Shown here: positions 1 through 64,000 of the stretch, one piece after another
Layout: the number at the start of each line of letters is the position of its first letter
Position numbering within the stretch: position 1 is the first letter of the stretch
Assembly (NCBI RefSeq): GCF_963676685.1
Contig: NC_092350.1
Coordinates: 73,780,001 to 73,844,000, forward strand
Reading direction: 5' to 3'
DNA length: 64,000 nucleotides
Source: Mytilus edulis
Taxonomy: Eukaryota
Notes under the pieces: generated by a model
What the model was told of the DNA's origin: nothing
The model's database searches: none
Seen by the model: only the letters and a program-made list of their open reading frames with translations
Position numbers and translations under genes: made by a program

Positions 1-1083
1 AATAACTTATGTTTTACTGTATGGATCTCTCTTACATTGTACCACAAGGTTCCATATAATAAAGGGAAGGCTTGGTGTCAGTTTGGGATTAATATCCTTG
101 AACATGTAGCAATAGGGGGCCAAAAAGAAGCATTTTTTTAGTTTACAGACAATAACTTGTGTTTAAGTGTATGGATCTCTCTGAAATTATACTACAAGGT
201 TTCCTACTACAAAGGAATTGCTGGAATTGAGTTTTGGGGTTCTTGCTACATGGGGGTTTAAGTGAGGGGCCAAAAAAGGGGCCCAAATATGCATTTTTGT
301 AGTTTTTAGTCAATAACTTGTGTTAAAGTGTAAAAATCCCCCTGAAATTATACCACAAGTTTCCATACTACAAAGGGGTGGTTGTAAGGGGTAATGGATG
401 AAATCTTTAAGCAATTAGGGGCAAAAAAGGGGGAAACAAGGGTTTTTCTGGTTAAAGGACAATTTAGACAATTTAAAAGCTGTGTAAGGGAGGTAATCCA
501 ATTCCAATTAAAATATAAAAATACTGTTATATATATGTTTGATAACTTGATTACCTCCCTTACACTGCTTAAAAATTATGTTAAAGGAAGTGATAAGTGT
601 CTTAAGATTTTATTTTTAGAAGTCACTGTTAATAGTAATCTTAACCATGACTGTAAGTTATTTTATATTCTAATACTTCATGATGTATTTTAATGAGTAG
701 TTAGTGTTGCCAACTTAATCAGAATTTTGAATTGAGATTACTTATGGAAAAAGGGATTGGGGAAGGTGAAAAAAAATGGTGAGGGGTAAATTTTTTCTCA
801 TTTCAGATTTCAGAAATTAAAACAAAAATTCTTCAAATATTTTTTTTGAGGGGATTTATATTCAACAGCATGGTTTTTTACTCAAAAGCAAAATAAATAA
901 AGAAATTGAAGGTTCATTAGTCCACATTCATTCTGTGTCAGAAACCTTTGCTGTGTCAACTTTTTAATCACAATCCAAATTCAGAGCTGTATCAAGCTTG
1001 AATGTTGTGTCCATACTTGCCTCAACTTTTCCGCGTTAAACCTCTGGGGTCGTATAAAGCTGCACTCTGCGGAGCATCTGGTT
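1..1083 (+). mobile_element. 3' part of a Helentron-associated non-autonomous element (HINE-like), same family as 50784-53703
   Basis: Starts with ~125 bp internal tandem repeats. Ends with ggtcgtataaa-gctgcactctgcggagc-atctggtt, nearly identical to the 3' end at 53668-53703. Confidence 0.7.
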
Positions 1084-1269
1084 TAAGTTTTTGTAAACAC
1101 TTTAAACTATAATAGATACAAAGAGAGAAACAGTAAGTACCACAGCACTTATGTTGATAACAGTCAGAATCAGTCTGGATGGCTGTAATTGTCAACTAAC
1201 TCGATGTAGAAGTTATTTCCTATGAATGGTGATTTTTATCCATATTTTGCATTTTTGTTAAAAGGAATA

Positions 1270-1512
1270 TGGAGGCACATTTTAAAAGCCAAAAAAAATC
1301 AATCAATAGAATCTACATATGAGTCAACATGCCCAAATTGTCACACTAGCATTTAGGTCTGTCTGGAGGCACAATTTTAAAGCCAAAAAAAAAATCAATA
1401 GAATCTACATTTGAGTCAACATGCCCAAACTGTCTGTCTGTCTGTCTGTCTGTGTCTTGTGAGCCTCCTGTCTGTGTCTTGTGAGCCTCCTGTCTGTGTC
1501 CTGTGAGCCTCT
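1270..1512. repeat. ~96 bp direct duplication followed by (CTGT)n and a 22 bp minisatellite
   Basis: ggaggcaca..aaaagcc..agaatctacat..gagtcaacatgcccaaa occurs twice; ctgtctgtgtcttgtgagcct occurs three times. Confidence 0.75.
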
Positions 1513-2246
1513 TGTTTAATAAAGTTGACCTACTGCTAAATAAAAAGACGAGTGAGTGTCATAATCAAATGTTTGTTCATTTTAACACCAATGTTTTGTG
1601 GGGGTTTTGCATTTCTTTTGGTAAACCTGATAAATAATGCAAAAAAAAAGCACAGAATCGTTCATGACACTTGGAATATCAACAAGATACTTTTTGCCTA
1701 TCTTCAAACATATATTTCCTGATTTATGTTAATTTTAACCTACGATAGTAGAAGGGCGTTATGTTCTCTGGTCTGTGCGTCCGTTCGTTGTCCTGTCCCA
1801 CTTCAGGTTAAAGTTTTTGATTAAGGTAGATTTTGATGAGGTTAAGTCCAATCAACTTGAAACTTAGTACACATGTTCCTTATGGTATGATATTTCTTAT
1901 TTTAATACCAAACCAGAGTTTTTAGCACAATTTCACAAAGAGTGTAAGTTCTCAAATCCCACCTTTTTCTATAATTTTCTCCTGTCTCATTTGTTCCCTT
2001 CTGTTACTTAGATCCTACTGTTTTACACACTATATACTGCAATATCACCATTTTTCAAGTTCCACATCTTATCCGATATCACCATTTTTGAACACCCTAT
2101 ATCCCTCATTCCATTCTTCTATCATGTTTCGTTTTAAAACAAAATAATAAGAGCATTACAAAATTTGGGTAAAATCATTAAGAAAGCAACACCATGACAC
2201 AAAAATGAAAGTTAAAGGTCAACAGTGCGTCATCAATATAGCATAC

Positions 2247-2460
2247 ATAAAATTGAGAATGAAAATGGGGAATGTGTCAAAGAGACAACAACCAGACCAT
2301 AGAACACTTACAGACAACAGTAGAAGGTCTCAAATAGGTCTTCAATGCAGCGGGAATTTCCCGCAATCGGAGGCGTCCTTCAGCTGGCCTCTAAACAAAT
2401 ATAATAGTTCAGTGATAACTGACGTCATACTAAACATCAAATTATACACAAGAAACTGAA
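2247..2460 (-). mobile_element. 3' fragment of an abundant SINE-like dispersed repeat (family A)
   Basis: Reverse complement of copies at 19260-19475 and 55408-55580; small fragments at ~15455 and ~16310. Confidence 0.7.
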
Positions 2461-2699
2461 ATTATAAATGCCAGCAGAGGCGGATTTAGAGGGTTTTTCA
2501 GGGGGCCCGCCCCCCCCCCCTTTCTGGGAAAAAAAATGGTTGATTATATAGGGAATCATTGAAGCATGACTGGAGCAGGCCCCCTCTTAGGCAGTCAGTG
2601 GGCTCCCACTTATGAAAACTTGACACTCGAGTATAATTAGATGGGTATTCGGGCCAGGGATTCGGGCATCGCAGGATATATGGAAGATAATGAAAAAAT

Positions 2700-3000
2700 A
2701 TTTTCCGGACCATATTACTGAGTACTTGAACCATACGTATGTTCATAGCTATATTCATGATATATGCAAATGCTATTATAGTCCGACATACGCGTACCGG
2801 GTTGGACCATATGAGATTGATACTCATTTGGTAATGTTCCGGATCATATTTAATTTAGTACAATGTATTAGGAGTTTAGGACCATACGTGTATGGTCATG
2901 ACCATATGCGTATATTCATATAGTCCGACCATATGAGTAAAATACTCGTTTGGTTATTAACGGGCCGGACCATATGAGTATTTGGACCATATAGGTATTT
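2700..3000. repeat. Cluster of ACCATAYG/CRTATGGT motifs, probably a transposon subterminal region
   Basis: About ten copies of ggaccatatgagta / accatacgtatg in both orientations; no clear termini. Confidence 0.45.
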
Positions 3001-3311
3001 TTTTTCAAATTACATTATAAACGTTACAATAATACAAAAATTTTATCTAAAAAAACAATGATGGTTACATGAAAATTTAATTGTTAATTTTTATAATTCA
3101 AAAACTACGTAAAAATTAAATATTGATGTCATAGTTAGTTTTTATCGCTAGTTACATTCTTACTAGGCTTGGGTGACATTTACTTCCACAAGGCTTTTTT
3201 GCATTTGCAAGTCTTAGTTGTGCAAGATCCTTTTCATGTACACCTTTTGTCTGCGAGTGAAAATCTAGCGTTATTGCAGCTGCGTACAGTGAAACCGAGG
3301 TCTTTGGCCAT

Positions 3312-3784
3312 TGTATGTATGTATGTACGAAGATCCCTCCGTGAACGGAGCACCCGATTGCTCCGAGGGTACAATGTAATCCCTATCAGGATTAATGGAG
3401 ATGTGTCGGTCACTTATATACAACCCACCACAGGACAATCCCCAACCCAACACAGAGGGATTGTTAGGAGACACAAGAAAGTCAGTTATTATGGTGTAGG
3501 AAACCGTAGAACTCGAAGAAAACCACCGGGCTTCTCGGCGGGAACAGACAAACCGAGGGGATATCTATAGATTGGTCTCCACGTCAAAGTCGGGGACAAC
3601 TTTGACCAACCGAGGCCCCCAAAGTACCTATTCTAGTTTAATATCCGGTCTAGGTCCCAGAGATGTGTGTGGGAGGGTCAAAATCACCCTACTAATGGTA
3701 TTGAATTTCCAGCGCCCCGAGTCAGGATCGAACCTGGGACCTTTAGCACTGTAGCCTTCGGTCTTAACTACTAGGCCACGAACC
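3312..3784 (-). mobile_element. tRNA-derived SINE, about full length
   Basis: Minus strand begins GGTTCGTGGCCTAGTAGTTAAG (A box) and later GGTTCGATCC (B box); ends in a (TACA)n tail. Second 5' copy at 37266. Confidence 0.8.
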
Positions 3785-6700
3785 AACATATGATATATTA
3801 AGCTTCTCAATGATCGAAATTAGTTTTTGTCAAAATGCTATATAACCAGTGTAATTTTTCTGAAAAAATGGTTGGCTCAAAGTTTCTGAATTTTTTATAC
3901 TTTTGTCAAATGGTCAAAGTAAATACTTTGTCATAATTTTATGAAAATTAAATGAGCCAAACTAATTTTAGTGAAGGTGTTGGGTACCATGTACTTAAGA
4001 AGTTCTAGATCTCAAATATCGTAAATATGACTGCAATACACCATATTCACAAGACATTTTAAATAAACTATGTTACTTTCCAGTAATGGAATTGATTGGT
4101 GCGACCCTATAGTCCCTAATCATAGATATACATTATACTCCATTTGAAAGTTTATTAAGAGATGAACAAAAGGTATATAGTCGATATGTTCAGCAACGCA
4201 TATTAGAGGAGTAACGAAGGAATTTCACATCGAAATACGCTTGAACATTAAGAAATCATTTATTTTGAATAACGGAATGCACTGCCGCAAGTCGTTAGCC
4301 CCTTATCAAGGCAAAATTAATTCACCAAATTAAAGCTTATTGATAGAAGAATAAATTTAGTTTAAACGATATGTGCCGTAATGACCATTATAGAGGGGTT
4401 ACGGAGGACCTTATTTCAAAAATACGCGTGAAAATAAAGAAATAGCCAATTTTTAATAATGAAATTGATATTTTGAATAATGGAATTGACTGGGGCGACC
4501 CTTAAGCCCCTAATTATAGATATACATTTTACTTCATTCAAAAGCTTATGAAGAGATGAACAATTAAGAAATAGCCAATTTTGATAAACCAAATTGATGT
4601 TTTGAATAGTGGAATGGGCTGGTGCGACCCTTTAGTCTCTAATTATAGACATACATTATACGTCATTCTAAAGTTTATGAAAAGATGAACAAAGGGTATA
4701 TAGTCAATGTGTTCAGCAACGCATATTAGAGGAGTAACGAAGAAACTAAACATCGAAATACGCTTGAACATTAAGAAATAGCTTATTTTGAATAACGGAA
4801 TGGACTACTGCAAGCCGTTTGCCCCAAATCAAGGCAAAATTAATACAACAAATTTAAGCTTATTGATAGAGCAATAAATTGAGTATTAATGATATGTGCT
4901 GTAATGACTATTAGAGTGGTTAAGAAGGACCTAATGTTCAAAATACGCGTGAAAATTTAGAAATAGCCAATCTTGAATTATGAAGTGGATATTTTGAATA
5001 ATCGAATTGACTGGTGCGACCCTTTAGTCCTTAATCAAAGATATACATTATACTCCATTCAAAAGCTTATTAAGAGATGAACAAAAGGTATATAGTTGAT
5101 ATGTTCAGCAACGCATATTAGAGGAGTAACGAAGGAATTAAACATCGAAATACGCTTGCACATTTAGAAATAGCTTATTTTGAATAACGGAATGGACTGC
5201 TGCAAGCCGTTAGCCCTTATCAAGGCAAAATTAATACACCAAATGTAAGGTTATTGATAGAGGAATAAATTAAGTATAAACAATATATGCCGTAATAACC
5301 ATTAGAGGGGTCACGAAAGACCTTATTTTCAAAATACTCGTGAAAATTAAGAAATAGCCAATTTTGAATAACGAAATTGATATTTTGAATAGTGGAATGG
5401 ACTGGTGTGACCCTTTAGTTCCTAATTATAGATATACATTATACTTCATTCAAAAGCTTATGAAGAGATGAACAAAAGATATATAGTCGATATGTTCAGC
5501 AACGCATATTAGAGTAGTAACGAAGGAATTAAACATTGAAATACGCTTGAACATTAAGACATACATGTAGCTTATTTTGAATAAATTAAAGCTTATTGAT
5601 CAACGAATAAATTGAGTATTAATGATATGTGCCGTAATGACCGTTTAAGTGGTTAGGAAGGTGCCGTAATAACCATTAGAGGGGTTACGGAGGACCTTAT
5701 TTCAAAAATACGCTTGAAAATAAAGAAATAGCCAATTTTAAATAACGAAATTGATATTTTGAATAATGGATTTGACTGGGGTGACCCTTTAGTCCCTAAT
5801 CATAGATATACATTATACTCCATTCAAAAGCTTTTTAAGAGATTAACAAAAGGTGTATAGTCGATATGTTTAGCAACGCATATTAGAGGAGTACCGAAGG
5901 AATTAAACATCGAAATACGTTTGAACATTCAGTAATAGCTTATTTTGAATAACGGAATGGACTGCTGCAAGCCGTTAGCCCTTATCAAGAAAAATTAATA
6001 CACCAACTTAAAGGTTATTGTTAGAGGAATAAATTTAGTATAAGCGATGTATGCCATAATAACCATTAGAGGGGTTACAGAGGACCTTATTTCAAAAATA
6101 CGCGATAAAATTAAGAAATGGCCAATTTTGAATAACGAAATGGATATTTTGAATAGTGGAATGGACTGGTGCGACCCTTTAGTCCCTAATTATAGATATA
6201 CATTATACTTCATTCAAAAGCTTACGATGAGATAAACAAAAGTTGTATAGTCGATATGTTCAGCAACGCATATTACAGAAGTTAGGAAGGAATTAAACAT
6301 CGAAATACGCTTGAACATTAAGAAATTGCTTATTTTGAATAACGGAATGGACTGCTGGAAGCCGTTAGCCCTTATCAAGGCAAAATAAATACAACAAATT
6401 AAAGCTTATTGATAGAGGAATAAATTTAGTTTAAACAATATGTGCCGTAATAACCATTAGAGAGCTTACGGAGGACCTTATTTCCAAAATACGCGTGAAA
6501 ATTAAGAAATAGCCAATTTTGAATTACGAAATTGATATTTTGAATAGTGGAATGGACTAGTGCGACCCTTAAGTCCCTAACTATAGATATACATTATACT
6601 TCATTCAAAAGCTTACAAAGAGATGAACAAAGGGTATATAGTCAATATGTTCAGCAACGCATATTAGAGGAGTAACGAAGGAATTAAACATCGAAATACG

Positions 6701-9700
6701 CTTGAACATTAAGAAATAGCTTATTTTGAATAACGGAATGCACTGCCTCAAGCCGTTAGCCCCTAAGCAAGGCAAAATAAATACAACACATTTAAGCTTA
6801 TTGATAAAGGAATAAATTGAGTATTAATGATATGTCCCGTAATGACAATTAGATAGGTTACGAAGGACATAATGTCCAAAACACGCGTGAAAATTTAAAA
6901 ATAGCCAATCTTGAATTATGAAATAGATATTTTGAATAAGGGAATTGACTGGTGCGACCCTTTAGTCCCTGATCATAGCTATACATTATACTCCTTTCGA
7001 AAGCTTATTAAAAGATGAACAAAAGGTATATAGTCGATATGTTCAGCAACGCATATTACAGAAGTAACGAAGGAATTAAACATCGAAATACGCATGAACA
7101 TTAAGAAATTGCTTATTTTGAATAACGGAATGGACTGCTGGAAGCCGTTAGCCCTTATCAAGGCAAAATTAATACAACAAATTATAGCTTATTGATAGTG
7201 AAATAAATTTAGTTTAAACAATATGTGCCGTAACAACCATTAGAGGGGTTACGGAGGACCTTATTTCCAAAATACGCGTGAAAATGAATAAATAGCCAAT
7301 TTTGAATAACGAAATTGATTATTGAATAGTTGAATGGACTGGTGCGACCCTTTAGTCCCTAATTATAGATATACATTATACCTCATTCAAAAGCTTATGA
7401 AGAGATGAACAAAAGGTATATAGTCGATATGTTCAGCAACGCATATTAGTGGAGTAAGAAGAAATTTAAAAACATCGAAATACGACTTGAACATTAAGAA
7501 ATAGCTTATTTTGAATAGCATTATGGACTGATGCAAGCCGTTAACCCCTAATCAAGGCAAAATTAATACAACAAATTCAAGCTTATTGAAAGAGGAATAA
7601 ATTGAGTATTAATGATATGTGCCGTAATGACCATTAGAGTGGTTAGGAAGGATCTAATGTCCAAAATACGCGTGAAAATTTAGAAATAGCCAATCTTGAA
7701 TTATGAAATGGATATTTTGAATAATGGAATTGACTGGTACGATCCTTTAGTCCCTAATCATAGATATACATTATACTTCATTCGAAAGCTTATTAAGAGA
7801 TGAACAAAAGGTATATAGTCGATATGTTCAGCAACGCATATTAGAGGAGTAACGAAGGAATTAAATATCGAAATACGCTTGAACATTGAGAAATAGCTTA
7901 TTTTGAACAACGGAATGGACTGTTACAAGCCGTTAGCCCTTATCAAGGCAAAATTAATAAACCAAATTAAAGATTATTGATAGAGGAATAAATTTAATTT
8001 AAACAATATGTGCCGTAATAACCATTAGAGAGCTTACGGAGGACCTTATTTTCAAAATACGCGTGAAAATTAAGAAATAGCCAATTTTGAATAACGAAAT
8101 TGATATTTTGAATAGTGCAATGGACTAGTGCGACCCTTAAGTCCCTAACTATAGATATACATTATACTTCATTCAAAAGCTTACAAAGAGATGAACAAAG
8201 GGTATATAGTCAATATGTTCAGCAACGCATATTAGAGGAGTAACGAAGGAATTAAACATCGAAATACGCTTCAACATTAAGAAATAGCTTATTTTGAATA
8301 ACGGAATGCACTGCTGCAAGCCGTTAGCCCCTAATCAAGGCAAAATAAATACAACACATTTAAGCTTATTGATAAAGGAATAAATTGAGTATTAATGATA
8401 TGTCCCGTAATGACAATTAGATAGGTTACGAAGGACCTAATGTCCAAAACACGCGTGAAAATTTAAAAATAGCCAATCTTGAATTATGAAATAGATATTT
8501 TGTATAAGGGAATTGACTGGTGCGACCCTTTAGTCCCTAATTATAGCTATACATTATACTCCTTTCGAAAGCTTATTAAAAGATGAACAAAAGGTATATA
8601 GTCGATATGTTCAGCAACGCATATTACAGAAGTAACGAAGGAATTAAACATCGAAATACGCATGAACATTAAGAAATTGCTTATTTTGAATAACGGAATG
8701 GACTGCTGGAAGCCGTTAGCCCTTATCAAGGCAAAATTAATACAACAAATTATAGCTTATTGATAGTGAAATAAATTTAGTTTAAACAATATGTGCCGTA
8801 ACAACCATTAGAGGGGTTACGGAGGACCTTATTTCCAAAATACGCGTGAAAATTAAGAAACAGCCAATTTTGAATAACGAAATTGATTATTGAATAGTGG
8901 AATGGACTGGTGCGACCCTTTAGTCCCTAATTATAGATATACATTATACCTCATTCAAAAGCTTATGAAGAGATGAACAAAAGGTATATAGTCGATATGT
9001 TCAGCAACGCATATTAGTGGAGTAAGAAGAAATTTAAAAACATCGAAATACGACTTGAACATTAAGAAATAGCTTATTTTGAATAGCATTATGGACTGAT
9101 GCAAGCCGTAAACCCCTAATCAAGGCAAAATTAATACAACAAATTCAAGCTTATTGAAAGAGGAATAAATTGAGTATTAATGATATGTGCCGTAATGACC
9201 ATTAGAGTGGTTAGGAAGGATCTAATGTCCAAAATACGCGTGAAAATTTAGAAATAGCCAATCTTGAATTATGAAATGGATATTTTGAATAATGGAATTG
9301 ACTGGTACGATCCTTTAGTCCCTAATCATAGATATACATTATACTTCATTCGAAAGCTTATTAAGAGATGAACAAAAGGTATATAGTCGATATGTTCAGC
9401 AACGCATATTAGAGGAGTAACGAAGGAATTAAATATCGAAATACGCTTGAACATTGAGAAATAGCTTATTTTGAACAACGGAATGGACTGTTACAAGCCG
9501 TTAGCCCTTATCAAGGCAAAATTAATAAACCAAATTAAAGATTATTGATAGAGGAATAAATTTAATTTAAACAATATGTGCCGTAATAACCATTAGAGGG
9601 GTTACGGAGGACCTTATTTCCAAAATACGCGTGAAAATTAAGAAATAGCCAATTTTGAATAACGAAATTGATATTTTGAATAGTGCAATGGACTAGTGCG

Positions 9701-10609
9701 ACCCTTAAGTCCCTAACTATAGATATACATTATACTTCATTCAAAAGCTTACAAAGAGATGAACAAAGGGTATATAGTCAATATGTTCAGCAACGCATAT
9801 TAGAGTAGTAACGAAGGAATTAAACATCGAAATACGTTTGAACATTAAGAAATAGCTTATTTTGAATAACGGAAAGCACTGCTGCAAGCCGTTAGCCCCT
9901 AATCAAGGCAAAATAAATACAACACATTTAAGCTTATTGATAAAGGAATAAATTGAGTATTAATGATATGTCCCGTAATGACAATTAGATAGGTTACGAA
10001 GGACCTAATGTCCAAAACACGCGTGAAAATTTAGAATTAGCCAATCTTGAATTATGAAATAGATATTTTGAATAAGGGAATTGACTGGTGCGACCCTTTA
10101 GTCCCTAATAATACCTATACATTATACTCCTTTCGAAAGCTTATTAAAAGATGAACAAAATGTATATAGTCGATATGTTCAGCAACGCATATTACAGAAG
10201 TAACGAAGGAATTAAACATCGAAATACGCATGAACATTCAGAAATTGCTTATTTTGAATAACGGAATGGACTGCTGGAAGCCGTTAGCCCTTATCAAGGC
10301 AAAATTAATACAACAAATTAAAGCTTATTGATAGAGGAATAAATTTAGTTTAAACAATATGTGCCGTAATAACCATTAGAGGGGTTACGGAGGACCTTAT
10401 TTCCAAAATACGCGTGAAAATTAAGAAATAGCCAATTTTGAATAACGAAATTAATTATTGAATAGTTGAATGGACTGGTGCGACCCTTTAGTCCCTAATT
10501 ATAGATATACATTATACCTCATTCAAAAGCTTATGAAGAAATGAACAAAAGATATATAGACGATATGTTCAGCAACGCATATTAGTGGAGTAAGAAGGAA
10601 TTTAAAAAC

Positions 10610-10792
10610 NNNNNNNNNNNNNNNNNNNNNNNNNNNNNNNNNNNNNNNNNNNNNNNNNNNNNNNNNNNNNNNNNNNNNNNNNNNNNNNNNNNNNNNNNNN
10701 NNNNNNNNNNNNNNNNNNNNNNNNNNNNNNNNNNNNNNNNNNNNNNNNNNNNNNNNNNNNNNNNNNNNNNNNNNNNNNNNNNNNNNNNNNNN
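10610..10792. other. Assembly gap (183 N)
   Basis: Run of N. Confidence 1.
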
Positions 10793-11770
10793 ACTCATTT
10801 GGATTACACCAATTTTCAATAAGGCTCTCTTAATACAATAATAATTACATAACAAATAAACAATGCATCAATAAAAATGGTAAATAAAGATTATGTACAA
10901 TTTAAAATACAATAAACAATTATGATATGGCATTACAGTAAAAATATGATGGTAATGTTAAAAGTACATAGATTTGTATATATGTTTAAATTCTGATACT
11001 GTATTTGATTTTTTTTATTGAATTAGGAAGAGCATTCCACACTTTTGGTCCATTGTACGAGAAACTAGACTTATACAACTCTGTATTTAGTTTTGGAATA
11101 ATAAAATTATCTGAGGATGAAAATCTCGTATTATTTTTTTGGTTTGCAGAAGCTGATACAATAAGACTGGACATATATTCTGGAGCTAAGCCATGTTTTG
11201 CCTTATACATTAGTAATGATTTGTGATAAAGTATTCTTTGTGTGATTGGCACAATGTTACATTCGTGAAATAATTCTCTTGAAGGTTTGGTGTAATCATG
11301 TTCGTCTAAAATTATTCTTGCTGCCCTTTTTTGCAGTTTTAGTAAACTATCTAATAGAAAGTTATTACAGGTTCCCCATATTGAACAACAATAATCTAAG
11401 TGAGGTAAAACGTAAGCGTTATAGTACATTTGTCTAGCTTTATGATTTAAATATTTCTTTATCCTTTTTAGTAAAGCTAAAGAAGAGTTAACTTTTTTGA
11501 TTATATAATCGATATGAGATGACCAAGATAGAGATGCATCAATAAAAACACCTAGAACTTTTTCACAGGTACTTTCTATAATTTGTTGTCCATTTAAAGC
11601 AATATTGATGTTTTCATTTGATGTAACGGAAAGCTTTTGTTTAGATCCAATGCATATAGCTTTCGTTTTAGATACATTTACAGCCATTTTATTGTCATCA
11701 CACCAGCGAAAAATATCTTGTTAAACCGTATTAAGTTTTTGACTGATGCAACTTTTCTTTTGTCCAATGA
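10793..11770 (-). mobile_element. 5'-truncated CR1/L2-group LINE (C-terminal RT region plus 3' UTR) inserted in the satellite
   Basis: ORF 10986-11687 has KTK..I, KVLGVFID..LSW..HI, PHLDYC..IWG, LQKRAARII and SFSY.GP..WN.LP. The satellite monomer broken before the gap resumes at ~11770. Confidence 0.9.
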
Positions 11771-14144
11771 CATTAAGAAATAGCTTATTTTGAATAGCAT
11801 TATGAACTGATGCAAGCCGTTAATCCCTAATCAAGGCAAAATTAATACAACAAATTCAAGCTTATTGAAAGAGGAATAAATTGAGTATTAATGATATATG
11901 CCGTAATGACCATTAGAGTGGTTAGGAAGGATCTAATGTCCAAAATACGCGTGAAAATTTAGAAATAGCCAATCTTGAATTATGAAATGGATATTTTGAA
12001 TAATGGAATTGACTGGTGCGATCCTTTAGTCCCTAATCATAGATATACATTATACTTCATTCGAAAGCTTATTAAGAGATGAACAAAAGGTATATAGTCG
12101 ATATGTTCAGCAACGCATATTAGAGGAGTAACGAAGGAATTAGATATCGAAATACGCTTGAACATTGAGAAATAGCTTATTTTGAACAACGGAATGGACT
12201 GTTACAAGCCGTTAGCCCTTATCAAGGCAAAATTAATAAACCAAATTAAAGATTATTGATAGAGGAATACATTTAATTTAAACAATATGTGCCATAATAA
12301 CCAGTAGAGGGGTTACGGAGGACCTTATTTCCAAAATACGCGTGAAAATTAAGAAATAGCCAATTTTGAATAACGAAATTGATATTTTGAATAGTGGAAT
12401 GGACTGGTGCGACCCTTAAGTCCCTTACTATGGATATACATTATACTACATTCAAAAGCTTATGAAGAGATAAACAAAAGGTATATAATCGATATGTTCA
12501 GCAACGCATATTAGATGAGTAACAAAGGAACTAAACATCGAAATTCGCTTGAACATTAAGAAATAGCTTATTTTGAATAACGGAATGGACTGCTGCAAGC
12601 CGTTAGCCCCTTATTTATGCAAAATTAATAACCAAATTAAAGCTTATTGATAAAGGAAAAAATTGAGTATTATTGATATGTGCCGTAATGACCATTAAAG
12701 TGGTGAGGAAGGACCTAATGTCCAAAATACGCATGATAGAGGAATAAACGGAGTATAAACGATATGTGCGACAATGACCATAAAGAAAATCAAGAAATAG
12801 CCAATTATGTATATGAAATGGATATTGATTTATAGCATGGACTGCTGCCACTATTTAGCCTCTAATTATAGATATGCCTTATAGCTCATTCGCAAGCTTA
12901 TTAAGAGAGGGAAAAAAATATAAAGTCGATATGTTCTGCAACACATATTAGAGGAATAACGAAGGATCTTAACATCGAAATTCGCTTGAACATTAAGAAA
13001 TAGCTTATTTTGAATAATGAAATGGACTGCTGCAAGCCCTCAGTCTTTATTAAGGCAACATGTATAGAGGAATAGAGTGACTTTAAATATATGTTCAGCA
13101 ATGCATATTAGAGGAGTAACGAAGGAATTAATCATCGAAATACCCTTGAACATTAAGAAATAGCTTATTTTGAATAACGGAATGGACAGAAAACCTGTCA
13201 GATAGAAAGATAGCTGTTTCGTCGATGTATTTCCACACCACCTATTATTCAGATTTTTAAAAGATATAAATATGCTAAAAGGGCATGTGTGTCAGAAGTC
13301 ACCTTAAAACAAATGTCTTAATATTAAAAGAAATAAGAAATGCATCTATTTGCTTTAATTATATTATAATTGTGCAAATCAGAAGATCTTTCTATCATGT
13401 CTATATAGCATGTTTTTGAATGATATTTCCCAGTTCAAAGTGTTTTATTAAAACCATAATTATATTTAACACCGAAACAAAATTTTAATTCCAAATTAAT
13501 ACTCGGATACAAACACTTTGGTTTGTTTTGAGACTAAGAAATGAGCGGGAAATGTAACTGTAAGCTATACATTATAAATCATCATGTGTTAACCCAACTA
13601 ACATGTTTATTTAGATAGTGTCGAAAAATGTTGCGACAGAAGCGGGAAATATAACTGTAAGCAATTATACATAACATGCTGATTACGCATTTCTCACGGA
13701 TATTTGATACAGGGAAGGTCGTTGTTTTATCATCTCAACCACAAGTACACATTCCATCGTCTAGTTTCCGCTGCAATTTATAATTAATCGACAGTGCTCG
13801 ACATCATTCTTAAGTATTTTACGTCACCGATAAAGGATTAGATATAAAAAAAAAAATCAAAAAATTATTAAATAAATATGATACTTTAAATCTTTTTCAT
13901 TAATGATATGATACTTTAAGTCTTTTTTCTAACTATTTTAACACATCGACCATCTTTTCATTTTTAAAAGAAACCATGTATATTGAAAAAAAGAATATGT
14001 TAGTTTGTTCCAGGGTGTTTATATCCTTCGATTTGGAAAACAAATGTTTGTTCCAAGCAAATATAACTATGCCCCCTTGAAAAGATGAATATTGGGGCTA
14101 AAAAATATTTAGTTTTTTATTTAGAAATTTTTTTTTATTATTTC

Positions 14145-17100
14145 ATGATTCAAAATAAGCTATTTTATAATTTTCACCCGTATTTTGATTTTTAGGTACT
14201 TCATAACTCCTCTAATATGCGTTGCGGAACATATTTACTATATACCTTTTGTTCATCTTTTAATAGGCTTTCGAATGAGGTAAAATGTATATTTGTATTT
14301 AGGGGCTGAAGTGTTGCAGCAATCCAATCCATTATTCAAATTATCCATTCAATTGTTCAAAATTGGCTATTTCTTAATTTTCACGCGTATTTTGGCATTT
14401 TGGTCCTATGTAACCGTGTGGGTTTTCTATCAATAGCTTTCACATGGAGTTTTTAAAGTTTTCCTAATTTAGGAACTGAGTCATTGCCTCTAAATAAAGT
14501 TGTTATTACTGACCAGTCACAGCAGTTCATTCTTTTATTAAAAAGAACTATGTCTTAATGTTTATATAAAAAAAGATGTGGTATGATTTCCAATGAGATA
14601 ACGGTCCATAAGAGATTTAAATGACACAGAATACGCATTATGTATATTTCGACATGTTAGATCCTTCGTTTCTCCTCTAATATGCGTTGCGGAACATACT
14701 AACTACATATATTTTGTTCTTCTATTGATAGGCTTTCGAATGAGGTATCATGTAAATATGTAATTATGGGTTGAAGGGTCACAGCAATCCATTGCATCAT
14801 TCAAAATTGGCTATTTCTTAATCTTCACGGTTATTTTAATTTGTGCTCCGTAATCTCGAGCTCCCTAATGGTCATTGCGGCACATATTATTTATAACCTA
14901 AACCATTTTGTTTCTCGGTCAATGGACTTTCAAATGGTTATAACGTTTTCCTTAATTAGGGGCTGACGTTCTCAGCAGTCCATTTCATTATTTAAAATAA
15001 GCTACATTTTTATTTCTTAATATTTACATGTACATTGTATTTCGATTTTTAGATCCTTCGTTACTCTCCGCGTTGCGTAGTATATACGATTTGTTCCTCT
15101 ATGATTAAGCTTTCGAATGAGCTTGAAGGTATTTCTGTAATTATAAGGCTGAAGGGTCACAGCAGTTCATGTCATTATTTCAAAATATTCATTCCGTTAT
15201 TCAAAATTGGCAATTTCTTTCTTTTCACGCATTTAAGTCATCCATTACCTCTCTGTCATTGAGGGACATATTATTTATACATTTTATTTCTCTATCAATT
15301 AGCTTTCACATGGTGTATAAAGTTTTCCTTCATAAGGGGCTTACGGGTCGCATCAGTCCATTCCATTATTCAGAGTAAGCTATTAATAAAGCCATAATGT
15401 TCACCCGTATTTCGATTTTTAGGTCCTTCATTACTCCTCTGATATACGCTACATTTGGTGACCTTCGGCTGTTGTGTTTTCTATGGTCGGGTTGTTTGAC
15501 ACATTCCCAATTTTATTGCAGATCATATTGACAAAATATCTTTTGTTCCTCTTGTAATAGGCTTTCAAATGAGATATAAAGTCATATGTAATTAGGGCTG
15601 AAGGTTCACATCAGTCCATTACATTATTAAAAATATCCATTCCAGTTTTCAAAATTGTTTATTTCTTAATTTTCACGCGTATTTTTGTATTTAGCTCCTC
15701 CGTTACACATCTAATTGTCATTGGGGCACATATTAGCTATAAACATTTTGTTCCTCTATTTATAACCTGGCAAATGGTGTATAAAGTTTCCCTTAAGTAG
15801 GAGCTTACGGGTTGCAGGAGTTAATTTCATGATTGAAAAAAAGCTATTTTATAATGTTCACCCGTATTTCGATTTTTAGGTACTTCATTTCTCCTCCAAT
15901 ATGCGTTGCGGAACATATTAACTATATACCTTTTGTTCCTCTATAATTAAGCTTTCGAATGAGGTTAAGGGTATTTCTGTAATTAGGGGCTGAAGGGTAA
16001 CAGTAGCTCATGTCATTATTTCAAAATATTCATTCCATTATTCAAAATTGGCAATTTCTTTCTTTTCACTCATTTAAGTCCTCCGTTACCTCTCTTATGG
16101 TCATTGAATGACGTATTACTAATACATTTTGTTTCTCTATCAATAAGCTTTCACGTAGTGTATAAAGTTTTCTTTTATAAGGGGCTGACAAGTCGCATCA
16201 GTCCATTCCATTATTCAGAGTAAGCTATTAATAAAACCATATAATGTTCACCCGTATTTCGATTTTTTAGGTCCTTCATTACTCCTCTGATATACGCTAC
16301 ATTGAAAACCTGTTGGTGACCTTCGGCTGTTGTGTTTTCTATGGTCGGGTTGTTTGACACATTCCCCATTTCCATTCTCAATTTTATTACAGATCATATT
16401 GACTAAATATATGTTGTTCCTCTTGTAGTAGGCTTTAATGAGATTTTAAAGTCATATGGAGTTAGGTCTGACGGTTCACATCAGTCCATTACAGTATTAA
16501 AAATATCCATTTCAATTTTTCAAAATTGTCTATTACTTAATATTTAGGTCCTCCATAACCCTTTTAATTGTCATTAGGGCAGTCCCCGCACATATATATT
16601 ATCTATAAACATTTTGTTCCTCTATTTATAACCTTGCAAATGGTGTATAAAGTTTTCCTTAATTATAGGGGCTTATGGGTTGCAGAAGTTCATTTCATGA
16701 TTTAAAATAAGCTATTTTATAATGTTCACCCGTATTTCGATTTTTTAAAGGTAGTTCTTTACTCCTCCAATATGCGTTGCGGAACATATTAACTATATAC
16801 CTTCTGTTACTCTTTTAATAGGCTTTCGAATGAGGTAAAATGTTTATTTGTAATTAGGATCTGAACTATCGAAGCAATCCATTCCATTATTAAAAATTGG
16901 CTTTTTTTATTTTCACGCGTATTTTGGCATTTTGGTCCCCTGTAACCCTATTAAAACGTCATTGTGGTTTCTCTATCAATAAACTGTCTCATTGTCTATA
17001 AAGTTTTCCCTAATTAGGGCATGAGTTACTGCCTCTGAATAACGATACTATTACTGACGAGTCGTAGCAGTTCATTATATTATTAAAAAAGCTATTTCAT

Positions 17101-17900
17101 AATGTTTATGTATATTTTGACATTAAGATCCTTTGTTACTCCTGTAATATGCGTTGCGGAACATATTAACTACATACATTTTGTTCCGCTATTAATAGGC
17201 TTTCTAATGAGGTATTATGTATATCTGTAATTAGGGGTTGAAGGGTCACAGTAATCCATTCCATGCGTACATGTTATATCTAAAATAAGCTACAGTTGTA
17301 TTTTTTAATGCTCGCATGTATTTCGATTTTTTGTCTTTCGTTACTCCCCCGCATTACATTTTAACTATACAGTTTTTGTTCCTCTATAATTAAGCTTTCG
17401 AATGAGGTTAAAGGTATTTCTTAAATTAGGGGCTGAAGGGTGGCAACAGATCATGACATTATTCATCCATGCTTTCATTCAAAATTCTTTCTTTTCACGC
17501 GTATTTTTGTCAATTAGATCCTCCGTAACCCTTCTAATGGTCATTGCGACAGCAATGAACTTTCAAATGGTCTCAACGTTTTCCTGAATTAAGGGATGAA
17601 ATGTCGCAGCAGTTCATTCCATCATTTAAGAGAATTTAATCTATTACTTAATGTTAATGCGTATTTCGATATGAAGGTATCGTTACTCCTCTAATATGCG
17701 TTGTGGAACACAGTAACTATGTACCTTTTTTCCTCAATTAATAAACTTTTGAATAAGATATATATAAAGTATATCTGTAATTAGGGACTGAAGTGTCGTT
17801 GCAGTCCATTCCATTACTTAAAATATCCATTCCATTATAATCAAAATTGGCCATTTCTTCCTTGTCTTGCGTGTTTTTTCCGTAACCCATGTAGCAATCA
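14145..17900 (-). repeat. Older, more diverged inverted array of the same satellite
   Basis: Repeated ctcctctaatatgcgttgcggaacatat and ttttcacgcgtatttt, the reverse complements of the forward-array motifs. Confidence 0.9.
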
Positions 17901-19164
17901 TTGTGACACAATCGACATGTTTTATAATCAGTGGATAAATAACAGCAAATGTCAAGTGAAAATACATATTTAAAAATAACCTTAATCTTATATATGTCTT
18001 GGTTTTCAGGTCGTCCATACATTTAACCTTCACTTTTTATCTTGAAAACAGAAATACAAACTATATCATTATTCATTATACATCCCTTAACATTGAATTT
18101 TGACTACTGACAAATTAATAATGGACATACATCAGTGCAATGCTTTCTGGTCTTAAATTGTCTGATCTAGCCAAAAAATCCTTGCTAAAAATTCTGCATG
18201 ACCTCCTACGGCACCTATAAGTAGTTAAAGATTTGATTTTACTAAACAAATTAATTTAATTTATGACCTGCATGCACGTATCGCTTAGAAAACGGCCATA
18301 TACCATAAAGTCAATATTAATCATCGATGTAATTTGCTCTATGGGATGTTTGAAATTTCAACGGAGGCAATTTTTTGGCATGACAAGCCTCTTAGCGATA
18401 AAAGAATATTTTGAAAGAACTTAGCATTTTGCTACCTTTTATTCTTCAGTTCGTTTTTAAAACCTCTTTGTTTCTCCAATTTGAAAAATAGAAAATAAAA
18501 TTATATATCAAACGAAAACTGAATAAAGTGAGAAACAAGTTTCTTTCATTAGTGAAAAATACTGCTTCATTACTTATTTCAGAGTTTGAACACTTGGTGC
18601 TTAGTTTCACTTCATTCGTAGTTGACAAAGATGGACAGATTCCATGTCGAAGGTCAGTGTCTCTCTCCGGGCGTCCAAGTTTTTCTCTACATGCCATGAA
18701 ATAGCGAATAATGATAAAAGTGGCGTTAAAGACCAACAATGAACACACCAATTATTAGATATCCTTCGCGTTTCACAAACAGATCATAGTTTTGTTAAAC
18801 ATAAATATTATTATTTGAAATTGAATTTGACAATAGAAATTTCCTCAAATCGTTTAATGGTGAATCCGGATAACACTGTAATATGTGCCGCTGGATATAA
18901 ACGGGCTCAAACTTTAATAATTTTCAACAACTAGTGGAATAGATATTTTTAAAGCAAAACTATCTTAATGTTTTGTCAGCTACCTTTAGGAAAGCAATAA
19001 GTAATGAGAAGATATATAAGATTTCCAAGGATAAGGTTACATTTCTTACTCAAAGTCGACACCTAATAATGTAGAATATCTATTTCCAATAGAAAAGAGT
19101 AATTCTGAGAATAAATAAAGCAATCGCTATTCAAAAGGAGCATTCGCTAACTGAGACGACATGT

Positions 19165-19475
19165 TTGGAGGGTTGAGATCTCGAAAAACATGTTAAACCC
19201 CGCCGCAATTTGCCCCTGTCCCAAGTCAGGGGTCTCTGGCCTCTATGAGTCTTTTATTCTTAGTTTCTTGTGTATAATTCGGAGTTTAGTATGACGTCCA
19301 TTATCACTGAACTATATATAATATACATTTTGTTAAGGGACCGGCTAAAGGACACCTCCGTGTGTGGAAGTTTCTCGATACATTGAAGACCCATTGGTGG
19401 CCTTCGGCTGTTGTCTGCTCTATGGTCGGGTTGTTGTCGCTTTGACACATTCTCCATTTCCATTCTCAATTTTAT
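19165..19475 (+). mobile_element. SINE-like repeat family A (possibly Meta-domain SINE)
   Basis: Contains catgttaaaccccgccgca..cctgtcccaagtcagg and the 3' end gacacattctccatttccattctcaattttat shared with other copies. Meta assignment is from recall only. Confidence 0.65.
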
Positions 19476-20199
19476 GTCTTTGACTAGCAATACTTTGAAC
19501 CACTGACAACGGTCTCTTTAACGATCCCATGCTCAAAAATGACAAAACTAAAGAACAAAGTATATTGTCCCTGCTAGCCTGAATAGTGTAGGTTTCAGCT
19601 CGAGAGTTCCCACTAAAGGCATTTGTTTTTTTAGATAAAAAGATTTGTGATACCCAGTCTACAAAATCAAACAAAAGTTCAAAATCTGACTCTCGTCTGT
19701 ACTAATTGTTTCATTGGCAATTATACTACATTTTCTCATTATTATGTTGCTGCATAAATGTCTTTAAGGATGAAACTTCTGTTGGTGGTTACGGTTCGGA
19801 GATGGGCTATTCTGCCCTTGTCAGATTTCTCATACAAGTGTTTATATATTAGTATTCTAGTTAGAAGAAAAGAGCTTGCAGTTATCCGCTATCTCAAGAA
19901 GTTACACATTTGCATTAAATAACATGCGATGAAATAAACACTTGAAATTAGTGAAATTCTAAAGATGTCGTAGACATGTTGATTTATTAATCAGTCTGGG
20001 AATTCATGGCAAGCCATAACTCTACAATGTTATGGTAACCCATAACCTTTCAATTTTTTGAGATACCTCTACATTATCCTCTTTCATTTTAGTATGGTTA
20101 CGTTCTCATTATCACTTTCGGTATATTCCGGATCGCTAATCGTTCCCTCACCGATGTCGGTATTTTGTTAACAATTCACATCCGGGTCACTGTGTAAAA

Positions 20200-22457
20200 A
20201 TGGACGAACAACAACCATCGACATCGCATTCAAGGGGTATGTAAATTAGCCGACTACGGCAATATTATATGTTACACCTGAATGAACCTGCATGTAGTGG
20301 TACCTAAATGATTAATTTACATTTTACAATACTCAAACACGCAATTACGCTTTTATTTAAACAAATTACGCTTTTCCAAACTCGTCCAAAACATGGAATA
20401 TACACGTACGTTATGGTTAACCCTAACTTTATTCACCTGAATGGTTACGGTTTACCATAACTAAAGAAAGGTTACGGATATCCGTAACTTAAATGGGGAG
20501 CAGTTGTTTATTTTATTAAACAAGCTGAACGGATAATTGATATCGAGGTAAAATGAAAAAAGGGGGGTTGTAAACATGTAAATATACACGAAATAAAGCG
20601 CATGTTAAATATGCATGGTATTTAGAAGAGTAAATTTTCAAAGAAATATTGGAGAGCAGTTTAAAAAATATTATATTTACACAAGGATTTTTATAGTTGG
20701 TTTACATCAACATGATCAACAATGTATAAGCAGCAGTATTTCTGGCCTGTTAAAGTTTTATACTATATTTGTGAAGTCATACATGTATCTTACATGTTTT
20801 GAAAAAAAAACATAAAATGTTGATCAACCTTACCAACATTCAGACACACAATTATAGCGCTTTTATTTAAAGAATTTACTCTTTTCCAAACTCACTCAAA
20901 AAATAAAATATTCATAAGAGTTGTGGTTAATGTAATAATTCAGAATATTCATTTGTTTAAAATTGTTCCACTTCCAATGCTTCGAAACAGAAACAGTATT
21001 ACAAGCTGTCAGTCTGTCTGTCCATCCTGTCTCGTTTGAACTTATATAAGGTGCACTCTATAATGTGTGAAGCATGCATATTACAAGTTAACCTTGTATG
21101 AAATATTATGCATCATGAGAAATACAATGCATGCATGTCAACTTCATGACATAGTTTGCCTATATGCTGCCTGTATACATAGCTATTCATGACAGTTGTC
21201 AATTACAGATCGTTGAATTTGCAAAATGTACATGTACGTAGTATTCATTTATCCATTAGCACTTAAATATTGATAAAAGGCCTAAATTAAAATATTGTTT
21301 GTTTCCCTAATCCAGACCGACCCTACACAAATGGTACTACTCATGAAATTTTATTGTCAAAACTAAGTCAAATATTATTTTATTCGTTTTGGATTTTAAG
21401 GCTTTCCAGATCGTCCGATTAAGTTCAAGCTTTTTGGAAAATAAAATTATTTACCTACCTACCTATCCACACCTGGCTTGGCAAGGTTGGGATTGGGGAA
21501 ACAAACAATCTATTAATTTAGGCCAAACCAAGTCAATTGAGCTTTGAGGAAATCTCACAATGGTAAAAAACAAAAGCACCAATTTCACAGCTGCATAATA
21601 TCTTTTTAATTATTCAGTTCATTTTTATTACATACTAGTTTATTGTACATGTTGTAGCTTTGAAACAAACATACATATGAAAATAAATAGATATAAAGTT
21701 ATTGTGCACGAGATAAAATCACATACAATACATAGAAAAATAAATACAAATTACAAATGAAAAGGGCTTTTTTACCTGTTCTTCATCTTGACAGTTTTCA
21801 GAAGGTCTTTTACAAAGAAAAATCATTCATATATGTAGCCTACAACACGACCAAGACAGCCCCTAGCATATGATTGTTTAATTTTAAGTTCACCATGCTT
21901 TAAAAGTTTTTCTTAATAACATAAAAAGAGTCACATTTCTCTGCATTATGCATATTTACAAGTTATTAGTACATGTACATGCATGAATTATGCACTCATA
22001 TAATTTGTCCCTACCTATGACCTATAACTTTATAGTCACATGTCTTAAATTTTCAGAAGACTTTCCAACAACTGATAAGCATCACATGGAAAAGTTAAAT
22101 GAAATTTGTCGAATATGTGGTAAAGTGATGAAAAAGCCAATTCAAAAGATAAAGTTTGCTGATGAGTTTAAAGGACTTTTTGAAATTGACGTGAAAAAAG
22201 AAGACCCACAAATTTTTCCAGCATATATGTGTGCTATGCATGGTGCTATGTTTTACCGTTTTAGGACTGCATTGCGAAACAATGCACCGTATTCTACTGA
22301 TTTTCTTCCTCCTACTTTTGAAATGCATTCAGACCATTGTCAAGTTTGCAAAAAAACAAGTGTCTTGGATAAAGATGTTACAGAAAGGTCGCGCTGGAAC
22401 CCTCCTGGAAGAGGAAAACGTTGTGCAACATATATACAACCAAACAATTTAGATACG
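20200..22457 (+). pseudogene. Spliced gene for a RAG1 N-terminal (CND/Chapa-like) Zn-binding domain, disrupted by a Penelope insertion; exons 20200-20236 and 22057-22457
   Basis: HMEKLNEICRICG..FEIDVKKEDPQIFPAYMC..FEMHSDHCQVC parallels vertebrate RAG1 H..L..LCRICG..FRIDVK.D...IHP..FC..W.PH...C..C. Phase-1 donor G|GTATGT and acceptor TTTCAG|AA join in frame. Confidence 0.8.
21279..21524. mobile_element. MITE with GGCC termini and 3 bp flanks (Zator/PIF-like)
   Basis: ggcctaaattaa..ttgtttgtttccc at the left and gggaaacaaacaa..ttaatttaggcc at the right; AAA on both sides. Confidence 0.75.
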
Positions 22458-22581
22458 AATGAGATATAACGAGTCCAGAACCAATCCTATATATACCAAT
22501 ACATATTCTTAGTATTTGACTTTATTTCATAATCTATTTTGTTCAATTCAATATTTTATCATAAATATTTGTTGTTTTTTA

Positions 22582-22729
22582 AGGTGTTTCGGTTAAGGTT
22601 TAACTACCAAGGCTTTTCCTCATCAGGTATCCCAAGCCTCTAACTAATAAAATAATCAGTTTCAAAGTAAAGTTCAAAGCATCCATACGCATAGAATTTA
22701 AAAATTCTGCATACCGGGATACGACACCT
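22582..22729 (-). ncRNA. Type III hammerhead ribozyme, copy 1
   Basis: AGGUGUC^GUAUCCC...GGGAUAC CUGAUGA G...C GAAACACCU: 7 bp stem I, 6 bp stem III, intact core and GUC triplet. Confidence 0.85.
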
Positions 22730-22831
22730 GGTAACTTTGTATTGATGTATTGTATTCTAAATTAAATCAGTTTATGATTTGATATAACTATTGTCTTTTA
22801 TGTTGTGATTTATCCTATAACTTGGTTTATC

Positions 22832-24139
22832 CTATAACTTGGAGGATGTAAGTAGATCCTTCAAGTTTTTGTTTCTTTTATATGCTATGATCGGAGGTTT
22901 TGGAAACATGGTTTTTGTGATATCATTTTGTTCAATTAGGTGCCAATGTTTTTTAATTGCTTTATTTAGTCCATTGAAGGAAGGATTAAATTTGGTGGCT
23001 AAAACTAATGGAGGCATTGCTCTTGTGTTTTTAAGCTTGTACCTTAGACAATCTTTTCTTTCCTTATGAAGTGCATTTGTTATAATGGGGTTGATATCTT
23101 TTTCCGAGTATCCCCTTTGGAGAAGTTTTGTTTTAAAAGTTTCAATTTCTTTTAGTGTATCTTTTTTGTTATTTGATGATCTCATAAAACGCAATATTTC
23201 CGCAGTAATAAATCCATTGAACACCGATGATGGGTGAGCTGACGTTCGTTCAAGATACTGAAAGTTATCAGTAGGTTTACGGTATAGTTTTACGTCTAAT
23301 ATATTATGATTAAGGAATCTGTTTCCTTTAAAAATTGTGACGTCAAGGAATTGAATGCTAGATTGTGATATTTCATGCGTAAATTTTATCAACGGGTGTA
23401 TATTATTAGCAATGTTAAATAATTCAGTAAGATTATCTTGACTAGAATTAAAAAGAATGAATCCATCATCTCTGTATATAGATAACAGTGCTAAGTTATC
23501 TTTAAAAGGAAATATATCAAGAATATTCGTTATAATCTCGAACATTCTTAAATCAGCCAGGGATGGGCTCATTGGGGCTCCCATTGGGATTCCACATGTC
23601 TGTCTGAATATCAAGTTATTAAATTCAAATTCATTATTGCATAGAATGAATTGAAGTATTCGTAAGAAGTCCTTTTTTGGTGGTAGAGGTATTTCATGTT
23701 TATTACGACATATTTTGTACCATGCTCTGTCAACTGCTTGCAGTATTTCATCGTGAGTTAAGGAATTGTACATACTAGTAATATCAAAAGTGCACATAAT
23801 TATGTCATCCGGTGCCCTTATTTGTTCTATTTTGTTGATAAATGAGGTCGTGTCTTGTGTATAAGTCCATAATTGGCTAACTACCGGTTTTAGGAAGTGG
23901 TCTATAAATTGACCAATTTTTTCAATTGGACTATTGCATAATGATACAATTGGTCTCCCAGGAATATCTATATTTTTAAGGAAATCTTTGTTAGTTTTGA
24001 TTTTTTCTCTATCTTCATGGTTAATTTTGTGAATTTTTGGCAACATATAGAGTCGTCCCACTCGTATATTGGCATTATTGGCTAGGTATTTATATGTTAT
24101 ATCGTCGATATATTCTTTCTTGTGTAGTTGTTTGATCAT
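22832..24139 (-). CDS. PLE reverse transcriptase (frame open back to ~24245); no C-terminal GIY-YIG
   Basis: LYMLPKIHK, GRPIVS, FDITSMY, Q..GIPMG, YRDDGF, FLDV, YRKPT..YL..S.HP, AYKRNKNLKDLL then stop. Confidence 0.9.
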   Translation of the reverse strand: MIKQLHKKEYIDDITYKYLANNANIRVGRLYMLPKIHKINHEDREKIKTNKDFLKNIDIPGRPIVSLCNSPIEKIGQFIDHFLKPVVSQLWTYTQDTTSFINKIEQIRAPDDIIMCTFDITSMYNSLTHDEILQAVDRAWYKICRNKHEIPLPPKKDFLRILQFILCNNEFEFNNLIFRQTCGIPMGAPMSPSLADLRMFEIITNILDIFPFKDNLALLSIYRDDGFILFNSSQDNLTELFNIANNIHPLIKFTHEISQSSIQFLDVTIFKGNRFLNHNILDVKLYRKPTDNFQYLERTSAHPSSVFNGFITAEILRFMRSSNNKKDTLKEIETFKTKLLQRGYSEKDINPIITNALHKERKDCLRYKLKNTRAMPPLVLATKFNPSFNGLNKAIKKHWHLIEQNDITKTMFPKPPIIAYKRNKNLKDLLTSSKL

Positions 24140-24369
24140 TTTTTGAATAGTTTCGGATATTTTGTTCGTATTAAATTCATGAATTTGCTCATAGCATATA
24201 CTGTTGTTCAGGAAATTCAGTGTTTGTTTAATATATAGATTTTTAAATGAGATATAACGAGTCCAGAACCAATCCTATATATACCAATACATATTCTTAG
24301 TATTTGACTTTATTTCATAATCTATTTTGTTCAATTCAATATTTTATCATAAATATTTGTTGTTTTTTA

Positions 24370-24517
24370 AGGTGTTTCGGTTAAGGTTTAACTACCAAGG
24401 CTTTTCCTCATCAGGTATCCCAAGCCTCTAACTAATAAAATAATCAGTTTCAAAGTAAAGTTCAAAGCATCCATACGCATAGAATTTAAAAATTCTGCAT
24501 ACCGGGATACGACACCT
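24370..24517 (-). ncRNA. Type III hammerhead ribozyme, copy 2
   Basis: Same motif in the second direct repeat. Confidence 0.85.
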
Positions 24518-24955
24518 GGTAACTTTGTATTGATGTATTGTATTCTAAATTAAATCAGTTTATGATTTGATATAACTATTGTCTTTTATGTTGTGATTTA
24601 TCCTATAACTTGGTTTATCCTATAACTTGGAGGATGTAAGTAGATCCTTCAAGTTTTTGTTTCTTTTATATGCTATGATCGGAGGTTTTGGAAACATGGT
24701 TTTTGTGATATCATTTTGTTCAATTAGGTGCCAATGTTTTTTAATTGCTTTATTTAGTCCATTGAAGGAAGGATTAAATTTGGTGGCTAAAACTAATGGA
24801 GGCATTGCTCTTGTGTTTTTAAGCTTGTACCTTAGACAATCTTTTCTTTCCTTATGAAGACATATTGTTTTACTGCCAAACACCTCTTATCATTAATATT
24901 ATTTAAATATCATGATAATTGTGTCCATAAAGTAATTATCAAATCAATTTAATTA

Positions 24956-25018
24956 AAACACATGTTTTGTGTGTCCAAGCTTTGTTTACAAGTATCTGAA
25001 ACCAATTACTGTCCGTTT
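24956..25018 (+). pseudogene. Possible decayed RING-finger remnant of the RAG1-N-like gene
   Basis: Translates KHMFCVSKLCLQVSETNYCPF, resembling RAG1 KHVFC..C...C......YCP.C; lies just beyond the PLE insertion; flanked by stops. Confidence 0.4.
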
Positions 25019-25240
25019 TCCTCGTGGTGTGTCTTATCAAAATGCAGCTTGAACAGTTTGTAAGCTCTGAAGTCTCAATGACTGATGTATTATAACCAGA
25101 ACAAAAAGTAAAACAAAGAGCTCTGAGTTTCTGTGTGATAGAATACATTATAATTTGAATTCAAAGTGGTTCATTTGCACTCATACCACGGATACATCTA
25201 CTTGTAAATATAAAAATGATCTGTATTTTAAAAATTGTAG

Positions 25241-26276
25241 GTGCAGATCTGTTTGACATGAGAGATATAGGAGAAGAGGAAAACGAGTTGGATTCTGACA
25301 GAGGTAGCTATTTCTTAAAGACATATTTTTAAAAATAGGGAAGATTACATTTCAAAATGATTGTTTACATTTTTTTTTCAAATAAATATATACATTTCGA
25401 TGAACATGATGAATGAAACAAACGATTTCTATTAATCCTCATCTTTATGATCATTAAATCTCTGATTATAAAACATTTGCACATGTTCAAGACTGTTCAT
25501 AGCTTTATAGGAAATAACATCAATTGACATGATTGATCGTTTTAACCTTATTTACATAATACATTTATTTATTTGTAGATTCAGAGGAGAGTATGGTTTA
25601 CATTGCTACTCCATGTACACCTCAATCCAGCAAAGCCCCATCACCCAGAAAAAGAAAGAGGGGACAGTATTTAAGAAAAGAAAGCGGGACAAGTTCACAG
25701 AAGGAAAAAAGGGAAGCCAACAGAATTAAAGGGATTCACCACAGGAGGAGGAATGCAATATATAAAGAATTGCTTCATTTAAAAATGGACACCCAGTGGG
25801 AGGGGATAGTAATTCTAAGGTCCAAAGATAAAACAAAAATAGTTTGTGGGGGAACAGATACAGAGCTCGAAGAACGGTTTTTCCAGCAGGAAGTTCTTGT
25901 TGACAATTTGGACAAAATCAAAAAAAAAGATATGCACAAAATTGACATGTCTAGTGTTATGCTCAAACTGTCTTCAGTTGGTAAAAGGATGGAATCAGTT
26001 CTTGAATCTCCTGATCCATCGCCATCAAAGGTTCCAGAGATTGCAAGGGATATGCTACCAGGGCCATCCCAAAAAAAAGATCTGGAATCCATTCCATTGA
26101 AAAAATCTGATGGTGTCAGTGATTACCAGTCGATTTTGACTGGTTTCACTAAGAAGAAGAGCAACATATGCCTCTTCAAATCTGATAAAGGAGGAGAAGC
26201 TTCCGAGGAACAGTCAGGAAAAGGAAAAGGCAAAGGAAAGGGAAAAGGAAAGGGCAAAAAATCAAAGAAGGACTAA
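25241..26276 (+). CDS. Transposon accessory gene of unknown function (acidic patch, basic region, (GK)n tail); exons 25241-25303 and 25579-26276, first exon probably 20200-20236
   Basis: 227 aa ORF preceded by TTGTAG acceptors at 25240 and 25578 and donor G|GTAGCT at 25303; all phase 1 and in frame (GADLFDM..DSDR-DSEESMVYI). Confidence 0.7.
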
Positions 26277-27643
26277 GTAACTTCTTTTAAATATCAATTG
26301 GTAACATCCGGTGCTAGTTCTTTGATTTAGGTTCCCTGGATTTCATTCACAAAAATGGGGGGATACTAAGTTTTTTAGACTTTACCTCAAAAATGTTTTA
26401 GGAATATTCATACAATCTCCTTTTTGATTTTAAATAAAAATCCATGTTGTTATTACAATTTAGAACTTTTAAGTGTTAACCAAAATATTCACATAGTGTT
26501 ATTCACTTTAGAATGCCTAAAATTATTTCCATTTAAACTTAAAAAATGTAAAATCATGTTTATATTCCGATTTTGTCGTTGTTGTTTTTTTCTCATATGT
26601 TGTTTCAGAGTACAGGTTATACCATTCTGAAATAAGACAATTTTGTTAATACTTGTTTTGGGCAATAACTCTAGTATGTCTTTACTTTTCAGTTCTTTTG
26701 CCAGCTTCATTCTGTTGAGCATTTTATTATATTTTGACTCTAGATTCATTTCTCAGGAGCCACTTTTGATTCATATACTACCTTCATTTAAACAGTCTTA
26801 TTGCTGTAGTAAATAAGCAGTTTGAATAAAATTGCAGGCGTATTGTGTCTATAGTAAGTCTTTTAAACATTGTAAATATGAAATATGCAGCATGTCTTTG
26901 TTTTTGTATTTTTGTTATGATCAGATATGTTTCATGGTTTAAAATATAGACAGAATAATTCCAAGACTTGGTTTCAAGGCAATATTGATTAATCTCTGTA
27001 ATTTTGTATTGAACAATGTTGAATACTGTCAGTATAATATAAGGTTGTGTTGAATATGCTAGTCATTTTTTTAGTATTTACAAAGTCATGTTTTATCACG
27101 TCATTATACTTCAAAAAGTAAGACCATTTGTAAAAGGTTTTTTTTTTTATTTTTGTTATGATTATATAGGTTTTTTAGGTGAAACTATATGTAAAGTACA
27201 TGTAAAATACAAATACATTAATACATGTATTTGCAGAATGTTATAGGCAATGATAGTAACAGTCTGACACTCTATTCCAAGGCAATATTGAATTTTTTAT
27301 TTTATTTTTTATGAATATACAATATTTTTGTTATGAAATTTCAATTTTCTCAAACATTTACAAAGTTTTGTTTAAATGTGTCATCATGATTCACCCAATA
27401 ATGCTCTTTGTAACCACATACATGTTTTTGCCAAATTTAAAAGGCAGTTTTGATATTATGTTCATCTTTTTCAATTTGTTATAAATATACCTCATTGTCT
27501 ATATTTTTTATAAACATTTACAAAGTTATGTTTTTTAACTTGTTATTTTTATGTACGGGTATATCAATCATTGTTAATTACCATAATTATTGTTAAAACT
27601 TTTGAATACATGATATTTTTAATAAATTCATACTGATCAACAT

Positions 27644-29019
27644 TTATGCATATAGTCTTTGTTGTAAGTCTTCATGAGTCACACATTCTTCAATAATGTG
27701 CATGGCATGTTCAAAATATTCCTTCTTTATCTGAATAACATAGTGGCATTTTAAATCTGCTCCCCCTCCTGGTTGGTCATGTCTTTCGTTGCCTCTTCTG
27801 CGTCTAAATTGCTGGTGAGAGAGTGGTCTTGTTGACACAGTTGCTTCCCCAGTGTATCTACATGTTATATTTTCAACATAACCCCTTGTTGTCAACAGAT
27901 GGAAGGCCTTACACAGATTTGCTGGTACTCTCCCTACTTGTTTACCTGAATAATAATATAAATCAGATATAAATAATATGAATATTTGTTTTACATGAAA
28001 TTAGAATCATGAATTGTCTATATTCAATTTTCACAAAAGTGATGTTAGTACAATAGCTATTCAAATATGTTAGGAAGCATTAAGTTTAAGAGCTACGTGT
28101 CGAAATCATTGTTATGATCATTAGGCATCTATACTGGTCTTTTTAAAACGTTGCACTTCTATGGAAATAAAGATAATGACGAATAATTGTTTAACAACCA
28201 GTAGCAGGTCAGGTGCTTATTAAGGATTAGAACATGATAATGAGAAATAAGAAACCCTACTTTTGTACTAGCACTTGGACAGATTTTTAACAGTTTGCAG
28301 GAACAAATTATTTTGGATCCAGGCCAACTAGTCTTTGCTTTTACTCATTAAAGCTCAATGTCATGTGCTTGGCCATGTTGGCAGAGAAGCAGCAAATAAT
28401 TTTCAAGTCTGTGGTTGGTACCTTTGTCTTATGCCACTTGATATTTGATAACATAGATATAGGAAGATGTGGTGTGAGTGCCAATGAGACAACTCTCCAT
28501 CCAAATAACAATTTAAAAAGTACACCATTATAGGTTAAAGTACGGCCTTCAACACAGAGCCTTGGCTCACACCGAACAACAAGCTATAAAGGGCCCCAAT
28601 ATTACTAGTGTAAAACCATTCAAACGGGAAAACCAACGGTCTAATGCACCCTAACAATTTCACCACAGAGGGTTTTGGCAGTCTTTTGTTGTGTCAAGTC
28701 GTTCAAACAAAATAAAATTTTAACCTCACTAAGCAGGAAAACTTTACTCACCTGCTATGTGTCGCACTCTTTGTGGTGGATTACCATCTTTTGTTACAGT
28801 ATCATGAAGATGCTGAGGGATGTGCTGCAGTGCTGGAACTGACACCTTCATTGCATGAGGATCATATGGATTGTTAACCTCCAATTCAACATTCAATGGA
28901 ATCTCAACATGTGGCCGCAAACGAAAAACATGATAGCCTTTTATACTCCAATCAAATTTTATAGGTCTAACATTCATATTTTGTCTAACGATTGTGTTGT
29001 ATTCTGAACTGGATGCCAT
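27644..29019 (-). CDS. Intact two-exon HIRAN-like domain protein, 189 aa (exons 29019-28752 and 27945-27644)
   Basis: G|GTGAGT donor and TTCAG|G acceptor join IKGYHVF..LEVNNPYDPHAMKV to KQVGRVP..GGGADLKCHY, the E..N.YD..A..V / VG.VP HIRAN signature. Confidence 0.8.
28460..28645 (-). mobile_element. SINE-like 3' fragment (family B) in the HIRAN gene intron
   Basis: aagatgtggt..gccaatgagacaactctcca is the reverse complement of copies at 29870-29915 and 30225-30260. Confidence 0.6.
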
Positions 29020-29327
29020 GATCAAGAAGATACAAAATATAGCATTTTGCTTATGGTATGGACTACCAAAACCTTTTGATGACTTGAGGTTATGGTAAAC
29101 CCTAACTAGAAAGGTAATGGATGCCCATAACCTTATCAAGAGAAATGAAAAATAATTTCTCCCTCCCTCAAAATGCACAGTTATGGATATCCATAACTAT
29201 GAAGGTTATGGGTTACCATAACATTGTAGAGTTATGGCTTGCCATGAATTCCCAGACTGTTAATTGATTAGGATAAGATATCTTGGTTTTCAGTTGATTG
29301 CATCCGTGTCGTTCTCTCACAAGTACA

Positions 29328-29495
29328 AATGAAGATCTCGATCATTGTTCTGTTTATTTCTGTGTCATTTTGTCTCTTGTGCATGGAGGGTAATCACACC
29401 ACCTCGTCGTTTTATGAAGATCTCGATCATTGTTCTGTTTATTTCTGTGTCATTTTGTCTCTTGTGGAGGGTAATCACACCACCTCGTCGTTTTA
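29328..29495. repeat. ~86 bp tandem duplication of a SINE-derived 3' end
   Basis: atgaagatctcgatcattg...cacctcgtcgttttat occurs twice. Confidence 0.8.
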
Positions 29496-29649
29496 TAAGT
29501 ACAGAAAATCTTGGAAAGCTCATTTTTAATTGTTTTATTTTTTCTTTAATCGAATATTACAATCGTTACACCATTTTCCAAAGTCATGAATGCTTGGCGC
29601 CTTAAACATGATTTTACCCTGTCACATTATGTATATATATCTATATATA

Positions 29650-30265
29650 TATGTGTCTGTTCTTATTTAGGAGCCTGTAAACCAGTGGTTGTCATTTATT
29701 GCTGTATATCATATTTGTTTTCCGTTCATTGTTTTAGTACATATGTCATTTTTTTTATTTGTCATTTTGGAGCCTTTTATAGTTGACTGTACGGCATGGG
29801 TTTTACTCATTGTTGAAGCCCGTGCGCACGTGGCGACCTAATGTAAATCGGTAAATTTCAGCGTCATTTGGTCTCTTGTAGAGTGTTGTCTCATTGGCAA
29901 CCATACCATGTATTCATTTTTTTTAAATACCAGTTTATAGGTAGTCAATTGCACCACAATTGCACCAGAAAAAAACTTAATATGGGGAATTCTATATGTG
30001 CATGTACCAAGTTAGTAGCCTGTAAAAATCTGTATTCTTGCATTTATTGCTATGTATCATAATATTTTTCCGCTGTTGTTGTACATAAGTTGTTTTATAT
30101 TTGTCATTTTGCCATTTTGAGGCCTTTCATAGCTTACTATATGTGGTGTGGGTTTTGTTCATTTTTGAAGACCGTACGTTAACTAATAGTTGTATAATTT
30201 TTGTGCATTTGTTCTCTGACCATGTGGAGATTTGTCTCATTGGCAATCATACCAAATCTTCCTAT
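29650..30265 (+). mobile_element. Two decayed tandem SINE-like family B copies
   Basis: agcctgtaa..gtcatttt..gcct..atag..gaag.ccgt..ttgtctcattggcaa.catacca occurs twice. Confidence 0.6.
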
Positions 30266-31655
30266 ATAAATATACTAGTTAAGCATGTTTTGTAAGGGAA
30301 ACCCCGAACGATTACACGGTTAAATAACTGGTGAAAAACTTCATGGATTGTAGAGTTAAATTATCTCAGTGAAGTTAGATATGTCGATGTTAATCCAATT
30401 GCGTACCATATATCATTAATATAAGGGACCTATAATCATGATAATCAAACTTTAAATCGTGCCAGTAACATAGACGAAAAGTTCCAGTCGATGAACAGTC
30501 CACTATGCGGACTGTGGCGACTGGGCCATGTACTCTGCGGCATAGAAATGAGATGTTCTAATATTATTTCAACTGCATACCAAATATTATGACTGAGCAG
30601 CTTTATATGGGTCCATCTTTGATTAACAGACATTCCATCACAACTTCAACATTGAAAGTATATATAATATATAAGCAAAAGTTTCAAAATCGACCATGCA
30701 TTCATATAATATTCACGGATATGAGTTTTGCTAATGCTAATACATCTGCAAGTTTTTGTTAATTAGTATCGTCCTGAATTTCATGAAATATTGTCCAGTG
30801 GACGTGAAGCAAACAACTTATATCCATACATTGTTTTTGATATTTAGTCTATTATATCATAACGCAAGAAATCAAAACCATCCAATAGTCATTTTTTTCG
30901 GTTTAAATCTAAACGTCATTCTTGTGTTGGTAACAGTTTGACATTATTACATTGAAAAAAAAAACCAACAGTTAATATTGTTTTATAAGTCTCACTATAG
31001 GTTATTAGAACAAAATGAGTATGGTTAGATTATTAAATGCATGTGTAAACCTAATATTATATGTAAAACTGAAGTTTCTTTTCAATTTCCTTCATTCTTT
31101 TTTAATGCATTAAATGTATGTGTATAGATAATTTGTCAAAGTTGTCCCATTCCTAGAACATGTACTATATTTTTCTATCTTTGAGTGGTTATCAGAAAAT
31201 CCTAAAACCTTAGAACTTGTATCTGCATGCCATAACAGATTAATAGCTTTACTTTGCCTTTTTATAACTGAGAAAAAATCTCAACGGCTTAGATCATGCA
31301 GGACTGTATCTTACTGATGTAAAGCTTAAAAAAATACAAATCATAATACTAAATTATATATATATACATCTCTTCGCACCTTTTGATAAAACTGTTGCAT
31401 ATAAATGTTTAACTCAATTGATATGTATTTACTTAGTCGTTGCTAATGATATAAGTGCGAGAACTTTAGACGGTGCATCATTGAACTGAATTGACCTGCG
31501 TAGGCGTAGGTAGAATAAAGCTGTCATTTCACTTATCAAGCTTTTAACCACATAACGGTAACCAATTCATCATGCATGCTGATTTTGAGCACGCGTCTAA
31601 TCGTTACAGTCCCTTTAACAAATACCGCTGTTATAAAAGACCTTTAATAGATAAT

Positions 31656-33260
31656 CAGGAGCGTAGCTTACGTTGAGGCAACCGATGCAACTGCCTCGGT
31701 AAAAAACAAATCCTTCACTGTATTTTCTTTTAAATGATTATTGCAGCAAACTGGCTACTAAACAATAATGTAGCAACTTGTTATGTCTTGTTGGCGTGGT
31801 TATTGATTCATACCCTTTACGAATTATTCAAGACTTATGGGAACATTTGAATTAACTTTCTCTCCTCTACTTGGAAATACCCTTTACGGTAGTTTTCTGT
31901 AATTCAAGTTTGTCAGAGTAAAAGGAAATCGACAACAGATTTATTTTGTCCTACCCCATTGCAAGCGAAAACAGTGAGTAGAATAGATGAGGATGCAACT
32001 CACGAGTCACCCGATCAAATCACTTTACCATTGAATTAGGTCAATTAGTTTATTTTGTGTCAGAATAATTTCTAGTATATGAGGGCCTGGGTGAGGTTTT
32101 AAGAAAACAGAAAAATCGGTCCTGAAATTAATTTAAATTTGAAAGAATATGGATTTAAAATGGTGCTAACTTATAAAATAAAGGAAAATCAAATTATTGG
32201 CGACAATGATTAAAAAATAAATATTTGATAATCCCATTCTAAGCATTCAAACCCTCATTTATAACCGTTGACATGTTCCCCTACGACTATGTTCATTGAC
32301 TTTGGTACTAAACAAATACATTTATATATATATTATAGTGCACAGAAAATAATTTATATGTTGTGGTTCTCAAGTTTTATTCTCGCTATTTTAAATTCAT
32401 AGTACGTTTTCACAAGCAGGGAATTTAAAATATTTAAAGGAATCACTAATTCCAGAGAAATATGTCTGTTAGTTAATACATAATGTCAGTTTGTATATAT
32501 ATAAAAAAAATCAACCGAATGCTGTTCATTTATAATGAAGACTTCAGAATAAAGTAAATCTTAGTTATTCCCCGGTTGGCATGTTCATCGTGAATGAAAA
32601 AAAAGTTAAAAATCATTCAATATGTAATTTCAAGACCTTCGAAGGAATACACCACCAAAACAAGTGCCGTGCTACACTTTACATATAGCATATGTTTTTC
32701 TCCTTGTTTATCCTGAAATTCGTTTGTTCAATCCAGCAGTCATTTTGTGGTGATTATCTATAATTCGTTGATTCGTGACCTACGACCAAACATATTATCA
32801 TCACTAAACTTATTACAAATAAACCTTAATATTTGCGGTTTTTTTCTGTATTGAACATTTTGTACAGGTTTCTTCTATCCACCGAGCATGGTCATGATAT
32901 CTTGTGATATGACGTGTGATGTACAGCCAACTATATTAGAGTGTACTACGGCTTGGAAATATATTGGGAGACATTAGGCATTTGAGCTGGCTTTCTGCTG
33001 GGAACAGTATGTCAATATACATATATATGTACATATGTTCCTGCTTTTTGTAACTGCTAGCAAGTCAGGAAACTGACTTTTCATTGGTTGTCTAATGTGA
33101 TACCTTCACCGTCGTATTTTGTTATTTTTATAGCTTTGAGTATAGATAGTAAGGCATATAATAAACATTATTATGATGAAATAACATTGAACAGCAACTG
33201 TGCCCCCCCCCCCCCCTGACCCCCTGCCTCGGTATGAACAGAAGGCAAGCTACGCCACTG
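31656..33260. mobile_element. Non-autonomous TIR element (hAT-like termini), imperfect 6 bp TSD
   Basis: caggagcgtagctt at the left, aagctacgccactg at the right; tgcctcggt near both ends; flanks gataat/gatatt. Confidence 0.6.
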
Positions 33261-33651
33261 GATATTTTCAGCTTCCTTTTTTTAATCATTAATTAGAATA
33301 TTCATTCTTCCGACTTAGGTATCTTGTTATTTAAAAAGATGTCTTTGTTTTAGGTTGAATTTCTGTAATAAATAGGATTTTACCGAAAAGCACTAAACTT
33401 AAATATTTTGATATACGTAATTCCAGAAACATCTCTTATTATTTATTATATGGGATGTGATATGACTGTTGTTTCTCTACTATCTATTACTATCTAATAT
33501 TTGAGACCATTCAGGTAAATGGTATTTTTTTTCAATCAGATTTTCAATCGGTTTTGTCTAAAACTACTACATATAAATTCAACATATTTTTACTTAATAT
33601 ATAACATAAAAGTATAAAAATCAATTTACACTAGTACAAAAACTGTCTGTA

Positions 33652-33684
<33 letters not shown>

Positions 33685-33686
<2 letters not shown>

Positions 33687-33950
33687 CTCTAGATCTAAAT
33701 AATCGAGGTCCCGAATTTACAGAAATTTAAATCCCGACATCCCGAAATTAGAAAAAATAAATCTTGGATCCCGAAAGGGTCAATCCCGAAATCCCGAGCT
33801 TATAAACACCTGATCCCGACGTCCCTAAAAAGTCAAGCCCTCTCCCTCTGCCATGTAATTATCAAAATTTTCCGAGCTTAAAAACACCCGATCCCGACGT
33901 CCCTAAAAATTCCTGCCCTCTCCCTCTGCCATGTAATTATCAAAATTTTC
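33685..33950. repeat. MITE remnant with ATCCCGA repeats and a local ~78 bp duplication, after poly(A)
   Basis: Many tcccga motifs; gatcccgacgtccctaaaaa..tctccctctgccatgtaattatcaaaatttt occurs twice. Confidence 0.5.
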
Positions 33951-35371
33951 GTGTTTATGCTGCACACAGCAGAATTTGTTTTCTTTCTTGATACTCAACC
34001 CAAACAACTCAGACTAAATGATCTCATTAAACATATTGCGGATAGCCATTTAATAAAAAATTAGTATAGAAACTAACTAACTAAAGTTTATTCAGTACAA
34101 AATCCAGCACAAAAGGATCATCGCTGAAACACTTGAGCACATATAAAAAAAAAAAATTAAGAAAACAAACAAACAAAAATCATGAAACTGTTATTTGAAT
34201 TATAGAAAAAAGATATCAGTTTCCCTTTGTGATCCTTTATGTATCCAAACCAAAATTGTAAAAAAAAAACAACAGTTCTTTGATTTGCAAAGAACGACAA
34301 TAAATTCTATGTTATCATTATTTGAACTGATGAAGGTTATACAAAAAAAAAAAAAAAAAAAAAAAAAAGAAACATTTTCTGATTAGCTGAAGGGTGGTTT
34401 TCATTCGGCAATCCTTGGTAGAATCCGCTACTCTCCTTCCTAGATGAGGATAAAATCGTCCGAGTTGAGACGAAGACAAGTTTTAGAACTATGTAGATAA
34501 GAACATGACAATTGCCATTACATTTACAGTGCGTGCCTAGATCGTAAACGTCGCACAAAGTGCTATAATATATAGATACGATGATGTCTTAAAAACCTTT
34601 TTATTAGATTTTATGATGTAAAACGACAAATTCTGTGCGTGGATTAAGTTTTTAGACACTATGAACGTTTTATTCGATTTTGATGAAAACAGAGTCTCTG
34701 ATGAAAAGACGAAGTGTTTTTAGCTTTTACTGAGAGCCTTAGTCTATACTGAGAGTCTATACTGTGACTGTGTTATAGTAGTCTCAGGTCTATATTGTGA
34801 AAGGCGAACTATTTTAGATTTTAATGCTGCAAGCTTGTTATTCTTTTTACCAGTGCGAACGTGAGCGTGAGTGAAGTAATTTATTTTACAACATTTATCT
34901 TTAAGAATGAACTATTTTACTATTTTACTACGTAAACATATATAATCCCCCTGTATATATGTCCGGTAACTAGCCTATTAAACGCAACTAAGAATACATA
35001 CTACAAGCTATACGTGCAACTAGAAAGTGATCCTGTATATATTAGTGGAGGATATAGTGTACATATTATATTCCTACATTCGTGGTGGTGGGTTTTGTTC
35101 TACACGCCGTAACGGTGTGGTTGTCCTACAAAGGATGTGAAGATTTAAAAGAAGAAGTTTACCTTATCTCCCTTCCAGAACTATTTATAGGTGGCGCTGT
35201 ATACAGCATGGATGCTGATTTGTTTTGTGCATACAGAGTATAGTTTCAGTAAATTACATCCACATGGCGCAAAATTATTTAGTAAAGTTGTTTGATTGCC
35301 AGAGGGATGTTACATCATATCTCAAAAGGTTAGGACTGAAATGTGGGCAGAGACAGAACAGAACATATTTT

Positions 35372-35938
35372 GGGCTCTCGGGTCTAAAATTATTTGAATT
35401 TTTTTTATTTATGAAATATAGGATTTCTCTATATTTTTCTATAAATGAACTTTATCTTATACTTAATAGAAAAATGAAATAAAAAAATGGGGTCACCGTT
35501 CATTTACGCTCACAATCTGCCTTCGAAAGGAGCATACATTTTTGTTAATGTCGTTTTTTTCTGTTGAACTAATAGGAGAAATAGCGGCAATATCGAAATA
35601 AGAAAATAACTAAATTACAGAAATCGCTAAAATTTTACAATTATTTAGTCTATGTACAGCTTATTCGAAAACAATAAAAAATATAGGTCACCGATGAGTT
35701 AAAAAAGATATTTCAATTTTTATGCCAAAAAATGGCATTTTTGCACCAAAGGGAGATAATTTGAAGCTTTTTCAATGGCATCTACATTTTAAAAGTCTGC
35801 TGGGGCCAACACGAATTGATTTTTTGGAATGATTTTTGTACCATATGATAAAGTAACAGCTACTTGGTAATCAATAAAATTTGTAATGAAAAATTAATGT
35901 TTAATTTTTTTCTGAAAATCTTATACCCGTGAGCCTCC
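35372..35938. mobile_element. Non-autonomous TIR element remnant (Kolobok-like, TTAA at right end)
   Basis: Right end ttatacccgtgagcctcc followed by ttaa; degraded left end gggctctcgggtctaaaat. Confidence 0.45.
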
Positions 35939-36236
35939 TTAAGGGCCCACAAGGGGCATACAGAGCATACATGAATAAGGAAAAAGAACATTGATTTGCA
36001 TAGATACATGGATACAAACAATTTTTTTACATACAGTTACAATACAATTACTAACTCATATTCACAAGATTTTACAGCCGAAGTCTTTAGTCTTTAGTAA
36101 GTGTCCCAAATGACACTGTAAACACTTGTGTACGTTTCCTCTTTTGTAGTTTCTTCACATATGTAATGTTCACTCATGTACTTAATTGTAATTGTGGCTG
36201 CTGCTTAAAAAATTTTGACTTAATTTTGATATAGAT

Positions 36237-37199
36237 TTATAGTGTTTTTTGCTGTATAGTGTTTTTGAATCTACCAGACTCCGTTAAATAATTTTCCAGA
36301 TGGCACAATATCTCATTTCGATTGTCTCTATTAATGTCTTCTTCATCGATTCCTAATAAGGTGTCTAAATCCATGTGTATATTTCCTGTAATAAAGTAAA
36401 TAGATGTTCTCATTCTCTCTCTAGCCTCCTCATAGTTAGAACAATGTAAAAGATAGTGTTCTACAGTTTCTGGCTCTCCACAGGAACAGTTTTTGTCTGA
36501 TGATGGTATAATTTTGGATTTATAATCATTTAGATCACAATAACCTGTTCTCAAACTAGTAGTAATTGAAAACGACCATTTGGATGGTAAATCTTTTGGT
36601 ATTTTCTGACAGACATTTTGATGATAATTGTAATAATTTCTGCCACGTTGACTTGATTCCCATTGGTTCTGCCATTTTCTTAAAACACTTTCTCTTGCTG
36701 CACGTTTTATATCCTGCCTGGTTACTTCTGATGGTTCTTCTATTTTTTCAGCTTCTATAGCTCCTTTTTTGGCCAGTGAATCAGCAATGTCATTTCCTTG
36801 GATATCAGCATGACCAGGTGTCCATTCAAAATTTAATGGAATTCCATTCATCTTTAATACTTTCATGTTTTTCTTAATTTCTCTTATGACTTTGATGTAA
36901 TTCTCTGATTTCCAGTTTAAAGTTAAAATTCCAATTGAGGTCTGACTATCTGAAAAAAGTGTAATTGAGTCTGTGTTTTGTCTGTTTTCTGATATTAAAA
37001 AGTGGTCAACAACAAGTTTAATGGCGATCAGTTCTCCGAGTAGTATTGATCCTTTCTTGGATACAGCTTTACTAATTTCAATTTGTGGTTGATTATTTGA
37101 TGGAAAGATGACAGCACCTGCTCCTACAGGGCCAGGACTACCAAGACAGGACCCATCAGTAAATGCTATACATGAATTTGCAGGAAGATGACTTAGTTC
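36237..37199 (-). mobile_element. 5'-truncated LINE with RNase H and C-terminal CCHC knuckle (I/Nimb/Proto1-type)
   Basis: Frame open from 37199: AFTDGSCLGSPGPVGAG, GELIAI, FSDSQ, WTPGHADIQGNDIADSLAK, CSCGEPETVEHYLLHC. Confidence 0.9.
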
Positions 37200-37265
37200 T
37201 GTCGGAAGGCAATATAATCGCTATGCGGATAATTTGGGCAGTTTTTGTTTAAAATTAATTATGTG

Positions 37266-37406
37266 GGTTCGTGGTCTAGTATTTAAGACCGATGGCTACA
37301 GTGCTAAAGGTCCCAGGTTCGATCTTGACTCGGGGCGCTGGAAATTCAGTACCATAAGTAGGGTGATTTTCATCCTCCCACACACATCTCGGGGACCTAG
37401 ACCGGA
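37266..37406 (+). mobile_element. 5' portion of tRNA-derived SINE (same family as 3312-3784)
   Basis: High identity to the reverse complement of 3645-3784. Confidence 0.8.
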
Positions 37407-37590
37407 ATGGGTATCCAACCGTAGTCTAAAATTGTTCATCTTGTCAGTTCGTTAGGTATTTGTGTTTGAACTTACATAATGAAACATGGGGAAACTACGC
37501 ATTGACGTCACTACAGCGTAGAAAAACAGTGTTGAATACGTTTTTTTCTGCACTTTTGAATAAAAAAACATTTCTTAAGGTATGTTTTCA

Positions 37591-37752
37591 TACACCTTAT
37601 CGCTAATCCCAGCTGACACGGCCGCTTGAACTTTTGACGTCAACAACAATCACTTTTTCATTGTGGTGTCAGATATTTTGCTTTAAGAAGTCAAAATTTT
37701 ATGGGAACCTGTGTGATATCCAGTAATAGCAGACAAATAGCGATAAGGTGTA
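37591..37752. mobile_element. Small MITE
   Basis: TIR tacaccttatcgcta / tagcgataaggtgta; related fragment at ~59470. Confidence 0.65.
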
Positions 37753-38035
37753 TTGTTGTTCCCAATTATTGCTAAAAAATGCCAATTTTCTAATGCTCAT
37801 TTCGATCCTGATTTCCTATTGTCTAAAAACATTCTAGAACTTCACAAAATACCACTTCCGGCATCCATTGCTTTGTGTACATTGTTAATGTTAATTATCA
37901 CTGAACTAGTATATATGTAAGCTTCAAAGCTATGTCCGGCCTCAAATCTATGTCCTTTCAGCAAATCTATGTCCTTTTTAATATTGCGTCATAGACGTTC
38001 CAAATATTCATCCTTTACTGTCTTTTTAGTAAATA

Positions 38036-38698
38036 TATAACCAAGGCCAGTACATTGCACGTTCCTGACCTGGTTATTCATCTTGCTAGGTTGGGGGAAC
38101 TAGCTGGTAGCTTTGATATGAATACATGTCAACGTAACACAGATTCAAAGTTCAATATATAATGTTTATTAAATCAGCATTCAGTATAATAGTTTATCAA
38201 TCACAATAATCACAATAATCACATAAGTTCATGAGACATAATAAAACAGTATGTCTAATAAGTCTATAACACAAGTGTCCAATACGTGAATATATGGCAA
38301 GTGTCCCTAACTACCTGGTCAACTAATATATATTGTTTCATTATTCAATTTACATAACATTAATACTCAAAATAGCTAATTTACATAATAATGCTTATTT
38401 ATCTATATTCCCAAATATCAAGTCTTTGTGACATAACTTAAATCATCTTAAAAAGTAAGAAATCCCTTTTGTATATATAGCACTTCTTTAATCCTTAATT
38501 CTCTATTGTCATTTAAGCCTCAGGGGATTACATAATAATTTGCTTTACACTTATCTAAAATTGTGAAGATTTATATTAACTATTTATCAAGTAAATTATT
38601 TCTTAAGCTAGTGCTAAATATCTTAACTAATACTAAATTATAACAATTATTCAAATTCCACATTTTAACATTCTTGCATCCAAAATATACTGGTTATA
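38036..38698 (-). repeat. 3' LTR
   Basis: TATAACCA...TGGTTATA terminal inverted repeat; adjacent PPT AAGGGAAGGG (38699-38708, minus strand). Confidence 0.95.
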
Positions 38699-40670
38699 CC
38701 CTTCCCTTCGTCGCCAAGATTGCTCCTGCAATCTTCAGTTAAAATACAAAATGCATCATATGAAAAAAATGATTTATGTACACATATAATTTTTATATAG
38801 CAACAATTGAATAACTGATTCCTGTCAATAAAATATTACAATACATTGCGAAATAATTGAATCACTGATTCCTGTCAATAAGATATAACAATATATACAA
38901 AAAAAAAATTATGGTGAAAACATTAATTAATTTACTGATTCCTGTAATAAAACATTACTAAATATATATACATGTACATGTTCTTGGTTTGGGGAATGGT
39001 CAAGTTTAGATTGTCCATATCAGGGAAGTTCTCAGAAGTTCACTAATATTGACATGTCCAACTCTCACATACTTAATGACAATGAGCTCATTGCATACTT
39101 CATGAAGTATTTCTAGGTGCATAAAGGGGCATAACAATAGCAATATATAGCTGAAATATAAGATTATTAATATATTATCCATATCAGTCATCATCTGCAA
39201 GTTAAACACATAATTATTCAAATCATATCATCTTCTTATATAATGAACATAAAACATATTTAGACATATACATTTTTATATGATTAATCTGTGAATAATC
39301 TGGAAAGAAAATACATAATTAAAACAACAATAAAACAATAGTAATGATCTCTATCAAAACAAGCAAGCATTTAAATAAGCGAATATAAGTGTCTTCTGTA
39401 CACATATTCAATATAGACAATTAATGTTCAACAGTACAATCTTCACATTTTTCACCATTGGTAGTCAAATAAAAGTTACTAGTTTTCAACAATATTGTTT
39501 ATACATCATGATACATGTCCACCTGGTTTCTTCTATTGTTTGATCGTCATAGTAATTTTCCAGATATTATTATAAACTTCATATCACATTGTCTTTTACT
39601 CTTCATCAATATTCATGTTAGCTTAATAAAATGTTACTTCTGGTCACAAATCTCTGCTAATATTAAAATGTCACTTCAGGTCACAAATCTCTGCTAATAT
39701 TAAAATGTCACTTCGGGTCACAATAAATCTCTGCTAATAAGTTTTATAATTTCAAATAAATTGTCTTTCATTAAGTTTAAATGCACTATTTGGTCACTTC
39801 TATGGTCCACCATTTCTTCATTTTGTGGGTTCACCATTGGTAGGTCACATCTATGGGTCCACCATACATCTATGGGTCCACCAATTCTTTATCTGTGTGT
39901 CCACCATTTCTGCATTTTATGGGTCCACCATTGGTCCTTTACTTCATCAATGTAAGTGCAACCAATATTATAATCATACATGACACCAATTAACCGTAAT
40001 TTATCTCTTATCATAATTAATTCATTTGAATTGGGGAATTTTTATTTATTTATCTCTTAAATATTCACTAGAATACTACAATTTTAGGTCAGTAACTGAA
40101 CTACCTATTTATAAACATTACAATATATAACATACTACATGTAAGAATTTCTAATTCTCTTCCTTTTATATTTTATCTTAATTTCCTATACTTTCTCATC
40201 TTATTTCTAATTATTTAGCAACTGTACGCCAGTTTATTTTGTACTTTCTTATTTAGTACTCCTTAATTATTTTATCTCTTTAGTAAAAAATCTTTAAGTC
40301 ATAATAATAAAAAAACACAGCTCAAAAATAGTGATGCCTATATACAATGTATGTATAGGGACCACTTGATAGTTCTATTTGTATCATTGATAAAGTACAT
40401 TTTGTAAAATCTGAAGTAAATTTGGTTTAAAAGTACATCAGTAGATGTGCCGTCCACCTGCAATATTTAAGGATCTAATAGTAAGAACTACTAATGTAAT
40501 CAATACATTTGTCCAGCAGGATTAAATTAACAGACACTATAACTAGTCTGAATATTGTGTACTTTAACCAGAAATTCAGAACAAAAATAACATTTTTTTC
40601 AACGATACAAAAGAATATTGTCACAATGCATTTATGTATGCTCATAACATGTATAATACTACTTGAATAT

Positions 40671-43600
40671 CTAGTTATAACATCTCAACCACTCATTTTC
40701 ATATTTATTTTGGAAAATTTTAAGAAGTCCTGGGGGACAAGTTTCAAACGGTACCCACTCTGGATCATAAATATGTTTTTCCTCATAGTGTATGAAACAT
40801 TTTGGGACATTATTTTCTATTTTAAAATGTGTAATGTGAGAGCCTGTAACAAAACATGCTGGTCCCATATCTTTTGTTTGTGAATTGCCTGTAAGGGTCA
40901 GCATAATGTTACAAAACTGGTCACCATAAAAATAATCAAGCAAATTTGTAAAAGCATGCTGATCTTCCCCATTTACTCTGTTTAAAGGTTGATAATGTGA
41001 TATTCTATTATTTCTCAATATGGTTTTGACAAAAAATCTGTTATTTTCCAGTTTAACAGCTTGCACTGGAAATTTATCCCAATTTATTTTCGGTCTTTGT
41101 TTATATTTTACATCATTGTTTTGGTCTATTGCAGTTACATTTTGTGGTTCATTTGACGGTTCAAAAAATTTATGTTTGTTTTCTAGTAATGGTCTTTTTC
41201 TCTTTTTACCAGTATGCGTTCTGTTTTCATGAAATTCTCTTCTCATATTCTCTGGGATTTTATCTTGGTGTACCCATTCTGTTTTTGACATGTTTTTAAT
41301 TTTTATTTTGTAGCATAGTTTCTTCTTTACCCATGCCGATGATATAATCTTTTCAACATCATCAGGTGTAATTTGTATTTCTGTTGTAGCTTGTTGAGCA
41401 GTTTTATTTGTATTTTGCTTTTCATTTAAATTGCCAGGAAGCACTTTTTTACTTTGCTTTGAATTCTTAGATTGATTATTTTTGTTTTGATTATTCCTGG
41501 GTGCATTTTTGGGTTGAGAATTAGACATTGTGTCTGGTGTTTGATTCTCTGTGTTTTCATTCTGGACTTGTTGATTTTCATCTTCATCATCCTCATCTTC
41601 TTCAAATAGATCATCATTATCATCTAGGAGGTAGTCAGGGCGGTCTGTTTTACTGTTGAATACTTTCAGACGACTTGCATTAACTAATTTCTTTGAGATT
41701 TTGTTATCGCTGTCCCTTCTTAGCTTAAAAGTATTACAGTCTGGGGGTCCAAGATTTGTTATTGTAAATGGGCCTGTCCACCTAACTTTTAATTTTGGAC
41801 TTTCACCTTTTTTAACCTTTTTACAAAATAGCATTACTTTGTCACCAGGTAAATATGTGGGTTTTACTGCTCTTTTGTCATGCTGTGTTTTGTATTTTGC
41901 TTGTGCTCTTTTCGTGTTTTCTGCAGCAACATCCCTTGTTAATAGGAGGTCCTTAATAAATTTATTGAGGTATTCTCTATGGTTTTTAGGCAATGTTGAC
42001 TTTGGAATTAAGGCAACATCAATAGGTGCTCTCATTTCTTGTCCAAAGAGAAGGTGAAAAGGTGAGTATTGAGTAGACTGAGTAGCTGGTGTCATTCTAT
42101 AAGCCATCATTATAGGTGCTATATAGTTTGGCCAATCTGTCTGTTTTTCCAGTTGAGCTCTCAAAGATTGGACAATGAATGAGTTCATCCGTTCACATGC
42201 TGCATTTGTTTGTGGATGATATGCACTTGTATAGTGGCGTTTGATTTGGAGAAGCTCACATAAAGCTGCAACAAGCTTTGAAAGAAAATTGGCACCTTGA
42301 TCAGATACAATACAGCGTGGTGCACCAAAACGGGCAATTATCTCTCTAAACAGGATGTTGGCTACTTCTGTTGCTTCTTGTGTTCTCATGGGAAAAGCTT
42401 CACACCATTTGGATCCGCTATCAACCACCAACAATAAATAGCGATATTTTTCTGGAGTCTCTGGGAGTTCTAAAATATCCATGTGCCATCTTGAAAAAAC
42501 TTCTTCTATTGGCATTGGTTTCAATGGCAATGGATGGCTGTGTGTATTTCTTTTAGATCTTTGGCAGATTTCACAGGTCTTAATGTATGTCTTGATATCT
42601 GTATACATGTTTGGCCAGTAATATCGTTGACGTACAGCTTCATATGTCCTTTCTTCTCCTTGGTGACATCCAACAATATTGTCATGGAAAGCTTCTAAAA
42701 CCTCCTTCCGTAGGGTTCTTGGTATTGCTAGCTGCTTAACCATGTTTTGTCCTTTTGGTAGGCTTCTAGATCTTGCATTAAAAAAATGATAAAGTATACC
42801 ATTATCAATTTCGTAATGGAAGGCTTTTGCATCCAGTTGTCTAGCTTTCTGTCTTTCCTCAGGTACTTGGCCATCTAATTTGTAATTAAAAATTTCAACA
42901 AAATCTGGGCAATGTCTTTGAAGGTGCCGAAATGTTTTACGCTTCTTAAACTGTTCTGGGTCAATGTTTTCTAATGTTTCATCATCCTCATTACCAGTAT
43001 CTGTTATTGTAAGAATGTTGGGTTGCTGTTCGTCATCTCCTTTGTAATCAAATGTTATGATTTCGTACTTCTTATTGCTCATGGCTGCAACTGTTTGTTC
43101 AATTTCATTCTGCGGAAAATATTCTGGACCTATCTTTTCATACTCTCTTCTTGACAGGGCATCTGCATTATTTTTCTTCCCAGGTCTATGCATTATTTCG
43201 AAGTCATATCCTTGAAGTTCAAGTGCCCATCTACCTAGTCTCCCTTGTATATTTTTAATTGTATCTATCCAACGAACAGTTATATTATCTGTATAAACTG
43301 TAAATTTGTGTGAGGCCAAATATGGATTAAAATGTTTTATTCCCTCTTTAAGTGCTAACCCTTCTTTTTCGTTTATGTGCCATTTTTGTTCATTTTTATT
43401 CAGTGATCTACCACCATAGGCTACGACATGTTCAAGTTTTGTGTTTGGATTTAATTGTCCAAGGACATAGCCAATAGCATAATCAGAAGCGTCCACTGAC
43501 AACACAAATGGTTTCTCAAAGTCTGGGAACACTAAGATTGGAGCTGAGACAAGGCTGTGCTTCAATGTTTCGAAAGCTGCTTGACAATCTTGTGTCCAGA

Positions 43601-45359
43601 TGTATTTCTTATTTTTCTGAGTTAATTGTGTAAGTGGAGTTACAATTTTTGAGTAATTGTGCACAAATTTTCTGTAGTAATTGCATAATCCTAAGAAACT
43701 ACGTAATTGTTTGATATTTTTAGGTATTGGGTATGTTTGCACAGCAGATGTTTTTTCAGGGTTTACTTTAATACCATTTTTGGACAAAATATGACCTAAA
43801 TAATGTACTTCTTCTTTTGCAAAATGACATTTTGTTGGATTTAGTGTAAGATTTGCTTGTTTTAGTTTGTCAAAAACTAATTTTAAATGTTTCAAATGTT
43901 CTTCAAAATTTTTACTAAAAATCAAAATGTCGTCTATGTATACTAAAGCAACTTTCCAGTTCAATTCTTTTAAAACTTTTGTCATGAGCATTTGAAAAGC
44001 CATTGGTGCATTTGTTAACCCGAAACTCATTCTTTTGAATTGGTAAATACCTTGATGTGTTACAAATGCAGATTTGTGTTTTGTTTCTGGATCTAAGGGT
44101 GTCTGAAAAAATCCACTCATGAGATCCAGTACTGAATATATTACAGCTTTTGAATTAGCAACTGTGTCAAAAACATCATCTATCCTAGGAATACTAAATT
44201 TTGCCCTTAATGTGCATTTGTTAAGCCTACGATAGTCTACCGCGAACCTATACTCTTGTTTTGCATCCATATTACTTTTCTTTTTGCGAACTAATACAAT
44301 TGGGGATGACCATGGAGAGTTTGATTCCTCTATAATGTCATTTTTTAACATTATATCAATATGTTTTTCTGTTTCTTCCCTCATTTGTGGTGTTTGCCTG
44401 TAGGGCATTGATTGTACAGGTGGTGCATTACCTGTATCAATTCTGTGATAGTGGTAACTAGTTTTACCTAACTCTGAAATGTCTTTAGCAAAAACGTTTC
44501 TATTCCTTGTTAAGAGTTCAGTTAACTGTTTCCTTTGATTTGCATTTAAGTTTTCATTCATTTTTATTCCCAACTCTTTTTCAACATTTTGATATTTATT
44601 AACTTTAATAGATTTATCTATTGAATCATTATCATTTAAGGCAAAAATACCATTTTTGTCTATTTCAAAAGCCTTGGCTATTTTCTTATTCCTATATAAT
44701 TTTATACTTAATCCAGTAGGATTTAGAATTCTGTACAAAGCCTTTCCATTTTGTACATTTACTACTACTTTTGAACCAACTAAATTTTTGATATCATTTG
44801 AAAAGTTTGGTTCAAGAATTACTGTACTGTTATTGCGATGCCTAACAGAAAGCCTAACAGGTATAATAACTTCACAGTGTGGGGGAATAACTTCTACTGC
44901 TATAGTTTTAACATGTGCATAATGTTCATCCATAGTCTCTATATTATTTAAAGGTACATTCAATAGATTTTCTTGAATTGCTAAGGTATTATTTTCAAAA
45001 TTTATGTGAGCTTTATTAGCTTTAAGAAAGTCTATTCCTAAAATTATATTAAAGGTCAAATTCTCAAGCACTGTTAATTCTTGATATATAATTAAATCAT
45101 CTATATTTAATTCAACATCTACTTTTCCTAAAATTGGATAGCTCATTCCACAAGCAGTAAAAATTCCAGATTGTGTACTTTTTTGTATTTTGATGTTTTT
45201 CAAACATTTTTGTAAACATTTTAATGATATACAAGAAATTGAAGCACCTGTATCAACTAACGAATCAACTGTTTTATTACCTAATTGCAAATGTATAATA
45301 TTTTTAGAAAGGGGGGCTATTAGAGCTAAGGAGGGGTCAGGATAAACTGAATTAGACAT
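40671..45359 (-). CDS. pol: Pol polyprotein: protease, RT, RNase H, integrase, C-terminal extension
   Basis: LVDTGAS; WSSPIVLV, DYRRLN, MSFGL, YIDD; VDAS, EKEGLA, YTDN, ADALSR; H..H..C..C, WHMDI, VSDQG, ERMN, WTGPF. Confidence 0.97.
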   Translation of the reverse strand: MSNSVYPDPSLALIAPLSKNIIHLQLGNKTVDSLVDTGASISCISLKCLQKCLKNIKIQKSTQSGIFTACGMSYPILGKVDVELNIDDLIIYQELTVLENLTFNIILGIDFLKANKAHINFENNTLAIQENLLNVPLNNIETMDEHYAHVKTIAVEVIPPHCEVIIPVRLSVRHRNNSTVILEPNFSNDIKNLVGSKVVVNVQNGKALYRILNPTGLSIKLYRNKKIAKAFEIDKNGIFALNDNDSIDKSIKVNKYQNVEKELGIKMNENLNANQRKQLTELLTRNRNVFAKDISELGKTSYHYHRIDTGNAPPVQSMPYRQTPQMREETEKHIDIMLKNDIIEESNSPWSSPIVLVRKKKSNMDAKQEYRFAVDYRRLNKCTLRAKFSIPRIDDVFDTVANSKAVIYSVLDLMSGFFQTPLDPETKHKSAFVTHQGIYQFKRMSFGLTNAPMAFQMLMTKVLKELNWKVALVYIDDILIFSKNFEEHLKHLKLVFDKLKQANLTLNPTKCHFAKEEVHYLGHILSKNGIKVNPEKTSAVQTYPIPKNIKQLRSFLGLCNYYRKFVHNYSKIVTPLTQLTQKNKKYIWTQDCQAAFETLKHSLVSAPILVFPDFEKPFVLSVDASDYAIGYVLGQLNPNTKLEHVVAYGGRSLNKNEQKWHINEKEGLALKEGIKHFNPYLASHKFTVYTDNITVRWIDTIKNIQGRLGRWALELQGYDFEIMHRPGKKNNADALSRREYEKIGPEYFPQNEIEQTVAAMSNKKYEIITFDYKGDDEQQPNILTITDTGNEDDETLENIDPEQFKKRKTFRHLQRHCPDFVEIFNYKLDGQVPEERQKARQLDAKAFHYEIDNGILYHFFNARSRSLPKGQNMVKQLAIPRTLRKEVLEAFHDNIVGCHQGEERTYEAVRQRYYWPNMYTDIKTYIKTCEICQRSKRNTHSHPLPLKPMPIEEVFSRWHMDILELPETPEKYRYLLLVVDSGSKWCEAFPMRTQEATEVANILFREIIARFGAPRCIVSDQGANFLSKLVAALCELLQIKRHYTSAYHPQTNAACERMNSFIVQSLRAQLEKQTDWPNYIAPIMMAYRMTPATQSTQYSPFHLLFGQEMRAPIDVALIPKSTLPKNHREYLNKFIKDLLLTRDVAAENTKRAQAKYKTQHDKRAVKPTYLPGDKVMLFCKKVKKGESPKLKVRWTGPFTITNLGPPDCNTFKLRRDSDNKISKKLVNASRLKVFNSKTDRPDYLLDDNDDLFEEDEDDEDENQQVQNENTENQTPDTMSNSQPKNAPRNNQNKNNQSKNSKQSKKVLPGNLNEKQNTNKTAQQATTEIQITPDDVEKIISSAWVKKKLCYKIKIKNMSKTEWVHQDKIPENMRREFHENRTHTGKKRKRPLLENKHKFFEPSNEPQNVTAIDQNNDVKYKQRPKINWDKFPVQAVKLENNRFFVKTILRNNRISHYQPLNRVNGEDQHAFTNLLDYFYGDQFCNIMLTLTGNSQTKDMGPACFVTGSHITHFKIENNVPKCFIHYEEKHIYDPEWVPFETCPPGLLKIFQNKYENEWLRCYN

Positions 45360-45594
45360 GTTGAGTCTTTTTTTAGAGGGAAAATCCTATTAATAGATCT
45401 TGACAACTTTAATTACAAAATAAAGTAAAATTTAAAGATTTGGTGTCATATAAGATCATAAATAAAAGGTTGACTCACCTCTGCACACTCAGGAAAATGC
45501 ACTGTTTCCTATATGGAGATATGCTGACTCTTCACAATGTCTTCAGGTATTCAGGTTTGCATCCTACGTGTATCCCTCCTTAGTACCGGAAAGC

Positions 45595-45609
45595 TGGGTC
45601 ACTCCGCCA
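45595..45609 (-). promoter_or_regulatory. Putative primer binding site TGGCGGAGTGACCCA
   Basis: Starts with TGG, 2 nt after the LTR; cognate tRNA not identified. Confidence 0.65.
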
Positions 45610-45611
45610 CG

Positions 45612-46951
45612 TATAACCAAGGCCAGTACATTGCACGTTCCTGACCTGGTTATTCATCTTGCTAGGTTGGGGGAACTAGCTGGTAGCTTTGATATGAATA
45701 CATGTCAACGTAACACAGATTCAAAGTTCAATATATAATGTTTATTAAATCAGCATTCAGTATAATAGTTTATCAATCACAATAATCACAATAATCACAT
45801 AAGTTCATGAGACATAATAAAACAGTATGTCTAATAAGTCTATAACACAAGTGTCCAATACGTGAATATATGGCAAGTGTCCCTAACTACCTGGTCAACT
45901 AATATATATTGTTTCATTATTCAATTTACATAACATTAATACTCAAAATAGCTAATTTACATAATAATGCTTATTTATCTATATTCCCAAATATCAAGTC
46001 TTTGTGACATAACTTAAATCATCTTAAAAAGTAAGAAATCCCTTTTGTATATATAGCACTTCTTTAATCCTTAATTCTCTATTGTCATTTAAGCCTCAGG
46101 GGATTACATAATAATTTGCTTTACACTTATCTAAAATTGTGAAGATTTATATTAACTATTTATCAAGTAAATTATTTCTTAAGCTAGTGCTAAATATCTT
46201 AACTAATACTAAATTATAACAATTATTCAAATTCCACATTTTAACATTCTTGCATCCAAAATATACTGGTTATACCTCCTCCACCACGTATAACCAAGGC
46301 CAGTACATTGCACGTTCCTGACCTGGTTATTCATCTTGCTAGGTTGGGGGAACTAGCTGGTAGCTTTGATATGAATACATGTCAACGTAACACAGATTCA
46401 AAGTTCAATATATAATGTTTATTAAATCAGCATTCAGTATAATAGTTTATCAATCACAATAATCACAATAATCACATAAGTTCATGAGACATAATAAAAC
46501 AGTATGTCTAATAAGTCTATAACACAAGTGTCCAATACGTGAATATATGGCAAGTGTCCCTAACTACCTGGTCAACTAATATATATTGTTTCATTATTCA
46601 ATTTACATAACATTAATACTCAAAATAGCTAATTTACATAATAATGCTTATTTATCTATATTCCCAAATATCAAGTCTTTGTGACATAACTTAAATCATC
46701 TTAAAAAGTAAGAAATCCCTTTTGTATATATAGCACTTCTTTAATCCTTAATTCTCTATTGTCATTTAAGCCTCAGGGGATTACATAATAATTTGCTTTA
46801 CACTTATCTAAAATTGTGAAGATTTATATTAACTATTTATCAAGTAAATTATTTCTTAAGCTAGTGCTAAATATCTTAACTAATACTAAATTATAACAAT
46901 TATTCAAATTCCACATTTTAACATTCTTGCATCCAAAGTATACTGGTTATA
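45612..46951 (-). repeat. Tandem pair of 5' LTRs separated by a 14 bp spacer
   Basis: 45612-46274 and 46289-46951; spacer reads CGTGGTGGAGGAGG on the minus strand. Confidence 0.92.
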
Positions 46952-47377
46952 AATAAATATGTGCAGTTTCATTTTTGAAAGCGGCATACAATATTAACAC
47001 ATAAGTCATGTAAAGATTTTAACCACATACATGGAGAAATGACTTAATAAAAAAAGTCATAAGACCGTACTTTAAACAATATTATAAATACCAGCGAAAT
47101 AATTTAGCCAGATTTACTTAACCATAAACTATATTTGAGCCCTTGCACACACATGGAGAACACATACCAACTTAATATTAAATTAAGGGAAATGACTTAT
47201 ATTATTGGAGGTTTCTCAACATCTTAGGAACGAACGAAAATTGCCCTAACTTAACGTTACTTGCCATAACGAGAAAAGAGGCAGAAATAATTTATTTAAT
47301 AATATTGGACTATCGGCTGTGTTCTTCTTCCTTTTGAAATGTCTTTTATTTAAAAAAGAATATATACATGCTGTATT

Positions 47378-48617
47378 CAGGGTTCTCGCTAAGACGCGTA
47401 TACGCGTCCTGGACGCATGGAAATCAAGCTGGACGCGTCATTTTTGACACACGTGAGTCCCTGGGACGCGTCCTCGTTTTATCCCCTAAGTCCCAGACAC
47501 ATCGTTTTCCATAGAAGATTCTTGATTCCGACTTTGTTTTGACAGGAAACTATACCGGAAGTTGACATTTTTATGATATGCGCGGAACAATATTTTTGTT
47601 GACTGATACGATTTTTTAAAAATTAAACGTATTTCATACTAAAATTTCATAATTCTATTCAAAATGATCAATAATTATGATAAAGTTACCTATAACTTTA
47701 TCGATTTTGTAATTTTACGAGTATTTGAAATGCTTGACTACTTCCACGTGTTGAACATCATGTACTTATCGATTGAAACATAGAAAGTAAAATATTTATG
47801 TGAACTTGAAAGCAAATAATAAAATATTTCGTTAATGATTCTTGGTGTATAAAATATGTCATTAAACAGTGTAGATTAAAAAAAAATACGGATGAGAATA
47901 ATTCTACTTGTCTTTGAATGATGTAACAATTTTCTCGTATTGTGCATGTTGAACATCACGATCGTAAACAAAGGTAAAAATTGTTTGGAAAATCCGAATA
48001 AAACATAATTAGAATATAATCACTATTTACCCAAGCTCATTATGTTGAACAGAGTTCACTTTATAGTTGCTTGCTTTTATTAAATATAATGATAATTATC
48101 GTGATTCAAACATCAAAGTGATTATTAACTCAGTGATTAAATTAATTAAAACTAATTAATAATAATTAATATGAACTATGTTCATACAATCGAAATTTCT
48201 TATAAATACTGGCTTGACCAACAAAATCATATCAGTATCAAAATGAGCCAGTCAAAGTTAAAGTCCTTCTTTAAAAGAAAACCTGATGACATTGAATCAT
48301 CAGTACCAAGTAAAAGACCAAGAGTCACTGACCCACTACACCAAGAATTGATAGACATAGAAAGATCTGCAGAAACAACTACGTCAGTCACTACACCAAC
48401 TAAGCCAAAGAAAGAGAGAAAGAGAGATTTATTATCAGATATAATAAAAATTATCAATCTAACACGCATCGTTCTAGTTTTATTTCTTCATATTTCTTCA
48501 TATTGAGACACAAAAAATTACATGCATCCTGGACTCATCAAAATCTGCTGGGACTCACCATTTCTAAAAGTGATGAGTCCCAGGACTCACCATGAAAAAT
48601 TCCTAGTGAGAACCCTG
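47378..48617 (+). mobile_element. Internally deleted hAT transposon
   Basis: TIR cagggttctcgcta / tagtgagaaccctg; perfect 8 bp TSD GCTGTATT; subterminal GGACGC/GGACTC repeats; remnant MSQSKLKSFFKRK. Confidence 0.9.
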
Positions 48618-49881
48618 GCTGTATTTTTTAAGACCATTTAGCATGTTTAGAGTCGTAGACATATCATACTGACTTGATATATATCATATAATATACAATT
48701 TATGGTTCAATCAATGACAGTTGGAAATCTTATTTATTGAAAAATTTTGTGAAAGAATATAAAATATTTAGACCAAGGACATTTATAAAAATATGCACCT
48801 TTCAACAAGAATACACAAAACTATTACTTTACGATTGGTCGAGTGCTCCTGTATATTTCTGTAACCTTTTCCTAAAAGATAATTTTCTTTTAAATAAATA
48901 GTGGTGTTCACGACATATTTATCCAAGATACTCTTGAGCATGTAAATGACGCTCATGCATACGCTCATGCGTATCAGCAAGTCGGACTACTTGGAACTAG
49001 TGCACCTTAAGACTATCCTGTTCGGTGCTTTATTTTAGGAGACAGTCTATACCCAAACAATCCTCCTTTATTCGTTCCATATTTATAAAGGATGTGTCGA
49101 TATAATAAAAGAAAAATACTAAACTTGTGTCATATTAATCACTTTTCAATCCGTTATCAAATGCTAATTAATCTTGTCGTGAAATTCATGGAATACTTGC
49201 CACTGAACGTTTAACATCAAACAATCAATCAAATACAAACCAGACGCGCCAATTGTTTTTAACATTAACATTACATAACAATGATCTTTTAAAATGGATT
49301 AGGCAGATAAATGAAAAGCATATACATGTATACGACATGTAAACAAACGAAACTCAACGTAAGAATATGTAACATTCAACAATAGAAAACAAATTGGAAC
49401 ACTAATGTTTACCCACAAAAATAAAATACAAGGTTGCAAAAAGACTAAGAAATTAATAACTGTTGTCTTTAAACACACGGGTATATCGGAAGAAATTTAT
49501 CGTGGATTTTATTTTTACAAAATTACTACTCCATAACAATACGTTGGAGAGTTTCGTTCGTTCGTAAACTATGATGTTGAGAAACGTTTTATAAAACAAA
49601 AAACCTACAATGCCGAACTTATTAGATGGGCATAAATGTGCACATGGCGAAACAAACTGGAAAAAGGATTTAAAACATTACACAGATTTGAGGCCTTATC
49701 TTTTTTAACGGACATAGATTTGCAAATGACGTCACGATTGAAAATCGGACACAGATTTGAGGCCGAATCTTTTTTACGGACATAGATTAGCGATGGACGT
49801 CACAATGGGGCATAAATTTGAGAAACAGACACAGATTTGAGGTCGTACACAGACCTGAGGTTTACATATATATTTATTTAG

Positions 49882-50653
49882 TAGTCAGGGGACTTACTGA
49901 AATAAGTGATTTTTAAATCACTTATTTGAGTAGCAAATTCGAGGTTTTGTCACAAATTGGGATTTTGTAGTTTTTTCAAAATTTTAAACACATAGGTTTA
50001 AATAACATCTTTTAATTAGTAAAATTAAAAATTATGAACTTTTTGCTTCTTTAAAGTAGCAAGTTTTATGCCTTTGATGCTATCATTTACCTGAAAATTC
50101 TATTTTAGTTGAAAAAATGCTATAATAATGGCTTTACATAATGAACTGATACTTTCTTAAAAGATTTTTCACAGCAGTGGGAGTATTTTTCCTGTGAAGT
50201 TCAAGGTTTCATCTTTCAGATTATGTAATAAAATTCTACTGTTCGCGATAAAAATTTCACTGTTCGGGGGTGTTGAAATTAGTGGGGGTTATTAAAAGAA
50301 TGATACTTAAAGAAGTGATTTTTGGAAGGAAATTAAGGTCTGATACTTAAACAAGTGATTTTTATGTCATTATCCTAGATTCAGTACAAGGTCATCACCT
50401 GAAATGACCTGGTCATCCTAGACAACACAGATGTTGGTTCTGATAAGTTTAGAAACATAATTAGTCCCTGGATCATTAGTATTCTATATTTAAAGCTACA
50501 CTAATATTAAATCACTTCTTCTAGTGATTTATTTGTACTACTTTAATAGGTGATTATTAAAGAAAGACAACTCTAACTTCCAACCTTTATGGAAATAATG
50601 TTACTTGAATCAGTGATTTAGAAAATCACTTGTTTAAGTAAGTCCCCTGACTG
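49882..50653. mobile_element. MITE with (C/T)AGTCAGGGGACTTACT TIR and 5 bp TSD TTTAG
   Basis: ~50 bp imperfect TIRs; TTTAG at 49877-49881 and 50654-50658; repeated AAGTGATT motif. Confidence 0.88.
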
Positions 50654-50783
50654 TTTAGGGGACATCTGAAGGATGAGGGAATTTCTGGCTGCATTGAAGA
50701 CCTCAATATGTGATACAAGGGGAAAATATTAATGAATTTAAAAAAATATTATAATCAAACGATTGTGTAATTACAATGAGTAG

Positions 50784-53703
50784 TTTTTATACGACCACAA
50801 AAAATTTAATTTTTCGTCGTATATTGCTATCACGTTGGCGTCGTCGTCCGAATACTTTTAGTTTTCGCACTCTAACTTGAGTAAAAGTGAATAGAAATCG
50901 ATGAAATTTTGACACAAGGTTTATGACCACAAAAGGAAGGTTGGGATTGATTTTGGGAGTTTTGGTCCCAACATTTTAGGAATTAGGGGCCAAAAAGGGC
51001 CCAAATAAGCATTTTCTTGGTTTTTCGCACAATAACTTTAGTATAAGTAAATAGAAATCAGTGAAATTTAAACACAAGGTTTATGACCACAAAAGGAAGG
51101 TTGGGATTGATTTTGGGAGTTCAGGTCCCAACAGTTTAGGAATTAGGGGCCCAAAAGGGGCCCAAATAAGCATTATTCTTGGTTTTCGCACCATAATTTA
51201 CGTAAATAGAAATCTATGAAATTTAAACACAAGATTTATGACCATAAAAGGAAGGTTGGGTTTGATTTTGGGAGTTTTGGTCCCAACAGTTTAGGAATAA
51301 GGGCCCAAAGGGTCCAAAATTGAACTTTGTTTGATTTCATCAAAAATTGAATAATTGGGGTTCTTTGATATGCTAAATCTAACTGTGTATGTAGATTCTT
51401 AATTTTTGGTCCCGTTTTCAAATTGGTCTACATTAAGGTCCAAAGGGTCAAAAATTAAACTTAGTTTGATTTTGACAAAAATTGAATCCTTGGGGTTCTT
51501 TAATATGTTGAATCTAAAAATGTACATGTACTTAGATTTTTTATTATTGGCCCAGTTTTCAAGTTGGTCCAAATCAGGGTCCAAAATTAAACTTTTTTTG
51601 ATTTCATCAAAAATTGAATAATTGGGGTTCTTTGATATGCCAAATCTAACTGTGTATGTAGATTCTTAATTTTTGGTCCCGTTTTCAAATTGGTCTACAT
51701 TAAAGTTCACAGGGTCCAAAATTAAACTAAATTTGATTTTAACAAAAATTGAATTCTTATGCTTTTTTGATATGCTGAATCTAAACATGTACTTAGATTT
51801 TTGTTTATGGGCCCAGTTTTCAAGTTTGTTCAAATCAGGATCCAAAATTATTATATTAAGAATTGTGCAATAGCAAGAAATTTTCAATTGCACAGTATTC
51901 AGCAATAGCAAGAAATCTTCAATTGCACAGTATTGTGCAATAGCAAGAAATTTTCAATTGCTCAGTATTGCGCAATAGCAAGAAATCTTCAATTGCACAG
52001 TATTGTGCAATAGTAAATATTTTCAATTGCACAGTATTGCGCAATAGCCAGAAATATCTAATTGCACAATATTGTGCAATAGCAAGAAATTTTCAATTGA
52101 TTGGAGTTATCTTTCTTTGTCCAGAATAGTAATTGAGGCAGATTTTACAATAAGAAGGAAATATTGTTTTTTTGTATCCATCAAAAAAGCAATTGCTGAA
52201 ACTGTGAAACCGACTGTGTAATGGAGTAATGCATTATGTTATTGAATAAAATGTGTCTTTCTGAGTAAATAAAAATAAAAATTACTCTGTGTTTGTGTTT
52301 TTTGTTAGAATTAGAGGGTTTTCAATTTCAAAATATTGGACATGGAATAGACATCATGACCTACTTGACTGACATCCAGCTTATTTGGAGTGGAATTTTG
52401 AAGTATTATTTATAAGTGGAGCCTAATAACATGGACTTATATTTTAATAAAAAGTCTTCTTTTGTGTTTTAATCATAACTTTAAGGCAGTTTTTTATTGG
52501 TAAAGGCTAAAAAAGGTAATTTAATAATATTGTTGCTAACGTCACGTCTTTTCCGTCCATTGTGGGATGTCACGATCGCAATTTTCTTGATGGTTCTCAG
52601 ACAGCCCATTGTAGTTATTTTTATCCCGGGTTTTATAAATAATTGAAAATGGCAATCATATTAAATTTGGATGACGTAAGGGGTTCAAAGGACTTGAGGA
52701 ATCAATATCATTGGCTGTTTTATTTTTTGCGAACGTTACTCTCGACGTTTCCGTCCAAATCAGTGTCACGTGAGCAACATATATTTAGATCTGTAACTCT
52801 CCTGTATAGGAGTTACGATATCGCCCTTTGCAGAAATAGATTCGGAGTCAGTTCCTTCACATGATGGGGAAGCAAAGATGGGAAGTTGTATGTAATATCG
52901 TTACAAGAGGACCTTAAATGTATTCCGTCCACCAAAAAGACGTTCGCAACAAAACGTAATGTCATGATAGTAGATGTTGCTAATGTTACTATTACGAATT
53001 GGTTTCTTGTGTATTCAGTTGATATAAAGTACACCTGCAAATGACATTCTGTATATTTAGAAATTCTAAACCAGACTGTACAATTTTATTACTCCAGGCA
53101 TATATTAAACATCACTGTGTGCATACATTTTAACTTTTAAAGATGTTGTTGCTCATGTGACATGTCCAAATGTCGCTAACGTTACTCATTTTTGTCTCTG
53201 TCACGTTAGCAACATGAAAGTAGGAGACAGAACACAATACTGTAAAATCTGCCTTGAGTCAACTTAAATCATTGTTTTATACAATATACAATGTATATTC
53301 ACTTTTACTACCAACTGATAAATTAAAACAATCTTTACCATTCAGTGATAACAAGCACCTTTTGTTACATTTTAATATTTTATGATGTATTTAAATGAGT
53401 AGTTATTGTTGCAAACTCCATTAGAAATTTGAATTGAGATCAGTTTTGGAAAAAGGGAAAGGGGTGTGTGAAAAAAAGGGGGGGCGGGTTAAATTTTTCT
53501 CATTTGCTCAAAGGCAAAAACAAATTTTTAAGTTCATTAGACCACATTCATTCTGTGTCAGAAACCTATGCTGTGTCAACTATTTAATCACAATCCAAAT
53601 TTAGAGCTGTATCCAGCTTGAATGTTGTGTCCATACTTGCCCCAACCGTCCAGGGTTCAACCTGTGCGGTCGTATAAAGCTGCGCCCTGCGGAGCATCTG
53701 GTT
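50784..53703 (+). mobile_element. Helentron-associated non-autonomous element with internal tandem repeats
   Basis: 5' tttatacgacc with nearby inverted gtcgtata and (CGT)n; ~123 bp, ~120 bp and 35-36 bp repeat blocks; 3' ggtcgtataaa plus GC-rich short hairpin, ending at TT. Confidence 0.8.
52137..53253. mobile_element. Kolobok-like non-autonomous element nested in the HINE
   Basis: TIR ggcagattttaca / tgtaaaatctgcc; 4 bp TSD TTGA (TTAA-like); GG start. Confidence 0.8.
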
Positions 53704-54042
53704 GAGTTATCAATTTTTAAAATTTTATTACCAATCAACATTATCCAGTCAGTCTTTTTAGGCAAAATTTTTAGAAAATGGGTGAGGGGTACAAAAAATG
53801 ATTTTACCAGAAGCATGTACATCCCATATCTCTTTTTTCTTTTCAAATTTCTTAGATACATATTTTCTCAATCATTTATAACAAAGAAGTTAAAAAAAAT
53901 ATGCATTTTGTTCTTCAAACACACAAATTTACAAAATCGACAGCATGGTGAATTTGACTCAAAAAGCATCAAAATATGATAAAACTTTCTTATATTAATA
54001 CCTACCTATGTATAGTAATTTTAATTTAAACTTATTCAGATT

Positions 54043-54209
54043 CAGTGGTGGATCCAGCCATTTTAAAGGGGGGGGGGGGGGGGGGGTTCCCCAACACAGA
54101 GTAAAGGGTGGATTCTAACTATATGCTCCCATTCAAATGCATTGATCGGCCAAAAAAAAGGGGGGATTCCAACTTTCGGAACCCCCCCCTCCCCCTGGAT
54201 CCGCCAATG
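54043..54209. mobile_element. Short MITE with 6 bp TSD CAGATT
   Basis: cagtggtggatccag / ctggatccgccaatg. Confidence 0.8.
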
Positions 54210-55407
54210 CAGATTGGTCCTCTTCATCTTAATTGAAAGTATGAACAATGATGAAAAAAAGTTTAATTGTGGATTTGGGTGGTTTTTTCATGATAATAGC
54301 CCAAAAATAGGTAAAAATTGATGAAAAATGGGAAAATCATGAAAATTTGGTACTTAAAAAAGGCTGTAGCTAAACATTGCTAAAAAAGAAGTGCACCACC
54401 ATATGATTTATAATGTCTTTACAAGACTTATAAACCCAAAAATCACTCAGAGGTGTGCATCCTTAATTCAATTTAAATATTTTCATAATTTCATTTTATT
54501 TCAGCACAATTACACTGTAAGTGGTCAAGTAACATCAAGCCAAGTAAACGTGTGCAATAATCCAAATTTAATTGTACGACAGTCTCTTGATTCATACAGC
54601 ACACCTGCAGGATCAAATGTATCTACTTTGAAGCAACTCACAGAGTCCCATTGCATAACAACTGAAGAATATGAAGTCAATTATCCTATGGTAAGTTATC
54701 AGAGAGTGTTGGCAGTTTCTTAAAACGTTGGAGATTTGTTTACCTCACCTACTATAGTAGAGGGAATTATGTTTTCTGGATATTTGTTAATTTGTAATCT
54801 TTTTATCTATCTATAGTAGAACTTGTAAACATGAGAATTATATTGAAAGCAAATGTCAAAATTAATGTTCGTCTTATATTTGTAGGTCAGACCCAGACGT
54901 GAATTTCTTGACCGTCATTGTACTTAAACAAGTAGGTGCATCATGGGAAGTGTTAACCAGAAAAGAGGTAAAAATTTCTCTGAATTCAGAAATTATTTCC
55001 ATGATTTTATTAATGCCAAAACTGCACAGCACCAGGTTTCACAATAATTAAAGCTTTTATTCATATTTTCAGTAGTGATTTTATCTTTATTGCAATCAAC
55101 ATATTTAAATACTGTAAACATAATAATAAATGAAGAAATTTATGTCAAGTTTTTATTATTCATGTTATTGTAAAAATGCTACCATATCAATTTTGACACT
55201 ATAAAAACTTGCATTCTTAATTTCAACTGGTTTATGTGTAAATTGAAGGTCTGTAGTTATCTGAAGGATTACATTGGTAGCAGACAGTTGTATAATCAGA
55301 ATGACCCTAGTATCGTGTTCTGTAAAAAAGATCCTCTGGGAAAAGTATTTGGAGTTAATAAGTTTACCTTCACAGAAGCAACGTAAGTATTTATCTATAA
55401 TTGTATA

Positions 55408-55580
55408 CATTATCACTGAACTAGTATACATATTTGTTTAGGGGACAGCTGAAGGACTCCTCAGGATGCTGCAGTTTCTCTTTGCATTGAAGACCCATTG
55501 GTGGCGTTCCACTGTTGTTGGCTCTATGGGCAAGTTGATGTCTCTTTGACACATTCCCCATTTCCATTCTCAATTTTATG
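55408..55580 (+). mobile_element. SINE-like family A 3' fragment
   Basis: Matches 19300-19475. Confidence 0.7.
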
Positions 55581-56366
55581 TATATGTATATAATATGCAT
55601 GTTCTGTACCATTGAGGCCACATTTAAAAGAATGTCTGTTTCCCCTCCCCCGGGTCTACTCTTGTAAACAAACCAGGCAGGCAGGTAATTTTTTTTTCCA
55701 TGGTTTGACTTGTCCACTGGAGGCCACTTATCAGTTGTTAGTGCTCAATTTGAGTGTATTTATTTAGATTATCAATCCTTTTGCTTTCAAGCACTATTCA
55801 AAATATGCACATTTAGTGCATAAAACTAATGTAGCATTAAAGTGTATATTTACTTCTTTCTGATTTGACAGTTATTAAAGCTTTTATTAATAACATATTT
55901 TAAAGTACAGCTATTTTTAGAACCAGGCAGATCTTAAAAAAAGTGATTCATCCAATATTCCAATTCTCAGTTTTTTGTGTATAAATATCTTCACTACAGT
56001 ATTAAAGATAAGAATATACAAAAAAAATCACCAACAAATAGTAATACAAATAAAAATTATGATATTAAATCACTAGTTGTTCCTATCATTCCTTTGTAAA
56101 TTGCACACTATTGAATGATGCTTATTTGGATGAACAACTAAGAACCCAGTATAATTATACACCAAATTGAAGTTTTATAACTTCTCTATGTTTATCATGT
56201 AAACATGGTAAAAGTGTGTTTTTTTTTAATAAAAGTGTAGAAAAAGAAATTTGAAAATTTGTTAGTTTGCCTGAAATTATCTCCCTTTTCCCGTAAAATT
56301 ATGGAGCTCTCTTTAAATACTTGAAAACCATAAAATGTCTATTGTTTATATTTCATATCAACAACT

Positions 56367-59300
56367 ATGGAAGCAGACGTTGAGATGAGATGCAGTTTCT
56401 CATGCTTTAGTAATGTAAAATGTGATACATCAATCTTCTATCCCGCTGAAAACGCTGTGATTTTGAAAAAGGAATGCATTAAGGATATAAGAAATCACCT
56501 AATTTCTAACAAACTGGGAAAATTTACAAATTTAAATGAGGGACATTTAATTTGCTTTCGGGCTGGAATATTTTCTGTCATGGGAGAATATTTGGGGTGT
56601 CCGAACCACAGGTATTCTCTCGGTATGAAGTGGAGGAGGAGCAGCATATTATGTGGTCATCCTGACCACAAGGGTAAATCCAAGCCTGAATCCGACCGGG
56701 CAGTCACGCCTCAGATAAGCCACCACCTTTTGAGAACCAGAGGAGTTGTGCTTCCAATAGGATCAGGTAATCATCTCAAGTTTAAAGATAATTAGGAGGC
56801 TGTTTGATAACTTAATAAAACTTCAGAACCCAAGCCCTTAATTTGCAGTGTAGTACTGACAATTTTTTTAAAGAGTAATGTGGGACAAATGTGGGGGTAG
56901 AGTGAATTAATCTTAATTTTCAGTCTGAACTGTATCATGTCTGTTCGCCCTAATAACACACTTGCCCTGAGTCCGTTTTCTAGAAAATATTAATATTCAG
57001 GGCATCGAAGTTGAATAAACTTATTCAGATATTCAGGGGGGGGGGGGGGGGGGGAGCTATGCTAAACATGTATTTTAAAAAAAAAATCTAAGTAAGTTTA
57101 CATTTTGTCTTGCTAGTACTAGTGGCTACATGTATGCAATTTTTTAAAGTCTGAACATGAAAGTAATATATTGTCAATATAGAACTTCCAAGGTCTGAAG
57201 AACCATATTTTTTGTCTGTATTATATCATTTAAACCAACCATTTTTGGAGTAATTTAGGTGCCTTTCAAACCATATGTGTACACCATGTACACATTTACT
57301 CCAAAAATGGTTGTTTTTTTATGATATAATACAATGTAATACAGACAAAAATATGGTACAGGGTCTACTGAAATGTCTGCTTTTCTTGAATAGAACTATA
57401 TATACAGTTGGGACAAAATTTAAGATGTGGTCTTCTGTAATCGTAATCAGTAATCGTAATCAGCTGTAATCGATTACATTTTGCAGTGTAATCCTATGTA
57501 ATCAGTAATCATGCAATTTCTGATTACATGTAATCGTAATGTAATCGATTACATGGCAAAAAACAGGTGTAATTGTGATTACTTTTAGATTACTTTAAGA
57601 TTACATTCATATGATTACTTGTTGATTACAAATCTTGTATATATATGAAAATAATTTTTGATATACAAGATGAAAATAAGAAAATGTAAAGCTTGAATGA
57701 AAAATCATGAAACTAGTATTCCCAATGATGGGACCTTGTTTAATGTGATAAATTGTATAACAAGTTTGTATAACCAAGTGTTTTATTTTGTTAACAGTTT
57801 ACTAAAGAAAACTGCCTCTCCAATATTTCTTTGTGAGATTGAGCTCTTATGATACAAGAATATGCCTTGAAAGCATTTATTTTCTTTGATTGAAAACTTC
57901 TGATATAAACTCCAATCTCATAAAAGTTTACCCAATATTTTTACATAACTACATTGAAATTCAAATGCAGAAAACATTTAGTTCCTATTTGACTTTGATG
58001 GTCAACATAAATAAATGAGCCCACTTAATTCAAAATGGAAGTTAAAACTAGATTTCATTTATTGATTTTTTTTAGTTTTCCATGAATTTGTGTATAATAT
58101 GTGCTTTCTAATTTTTATTATTTATTAACTTTGAGTGTAACGGCTCATCAGTATAAACAAGTACATGTTCAGTATATACATATGACATAATATTACAAAC
58201 AATATGCATAGTAAACAATAGCTGATGTCAGAAGTTTCATCAATACAAAATATCTTTTATTACTCTAAACTGTTTCTAAATTTAAAGAGAAATGTATATA
58301 CTTTCCAAGTTACAAAGCTGTTTTGTGCTTTCACCTGACAATAATTCTATTAATTAGATTAAAAATTAAAAAATTTCAAAGAAATAATGACAATCAAGCA
58401 CTTTTAACTTTATTGATATTGTTATAAAGACAATAAAATTTTAACACCCAAGCTCACCTATTGTTTGTTAAAAATTAGGAAGTAGTGATTAACACCTGTT
58501 AAAACATTCATGGATGTGTCAATTATGTCCCAACAGACAATAAAACTATACTTAATTAATTTTTTTCTTATTTGTTCAAATTTTTTGTTAATTGGGGAGT
58601 TGGTTAAAATTTGTAGAAAAAAAATCAAGTTATATCTTTTACATAGAGAAATGACACTTGTCTATAGCTATTTTATCAAATACACATGTTACACTGTACT
58701 TGTCTTTATTCTTTTAAATAAGATGAATAAATTAAGGCTTTACAAAAATCACCAAAATTAGCTTTTTTGTGAGGATAAAAAGTTATAAAAAAACTTTGTT
58801 ATTGCAATATACAATGTAATCATAAGTAATCTAAAGTAATCATGATTACTTTAAAGAAAAGTAATCTAATGTAATCGATTACATATGAAATAGGGTGTAA
58901 TTGTAATGTAATCGATTACATTTTATTAGCAAAGTAATTGTAATTTAATCGATTATATTTTAAAGTAATCGACCCCACCCCTGCTTCTGTGACATGTCAT
59001 AAATTTATGAATGTGCCAAAATTTAAACTTCAATCCCTGCATACAAGTGTTACTGTAAAAAATTTAGAAAACAATCAAAACTTATGAATGCAACAATGAT
59101 TTCCCCATATACATATACATGTTCATTATTTATATATTTCTTGACAATCTGTTCATTGCATGATTTGGTTTTTCACAGAATAAAACAATTGTAGTAATAA
59201 AATTATATTATCCCTAGGCCCATAGACATGATACACTTATTAAATTTAAAATAAAATGTACAAAATTTTAAAATTTATCACACACATTTGTACTTTTTTT

Positions 59301-59428
59301 ATAAATTCAAAAATTAGCTTGAAAGTGCAAGTATCAAAATTATTTCTTTTTTTTATATAGGTTTGTGCAGAAATTGCAGACAGATTGTTACCAGAGAAAT
59401 GGAAGAATCTATCTGGCCAAATTTTGAG
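56367..59428 (+). CDS. Spliced Cys/His-rich domain gene, probably transposase N-terminal type (exons 56367-56767 and 59361-59428)
   Basis: C..DI.NHL, E..LI..RAG, CPNHR..LG..W, C.HPDH; phase-1 splice completes LPIGSG-LCRNCR. Confidence 0.55.
57437..58983. mobile_element. hAT-like non-autonomous element with GTAATC/GATTAC clusters; left TIR deleted
   Basis: Motif clusters at 57437-57630 and 58815-58970; right end gaccccacccctg; cttctgt on both flanks. Confidence 0.7.
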
Positions 59429-60547
59429 GTACAACTTAAATGTGTACATGTATTATATAATCAAAGCAATACACCTTATCACTATTTATCTGCCATTACT
59501 GCAAAAATTCCAGTAAAATTTAAACGTCTGACATGATAGATAATATATCTGACACCACAATGGAAAAGTTATTGTTGTATTATCTCATAAGTTTAAGCAA
59601 AAGAGGTTTTTTGGTCAAGGGGAACAGATTTCCAAATACTGATATGGTGTATATATATACATGTAAATGCATACCAAAAAAAACCAAAACAATCAAAACA
59701 TTTTATTTGTATTGACACAAAACATTTTTTTTTAATTTAAAACAACAGGCCTGAAGGTTATAAATTGTAGACATTCTGCAGAGAACTAAACGAAACCTTA
59801 AAAAATGAGCAAATCCCATACCACGGGGGGGGGGGGGGGGGGGGTCTTCCTATATAAAGGTATATACATATGTGCTGCTGGAATGGGTCCCTTTTTTGAC
59901 CCGTCAAATATATCAATGGGGTGCAATTTTACCGAGGAATTTATATCAATAGGTAGTAATTGACCAAAACTTATTTACACAAGTTTTGATATTGATTAAA
60001 TTTAATTACACTGTCACAATTAATAATCTTCAGTAAATTACCCAGTAGATATTGAACCTTTTGCACTAGTTGCGTCACGTGAGTTGCGTAACACATCGAT
60101 TTATTTGCACTTAATTTGTTGCGTCTATTCTCATTGACATTGTGTGTCTTGCTTAATCACTTTTAATTTGTTGAAAGAATTTGTCATTATTTGATTGCCA
60201 AAATGAAAGACATACGAAGCATTGACAGAGGGAAATGTTTAAATTGTCATGAATGTGAGGAATTTACTGGAACTTTAAGATGTGATTATTGTGACTGTGT
60301 AGCTGCAAAACACATTCGAAAACAAGAGGAGGAAGCTATAACGGGAGATGAATCAAACAAACATTTCAAATTGGAGACTTTGGAACATAGTGGTCATAGT
60401 GATGTAGGATTAACATCACTGACGAGTGGGTTCGAGAATTTAGAAGAAAACTGCGTAGAAGAAGTTTCAAATGGTATGTGCAAACTTAATTTCAACCAAG
60501 TGTTGTATTTTTATTTGTTCGTCCATAATAAACAACGTTTCACGTTT

Positions 60548-60870
60548 AGGGGACGACCTTTTGATATTCTGGAGGGGGGGGGGGGGGCAGGAGTTTTTGT
60601 TTCGGATGAGTTATTTGTTTTCACTTTATGCCAATCCAACGTTATTTATTTTTCACCGCGTAACTGTTTATTTTCAGCTTTTGCCAGGACAAGTTATTTA
60701 TTTTCAAAACCTGTTATTAATTTTCAAAATCCTGCCTGATGAGTTATTTATTTTCACTTTATGCTTAACCAGTTTATTTATTTTTCACGGCTTCGCTGCT
60801 CAACTATTTATTTTCAGCTTTTGCCAGGACAGGTTATTTATTTTCAAAACCCTCCTCCCCCTCCTTGGCA
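60548..60870. repeat. MITE remnant with TTATTTATTTTCA repeats
   Basis: G-run and C-run at the ends; about eight internal motif copies. Confidence 0.5.
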
Positions 60871-61419
60871 ATATATCAATTACAATTTAAATATTTCCAT
60901 TAAATATGATGTTTTGTAAAGAAAAGACTTTTGAACTAATTTATTTATGTGATATTTGGTTAAATTTTGCAAGATTGATGAAATGTGAAACCATTTTTAA
61001 AAAAACTATGTTTACATAATATAAACATTAACTGACCCTTTTAAAGTCTGACAATTGTAACATAATCTGATGAAGACTGTGTAAAAGACTGTCAATATAA
61101 AGATTAAAATAAGACTGTACATGTCTGGTGTTCAGAAGTCAGTTTCACAAAAAAAACTTAAGACTAAGATTGATCATAAGTATACTGACTTGTTCATGAC
61201 TTACGATCAACTGTAGTCGTAAGATTTTTTGTGAAAATGACTGCAGAATCTTATTAATATCAAAAATATACAATTCCTTGATTTCATTTTAATAAAAAGA
61301 ATGAAGTCATTTAAAATGATATAACCAATTGTTTTCAACCATCTCTGAACAATTGATGGTGGTGGTCTTTCCCCATTGGTTAGTTGGTTGGTTATTTTGC
61401 AAAAATCATTATTTTTATT

Positions 61420-61990
61420 GATTGATCGGCAATCTGTCACACAGATAAATGGGGGCCAGTATTACACATTGTACTTGGTAAATTGATTGATAGGCAATCT
61501 GTAACACAGATAAATGGAGCCCGTATTACAGTGTACTTGATAAATAAATTTCTAATCATGATTAAATGATTACTCTGAATCATGATTTGATTGATTAGAT
61601 CTTCATGAAGATCGATTGAATGGTAATTAATAGTAAAACTCGATTGATTGATCGGCAATCTGTAAAACGTCAATGGGGCCCGTATTACACAGTGTACTTG
61701 ATTGATTGATTACATGGTCATTTTGAATCAAGATTTGACTGATTAGATCTTTATGAAGATCGATTGATTGGTAATACATGGTAAAACTCGATCGATTGAC
61801 TAGCAATCTGTAAAACGGCAATGTGGCCCGTATTACACAATGTACTCGGTTTATTGATGCCTGATCATGCATGGTTGATTACATTGTTATTTTGAATCAT
61901 GATTTGATTGATAAGATCTTCGTGAAGATCGATTGATTGGTAATATATGGTAAAACTCGAGCGAGCGACTCCGTCCGTCAGTCCGTCCCA
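61420..61990. repeat. Degenerate tandem repeat (~150-160 bp units) ending in a (GTCC)n-like tract
   Basis: gcaatctgt..gcccgtattacaca..gatctt.atgaagatcgattga..gtaaaactcga occurs three times. Confidence 0.7.
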
Positions 61991-63868
61991 TGAACTTTGT
62001 ATATATGAAGTGTGATTATAATAAAGACACCGACCTACTGTCTGCCGATACTTCCATTTAAATCAAGAGAGGAAGTATTCTTAGCACGACACAGCGTGCA
62101 TTATTCATGTTATTGTTACTATTTAAGTGTTTATAAATAATGCATTTTATTTCTTTTGCAGTTAATGATAGCATTTTCCATGATGGGATTTCAAGATTGG
62201 AGAGTCTTATTAGTGAACTAGAGAAAGAAGAAAATGAAAAATTCAATGTAAGCTGTAAATTTAAAGTTGTTGAGGAAGATGGAAAATCTATGTTTTCTTG
62301 CTCTCTTTGCAACAAAAATTACAAGTTGGGAGATTTTGGAAAGAAAATCCAAAATGTTAAATTTCATGCCAGTTCAAGGGGACATTTGGCAAATGTTTAT
62401 GCAGTTGGGATGAACAAGGAATTTTTCTGCTTAATCGAAAAAATGCACATTGTCGCTGCTGCAAAATTGACATAAACTTGGGATGCAGAGGAAATCCTGT
62501 CCAGAGAGCCAGGGAACATGCAAACAGCAGAGACCATAAGGAACGACAGGCTAAGTTTCAGACTAACAAAACTAGAGACATTGCAAGCTTTTTCATTAAA
62601 GGTAACTTGAATGAAGAGAAAACCAGTTGACTAGATGTGACAAAGTGTCAAGGATATTATTTAAATATTACAACATATCTCATGGCATCAGGAGAGGAAC
62701 AGTCTTTCAATGTTAAATTATTAATCAATGACGTTAAAGTAGAAGACGACAGCAAAACAAGCTGGTATCCTTTGCCGTTTGTAACTGTTAATTTAAAGAA
62801 ACATACAACAGAATTTAAAGGAACATTTAAGCATGTTAAATGTACTGGTTATGTGATGAAAGAAGGAAACATATGTGAGCTGTGTAAAGGTATACCTACT
62901 TTGCCATCCTTCAAAAAGAGGTTACTCTTACGTAGTCTCAACGTAAATGATGGGAACAGGGACTTAACAAAGGTTCGTTTTGATTACATGACTAAAACAG
63001 AATAACTTAATTTACTTCTAAAGAAATCTGAAGAACTTAAAAAGGGTCGTTCAGATGCATTTTTTCTTAAAAGCAAACACATTCGATTAAAATTACGTAC
63101 AAGAACACTTAGAGAGAAATTGACAGAATTTAGTTCAAGAGGTGACATTAAGGCAATTTACCATAAGCTAGTAAAAGCTGAGGAAAAGGGAATTTTAGAC
63201 AACAAAAATGTTTTCCTTGAAACAATTGAATCGATTGCCAACAATTTCCATGTGCAAGGACTGCACGGGAAACGATATAAGTCTAGTACACGAAAATTTT
63301 TCGAAGCACTGTTAATCATGGGAGGTTCGAAACTGGCAAACTTTGTTGCAATTAACTTGGAAGGGCCAAATCTGAATACCATGTATCGATGGCGGAAATT
63401 GCCCACTTTGAAATGGCTCCTGGAATACAAGAAAAAAACTTTGTTTACTATTCAAAACTAGTAAAGGGTATTATGGAAATTTACAAAATACCACGAACTC
63501 CTGTTTTAGCGGCAGAAGATGAGACAGCTATTGTTGGTACTGTTATGTATCACCAAGATAGAGATGAACTTTTGGGGTTTTGTGGACCTAAAGACAACCA
63601 CAAATGCATGGAGAATAATCACATAAAAGTTGGCAACGTCCGTGATGCTTATGACCGTCTGGTAAATGCATTTGACAAGAACATTATTGGTAAATATGCA
63701 AGAGTTATATTACTTAATCCTTTGCATGAAAAGATTCCACATTTAGTAGCATTACTTATGCCAACATGCAACCGATTCACTCATCATATTGTATACCATC
63801 AGTGGCAAAAGGTACAAAATTTGTATGAGCTACATCTGGAACATGAATTAGGACCGCTTATAGGTAAT

Positions 63869-64000
63869 CAGGGTTTCCCCTGGGTCAATTATTTTTTTCG
63901 CCACCTCTTTCGCCAAAAAAATATATTTTTCGCCACTTTATTATTTTTTTCGCCAAGTAACACAAATATATTTTTCTTTTAAAATTTTCCATCCCCCCCT
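63869..64000 (+). mobile_element. Left end of a probable hAT-like insertion running off the window
   Basis: cagggtttcccc start with repeated ttttcgcca motifs; ORF composition changes abruptly here. Confidence 0.55.

Follow-up and report, generated by a model that had tools for sequence, protein, structure and literature searches.

The window that we analysed, a stretch of 64,000 nucleotides from the mussel Mytilus edulis, carries one insertion that spans positions 19992-29259. The insertion begins with CAGTCTGGG and ends with CCCAGACTG, that is, CAGTC...GACTG, and its two arms (19992-20064 on the plus strand and 29187-29259 on the minus strand) form a 73-nt inverted repeat with 90% complementarity overall and 100% identity across the outer 58 nt. 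The sequence TTAAT stands on either side, at 19987-19991 on the left and, adjoining the right terminal inverted repeat, at 29260-29264. The first-pass annotation had described a CAGTC-ended transposon with perfect 58-nt ends and a TTAAT target-site duplication, and comparison of genomic copies bore this out. Each of the six complete copies in the genome has its own 5-bp duplication (TTAAT, CTAGA, CTGAT, TCTAG, TTATG and AGTAA). The window element is nested inside another repeat, and in six uninterrupted copies of this host repeat the sequences that match the two flanks adjoin without a gap and share exactly 5 bp. The 58-nt ends are 100% conserved in most of the end matches listed, including all six complete copies, with a few ends at 93-98%; in short copies, the DNA next to these ends is only 84-90% identical. 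We conclude that the window element is a genuine, recently mobile copy of a DNA transposon.

Both ends also contain a subterminal array of four copies of a palindromic 18-mer, GTTAYGG-N4-CCRTAAC, at 20029-20488 on the left and 29089-29222 on the right. The 64-kb window holds eight matches to this motif, all within the element ends, against 0.03 expected, and we regard the 18-mers as candidate transposase-binding sites. A paralogous element with a 46% identical transposase has a similar AYGG-N4/5-CCRT theme in its ends, together with CAGTC termini and a 5-bp duplication, ATTAC. Inverted ends were sought and not found in a further paralogue on C6. Other intact paralogues have ORFs of 934-1159 aa; where intact paralogues were more distant, comparison of short loci left their ends unlocated, since the boundaries are obscured by other repeats.

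We examined the spliced products of the element exon by exon or through two annotated M. edulis proteins, P0001 and P0042. The transposase gene opens on the plus strand with a mini first exon at 20200-20236 (MDEQQPSTSHSR plus one base) followed by a GT donor; it was placed by mapping P0001, the first 12 residues of which map to the mini-exon position in a sister copy of the element. The surviving transposase frame (22056-22459, plus strand) then enters a nested Penelope-like retroelement and ends at a stop codon at 22467-22469. The retroelement lies on the minus strand at 22460-24851, contains a reverse transcriptase ORF at 22832-24139 (RVT_1 match, E 8.5e-9) and has a partial tandem repeat at 24620-24883. 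Its 2,392 bp stand in place of 4,031 bp of the sister copy, which comprise the transposase gene from about codon 157 to codon 1040 and 1,378 bp downstream. The retroelement has replaced everything after the N-terminal finger domain discussed below, in agreement with the earlier view of a non-autonomous copy that lacks a catalytic core. Beyond it lie ORF2 (25593-26276, plus strand), which encodes 227 lysine- and arginine-rich residues without a known domain, and a convergent minus-strand gene, hereafter the HIRAN-like gene. This gene has its ATG at 29019 in exon 1 (28750-29019), a GT..AG intron (27944-28749) and a second exon that includes the stop codon (27644-27943). The window copy still encodes a stub with only the N-terminal finger, together with a HIRAN-like gene that is intact and spliced.

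A sister copy was recovered at G000:C3:60018682-60029587 that is 99% identical to the window copy and retains an intact 1040-aa ORF. Its transposase gene has two exons and a product of about 1,030-1,040 aa, and the copy is the presumptive autonomous form, with three genes between perfect 58-nt inverted ends. The ends of the two copies are identical; since the core of the window copy has been replaced, it would be mobile only with transposase supplied in trans.

The N-terminal finger is the part of the transposase that the first-pass annotation had compared with RAG1, and the resemblance proved real. The ORF at 21990-22469 matches Pfam PF12560 (RAG1_imp_bd) with an E value of 1.2e-7 and 32 bits, above the cut-off of 23.3, and the same model matches 17 of 28 transposase relatives. 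A profile built from the family matches RAG1 residues 102-272 and the NMR structure 21WB (E 7.5e-9); in this search of PDB profiles, the match to RAG1 was limited to the N-terminal finger. A decayed RING had also been suspected to follow, and Pfam found none in either the window ORF or the full-length transposase. In Chapaev elements, a non-RAG transposase likewise starts with a RAG1-type finger, a complex zinc finger with homology to the N-terminal domain of RAG1 that is known as the Chapa domain (PMC4411706; bioRxiv 10.64898/2026.01.24.700457) and has been reported from Chapaev and RAG-like transposons and no others (PMC4411706). Because the domain was already known from Chapaev, the link to RAG seen here is the known one and not a new RAG lineage.

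The sister copy supplies the core that the window copy has lost. This core (residues about 328-868) contains a zinc ribbon and a C2H2 finger, and its structure was modelled with a pLDDT of 86 and a pTM of 0.86. The model aligned best with the P element transposase (Z 10.2-10.3 over 339-349 residues) and also matched retroviral integrase cores (Z about 9) and Hermes (Z 8.7-9.3); a Foldseek search against the PDB returned nothing at E<=0.001, the best match being Hermes at 0.096. Residues D337, D578 and E830 are invariant in the 28 relatives. On the strength of the model, we confidently predict a DDE transposase with an RNase H fold and these three residues as its catalytic acids. Residues D578, C595xxC598, H778xxxH782 and E830 are all present and conserved in the core, an arrangement that resembles the C/H motif of Chapaev. 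Since the C-x2-C falls within a C2H2 finger that is complete and self-contained (C-x2-C-x12-H-x3-H), this resemblance may be coincidental.

We considered whether the family might instead be a new RAG-like or Transib lineage, as the first-pass annotation had proposed, with a very diverged RAG1/Transib core and the HIRAN-like gene in the place of RAG2. In ProtoRAG, the transposase gene lies tail-to-tail with an accessory gene, as it does in the mussel family. The 5-bp duplication is that of Transib and RAG, the finger is found in RAG1-like transposases (it is absent from Transib), the accessory gene is convergent, and RAG1 can be aligned over about 350 residues of the core model. However, that alignment scores only Z 5.6-6.2 and HzTransib only Z 4.8, and the P element, Hermes, Tn5 and integrases all rank above both. 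The RAG1 core model PF12940 matched none of the 28 relatives at E<=1 and nothing in the whole genome, the latter a weak negative, and the family profile reaches RAG1 in the N-terminal finger only. The core C-x2-C, as noted, belongs to a finger of its own. The mussel ends are CAG rather than CAC and heptamer-like, there is no RING, and the partner is HIRAN-like, not a kelch RAG2-like protein: apart from the transposase, both long copies hold only ORF2 and the HIRAN-like gene within the element, and no RAG2-like kelch ORF. The core thus shows no detectable kinship with RAG1 or Transib by PF12940, by the family profile or by structural score, and we consider membership of that lineage highly improbable.

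The ends and the duplication also recall the hAT5 subgroup of hAT, which has 5-bp duplications and CAG-type ends. Assignment of the mussel element to this subgroup would fit its own 5-bp duplication, its CAG termini and the place of Hermes among the best structural matches; yet none of the 28 relatives matches the hAT dimerisation, BED or hAT RNase H families of Pfam, and the Chapa domain, reported only from the two groups named above (PMC4411706), speaks against hAT as well. We give this assignment almost no weight.

Pfam DUF6589 matches 14 of the 28 transposase relatives (best E value, 2.2e-9); relatives are found in molluscs, an annelid and the fungus Gigaspora, with oysters and Owenia among the hosts. 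Our results point to DUF6589-related proteins being DDE transposases. DUF6589 provides a possible link from the mussel core to Academ (AcademH and AcademX), likewise large DDE transposons of animals and fungi with a DNA-repair-type accessory protein. On this basis, the core could be Academ-like and not Chapaev proper, with the Chapa domain as an N-terminal addition and the HIRAN-like protein as the counterpart of the Academ helicase or XPG nuclease. The duplications of Academ measure 3-4 or 9-10 bp, a length that varies with the accessory enzyme, XPG nuclease or helicase (PMC10045372), and the 5-bp duplication of the mussel family fits neither class. Both long copies, unlike Academ, are devoid of a nuclease or helicase ORF, and none of the 104 DUF6589 matches listed for the genome falls on copies of the window transposon family. 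An Academ-like core therefore seems unlikely to us, although it is the strongest of the alternatives.

The reading that we favour is a Chapa-domain, Chapaev-like transposon with a DUF6589-related core. More fully, we hold it probable (roughly 0.8) that the copy in the window is non-autonomous, has undergone internal deletion and belongs to a young M. edulis cut-and-paste family, the transposase of which is closest to Chapaev in its N terminus and distantly related to DUF6589 in its core. The mussel transposase starts with the Chapa domain, and Chapaev and Chapaev3 elements (CMC) are known in molluscs. The differences are nonetheless considerable. The hallmarks of Chapaev are 3-4 bp duplications and invariant CAC...GTG ends (PMC4079192, PMC3014272), with TWA in Chapaev3, whereas the mussel family has a 5-bp duplication, as seen in six copies, one paralogous family and six empty sites, and CAGTC...GACTG ends in two diverged families. 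These ends meet only the looser CA..TG rule of the CMCT clade (PMC12730594). The mussel transposase is about twice as long as lizard Chapaev3 transposases (485-561 aa; PMC3014272), and the mussel family, unlike Chapaev, carries a conserved HIRAN-like gene and ORF2.

The minus-strand gene appears, from profile matches, to be a divergent HIRAN-domain gene. Its annotated 189-aa product, P0042, matches Pfam HIRAN (PF08797) weakly (16.3 bits, E 0.0086, against a cut-off of 24.7), and HIRAN is the only Pfam family that it matches; the two exons taken singly gave no Pfam match. Among relatives of the protein the signal is clearer, with HIRAN matched in 23 of 40 and a best E value of 1.1e-8. A PDB profile search with the protein returned HLTF HIRAN domains as its only matches (E about 0.4), a search of the PDB with a six-sequence profile found nothing, and a protein-language-model feature search of the ESM Atlas gave 0.88 to HIRAN clusters. 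The structure model from the six-sequence alignment was poor (pLDDT 45), and a shallow profile-profile comparison with the clear HIRAN ORFs of the genome matched over just 30 columns, a result without meaning. In the mussel protein, the motifs NxYDxNA-KV and GxQVG align with HLTF HIRAN; unlike the HIRAN of HLTF and Rad5, the mussel protein is transposon-encoded and stands alone, without fusion to an SNF2 ATPase, and it possesses an additional loop of about 25 aa and is extended at its C terminus.

The first-pass annotation had noticed the tail-to-tail HIRAN-like gene of the window copy, and diverged paralogues carry such a gene together with their transposase. We read the order of transposase (plus) and then HIRAN-like gene (minus) directly at two paralogous loci, one of which has ORF2 in between; at two further loci, the same order is suggested from matching coordinates alone. 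ORF2 has a counterpart in the C6 paralogue (31% identity, E 2.6e-15), and its other homologues are uncharacterised proteins. Host-gene capture occurs in large DNA transposons, and the HIRAN-like gene and ORF2 could by that token be passengers, host genes with no part in transposition. Against this, the position and convergent orientation of the HIRAN-like gene are kept in lineages with only 46-52% identity between transposases, and divergence among the HIRAN-like proteins is comparable (43-54%). The HIRAN-like frame is, moreover, intact and spliced, and the family comprises 317 clusters at E<=0.001. We therefore view the gene, which repeatedly accompanies the transposase in divergent elements, as conserved cargo and think a passenger origin improbable.

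A cut-and-paste cycle can be sketched for this Chapaev-like family. The transposase would bind the palindromic 18-mers of both ends and cut at the CAG termini, and the element would insert across a 5-bp staggered cut. HIRAN domains recognise 3' DNA ends at stalled forks, and that of HLTF binds 3'-OH ends; the HIRAN-like accessory protein may handle the DNA ends or gaps made in transposition. If it does act on transposition intermediates, its part would be comparable to that of RAG2 beside RAG1, of the Myb-like protein in Harbinger and of the helicase or nuclease in Academ. More tentatively, the family and its paralogues in the genome could form a lineage of Chapa-domain DDE transposons not described before, defined by CAGTC ends, 5-bp duplications and an obligatory HIRAN partner that binds 3' DNA ends. 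Were that so, a DNA-end binder would join the accessory proteins of eukaryotic cut-and-paste transposons, and a relative of Chapaev would share the duplication length of RAG and Transib, a combination relevant to the question of how a 5-bp-duplicating transposase acquired the RAG1 N-terminal finger.

The greater originality lies in the conserved HIRAN-like partner. Full-text literature searches returned no paper that ties HIRAN to a eukaryotic DNA transposon, and we found no prior description of a transposase paired with a HIRAN-like protein. The mussel family also offers an intact and apparently young example, in which a 99%-identical pair of presumed autonomous and non-autonomous copies with perfect ends makes function directly testable. 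In keeping only the N-terminal finger, the window copy resembles Aplysia N-RAG-TP (PMC8355894). It illustrates a route to elements that seem to contain only the RAG1 N terminus, by which a full transposase gene loses its core through deletion or replacement by a retroelement.

Splicing of the HIRAN-like gene was seen in assembled contigs, with the joint 27943/28750 present in contigs of three runs, presumed to be RNA, from three studies; one true RNA-seq run, of which 6% was sampled, gave no reads from the HIRAN-like exons. Within the intron between these exons, at about 28453-28645, lies a short repeat that is very abundant.

The transposon is delimited by inverted repeat arms at 19992-20064 and 29187-29259, which are 73 nt long with 90% complementarity and identical over their outer 58 nt. 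The window copy starts with CAGTCTGGG and ends with CCCAGACTG, and TTAAT lies directly outside each end. We identified six complete copies in the Mytilus edulis genome, each flanked by a different 5-bp duplication (TTAAT, CTAGA, CTGAT, TCTAG, TTATG and AGTAA), as well as several solitary ends; the inverted ends and duplications of the window copy are therefore not due to chance. The insertion site lies inside another repeat, six further copies of which match the two flanks contiguously, with an overlap of exactly 5 bp (for example, C9:58449610-58450109 with C9:58449117-58449614, on contig C9). These paralogous empty sites fix both element boundaries and the 5-bp duplication, and demonstrate that the CAGTC-ended transposon proposed in the first-pass annotation is a bounded insertion. 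The host repeat (19492-19991 and 29260-29760) extends over at least 1 kb and has at least 13 further genomic copies that are 87-99% identical, several of which act as empty sites.

Within these boundaries, an ORF at 21990-22469 (+) matched RAG1_imp_bd, the Pfam model of the RAG1 N-terminal region (E = 1.2e-7; 32 bits, above the cut-off of 23.3), as the first-pass annotation had noted; no evidence supported the RING domain suspected to follow it. When the genome was searched with the 159-aa ORF, the same ORF was found, 97% identical, within a 1040-aa open frame on contig C3. This sister copy is 10.9 kb long, is flanked by the duplication CTAGA and is 98.8-99.5% identical to the window copy, and thus represents an autonomous relative of the kind that had been sought. 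A near-identical copy with identical ends encodes an intact DDE transposase. Spliced products were examined by exon-wise searches and through database-annotated proteins, with no exon joining of our own. In the 1030-aa protein annotated by NCBI (P0001), the transposase gene starts with a first exon of 12 codons, which places this exon at 20200-20236 in the window, spliced to 22056.

The window copy and its sister are collinear except between window positions 22459 and 24852. Here, a Penelope-like retroelement of 2,392 bp (22460-24851) stands in place of 4,031 bp of the sister, comprising transposase codons ~157 to 1040 and a further 1,378 bp; it replaces transposon sequence rather than simply interrupting it. 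The retroelement carries a 435-aa reverse transcriptase ORF at 22832-24139 (−; RVT_1, E = 8.5e-9), and its 3′ part is partially repeated in tandem, with 24620-24883 repeating the end of this ORF. The window copy is thus a gutted derivative that has lost its catalytic part, and its earlier description as non-autonomous was correct. It retains a 227-aa ORF without any domain (ORF2, 25593-26276) and, downstream of the ORF2 coordinates, a two-exon HIRAN-like gene on the minus strand.

We next turned to the transposase. Its relatives, 26-70% identical, come from molluscs, an annelid (Owenia) and a fungus (Gigaspora). In a set of 28, RAG1_imp_bd was matched by 17 and DUF6589, for which Pfam gives no function, by 14; none matched any other Pfam transposase family, nor the RAG1 core (PF12940) at E ≤ 1. 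Matches of the family profile to RAG1 chains were confined to residues 102-272 and included 21WB, an NMR structure of the N-terminal zinc finger (E = 7.5e-9). Residues 255-965 were modelled with confidence (pLDDT 86, pTM 0.86). Foldseek returned no significant match to this core in the PDB. Exhaustive structural alignment gave Z values of 10.2-10.3 for P element transposase (339-349 residues aligned), about 9 for retroviral integrase cores (spanning 74-614 of the model), 8.7-9.3 for Hermes, 8.5 for Tn5, 5.6-6.2 for RAG1 and 4.8 for HzTransib. On the basis of these matches, the model identifies the core as a DDE transposase of RNase H fold that contains a helical insertion domain. None of the 28 relatives departs from D337, D578 and E830, from the four cysteines of a zinc ribbon (C456, C459, C470 and C473) or from H782. 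The latter pairs with H778 as H-x3-H; H778 and a C2H2 finger (C595, C598, H611 and H615) are nearly invariant. The proposed relatedness to RAG holds only for the N-terminal finger, whereas profile searches and Z values provide no RAG1 or Transib evidence for the core. A RAG2-like partner, as found in RAG-like elements, likewise lacks support in the mussel transposon.

Chapaev and N-RAG-TP elements are already known to carry a RAG1-type finger. On the transposase it is the defining trait of Chapaev, and has elsewhere been reported only in RAG-like transposons (PMC4411706; bioRxiv 10.64898/2026.01.24.700457). However, Chapaev elements are described with duplications of 3-4 bp and invariant CAC ends (PMC4079192, PMC3014272), and the 5-bp duplications and CAG ends of the mussel family contradict both hallmarks. 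Its core resembles the published Chapaev description, but the fit is uncertain, because its C-x2-C is part of the complete C2H2 finger. DUF6589 may be the Academ core and the mussel family a relative of Academ; the published signature of AcademH is a helicase and a 9-bp duplication (PMC10045372). The genome holds at least 104 six-frame matches to DUF6589, some within open frames of 1,200-1,800 aa, and none of those listed overlaps a copy of the mussel family. Together with the predicted DDE fold of the distant relative studied here, these many matches suggest that DUF6589 constitutes a large family of transposases. Compared with published descriptions, the combination of a Chapa-domain transposase (carrying the RAG1-type finger) with 5-bp duplications and CAGTC ends seems to be new, as does the interpretation of a protein related to DUF6589 as a DDE transposase.

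The outermost 58 nt are identical across the six complete copies and most other ends listed. Four short copies of 2.6-3.5 kb (on C4, C12, C3 and C9) resemble the long copies only over ~670 bp at the left end and ~320 bp at the right (84-94% identity), and one keeps a remnant of HIRAN-like exon 1. All four preserve the 58 nt perfectly, but identity drops to 84-90% in the adjacent DNA, suggesting that selection acts on the ends. The 18-mer GTTAYGG-N4-CCRTAAC occurs eight times in the 64-kb window (0.03 expected) and exclusively at the element ends, with four sites in the leftmost ~500 bp of the element and four in the rightmost ~170 bp. A 16.9-kb paralogue at C3 ~12.70-12.71 Mb, with a transposase only 46% identical, also starts with CAGTC and is flanked by a 5-bp duplication (ATTAC), and its ends contain palindromes of the type AYGG-N4/5-CCRT. 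We infer that the transposase binds the subterminal 18-mer palindromes; it would cut at the CAG ends and integrate with a stagger of 5 bp. Mobility of the window copy would depend on transposase supplied in trans, and its Chapa-only stub could compete for ends.

The HIRAN-like gene (−) consists of exon 1 at 29019-28750 and exon 2 at 27943-27647, followed by the stop codon (27644-27646), and both match the annotated 189-aa protein P0042. HIRAN was the sole Pfam match for this protein and its oyster relative (E = 0.0086 and 0.0044, below the cut-off). An exhaustive search recovered 317 related clusters, and 23 of 40 full-length relatives matched HIRAN (best E = 1.1e-8). In the PDB, the family profile matched only HLTF HIRAN domains, weakly (E about 0.4), aligning at the NxYDxNA-KV and GxQVG motifs. 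A protein-language-model feature search (ESM Atlas) scored 0.88 toward HIRAN, which serves as a lead only, and the structure model was poor. Contigs from three runs of three studies, guessed to be RNA, join 27943 to 28750 and remove a GT..AG intron, and one contig spans 29166 to beyond 27400; the gene is thus spliced as annotated, to the extent that these runs are RNA. No exon reads were found in one sampled true RNA-seq run. HLTF binds 3′-OH ends, and by analogy the HIRAN-like protein might act at DNA ends, either of the transposon or of the donor, or at the 5-nt gaps. The intron also contains a short repeat (28453-28645) with many variants and loose ends, part of which resembles the left flank at 19706-19748. 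Its summed contig depth exceeded 25,000 in three runs, with hundreds of raw RNA reads, and it probably represents a transcribed SINE- or MITE-like element of very high abundance. Separately, a multi-copy family of single-exon ORFs of ~126 aa has a clear HIRAN match (Pfam E = 6.7e-9 to 6.7e-7). Its members L044:1471-1848 (C12), L045:1372-1749 (C9) and L046:1471-1848 (C2) are 89-90% identical on different chromosomes, and may be cargo of another mobile element.

At C6 ~81.09 Mb and in the C3 ~12.70-12.71 Mb paralogue, the transposase gene lies on one strand and a convergent HIRAN-like gene comes after it; at the C6 locus, ORF2 separates the two. Match coordinates alone suggest the same gene order, 6-16 kb apart, at C11 ~26.16 Mb and ~27.85 Mb. 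Relative to the sister copy, paralogous transposases are 46-52% identical and HIRAN-like proteins 43-54%; this similar divergence argues that the two genes were inherited together rather than captured repeatedly. The accessory HIRAN-like gene is thus conserved, and spliced in the runs guessed to be RNA. Such a partner seems to be new, as full-text literature searches found no paper connecting HIRAN with a DNA transposon. The gene may be absent from other intact paralogues, such as a 1159-aa ORF at C11 ~6.70 Mb. A conspicuous fraction of the matches to paralogous transposases and HIRAN-like proteins falls on contig C11, at roughly 6-68 Mb, suggesting a region or chromosome that accumulates such elements.

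Follow-up and report, generated by a model that had tools for sequence, protein, structure and literature searches.

The DNA analysed here, a stretch of 64,000 nucleotides from Mytilus edulis (contig NC_092350.1; hereafter, the window), carries a complete type III hammerhead on its minus strand, which is a genuine feature and very probably an active ribozyme. The motif is the 3'-UTR ribozyme of a two-ORF Penelope-like element (PLE) that possesses no endonuclease. On balance, we favor the reading that in vivo cleavage by this hammerhead, which sits in the 3' UTR and pseudo-long terminal repeat (pseudo-LTR) of the element, generates the 5' end of the RNA on which the reverse transcriptase (RT) works. 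The features on which the analysis draws, numbered from the first base of the window, are as follows.

22582..22729, minus strand: type III hammerhead, downstream copy; predicted cut at 22723/22722; conserved in sister families with covariation
24370..24517, minus strand: type III hammerhead, upstream copy, identical; predicted cut at 24511/24510
22609..22640, minus strand: pseudoknot strands, GAGGCUU in loop I (22640-22634, at its 3' end) and AAGCCUU in loop II (22615-22609); adding 1788 gives the positions of the second copy
22597..22608, minus strand: small loop II hairpin, GGU...ACC; GGUC/GACC, GAUC/GAUC or GGC/GCC in sister families
22458..23071, minus strand: downstream pseudo-LTR, comprising the end of the RT ORF and the 3' UTR; 22458 is the fixed 3' end of the family
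24246..24859, minus strand: upstream pseudo-LTR, an exact 614-bp copy, attributed to a second, shorter cDNA
22832..24245, minus strand: 5'-truncated RT ORF (ORF2) with 470 intact codons and no GIY-YIG domain; first in-frame ATG at 24139
22458..22722, minus strand: the 265 nt between the cut and the fixed 3' end, a segment that occurs alone at many loci
21987..22457, plus strand: host sequence, the start of a RAG1-like N-terminal zinc-finger ORF, of which a 99%-identical locus has an intact version of 1041 aa; here, 4,041 bp of host DNA are replaced

Read along the minus strand, the motif has three helices, with stem III (AGGUGU/ACACCU) open and loops on stems I and II, an arrangement that is supported by covariation. 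C17 of the GUC cleavage site falls at 22723 and 24511. Stem I (GUAUCCC/GGGAUAC) has 7 bp, or 9 bp if two G-U pairs are counted, and carries an 82-nt loop I with a hairpin inside; the core CUGAUGA is found at 22626-22620, GAAA is also present, and stem II is a mere 2 bp (GG/CC) below a 25-nt loop II. The consensus CUGANGA / GAAA / NUH, including the A15.1-U16.1 and G10.1-C11.1 pairs, is matched throughout. AGGCUU in loop I (22639-22634) pairs with AAGCCU in loop II (22615-22610), giving 7 bp with a flanking G-U, and this pseudoknot likely replaces the usual loop-loop contact and supports the 2-bp stem II. The complete core with its two GUC sites, the minimal stem II, the loop I of about 80 nt with its hairpin, and the complementarity of AGGCUU and AAGCCU had all been proposed in a preliminary description of this DNA, and each is borne out; the hairpin in loop I is not kept in sister families, and the conserved one in loop II is new to the present analysis.

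One might expect a hammerhead to be found by existing models, and the preliminary description had suggested such a search as a check. Rfam returned no hammerhead match at the gathering threshold and none among five weak matches either, probably because the long loop I defeats its hammerhead models. Nested folding places the active fold of the window family 6.3-9.1 kcal above the minimum, with a stem I probability of 0.00, and this probability is below 0.05 in five of eight families. Since nested folding disfavors the active form, the case for a ribozyme rests on comparison.

The core pattern matches the mussel's own genome 263 times, against one match for the reversed control, although this count takes in other repeat families. 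From 100 RT matches, 40 loci were chosen, and one representative was taken for each of 19 families, whose RTs are 36-68% identical where the motif is present. A relaxed hammerhead descriptor, applied to the sense strand up to 600 nt past the RT stop and tuned after these UTRs had been viewed, fits 18 of the 19 family UTRs, none of the 19 antisense sequences and 2 of 760 shuffled UTRs. The exception is family M, represented by a damaged copy, in which a type III motif was read by eye; counting it with the 10 families recognized by the descriptor, 11 families are type III and 8 are type I. The core is invariant across families while the stems covary, with compensated variants in stem I (GUAUCCC/GGGAUAC, CGACUC/GAGUCG, GAGCCC/GGGCUC and GUGCUC/GAGCAC) and in stem III (GGUG/CACC and AGUG/CACU). 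Loop I measures between 30 and 82 nt, with fold energies of -0.2 to -12.9, and no conservation of its hairpin was seen across the sister families. Beyond this genome, a metagenome scan with the RT gave 44 pattern matches, none of which was confirmed, and a scan with the core pattern gave 119 loci, none with RT similarity.

Both topologies keep the pseudoknot, in which the 5' side of loop II pairs with the bases immediately 5' of the pre-core strand of stem I. Examples include GAGGCUU/AAGCCUU (window), AUGGCU/GGCCAU (family K), UUGAGUC/GACUCAG (M), ACGUGG/CCACGU (U), UGACAG/CUGUCA (R) and AUUUAUUGG/CCAAUAAAU (N). In 22 rows, some of them close relatives and with the pseudoknot windows chosen after the sequences had been seen, cognate partners score 13.3 versus 9.9 for swapped partners, and the cognate score is reached by none of 5000 partner swaps and none of 1000 letter shuffles. 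The helix is weak in two of the 22 rows, and in families C and H a helix other than the homologous one scores best. Covariation in homologous elements, on whose presence the preliminary description had staked its reading, is thus found in the stems and in the loop I-loop II contact alike. In a 27-row tree obtained by a careful search (an earlier 68-row tree came from a quick search only), 10 of the 11 type III families cluster (91/88), family L is unplaced, and type I occurs in three lineages. Within the clade, circular permutation has converted one type into the other at least once, in either direction.

Several other hammerheads came to light in the same survey. Loci L106, L109, L111 and L120 carry type I hammerheads with a U3-A8 core variant (UUGAGAA / UUGAAAA) that overlap the end of the RT ORF, while in the type I hammerhead of L103 and L046, which lies in tandem arrays of 2,566-bp units coding for a 657-aa RT, the stem II region spans 137 nt and the 6-bp pseudoknot is perfect. 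Family E (L052-L058, L062, L074, L077-L079) has abundant type I hammerheads of the pseudoknot type, with no RT similarity within 1.5 kb and a sequence related to the L118 family. A repeated CTGACGAG...CGAAAC motif is present at L051, L066 and L073, and in the two copies tested (L051 and L066) no type I or type III stems were found.

The minus-strand ORF encodes an RT (RVT_1) that ends after the thumb region. It is placed among the PLEs by this match, by homologues with a GIY-YIG domain (PF01541) and by an LPKIHK region like that of named PLEs, an assignment made from these features rather than from a tree including named reference PLEs; partial tandems (pseudo-LTRs) and inverted truncated copies, both hallmarks of PLEs, are also present. 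The C-terminal GIY-YIG domain of canonical EN+ elements such as Penelope/Poseidon, Neptune and Nematis is missing, as the window ORF and about 35 homologues stop after the RT thumb; many related proteins of about 645 aa stop at the same place. A DNA search of the own genome gave 82 matches. Longer copies add 185 N-terminal RT residues with a KR-rich block, GLKF and KADKN, and upstream of the RT an ORF1 of about 260-300 aa with an RG-rich tail; no GIY-YIG domain was found in these longer copies. ORF1-like frames precede the RT in several sister families. The natural cut-to-cut unit of the window family (family A) is 4,957 nt, and no intact full-length ORF2 was found in this family among the loci fetched. 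Among named proteins, the nearest come from Mytilus; Saccostrea and Pinctada also have relatives, and the RT clade may already be listed in Repbase.

ORF1 matches no Pfam family above the cut-off. The ORF1 at L042:2488-3309 has 12 homologues, 10 of them named from Mytilus, and its Atlas matches to viral capsid or nucleocapsid clusters score below 0.9 and are weak leads only. Two other identities were considered and dropped: Naiad, as the full-length N-terminus has no N-terminal GIY-YIG, CxC motif or DKA (by the criteria in the accessible part of PMC8557442), and non-LTR retrozymes, as the unit is coding and 5 kb long and its 268-nt tandems have no upstream stem III strand.

In the window, the hammerhead is present twice because it sits in an exact 614-bp direct repeat (22458-23071 = 24246-24859). 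The two hammerheads of the preliminary description are therefore both there, but they are not independent, and we count them as one observation. The copy has lost ORF1 and the 185 N-terminal RT residues, GLKF and KADKN included, and translation from the first in-frame ATG (24139) would give a 435-aa stump. Its empty site is represented by a 99%-identical host locus without the insertion, which has 4,041 bp where the window has a 2,402-bp element. There is no target duplication at the insertion joints; AA and TGAAG are shared at the two joints (microhomologies of 2-5 nt), and these joints together with the loss of 4,041 bp would fit repair-type insertion by a nuclease-less element. The host is itself a duplicated element (window 19992-22457 and 24855-29260, also at L303), and the intact 1041-aa ORF, at G000:C3, has a weak RAG1 importin-binding match and a C2H2 finger; we take it to be possibly RAG1-like or a Chapaev-type transposase.

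Elsewhere in the window, positions 3900-12650 and 14140-16030 hold a satellite array in which units of about 391 bp, inverted copies among them, are arranged in a higher-order structure, and at 25076-25122 a 33-nt back-joint is seen in 35 RNA reads, probably a short tandem repeat or a related locus.

The ends of genomic copies provide the link between the motif and the life of the element. In the window family, 24 of 57 segments with the 3' part begin exactly at the base after the cut (cut+1), among the matches listed and with the best 40 candidates scored; in another search, this is true for 12 of 45 matches listed. One must be careful with such counts, since 14 of the 24 are one junction multiplied by a carrier element. 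The 24 starts have eight distinct upstream 20-mers, three of which are the element's own 3' end, and 6-8 independent junctions at cut+1 are counted. The remaining starts are each unique, save for internal deletions and one duplicated pair. Among the matches listed for other families, 12 of 61 in family D begin at cut+1 with varied partners, as do both internal starts among 43 matches in family K and three of five internal starts among 45 matches in the type I family R, and five more such starts were seen. Near-full-length elements (L041 and L290) also begin at the cut. Copy starts at cut+1 in four families suggest, indirectly, that cleavage takes place in vivo. Pieces with their start at the cut are found fused to other families' 3' ends as well (L031, L045), which points to template jumping.

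The carrier is foldback-like, with long inverted arms of 8-bp (TTTTCGCG-type) repeats; it captured a two-ribozyme piece of the element and spread it to 14 loci on eight contigs (L004, L008, L010-L018, L020, L021, L027). At L031, L045 and L046, different PLE families are chained end to end, sometimes exactly at a cut site.

Could such ends arise with a motif that does not cleave, from a transcription start, a host nuclease or a stalled RT? The lack of an Rfam match, the 2-bp stem II and the competing folds would be in keeping with this, but the same single-base coincidence recurs in four families with different sequences and in both topologies, the core is invariant while the stems covary, and an RT stall would be expected at the 3' side of a helix and not at its 5' end; we give this explanation hardly any credence. 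Very improbable, too, is the proposal of the preliminary description that the 1788 nt between the two cuts are released as a functional, circularizing, RT-encoding RNA in the manner of a retrozyme. The two sites are intact and do not differ, the RT frame is open over 470 codons, the ribozyme would be restored by ligation, and a circular PLE intermediate has been proposed (PMC4209133, in the portion available). Of the 15 genomic segments among the matches listed that extend to the junction at 24245/24246, however, 1 contains it, no RNA read across it was reported among a sparse 28 reads, and the piece is short of ORF1 and the N-terminal RT motifs that the 4,957-nt unit contains. The 1,788-nt piece is a one-off truncated copy and not the natural unit, even though double cutting of a read-through transcript would still set it free.

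A more serious alternative, which we nevertheless think unlikely, is that the ribozyme is active but incidental: full-length copies would be made from uncut linear RNA, and cleavage would trim read-through transcripts or make 265-nt by-products that the RT copies and jumps from. Insertion of the lizard PLE PAc in vitro does not require cleavage, and none of the reads had its end at the cut (PMC11167929). Folding predicts a ground state other than the active fold, 33 of the 57 window-family segments read through the cut or begin elsewhere (among the matches listed), and solo or tandem 265-nt pieces have no upstream stem III strand and cannot re-cleave. RNA reads show no pile-up of ends at the cut, either among the sparse 28 or among 68 reads of family K; family K reads that join opposite strands near the cut, which may come from inverted genomic copies, were not used. 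In family R, seven copies start 5-17 nt before the fixed 3' end; these starts may mark a promoter or transcription start, which therefore leaves room for a linear template. Against an incidental role are the retention of the motif, with covariation, across such divergent RTs and the near-full-length elements that start at the cut.

We thus return to cleavage as the probable source of the 5' end of the copied RNA. A fixed 3' end lies 265 nt downstream of the cut, where 28 segments end; the derivative borne by the carrier accounts for 28 more, with ends 32 nt earlier (both counts among the matches listed). The 5'-unique region is preceded by the element's own 3' end in 20 of 20 family K matches and 3 of 3 family A matches, again among those listed, as internal initiation predicts; such initiation has been shown in vitro for PAc (PMC11167929). 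In the proposed scheme, cleavage of a transcript from a pLTR-ORF1-ORF2-pLTR or tandem locus would yield a unit of about 4,960 nt. With a broken chromosome end as its primer, the RT would initiate internally at the fixed site, copy 265 nt to the cut end, and then either cross the junction (on re-ligated or circular RNA, or at an uncut site) or jump to another RNA. Pseudo-LTRs that start at the cut would be expected to result, along with tandems, chimeras between families and 265-nt pieces standing alone. For the window copy, 1,788 nt would have been copied, followed by a jump, a further 614 nt, and microhomology joining that replaced 4,041 bp of host DNA. Family K also forms identical head-to-tail arrays with a period of 4,262, which fit circles or precise jumps equally well.

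One may go further and imagine an unnamed bivalve clade of two-ORF, endonuclease-less PLEs that replicate via a ribozyme-cut, re-closable circular RNA and insert at DNA breaks, with a hammerhead permuted between types I and III around one retained pseudoknot. Taken as a whole, we consider this picture doubtful. If true, it would be the autonomous, protein-coding counterpart of the retrozymes, and the type III arrangement would keep almost all of the folded ribozyme attached to the 5' end of the unit RNA, with the potential to shield this RNA or to drive cap-independent translation, an effect that cleavage can have (PMC13725137, in its accessible part).

The comparisons that follow draw largely on the accessible portions of the sources named. 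PLE hammerheads as described by Cervera & de la Pena 2014 (PMC4209133) likewise lie in both pseudo-LTRs near the 3' end, with a proposed role in precursor-RNA processing and possibly circles. All of those are type I, minimal and dimeric in animals, and with a long helix III and no recognizable tertiary contact in fungi and protists, and "type III" does not occur in the text available, whereas the window motif is type III, has a long loop I and a pseudoknot, and is predicted to act as a monomer. Other accounts (PMC7761336, PMC6155905, PMC7229834, as far as accessible) place type I in animals and PLEs and type III mostly in plants, and the search in bioRxiv 2026.07.22.740005, in the part at hand, covered type I only. 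The type III topology that the preliminary description called unusual for a PLE is upheld, and the literature surveyed contains no other example, with the variants of Terminon (PMC5850863) and Lunse et al. 2017 (PMC5785218) outside the comparison; nothing on this clade was found in the accessible text of PMC10085705 and PMC10294476. The Mytilus non-LTR retrozymes (PMC7229834) share the host group and a hammerhead in repeats, but they are non-coding tandems of 350-390 bp with type I motifs.

Among the PLEs, Athena, Coprina, PLE-X and MjPLE01 (PMC8557442) similarly have no GIY-YIG, an optional ORF1, partial tandems and inverted truncated copies. The attachment to telomeric repeats of Athena and Coprina is not seen here: the copies are interstitial and dispersed, with non-telomeric 3' flanks at the junctions examined, and DKG reads DKN ("KADKN" does not occur in the available part of the PMC8557442 supplement). 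PAc Poseidon (PMC11167929) likewise has a fixed genomic 3' end, in keeping with internal initiation by the RT downstream of its hammerhead. It differs in possessing an endonuclease, and its hammerhead is protein-assisted; RNA ends were not found at its cut, whereas genomic copy ends of the window family map to the cut.

The nearest relatives of the fold are found in the HDV-like RNAs of toads and termites and in termite and dipteran genomes (PMC7936874, PMC3088659), where helix I is likewise enlarged in a type III topology and loops I and II form a Watson-Crick pseudoknot on GCC/GGC; pseudoknots are common in PMC3088659, and so are 2-bp stems II. The toad/termite-type motifs have a 6-bp stem II and the GGC strand in loop II, whereas in the present clade the strands are swapped and loop I varies; moreover, the termite genomic motifs are isolated, with no ORF nearby, and the window motif belongs to an RT element. 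As pseudoknotted type III hammerheads and 2-bp stems II are already known, the fold itself is not new. What appears to be new is its presence in a dispersed endonuclease-less PLE clade with copies that record the cut site. This animal lineage was overlooked by the Rfam models, and within it one pseudoknotted hammerhead is permuted between type I and type III forms that sort along the RT tree. The in vivo role of PLE hammerheads is called a mystery in reviews (PMC7761336, as accessible); now that genomic copies in four families mark the cut with single-base precision, this question can be put to a direct test on a small motif that is predicted to act as a monomer.

Follow-up and report, generated by a model that had tools for sequence, protein, structure and literature searches.

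The locus described here raises the question why a DNA transposon should carry a gene resembling the HIRAN domain of HLTF and Rad5: whether it is a genuine spliced gene, whether it belongs to the element, and what its product could do there. It lies in a 64,000-nucleotide stretch of Mytilus edulis DNA (NC_092350.1, positions 73,780,001 to 73,844,000; hereafter the window). The element occupies window positions 19992-29259 (9.3 kb) and is bounded by perfect 58-bp terminal inverted repeats (TIRs) with a CAG start and by a TTAAT target duplication. Its features are as follows:

19987..19991, unstranded: left target-site duplication TTAAT, read from the sequence
19992..20049, plus strand: left TIR, CAG start; perfect over 58 bp, 90% over 73 bp
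20029, 20410, 20444 and 20471, plus strand: palindromic GTTAYGG..CCRTAAC subterminal motifs
20200..20236, plus strand: transposase exon 1, with a phase-1 donor next to it; read from the sequence, in agreement with the start of P0161
22057..22459, plus strand: remnant of transposase exon 2 with a RAG1-NZD/Chapa-like zinc finger (Pfam RAG1_imp_bd, E 1.3e-7); about 146 of 1,030 aa left
22460..24851 (2,392 bp), minus strand: retroelement piece which, from its layout, we take to be Penelope-like; RT frame at 22832-24274 (RVT_1, E 1.6e-8) and terminal direct repeat
25241..25303, plus strand: probable internal exon of gene 2, with AG/GT boundaries
25579..26276, plus strand: last exon of gene 2, with a basic tail; MADS-box-like as a lead only
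27245..27643, minus strand: 3' untranslated part of the HIRAN transcript, to the limit of the contig from run X1
27945-27644 (302 nt), minus strand: HIRAN exon 2 (G90-A189 and stop)
27946..28751 (806 nt), minus strand: HIRAN intron, starting GTGAGT and ending ATTCAG, with a high-copy repeat at about 28453-28645
29019-28752 (268 nt, phase 1), minus strand: HIRAN exon 1 (M1-A89), bearing the IKGYHVF and NNPYD motifs
29020..29166, minus strand: 5' leader of the HIRAN transcript, to the limit of the contig from run X1; starts just inside the right subterminal repeats
29202..29259, minus strand: right TIR, 58 bp perfect
29260..29264, unstranded: right target-site duplication TTAAT

An intact sister copy of 10.9 kb (G000:C3:60018682-60029587, TCTAG duplication) was 99.5% identical to the window element in its right part and 98.8% in its left part, and contained an open 1,041-codon transposase frame (L037:2474-5596) as well as an open HIRAN gene. 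The database model of its transposase, P0161, has two exons and 1,030 aa. Relative to this copy, 4,031 bp of the window element were replaced by the 2,392-bp retroelement piece, which removed the transposase past approximately residue 146, including the catalytic domain, together with the 5' exons of gene 2. The initial annotation had treated the remaining N-terminal frame as a separate, dead 'RAG1-N gene'. This assignment was not upheld, as the frame encodes the N-terminal zinc finger of the DDE transposase of the element itself (1,030 aa), whose frame remains open in the sister copy. TIRs and 5-bp duplications were found in all six bounded copies with these ends, which are also shared by four non-autonomous elements. 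The sister copy is itself inserted in a further element, which has long inverted repeats and spans approximately 13 kb with the insert included (L015-L016, G000:C3:60017000-60030200). Elsewhere in the window, positions of about 4000-16100 hold a long array of related units of approximately 390 bp, with inverted blocks at about 14100-16030 and N at 10610-10792.

Gene 2 can be called MADS-box-like as a lead only. Its Atlas features gave 0.84 to SRF-TF clusters and a profile of six relatives reached SEPALLATA3 at E 0.34, while its last exon showed no match in Pfam. Relatives of this MADS-box-like gene were observed at L057:406-1071, L062:8424-8951 and L061:703-1314, and PHD fingers in other branches.

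Joining of the two HIRAN exons across the 806-nt GT-AG phase-1 intron yielded a protein of 189 aa followed by a stop, as had been proposed from the two separate open reading frames. Among 16 donor/acceptor offsets tried around these sites, it was the only GT-AG pair. An uncharacterized M. edulis protein (P0001) was identical to the spliced product; it may derive from the same assembly, and its identity is therefore not independent support for the gene model. A further protein (P0155) differed by one residue. The junction 28752/27945, for which RNA evidence had been called for, was covered by a 1,116-nt contig of run X1 (RNA by guess) that spanned 29166-27245 with 0 mismatches and skipped exactly the 806-nt intron. 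This splice support consists of a single contig from a single run of guessed type, among four runs aligned; the DNA-like run X15 yielded unspliced pieces without an exon-exon joint. No exon depth was found in the portions read of the raw RNA runs X21 (6%) and X24 (18%), which may reflect low expression or absence of the element from those animals. The HIRAN start codon is separated from the inner edge of the 58-bp TIR by 183 nt and from the end of the element by 240 nt, in agreement with the earlier estimate of about 180 bp. At six sites that tell the two copies apart, the X1 contigs (window 26138-26425 and 27245-27943) followed the window copy and not its sister; the transcribed haplotype may be the transposase-dead one, although individuals differ, so that this is not proof. 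The gene, stand-alone, spliced and predicted to adopt the HIRAN fold, is real, and we hold its identity with high confidence.

Neither exon alone matched the Pfam HIRAN profile at E<=1, whereas the joined protein matched it (PF08797) over residues 42-113, across the junction, at E 0.0086 and 16.3 bits, below the gathering cut-off of 24.7. The proposal that the HIRAN signature is complete only after splicing thus held, albeit with a weak match. Among relatives in the HIRAN family, 36 of 66 matched the same profile at E<=0.1 (best 1.1e-8). An AlphaFold2 model, based on an alignment of 66 relatives hand-picked from a pool of P0003 and the 150 top-ranking rows in the relative search, had a pLDDT of 93.6. 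Foldseek placed HLTF HIRAN chains on all of ranks 1-11 (probability 1.00, TM up to 0.77 by target), with a best E of 1.2e-3 and none under 1e-3. VIA, which is independent of Foldseek, gave HLTF HIRAN as top match (Z 14.2, rmsd 2.7, 121/121 aligned), followed by Lactobacillus lp_0118 (bacterial HIRAN-like, Z 9.7) and Rad5 (Z 8.0), with all others at 5.9 or less. The six-stranded barrel and two helices of HLTF were present in the model. A phmmer search of P0001 against solved structures found no match, and the family profile reached HLTF at E 0.3 only, so that the evidence for the fold rests on the predicted model. The structural check suggested by the initial annotation thus came out in favor of a HIRAN fold, which is the prediction for the 189-aa protein. 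The representative library held 317 relatives at E<=0.001. Where a source was named, among 20 clusters queried together with P0003, it was Mytilus, Saccostrea, Pecten, Saccoglossus, Ptychodera, or Hydractinia.

In HLTF HIRAN, D94 is described as reading the 3'-OH while Y72 and Y93 pinch two bases (PMC5773155), and an NN90,91AA mutation is reported to abolish fork reversal (PMC4666394). The NNPYD motif of the transposon protein aligned with that of HLTF, N50, Y52, and D53 corresponding to N91, Y93, and D94. Of 65 rows in the family alignment, 60 had N50, 60 had D53, and 48 had Y or F at position 52. When aligned by motif, the position of the second stacking tyrosine, HLTF Y72, was occupied by V31 in a variable column with conserved neighbors (Y29, H30, F32). 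H110 and K113, which have roles in the HLTF pocket, corresponded in a hand alignment to R95 and A98. Because Y72, H110, and K113 were not retained, the 3'-OH pocket is only partly kept. The transposon protein further contains inserts and conserved motifs (VPANL, GGG) that are missing from HLTF, G94 and P97 are invariant in its family, and it has no motor or ligase domain. Compared with the HIRAN domains of HLTF and Rad5 (PDB 4XZG, 4XZF, 5BNH), it shares the predicted fold, the NNxYD loop (N91, Y93, D94 in HLTF), and the GxxVG strand, but stands alone without helicase or RING, has about 60 extra residues and a variable Y72 position, is encoded inside a transposon, and is 13-19% identical. We infer that the transposon HIRAN would bind 3'-OH DNA ends. 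HIRAN domains have been traced to phages and bacterial selfish elements (PMC3417536, PMC6222260).

A model of the transposase had a pLDDT of 85.8. Foldseek found no significant match to the whole model; the top 23 VIA rows were all transposases or integrases, the closest solved fold being the P-element enzyme (Z 10.1, rmsd 6.3, 349 aligned), and RAG1/Transib cores were absent from the 50 VIA rows. An acidic triad was invariant in the covering rows: D327 (44/44), D568 (45/45), and E820 (44/44). DUF6589 (PF20231) was detected in 8 of 46 homologs and also in an Atlas cluster at 0.87; this domain is, we assume, linked to the Academ superfamily. The element is a DUF6589-type (Academ-like) DDE transposon. 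With AcademX and AcademH it shares the DDE/RNase H core, PF20231 in homologs, and extra DNA-processing genes, but it carries HIRAN and MADS-like genes instead of a nuclease or helicase, and an NZD zinc finger. The 1,041-aa frame contained no Pfam domain of a nuclease or helicase, an Academ trait, and it was the only long frame seen in the 10.9-kb copy. Target duplications are 3-4 bp in AcademX and 9-10 bp in AcademH according to PMC10045372, against 5 bp in the family of the window element; a related branch had 4-bp duplications in 5/5 bounded copies.

The profile of the transposase N-terminus matched the RAG1 NZD (PDB 21WB) at E 8e-10, and against full-length RAG1 the match of the transposase profile was confined to residues 102-270 (NZD) and did not extend to the core. 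RAGL/Transib elements share the 5-bp duplication, a RAG1-NZD-like N-terminal zinc finger, and a multi-gene organization with the mussel element, but its ends are CAG..CTG and not CAC (PMC7204232 for RAGL ends), its similarity to RAG1 is confined to the NZD, and no RAG2-like partner was seen. Membership of RAGL/Transib was ruled out by the ends and by the absence, by sequence, of a RAG1-type core. Chapaev (CMC) elements likewise have a Chapa/NZD-like N-terminal zinc finger, a link made in a 2026 preprint (10.64898/2026.01.24.700457) that describes Chapaev as the only lineage outside RAG consistently retaining an NZD-like domain. Their CAC ends and 3-4-bp duplications, as given in PMC4079192, differ from the CAG ends and 5 bp found here, and membership was ruled out by the termini. 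The combination of a RAG1-NZD/Chapa-type zinc finger with a DUF6589-type DDE core, CAG ends, and 5-bp duplications was observed at L037:2474-5596 and at window 22057-22459; a RAG1-type zinc finger on a non-RAG core bears on the origin of that domain. Kolobok elements, of a different superfamily, resemble the mussel element as DDE elements whose sublineages carry differing optional accessory proteins acting on DNA; as described in the part of PMC9587614 used here, these are nucleases or helicases, with no HIRAN among them. In the mussel genome, one contig (G000:C11, approximately 6% of the genome) held 39 of 81 transposase matches and 9 of 14 HIRAN exon-2 matches, many of them broken; this contig may correspond to a chromosome on which such elements build up.

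Association of HIRAN with this transposase was investigated in 35 fetched regions, 31 of which had a transposase match and ten of these 31 a HIRAN; six of the ten were chosen because of their HIRAN, and 4 of 25 transposase-only picks also had one. Three layouts were observed. In 5-bp elements, HIRAN is convergent at the right end (window, C3:60.02, C3:12.70, C6:81.09). A branch of 25% identity, which has 4-bp duplications and includes a PHD gene, shows HIRAN in divergent orientation at the opposite end (4 of 5 bounded copies), and the gene has a different intron there. In a decayed copy (C2:56.46) and two of five relevant metagenome loci, it lies in tandem upstream of a transposase of this type, immediately so at the metagenome loci. 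Two of the remaining metagenome loci span less than 1.5 kb, and in the third (4.7 kb) no transposase was seen. One metagenome contig (L155:1-5016) contains two HIRAN-transposase units in tandem. A GTDB match (L159) was discarded, as it lies in a bacterial protein that is unrelated and shares the motif by chance. Three profiles detected no HIRAN in seven bounded relatives with 5-bp duplications (9-27 kb, long transposase frames), although a HIRAN divided among many small exons could have escaped these profiles. These seven HIRAN-less elements indicate that HIRAN is not needed for transposition. A TIR pair with duplication was not found in 6 of 13 extended regions. Elements of 20-27 kb with matching TIRs, 5-bp duplications and long transposase frames were seen at G000:C13:23.66, C11:42.37, C2:17.27, C11:21.90, C3:16.39, and C6:44.88 Mb; they are mostly unannotated and may contain further multi-exon genes. 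In a quick tree of 14 transposases, HIRAN occurred on four branches intermixed with HIRAN-less ones, for which an old gene of the lineage with repeated losses is the simplest reading. HIRAN is a conserved yet optional third gene of this DUF6589-type transposon. Its description as chance cargo was accordingly given up: with three layouts beside the same transposase type, it is a standing accessory gene of the lineage.

The intron donor has the same place and phase in three HIRAN subfamilies and the acceptor in four. Between three subfamilies, with three frameshifted loci left out, pS was 0.69-0.83 (dS 1.9 or saturated) against a dN of 0.49-0.54, and third codon positions were the least conserved. 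Judged from these coding sequences, HIRAN is under purifying selection between subfamilies. The dN/dS comparison among copies that had been proposed was informative at this level; within subfamilies, 0-4 changes left nothing to read. Between window and sister copy, 0 changes were found in 570 nt of HIRAN coding sequence, where about 2 were expected from the flanking rate, a difference that is not significant. Of eight other HIRAN loci read, four were open and four broken by frameshifts or a stop, and HIRAN thus decays in dead copies like any element gene. The contrast drawn earlier between an open HIRAN and a dead RAG1-N gene was correct insofar as the frame is open and the transposase broken in this copy. 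It reflects no copy-specific selection: a single Penelope insertion broke a young copy with a sister of about 99% identity, so that the open HIRAN frame in the window carries no weight.

A Pfam search of the genome yielded eight HIRAN matches. One of the eight resembles an HLTF exon and for one no context was found; the remaining six form two families of small frames (approximately 140 aa or fragments) accompanied by pogo-type transposase sequence (HTH_psq, DDE_1):

G000:C12:67.48, C9:17.80, C2:16.56, C3:72.09, C4:67.92 and C8:23.68 Mb: pogo-associated, stand-alone, canonical HIRAN frames (L114-L127)

The frame at C4:67.92 Mb lies within a 3.4-kb TIR pair; clear TIRs were not found at most pogo-HIRAN loci. 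In a quick HIRAN tree, the pogo HIRANs, which are of the more canonical type, fell outside the Academ-like family on long branches (SH-aLRT 91). Recruitment of HIRAN was likely, though not proven to be, independent in the pogo and DUF6589 lineages, as judged from this tree and the protein types. The separate HIRAN type in pogo points to a need common to cut-and-paste elements. A further, divergent frame of 139 codons that resembles HIRAN was also observed (L120-L121, G000:C4:59.87 Mb); no transposase was found within approximately 10 kb to either side of it.

With regard to function, the reading that we favor, while giving it somewhat less than an even chance, is that HIRAN binds free host 3'-OH ends at the excision break and at insertion gaps and steers repair in favor of the element. 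In DDE enzymes, the transposon 3'-OH is the nucleophile of strand transfer and is held in the active site, which makes host DNA the more probable ligand, namely the ends that flank the break left by excision and the 3' ends in gaps at the insertion site. After excision of P and mariner elements, the donor flanks carry 3' overhangs. By binding two unpaired 3' bases, HIRAN could cap such an overhang at the donor site; capping would delay end joining and thereby favor copying of the element back from the sister chromatid. Of the two roles initially proposed, binding of cleaved transposon ends and direction of insertion to stalled forks, the former appears the less likely. HIRAN would in that case protect the excised element or damp strand transfer; the 3'-OH-reading aspartate is retained and every DDE excision yields such an end, but with the 3'-OH in the transposase active site a cap should block insertion, and we consider this role improbable. 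Binding to the 3' ends of nascent strands where forks have stalled or gaps persist, by which HIRAN would draw the transpososome to replicating DNA, seems rather unlikely. Nascent 3' ends are the natural ligand of HLTF HIRAN, and the MADS-like gene of the element and the PHD genes of other branches resemble targeting parts. However, no obvious target-site feature separated HIRAN-bearing from HIRAN-less elements (few duplications, compared by eye), and HIRAN has no known connection to the transposase. A complex prediction for transposase 245-1010 and HIRAN 12-189 scored 0.21 against a mark of 0.34, which gave no verdict either way. A precedent for targeting is TnsE of Tn7, a separate transposon protein that recognizes 3' DNA ends in host DNA and has a proven targeting role; it is bacterial and of unrelated fold, and the role of the mussel protein is putative.

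Loss of Y72, the lineage-specific inserts, the invariant G94 and P97, and a Pfam score below the cut-off would fit a re-purposed fold that has given up the reading of DNA 3' ends and binds RNA or a protein instead. N50 and D53 are, however, among the best-kept positions, and named family members include bivalves and hemichordates; such re-purposing has a low probability in our estimate. A free HIRAN without motor or ligase domain could also be dominant-negative: it would compete with HLTF/Rad5 of the host, or with other factors that process DNA ends, and shift repair genome-wide. As this would harm the host, and as expression looks low or patchy, a counter-defence of this kind is quite improbable. 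That HIRAN is passive cargo, or a domesticated host gene sitting in a dead element, finds some support in the many relatives without HIRAN and in the six sites at which X1 contigs agree with the window copy and not with its sister. Against it stand the purifying selection between subfamilies, the decay in dead copies, the three layouts with the same transposase type and, without significance, the unchanged 570 coding bases where about 2 changes were expected; we regard it as highly improbable.

Binding of host 3'-OH ends, the favored reading, lends itself to direct testing. The sister copy at G000:C3:60.02 Mb has matching ends, a duplication, and open transposase and HIRAN frames; relatives that lack HIRAN offer ready-made controls, and D53 suggests itself for point mutation. 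Among the literature matches listed, no title or abstract described a HIRAN gene in eukaryotic DNA transposons; Repbase Reports, outside that search, may mention it. In a broader and more tentative proposal, which we think possible but would not expect to hold, two unrelated groups of animal cut-and-paste transposons, DUF6589/Academ-like and pogo elements, each recruited a stand-alone HIRAN as a dedicated 3'-end handler. It would be a eukaryotic counterpart of TnsE, either coupling transposition to replication forks or biasing donor repair toward re-copying the element. Multiplication of such elements and survival of the breaks that they cause are usually credited to host repair alone. If the proposal is true, transposons would steer the repair step themselves by means of their own 3'-end binder, which would help to explain how cut-and-paste elements gain copies.

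Follow-up and report, generated by a model that had tools for sequence, protein, structure and literature searches.

The Ty3/Gypsy element in the window (the whole 64,000-nt stretch of Mytilus edulis DNA analysed here) is a young copy of a family, A, that carries a single intact Pol and no gag, and it is in this gag-less form that the family replicates. Elements of family A are physically joined to those of G4, a family of small LTR elements encoding a nucleocapsid-type protein. We give roughly even chances to the two forming one split retrotransposon, a two-part system in which A supplies Pol and the G4 protein replaces the missing Gag.

The element lies on the minus strand and has the LTRs, primer-binding site (PBS), polypurine tract and short target-site duplication (TSD) of Ty3/Gypsy elements. 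From its 5′ side, a TSD (TATT on the minus strand, 46952..46955; its 4-bp length is fixed by other copies) is followed by an additional upstream LTR (LTR-A, 663 bp, 46289..46951), a 14-nt junction (46275..46288), the 5′ LTR (LTR-B, 45612..46274), a PBS (45594..45609) with two mismatches and one bulge relative to the 3′ end of tRNA-Ala(AGC), a leader without gag (45360..45593) and the pol ORF (40671..45359; ATG at 45359, stop at 40671, 1562 aa). Downstream lie an AT-rich 3′ region (38713..40670) with no long ORF, which is kept in non-coding derivatives, the polypurine tract (38699..38712), the 3′ LTR (LTR-C, 38036..38698) and the 3′ TSD (38032..38035). The LTR termini are TA...TA (TATAACC...GGTTATA in LTR-B), not TG...CA. 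The original prediction described a pair of LTRs with one difference; the single difference stands and the count does not, as there are three LTRs, with LTR-B and LTR-C identical in sequence and the difference in LTR-A. Its other structural readings were borne out: TATT/TATT flanks the element as an intact TSD, the PBS is close to the Pol ATG (its start at 45609 is 250 nt upstream, and its end ~234 nt), the protease motif occurs at aa 35, and the 1970-nt region 3′ of pol holds no gag- or env-sized ORF, the longest stop-to-stop frame on either strand being at most 83 aa. The predicted splice donor in the leader was confirmed as a motif (AG/GTGAGT, GT at 45478) that recurs in a sister family, D, and no read spliced at it was seen in four raw-read RNA runs, where depth was mostly <5. 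At that depth, RNA reads were few for both A and G4 and in both derived mostly from the likely antisense strand, and a word search of sequencing runs returned no RNA run among the matches listed.

LTR-A stands head-to-tail upstream of LTR-B, and the junction between them reads CG, 10 nt and GG, the middle 10 nt being exactly complementary to the 3′ end of tRNA-Ala(AGC), from which they were copied. Junction and LTR-A probably represent a plus-strand strong-stop DNA that became attached to the left cDNA end. In yeast Ty3, according to the available text of PMC5371799, the PBS is not restored from the tRNA and plus-strand strong-stop DNAs are dead ends; dead-end products of this type would explain LTR-A. 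A motif in U5 (45669..45681, minus strand), complementary with one bulge to the 5′ end of tRNA-Ala(AGC), is, judged from its complementarity, likely the second half of a bipartite PBS. The same motif is present in D, in the small family G5 and in one gag-bearing family. We considered it as a partner signal common to A and G5 and rejected it, because it complements tRNA-Ala and occurs in several families.

A profile search of the Pol ORF detected protease (aa 22-120), reverse transcriptase (RT; 360-525), RNase H (588-718) and integrase (879-1049) above Pfam cut-offs, in the PR-RT-RH-IN order of Ty3/Gypsy (Metaviridae), and no gag family above those cut-offs. The catalytic motifs are present. 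Downstream of the integrase, a low-complexity linker leads to a C-terminal tail (40674..41372, minus strand) with a basic motif and three folds predicted to be chromo-like; Foldseek matched the folds to chromo or chromoshadow domains with probabilities of 0.85-1.00, none at E < 0.001. The extended tail is specific to the gag-less clade. A Gag function hidden in it was rejected on the structural model, in which the predicted folds are chromo-like and no capsid fold appears.

We then asked whether the absence of gag is particular to this copy. The same leader-pol junction, whose recurrence at several insertion sites the original prediction proposed as a check, was found at 12 of 20 leader-matched loci, and PBS-to-ATG distances were 241-266 nt in the nine other copies measured (five pol-type, four non-coding). 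Of 13 other two-LTR copies, eight are flanked by an exact 4-bp TSD particular to the copy and 11 have LTR pairs that are at least 99% alike. A Pol is under purifying selection, with dN/dS near 0.1 (0.055-0.13 in nine of ten pairs among five intact frames). The 12 loci, their distinct 4-bp TSDs and the Pol dN/dS together indicate that the loss of gag was inherited and is not a local deletion. The window copy is thus neither the sole copy of its kind nor an assembly error, the two outcomes that would have spoken against the original prediction. Deletion of gag after insertion, or misassembly, has a negligible probability: nothing was found in its favour, the junction and its spacing recur as above, and half or more of the element's words occur in 16 of 20 rows from other sequencing runs, of two organisms. 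Seven loci carry non-coding A derivatives of 4.2-4.7 kb, in which the frames reach at most 121 aa (four copies measured). They have the features of LARDs, being multi-copy, longer than 4 kb and without coding capacity, with LTRs, PBS and polypurine tract kept. Non-coding derivatives of A and of sister families B and C are mobile without any ORF.

The missing Gag was sought in several places. The leader, the 3′ region and the non-coding derivatives hold no frame long enough for gag, and a G-protein profile found no match in the window. The original prediction had envisaged a partner with the same LTR; all 15 exact LTR-end-plus-PBS sites proved pol-type or non-coding, none being a gag-only element, nor was one found among 18 sites with the polypurine-tract pattern, of which the loci new to the analysis were read. 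A looser LTR-end-plus-PBS pattern matched at 121 places, compared with 41 in the control, and of the 37 loci examined among the 100 matches listed, 22 were unrelated. The search for a capsid donor covered 135 of 436 gag candidates and 40 of 85 LTR candidates scored. Among the 20 unexplained gag loci examined, those without a listed RT neighbour, none carried A non-coding sequence, and L204 and L213 were gag-only elements of other families. Two further candidates were rejected: L293, considered as an ancestral pol-plus-G element, is a jumble of fragments, and the N-terminus of P0024 (606 aa), considered as the clade's Gag, matches no capsid family and belongs to a protein outside the clade. A search of the ESM Atlas, with best scores of 0.83 and 0.77, gave no lead.

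The sister families B, C and D in the same genome are also pol-only (22 loci examined), and A, B, C and D form one clade in the tree (99/96). Of 2276 RT candidates, 150 were scored; 14 of these matched A at 95% identity or above and the next at 62%, and none was a closer Pol with gag. Complete, young relatives with a capsid Gag are present in the genome at 50-59% RT identity to A; two of them have TA...TA ends and one a tRNA-Ala PBS. These relatives are the natural candidates for an explanation by three-part hitch-hiking, in which a complete gag-pol(-env) relative would give the capsid, Pol would come from A itself and an RNA adaptor from G4, with chimeras arising in shared helper particles, as for Tos17 and BARE-2. 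In its favour, the proposed helper of Tos17 is only 64% similar in protein (PMC3977881), and the LTR of another small family, G6, adjoins one gag-bearing relative (at L215). Against it, the non-coding parts of A have no similarity to the gag-bearing relatives, gag is absent across a whole deep clade and not from one family, and A adjoins G4 at five loci and none of the seven gag-bearing relatives. We consider this explanation rather unlikely.

G4 is one of about ten families of 1.7-2.6-kb LTR elements whose sole ORF encodes a finger and coiled-coil protein. A nucleocapsid-type double zinc finger is placed first, followed by a long coiled coil, and the two fingers match those of the nucleocapsids encoded by lentiviruses and by the closest gag genes. 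The predicted structure comprises the two fingers and long helices and nothing else; with this model Foldseek gave no match at E 0.001. None of seven G proteins scored above the cut-off for Retrotrans_gag or Ty3_capsid (one sub-threshold score, E 0.42), whereas three of four true gags were detected. Most of these families have young LTRs and a PBS of tRNA-Ala type. dN/dS was below 1 in 24 of 25 pairs of G ORFs; selection was weakest in G4, at 0.46-0.69 in five pairs and 1.28 in one pair that rests on two silent changes. The genome holds 127 G-type matches, and 196 clusters of G-type proteins were found at E 1e-10 or better, some matching through the knuckles only; the proteins are currently annotated only as CCHC-type, and their tree is poorly resolved. 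Both pol-only-type and G-type proteins are named from Pinctada as well.

The five A–G4 contacts, among ~29 G4 loci, are the only ones between A and any family in a 22-element library, the seven gag-bearing relatives included. Four of the five are flanked by one 4-bp TSD, with one A end and one G4 end, against a chance expectation of ~0.6% per composite; a single TSD around both implies that A and G4 were copied and integrated together. A chimera of families C and G1 repeats the pairing of pol-only and G elements in a sister family. Three split G4 loci were tried as further A contacts, and none was one. The interiors of the A and G4 LTRs have no detectable similarity (score within the shuffled range), and the ends and polypurine tract of G5 are as similar to a complete gag-pol family as to A. 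The bipartite system originally proposed was supported in part: there is a partner whose coding capacity is limited to a Gag-derived protein, and it is found physically joined to A. The partner does not share the A LTR, however, and its protein has nucleocapsid fingers but no capsid domain. The chimeras attest co-replication and do not prove who helps whom, because non-coding derivatives move without an ORF and passengers are common.

In the two-part system, the G4 protein would serve A in trans. A RNA would be translated from its own ATG into Pol, and G4 RNA into an RNA chaperone resembling nucleocapsid, which would form multimers by way of its coiled coil. This protein would bring A RNA, G4 RNA, tRNA-Ala and Pol together in a particle that has no capsid shell; the A RT would copy both RNAs, template switches yielding the chimeras, and the A integrase would insert A and G4, with non-coding derivatives going along as passengers. 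Against this model, reverse transcription in known LTR retrotransposons takes place within a capsid (PMC3977881), and neither A nor G4 has a capsid domain. The weak selection on the G4 ORF, the dissimilar interiors of the A and G4 LTRs and the ties of G-type elements to gag-bearing families also count against it.

The coiled-coil RNA-binding protein ORF1p of LINEs packages retroelement RNA without a capsid and served as our working analogy for G. No sequence or fold match links the two, and the RNA-binding part of G differs in being Gag-derived and on a separate LTR element. Extending this analogy, a bivalve Ty3/Gypsy clade may have come to consist of two obligate halves and dispensed with the capsid, the G protein packaging both RNAs as an ORF1p-like ribonucleoprotein, with no complete member in existence; we put this at somewhat below even odds. 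An improbable alternative is that A is self-sufficient without Gag, using host RNA chaperones and Pol in cis, while G4 is parasitic, as are the non-coding derivatives, and the G protein does no more than bring Pol to the G RNA. In its favour, the conservation of Pol in cis is strong and its extended tail is clade-specific, benefit to G alone would suffice for selection on the G ORFs, and G families appear linked to complete families too. Yet G retains exactly the nucleocapsid fingers missing from A, Ty3 primer annealing and strand transfer are described in the available text of PMC5371799 as requiring such a chaperone, and the Pol tail is predicted to fold like a chromodomain, not an RNA chaperone or capsid.

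Among the closest known systems are Tos17 and RN304, Copia elements of rice in which gag is cleanly absent and the pol ORF, LTRs, PBS and polypurine tract are kept; they are still mobile, and Gag function must be supplied in trans (PMC3977881). Like them, A is copied with pol intact and gag absent, lacking the capsid-domain gag in cis of autonomous Ty3/Gypsy elements. A differs in being an animal Ty3/Gypsy element within a gag-less clade of four divergent families with homologues in other genomes, and in that the element physically joined to it is itself incomplete and lacks a capsid domain. BARE-2 of barley, as far as PMC4350172 and PMC9744471 describe it, is likewise mobile with intact pol genes; its Gag is defective and it has a close complete partner, BARE-1, whereas A has no gag remnant and, in the set of candidates scored, no such partner exceeding 62% RT identity. 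Ty3 shares the PR-RT-RH-IN order and bipartite PBS but encodes CA-SP-NC in cis (PMC5371799, available text). On the G side, plant TR-GAGs (PMC4350172) and RLG_Quinta, Sabrina and WHAM of wheat (PMC11302176, PMC9744471) are, in the accessible portions of these papers, also short, young LTR elements with a single Gag-derived ORF under selection. G elements have the size and content of TR-GAGs (LTR elements of less than 4 kb, a single ORF, no pol, two or more copies), but TR-GAGs are defined by a capsid domain, which G ORFs lack, having only nucleocapsid fingers first and a long coiled coil; the wheat systems have a complete, autonomous element among their members. The accessible part of the MolGy series of Gypsy clades (PMC6238403) does not mention gag-less clades, and our literature search found no earlier description of such a pairing.

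Gag-less LTR elements have so far been known as single plant families dependent on a complete helper. In the present case the loss of gag characterises an entire animal clade, and the sole element physically tied to A encodes a capsid-less Gag derivative. Composites within a single TSD offer a simple genomic means to match helpers with passengers. Even if a weaker reading proves right, the G elements are an abundant class of coding companions that has apparently not been described before. A mutual pairing would amount to a segmented retrotransposon and would offer a natural way to ask whether LTR-type reverse transcription requires a capsid at all.

The gag-less Gypsy element with an intact Pol described in the original prediction is real. 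On the minus strand, a single pol ORF of 1562 aa runs from an ATG at 45359 to a stop at 40671. Its domains follow the Ty3/Gypsy order (protease, RT, RNase H, integrase) with catalytic motifs present, the protease motif begins at aa 35, as had been read from the sequence, and a protein family search of the ORF found no gag family. The ATG lies 250 nt from the PBS start, and neither the leader nor the 1970-nt 3′ region holds a long frame (none >56 aa and >83 aa, respectively). The extended tail of Pol is predicted to form three chromo-like units, not a capsid; the best named homologue of the protein is from Mytilus (82%). The TSD, TATT/TATT, is intact as claimed. The 5′ LTR (45612–46274) and 3′ LTR (38036–38698) are identical; the single LTR difference noticed earlier exists, but it sets both apart from a third, previously unmentioned LTR upstream (46289–46951). 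Elsewhere, the window carries a large 391-bp repeat array with related dispersed pieces (4084–17878), a minus-strand 480-aa RT frame between 624-bp direct repeats (22832–24274), which we take to be Penelope-like, and a minus-strand 327-aa RNase H frame (36237–37220).

The third LTR is separated from the 5′ LTR by 14 nt, consisting of CG, 10 nt and GG. In family A, the pol-only family of the window element, CG directly follows every 5′ LTR and GG directly precedes every 3′ LTR. Those 10 nt pair perfectly with the tRNA-Ala(AGC) 3′ end; at the matching positions, a mismatch and a bulge interrupt the PBS of the element itself. Because the junction thus resembles the tRNA rather than the PBS and is bounded by LTR-flanking pairs, the third LTR is likely plus-strand strong-stop DNA extended into the primer and attached to the cDNA at its left end; positions 46275–46951, the extra LTR plus the 14-nt junction with its tRNA-derived 10 nt, would be a captured reverse-transcription intermediate. 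Ty3 is described as accumulating dead-end plus-strand strong-stop products, with the PBS not restored from the tRNA (PMC5371799). The junction directly indicates that the gag-less form was recently reverse-transcribed. A U5 motif complementary to the tRNA-Ala(AGC) 5′ end suggests a bipartite PBS. The tRNA-Ala(AGC) pattern has 94 genomic matches, 93 of them in one tandem array of ~1370-bp units (G000, contig C11, 65.26–65.43 Mb).

The leader–pol junction, whose recurrence at other insertions had been proposed as a check, matched at all 20 candidate loci: 12 pol-type, one diverged relic and seven non-coding derivatives (LTR elements without an ORF), which exit pol after ~20 codons. Thirteen other two-LTR A copies carry their own exact 4-bp TSD in eight cases, three of four letters in one and none in four. 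Since LTR pairs are ≥99% alike within 11 of these 13 copies and only 86–95% like the window's, several A lineages moved recently. Intact frames of 1561–1565 aa occur in five A copies, and dN/dS across the Pol enzyme core is 0.055–0.13 in nine of ten pairs and 0.39 in a near-identical pair. At the 15 sites with the exact LTR end and PBS (nine pol-type, six non-coding), no gag-coding element was found, which contradicts the proposed gag-only element with the same LTR. Judged from these sequences, gag loss in family A is inherited. The TSD-less A copies L052, L057, L067 and L069 keep GG outside the left LTR end or CG outside the right; because these dinucleotides normally lie outside the LTR, their retention suggests capture of blunt cDNA without integrase.

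An RT search (150 of 2276 candidates scored) returned 14 matches at ≥95%, with no next match above 62%. The nearest families, B (seven loci read), C (nine) and D (six), are likewise pol-only with young LTRs, and B and C also have non-coding derivatives; beyond these families, relatives carry ordinary gags with a capsid. In an RT–RNase H plus integrase tree of 29 rows, with P0028 left out for coverage, A–D group with seven homologues from other genomes at 99/96, and a quick 90-row tree (first 70 homologues, L206 and L217 left out) agrees. The protease motif lies 34–55 aa from the start in 25 of 29 clade homologues; those from other genomes, represented by their proteins, are presumably gag-less. 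A W-x-C motif ~45 aa before the protease motif opens 21 of the 29 (N-termini of P0002–P0027) and is present in B and C and absent from A and D. In the gag-bearing relatives L148, L149, L153 and L202, gag and pol share a frame interrupted by a single stop, and are followed, where env would lie, by a third long ORF without a Pfam match (745 aa in L148). L204 and L213, from two further families, are LTR elements with gag alone and resemble TR-GAG (LTR identity 99.8–99.9%).

A loose LTR-end pattern led to locus L290, where a family-C 5′ LTR precedes a short zinc-knuckle ORF element with a different 3′ LTR. The zinc-knuckle protein has 127 genome matches (150 of 197 candidates scored). The 44 loci read are mostly LTR elements of 1.7–2.6 kb with a short leader, one ORF of ~265–350 aa, LTR pairs mostly 97–100% alike, short TSDs and a mostly tRNA-Ala-type PBS; we group them into ~10 families, G1–G10. 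Their protein combines a pair of zinc fingers with a basic helix, a conserved short motif and a long coiled coil. It is Gag-derived but capsid-free, because the knuckle is its sole Pfam match, its model predicts fingers and long helices (mean pLDDT 78.6, pTM 0.39), PDB sequence matches are to nucleocapsids of lentiviruses and to generic coiled coils, and the paired fingers match the nucleocapsid at the C terminus of the closest genuine gags (E 1e-7 to 1e-12). Of 25 ORF pairs, 24 have dN/dS <1, and constraint is weakest in G4. A profile found 196 protein clusters at E ≤1e-10; among the 150 listed, the family motif occurs in 84, none of which exceeds 500 aa. As for Pol, the closest named homologues belong to Mytilus (85–98%), which points to a Mytilus mussel as the likely host; named proteins come from Mytilus, Pinctada and Tegillarca, with clade Pol also present in Pinctada. 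Tandem arrays with a common LTR occur at L280:518–6670 and L292:327–5969 (non-coding B and C derivatives) and at L308/L309 (G1). At C11:41–53 Mb, broken pieces of gag, pol, env and G elements crowd together in what is perhaps a piRNA-cluster-like locus.

When all fetched loci were screened against 22 elements, A adjoined G4 at five loci and no other family anywhere. Four are composites with one 4-bp TSD each, which flanks an A end on one side and a G4 end on the other: a whole reversed G4 whose exact left end runs into A pol (C6, 77.0 Mb; GATT), a G4 ending in an A LTR (C1, 81.14 Mb; GTAC), a whole A running on at the PBS start into the G4 3′ half through 3-nt microhomology (C4, 64.06 Mb; CTAT) and an A 3′ part capped by a reversed G4 end (C12, 68.84 Mb; GATC). 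The chance of such a TSD is ~0.6% each. At the fifth (C1, 76.08 Mb), the exact left end of a G4 LTR lies within A U5; the other end is lost. Contacts involve five of ~29 G4 loci (42 matches, 40/40 candidates scored) and five of ~36 A loci read. Given the single TSD, the joints formed on cDNA before integration, one event using both end types. At L290, C and G1 are paired in a comparable way, and a 4-bp repeat lies one base beyond either end. RNA reads for A and G4 are very few, mostly from the likely antisense strand. Family A replicates without gag, needs its own Pol, and is reverse-transcribed and integrated jointly with G4. Of the suggested bipartite gag-only/pol-only system, a jointly integrated partner coding for a Gag-derived protein exists, but that protein has no capsid domain. 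The window finding is real and replicated, and goes beyond what was first seen.

The closest known case is Tos17, mobile with gag cleanly absent, pol intact and a helper proposed (PMC3977881). The plant two- or three-component systems, BARE-2 and TR-GAG (PMC4350172) and those of wheat (PMC9744471, PMC11302176), contain either a complete member or a Gag that codes for a capsid; Troyka differs in ends and TSD (PMC12440569). The accessible part of a mollusc LTR survey classifies by RT and leaves gag-less clades unmentioned (PMC6238403). A gag-less LTR element with a partner is thus known; for the clade and companion elements, full-text literature searches showed no description, and subscription papers, supplements, Repbase and Dfam may hold individual families.

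Nucleocapsid functions in Ty3 include primer annealing, dimerisation and strand transfer (PMC5371799). We give an even chance that the G4 protein would supply such functions to A in place of Gag, its coiled coil serving as a replacement scaffold. Against this two-part reading, co-replication is silent on which element helps, non-coding derivatives travel as well, a G6 LTR adjoins a gag-bearing family, G5 ends and PPT resemble a complete family as much as A, and 135 of 436 candidates were scored in looking for a capsid donor. A self-sufficient Pol with G4-type elements as pure parasites seems improbable; a complete helper common to A and G4 is unlikely, though less so than a self-sufficient Pol. 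That A and G4 form an obligate, capsid-free pair is a tentative proposition, somewhat short of even; if they do, they would represent a new kind of retroelement.
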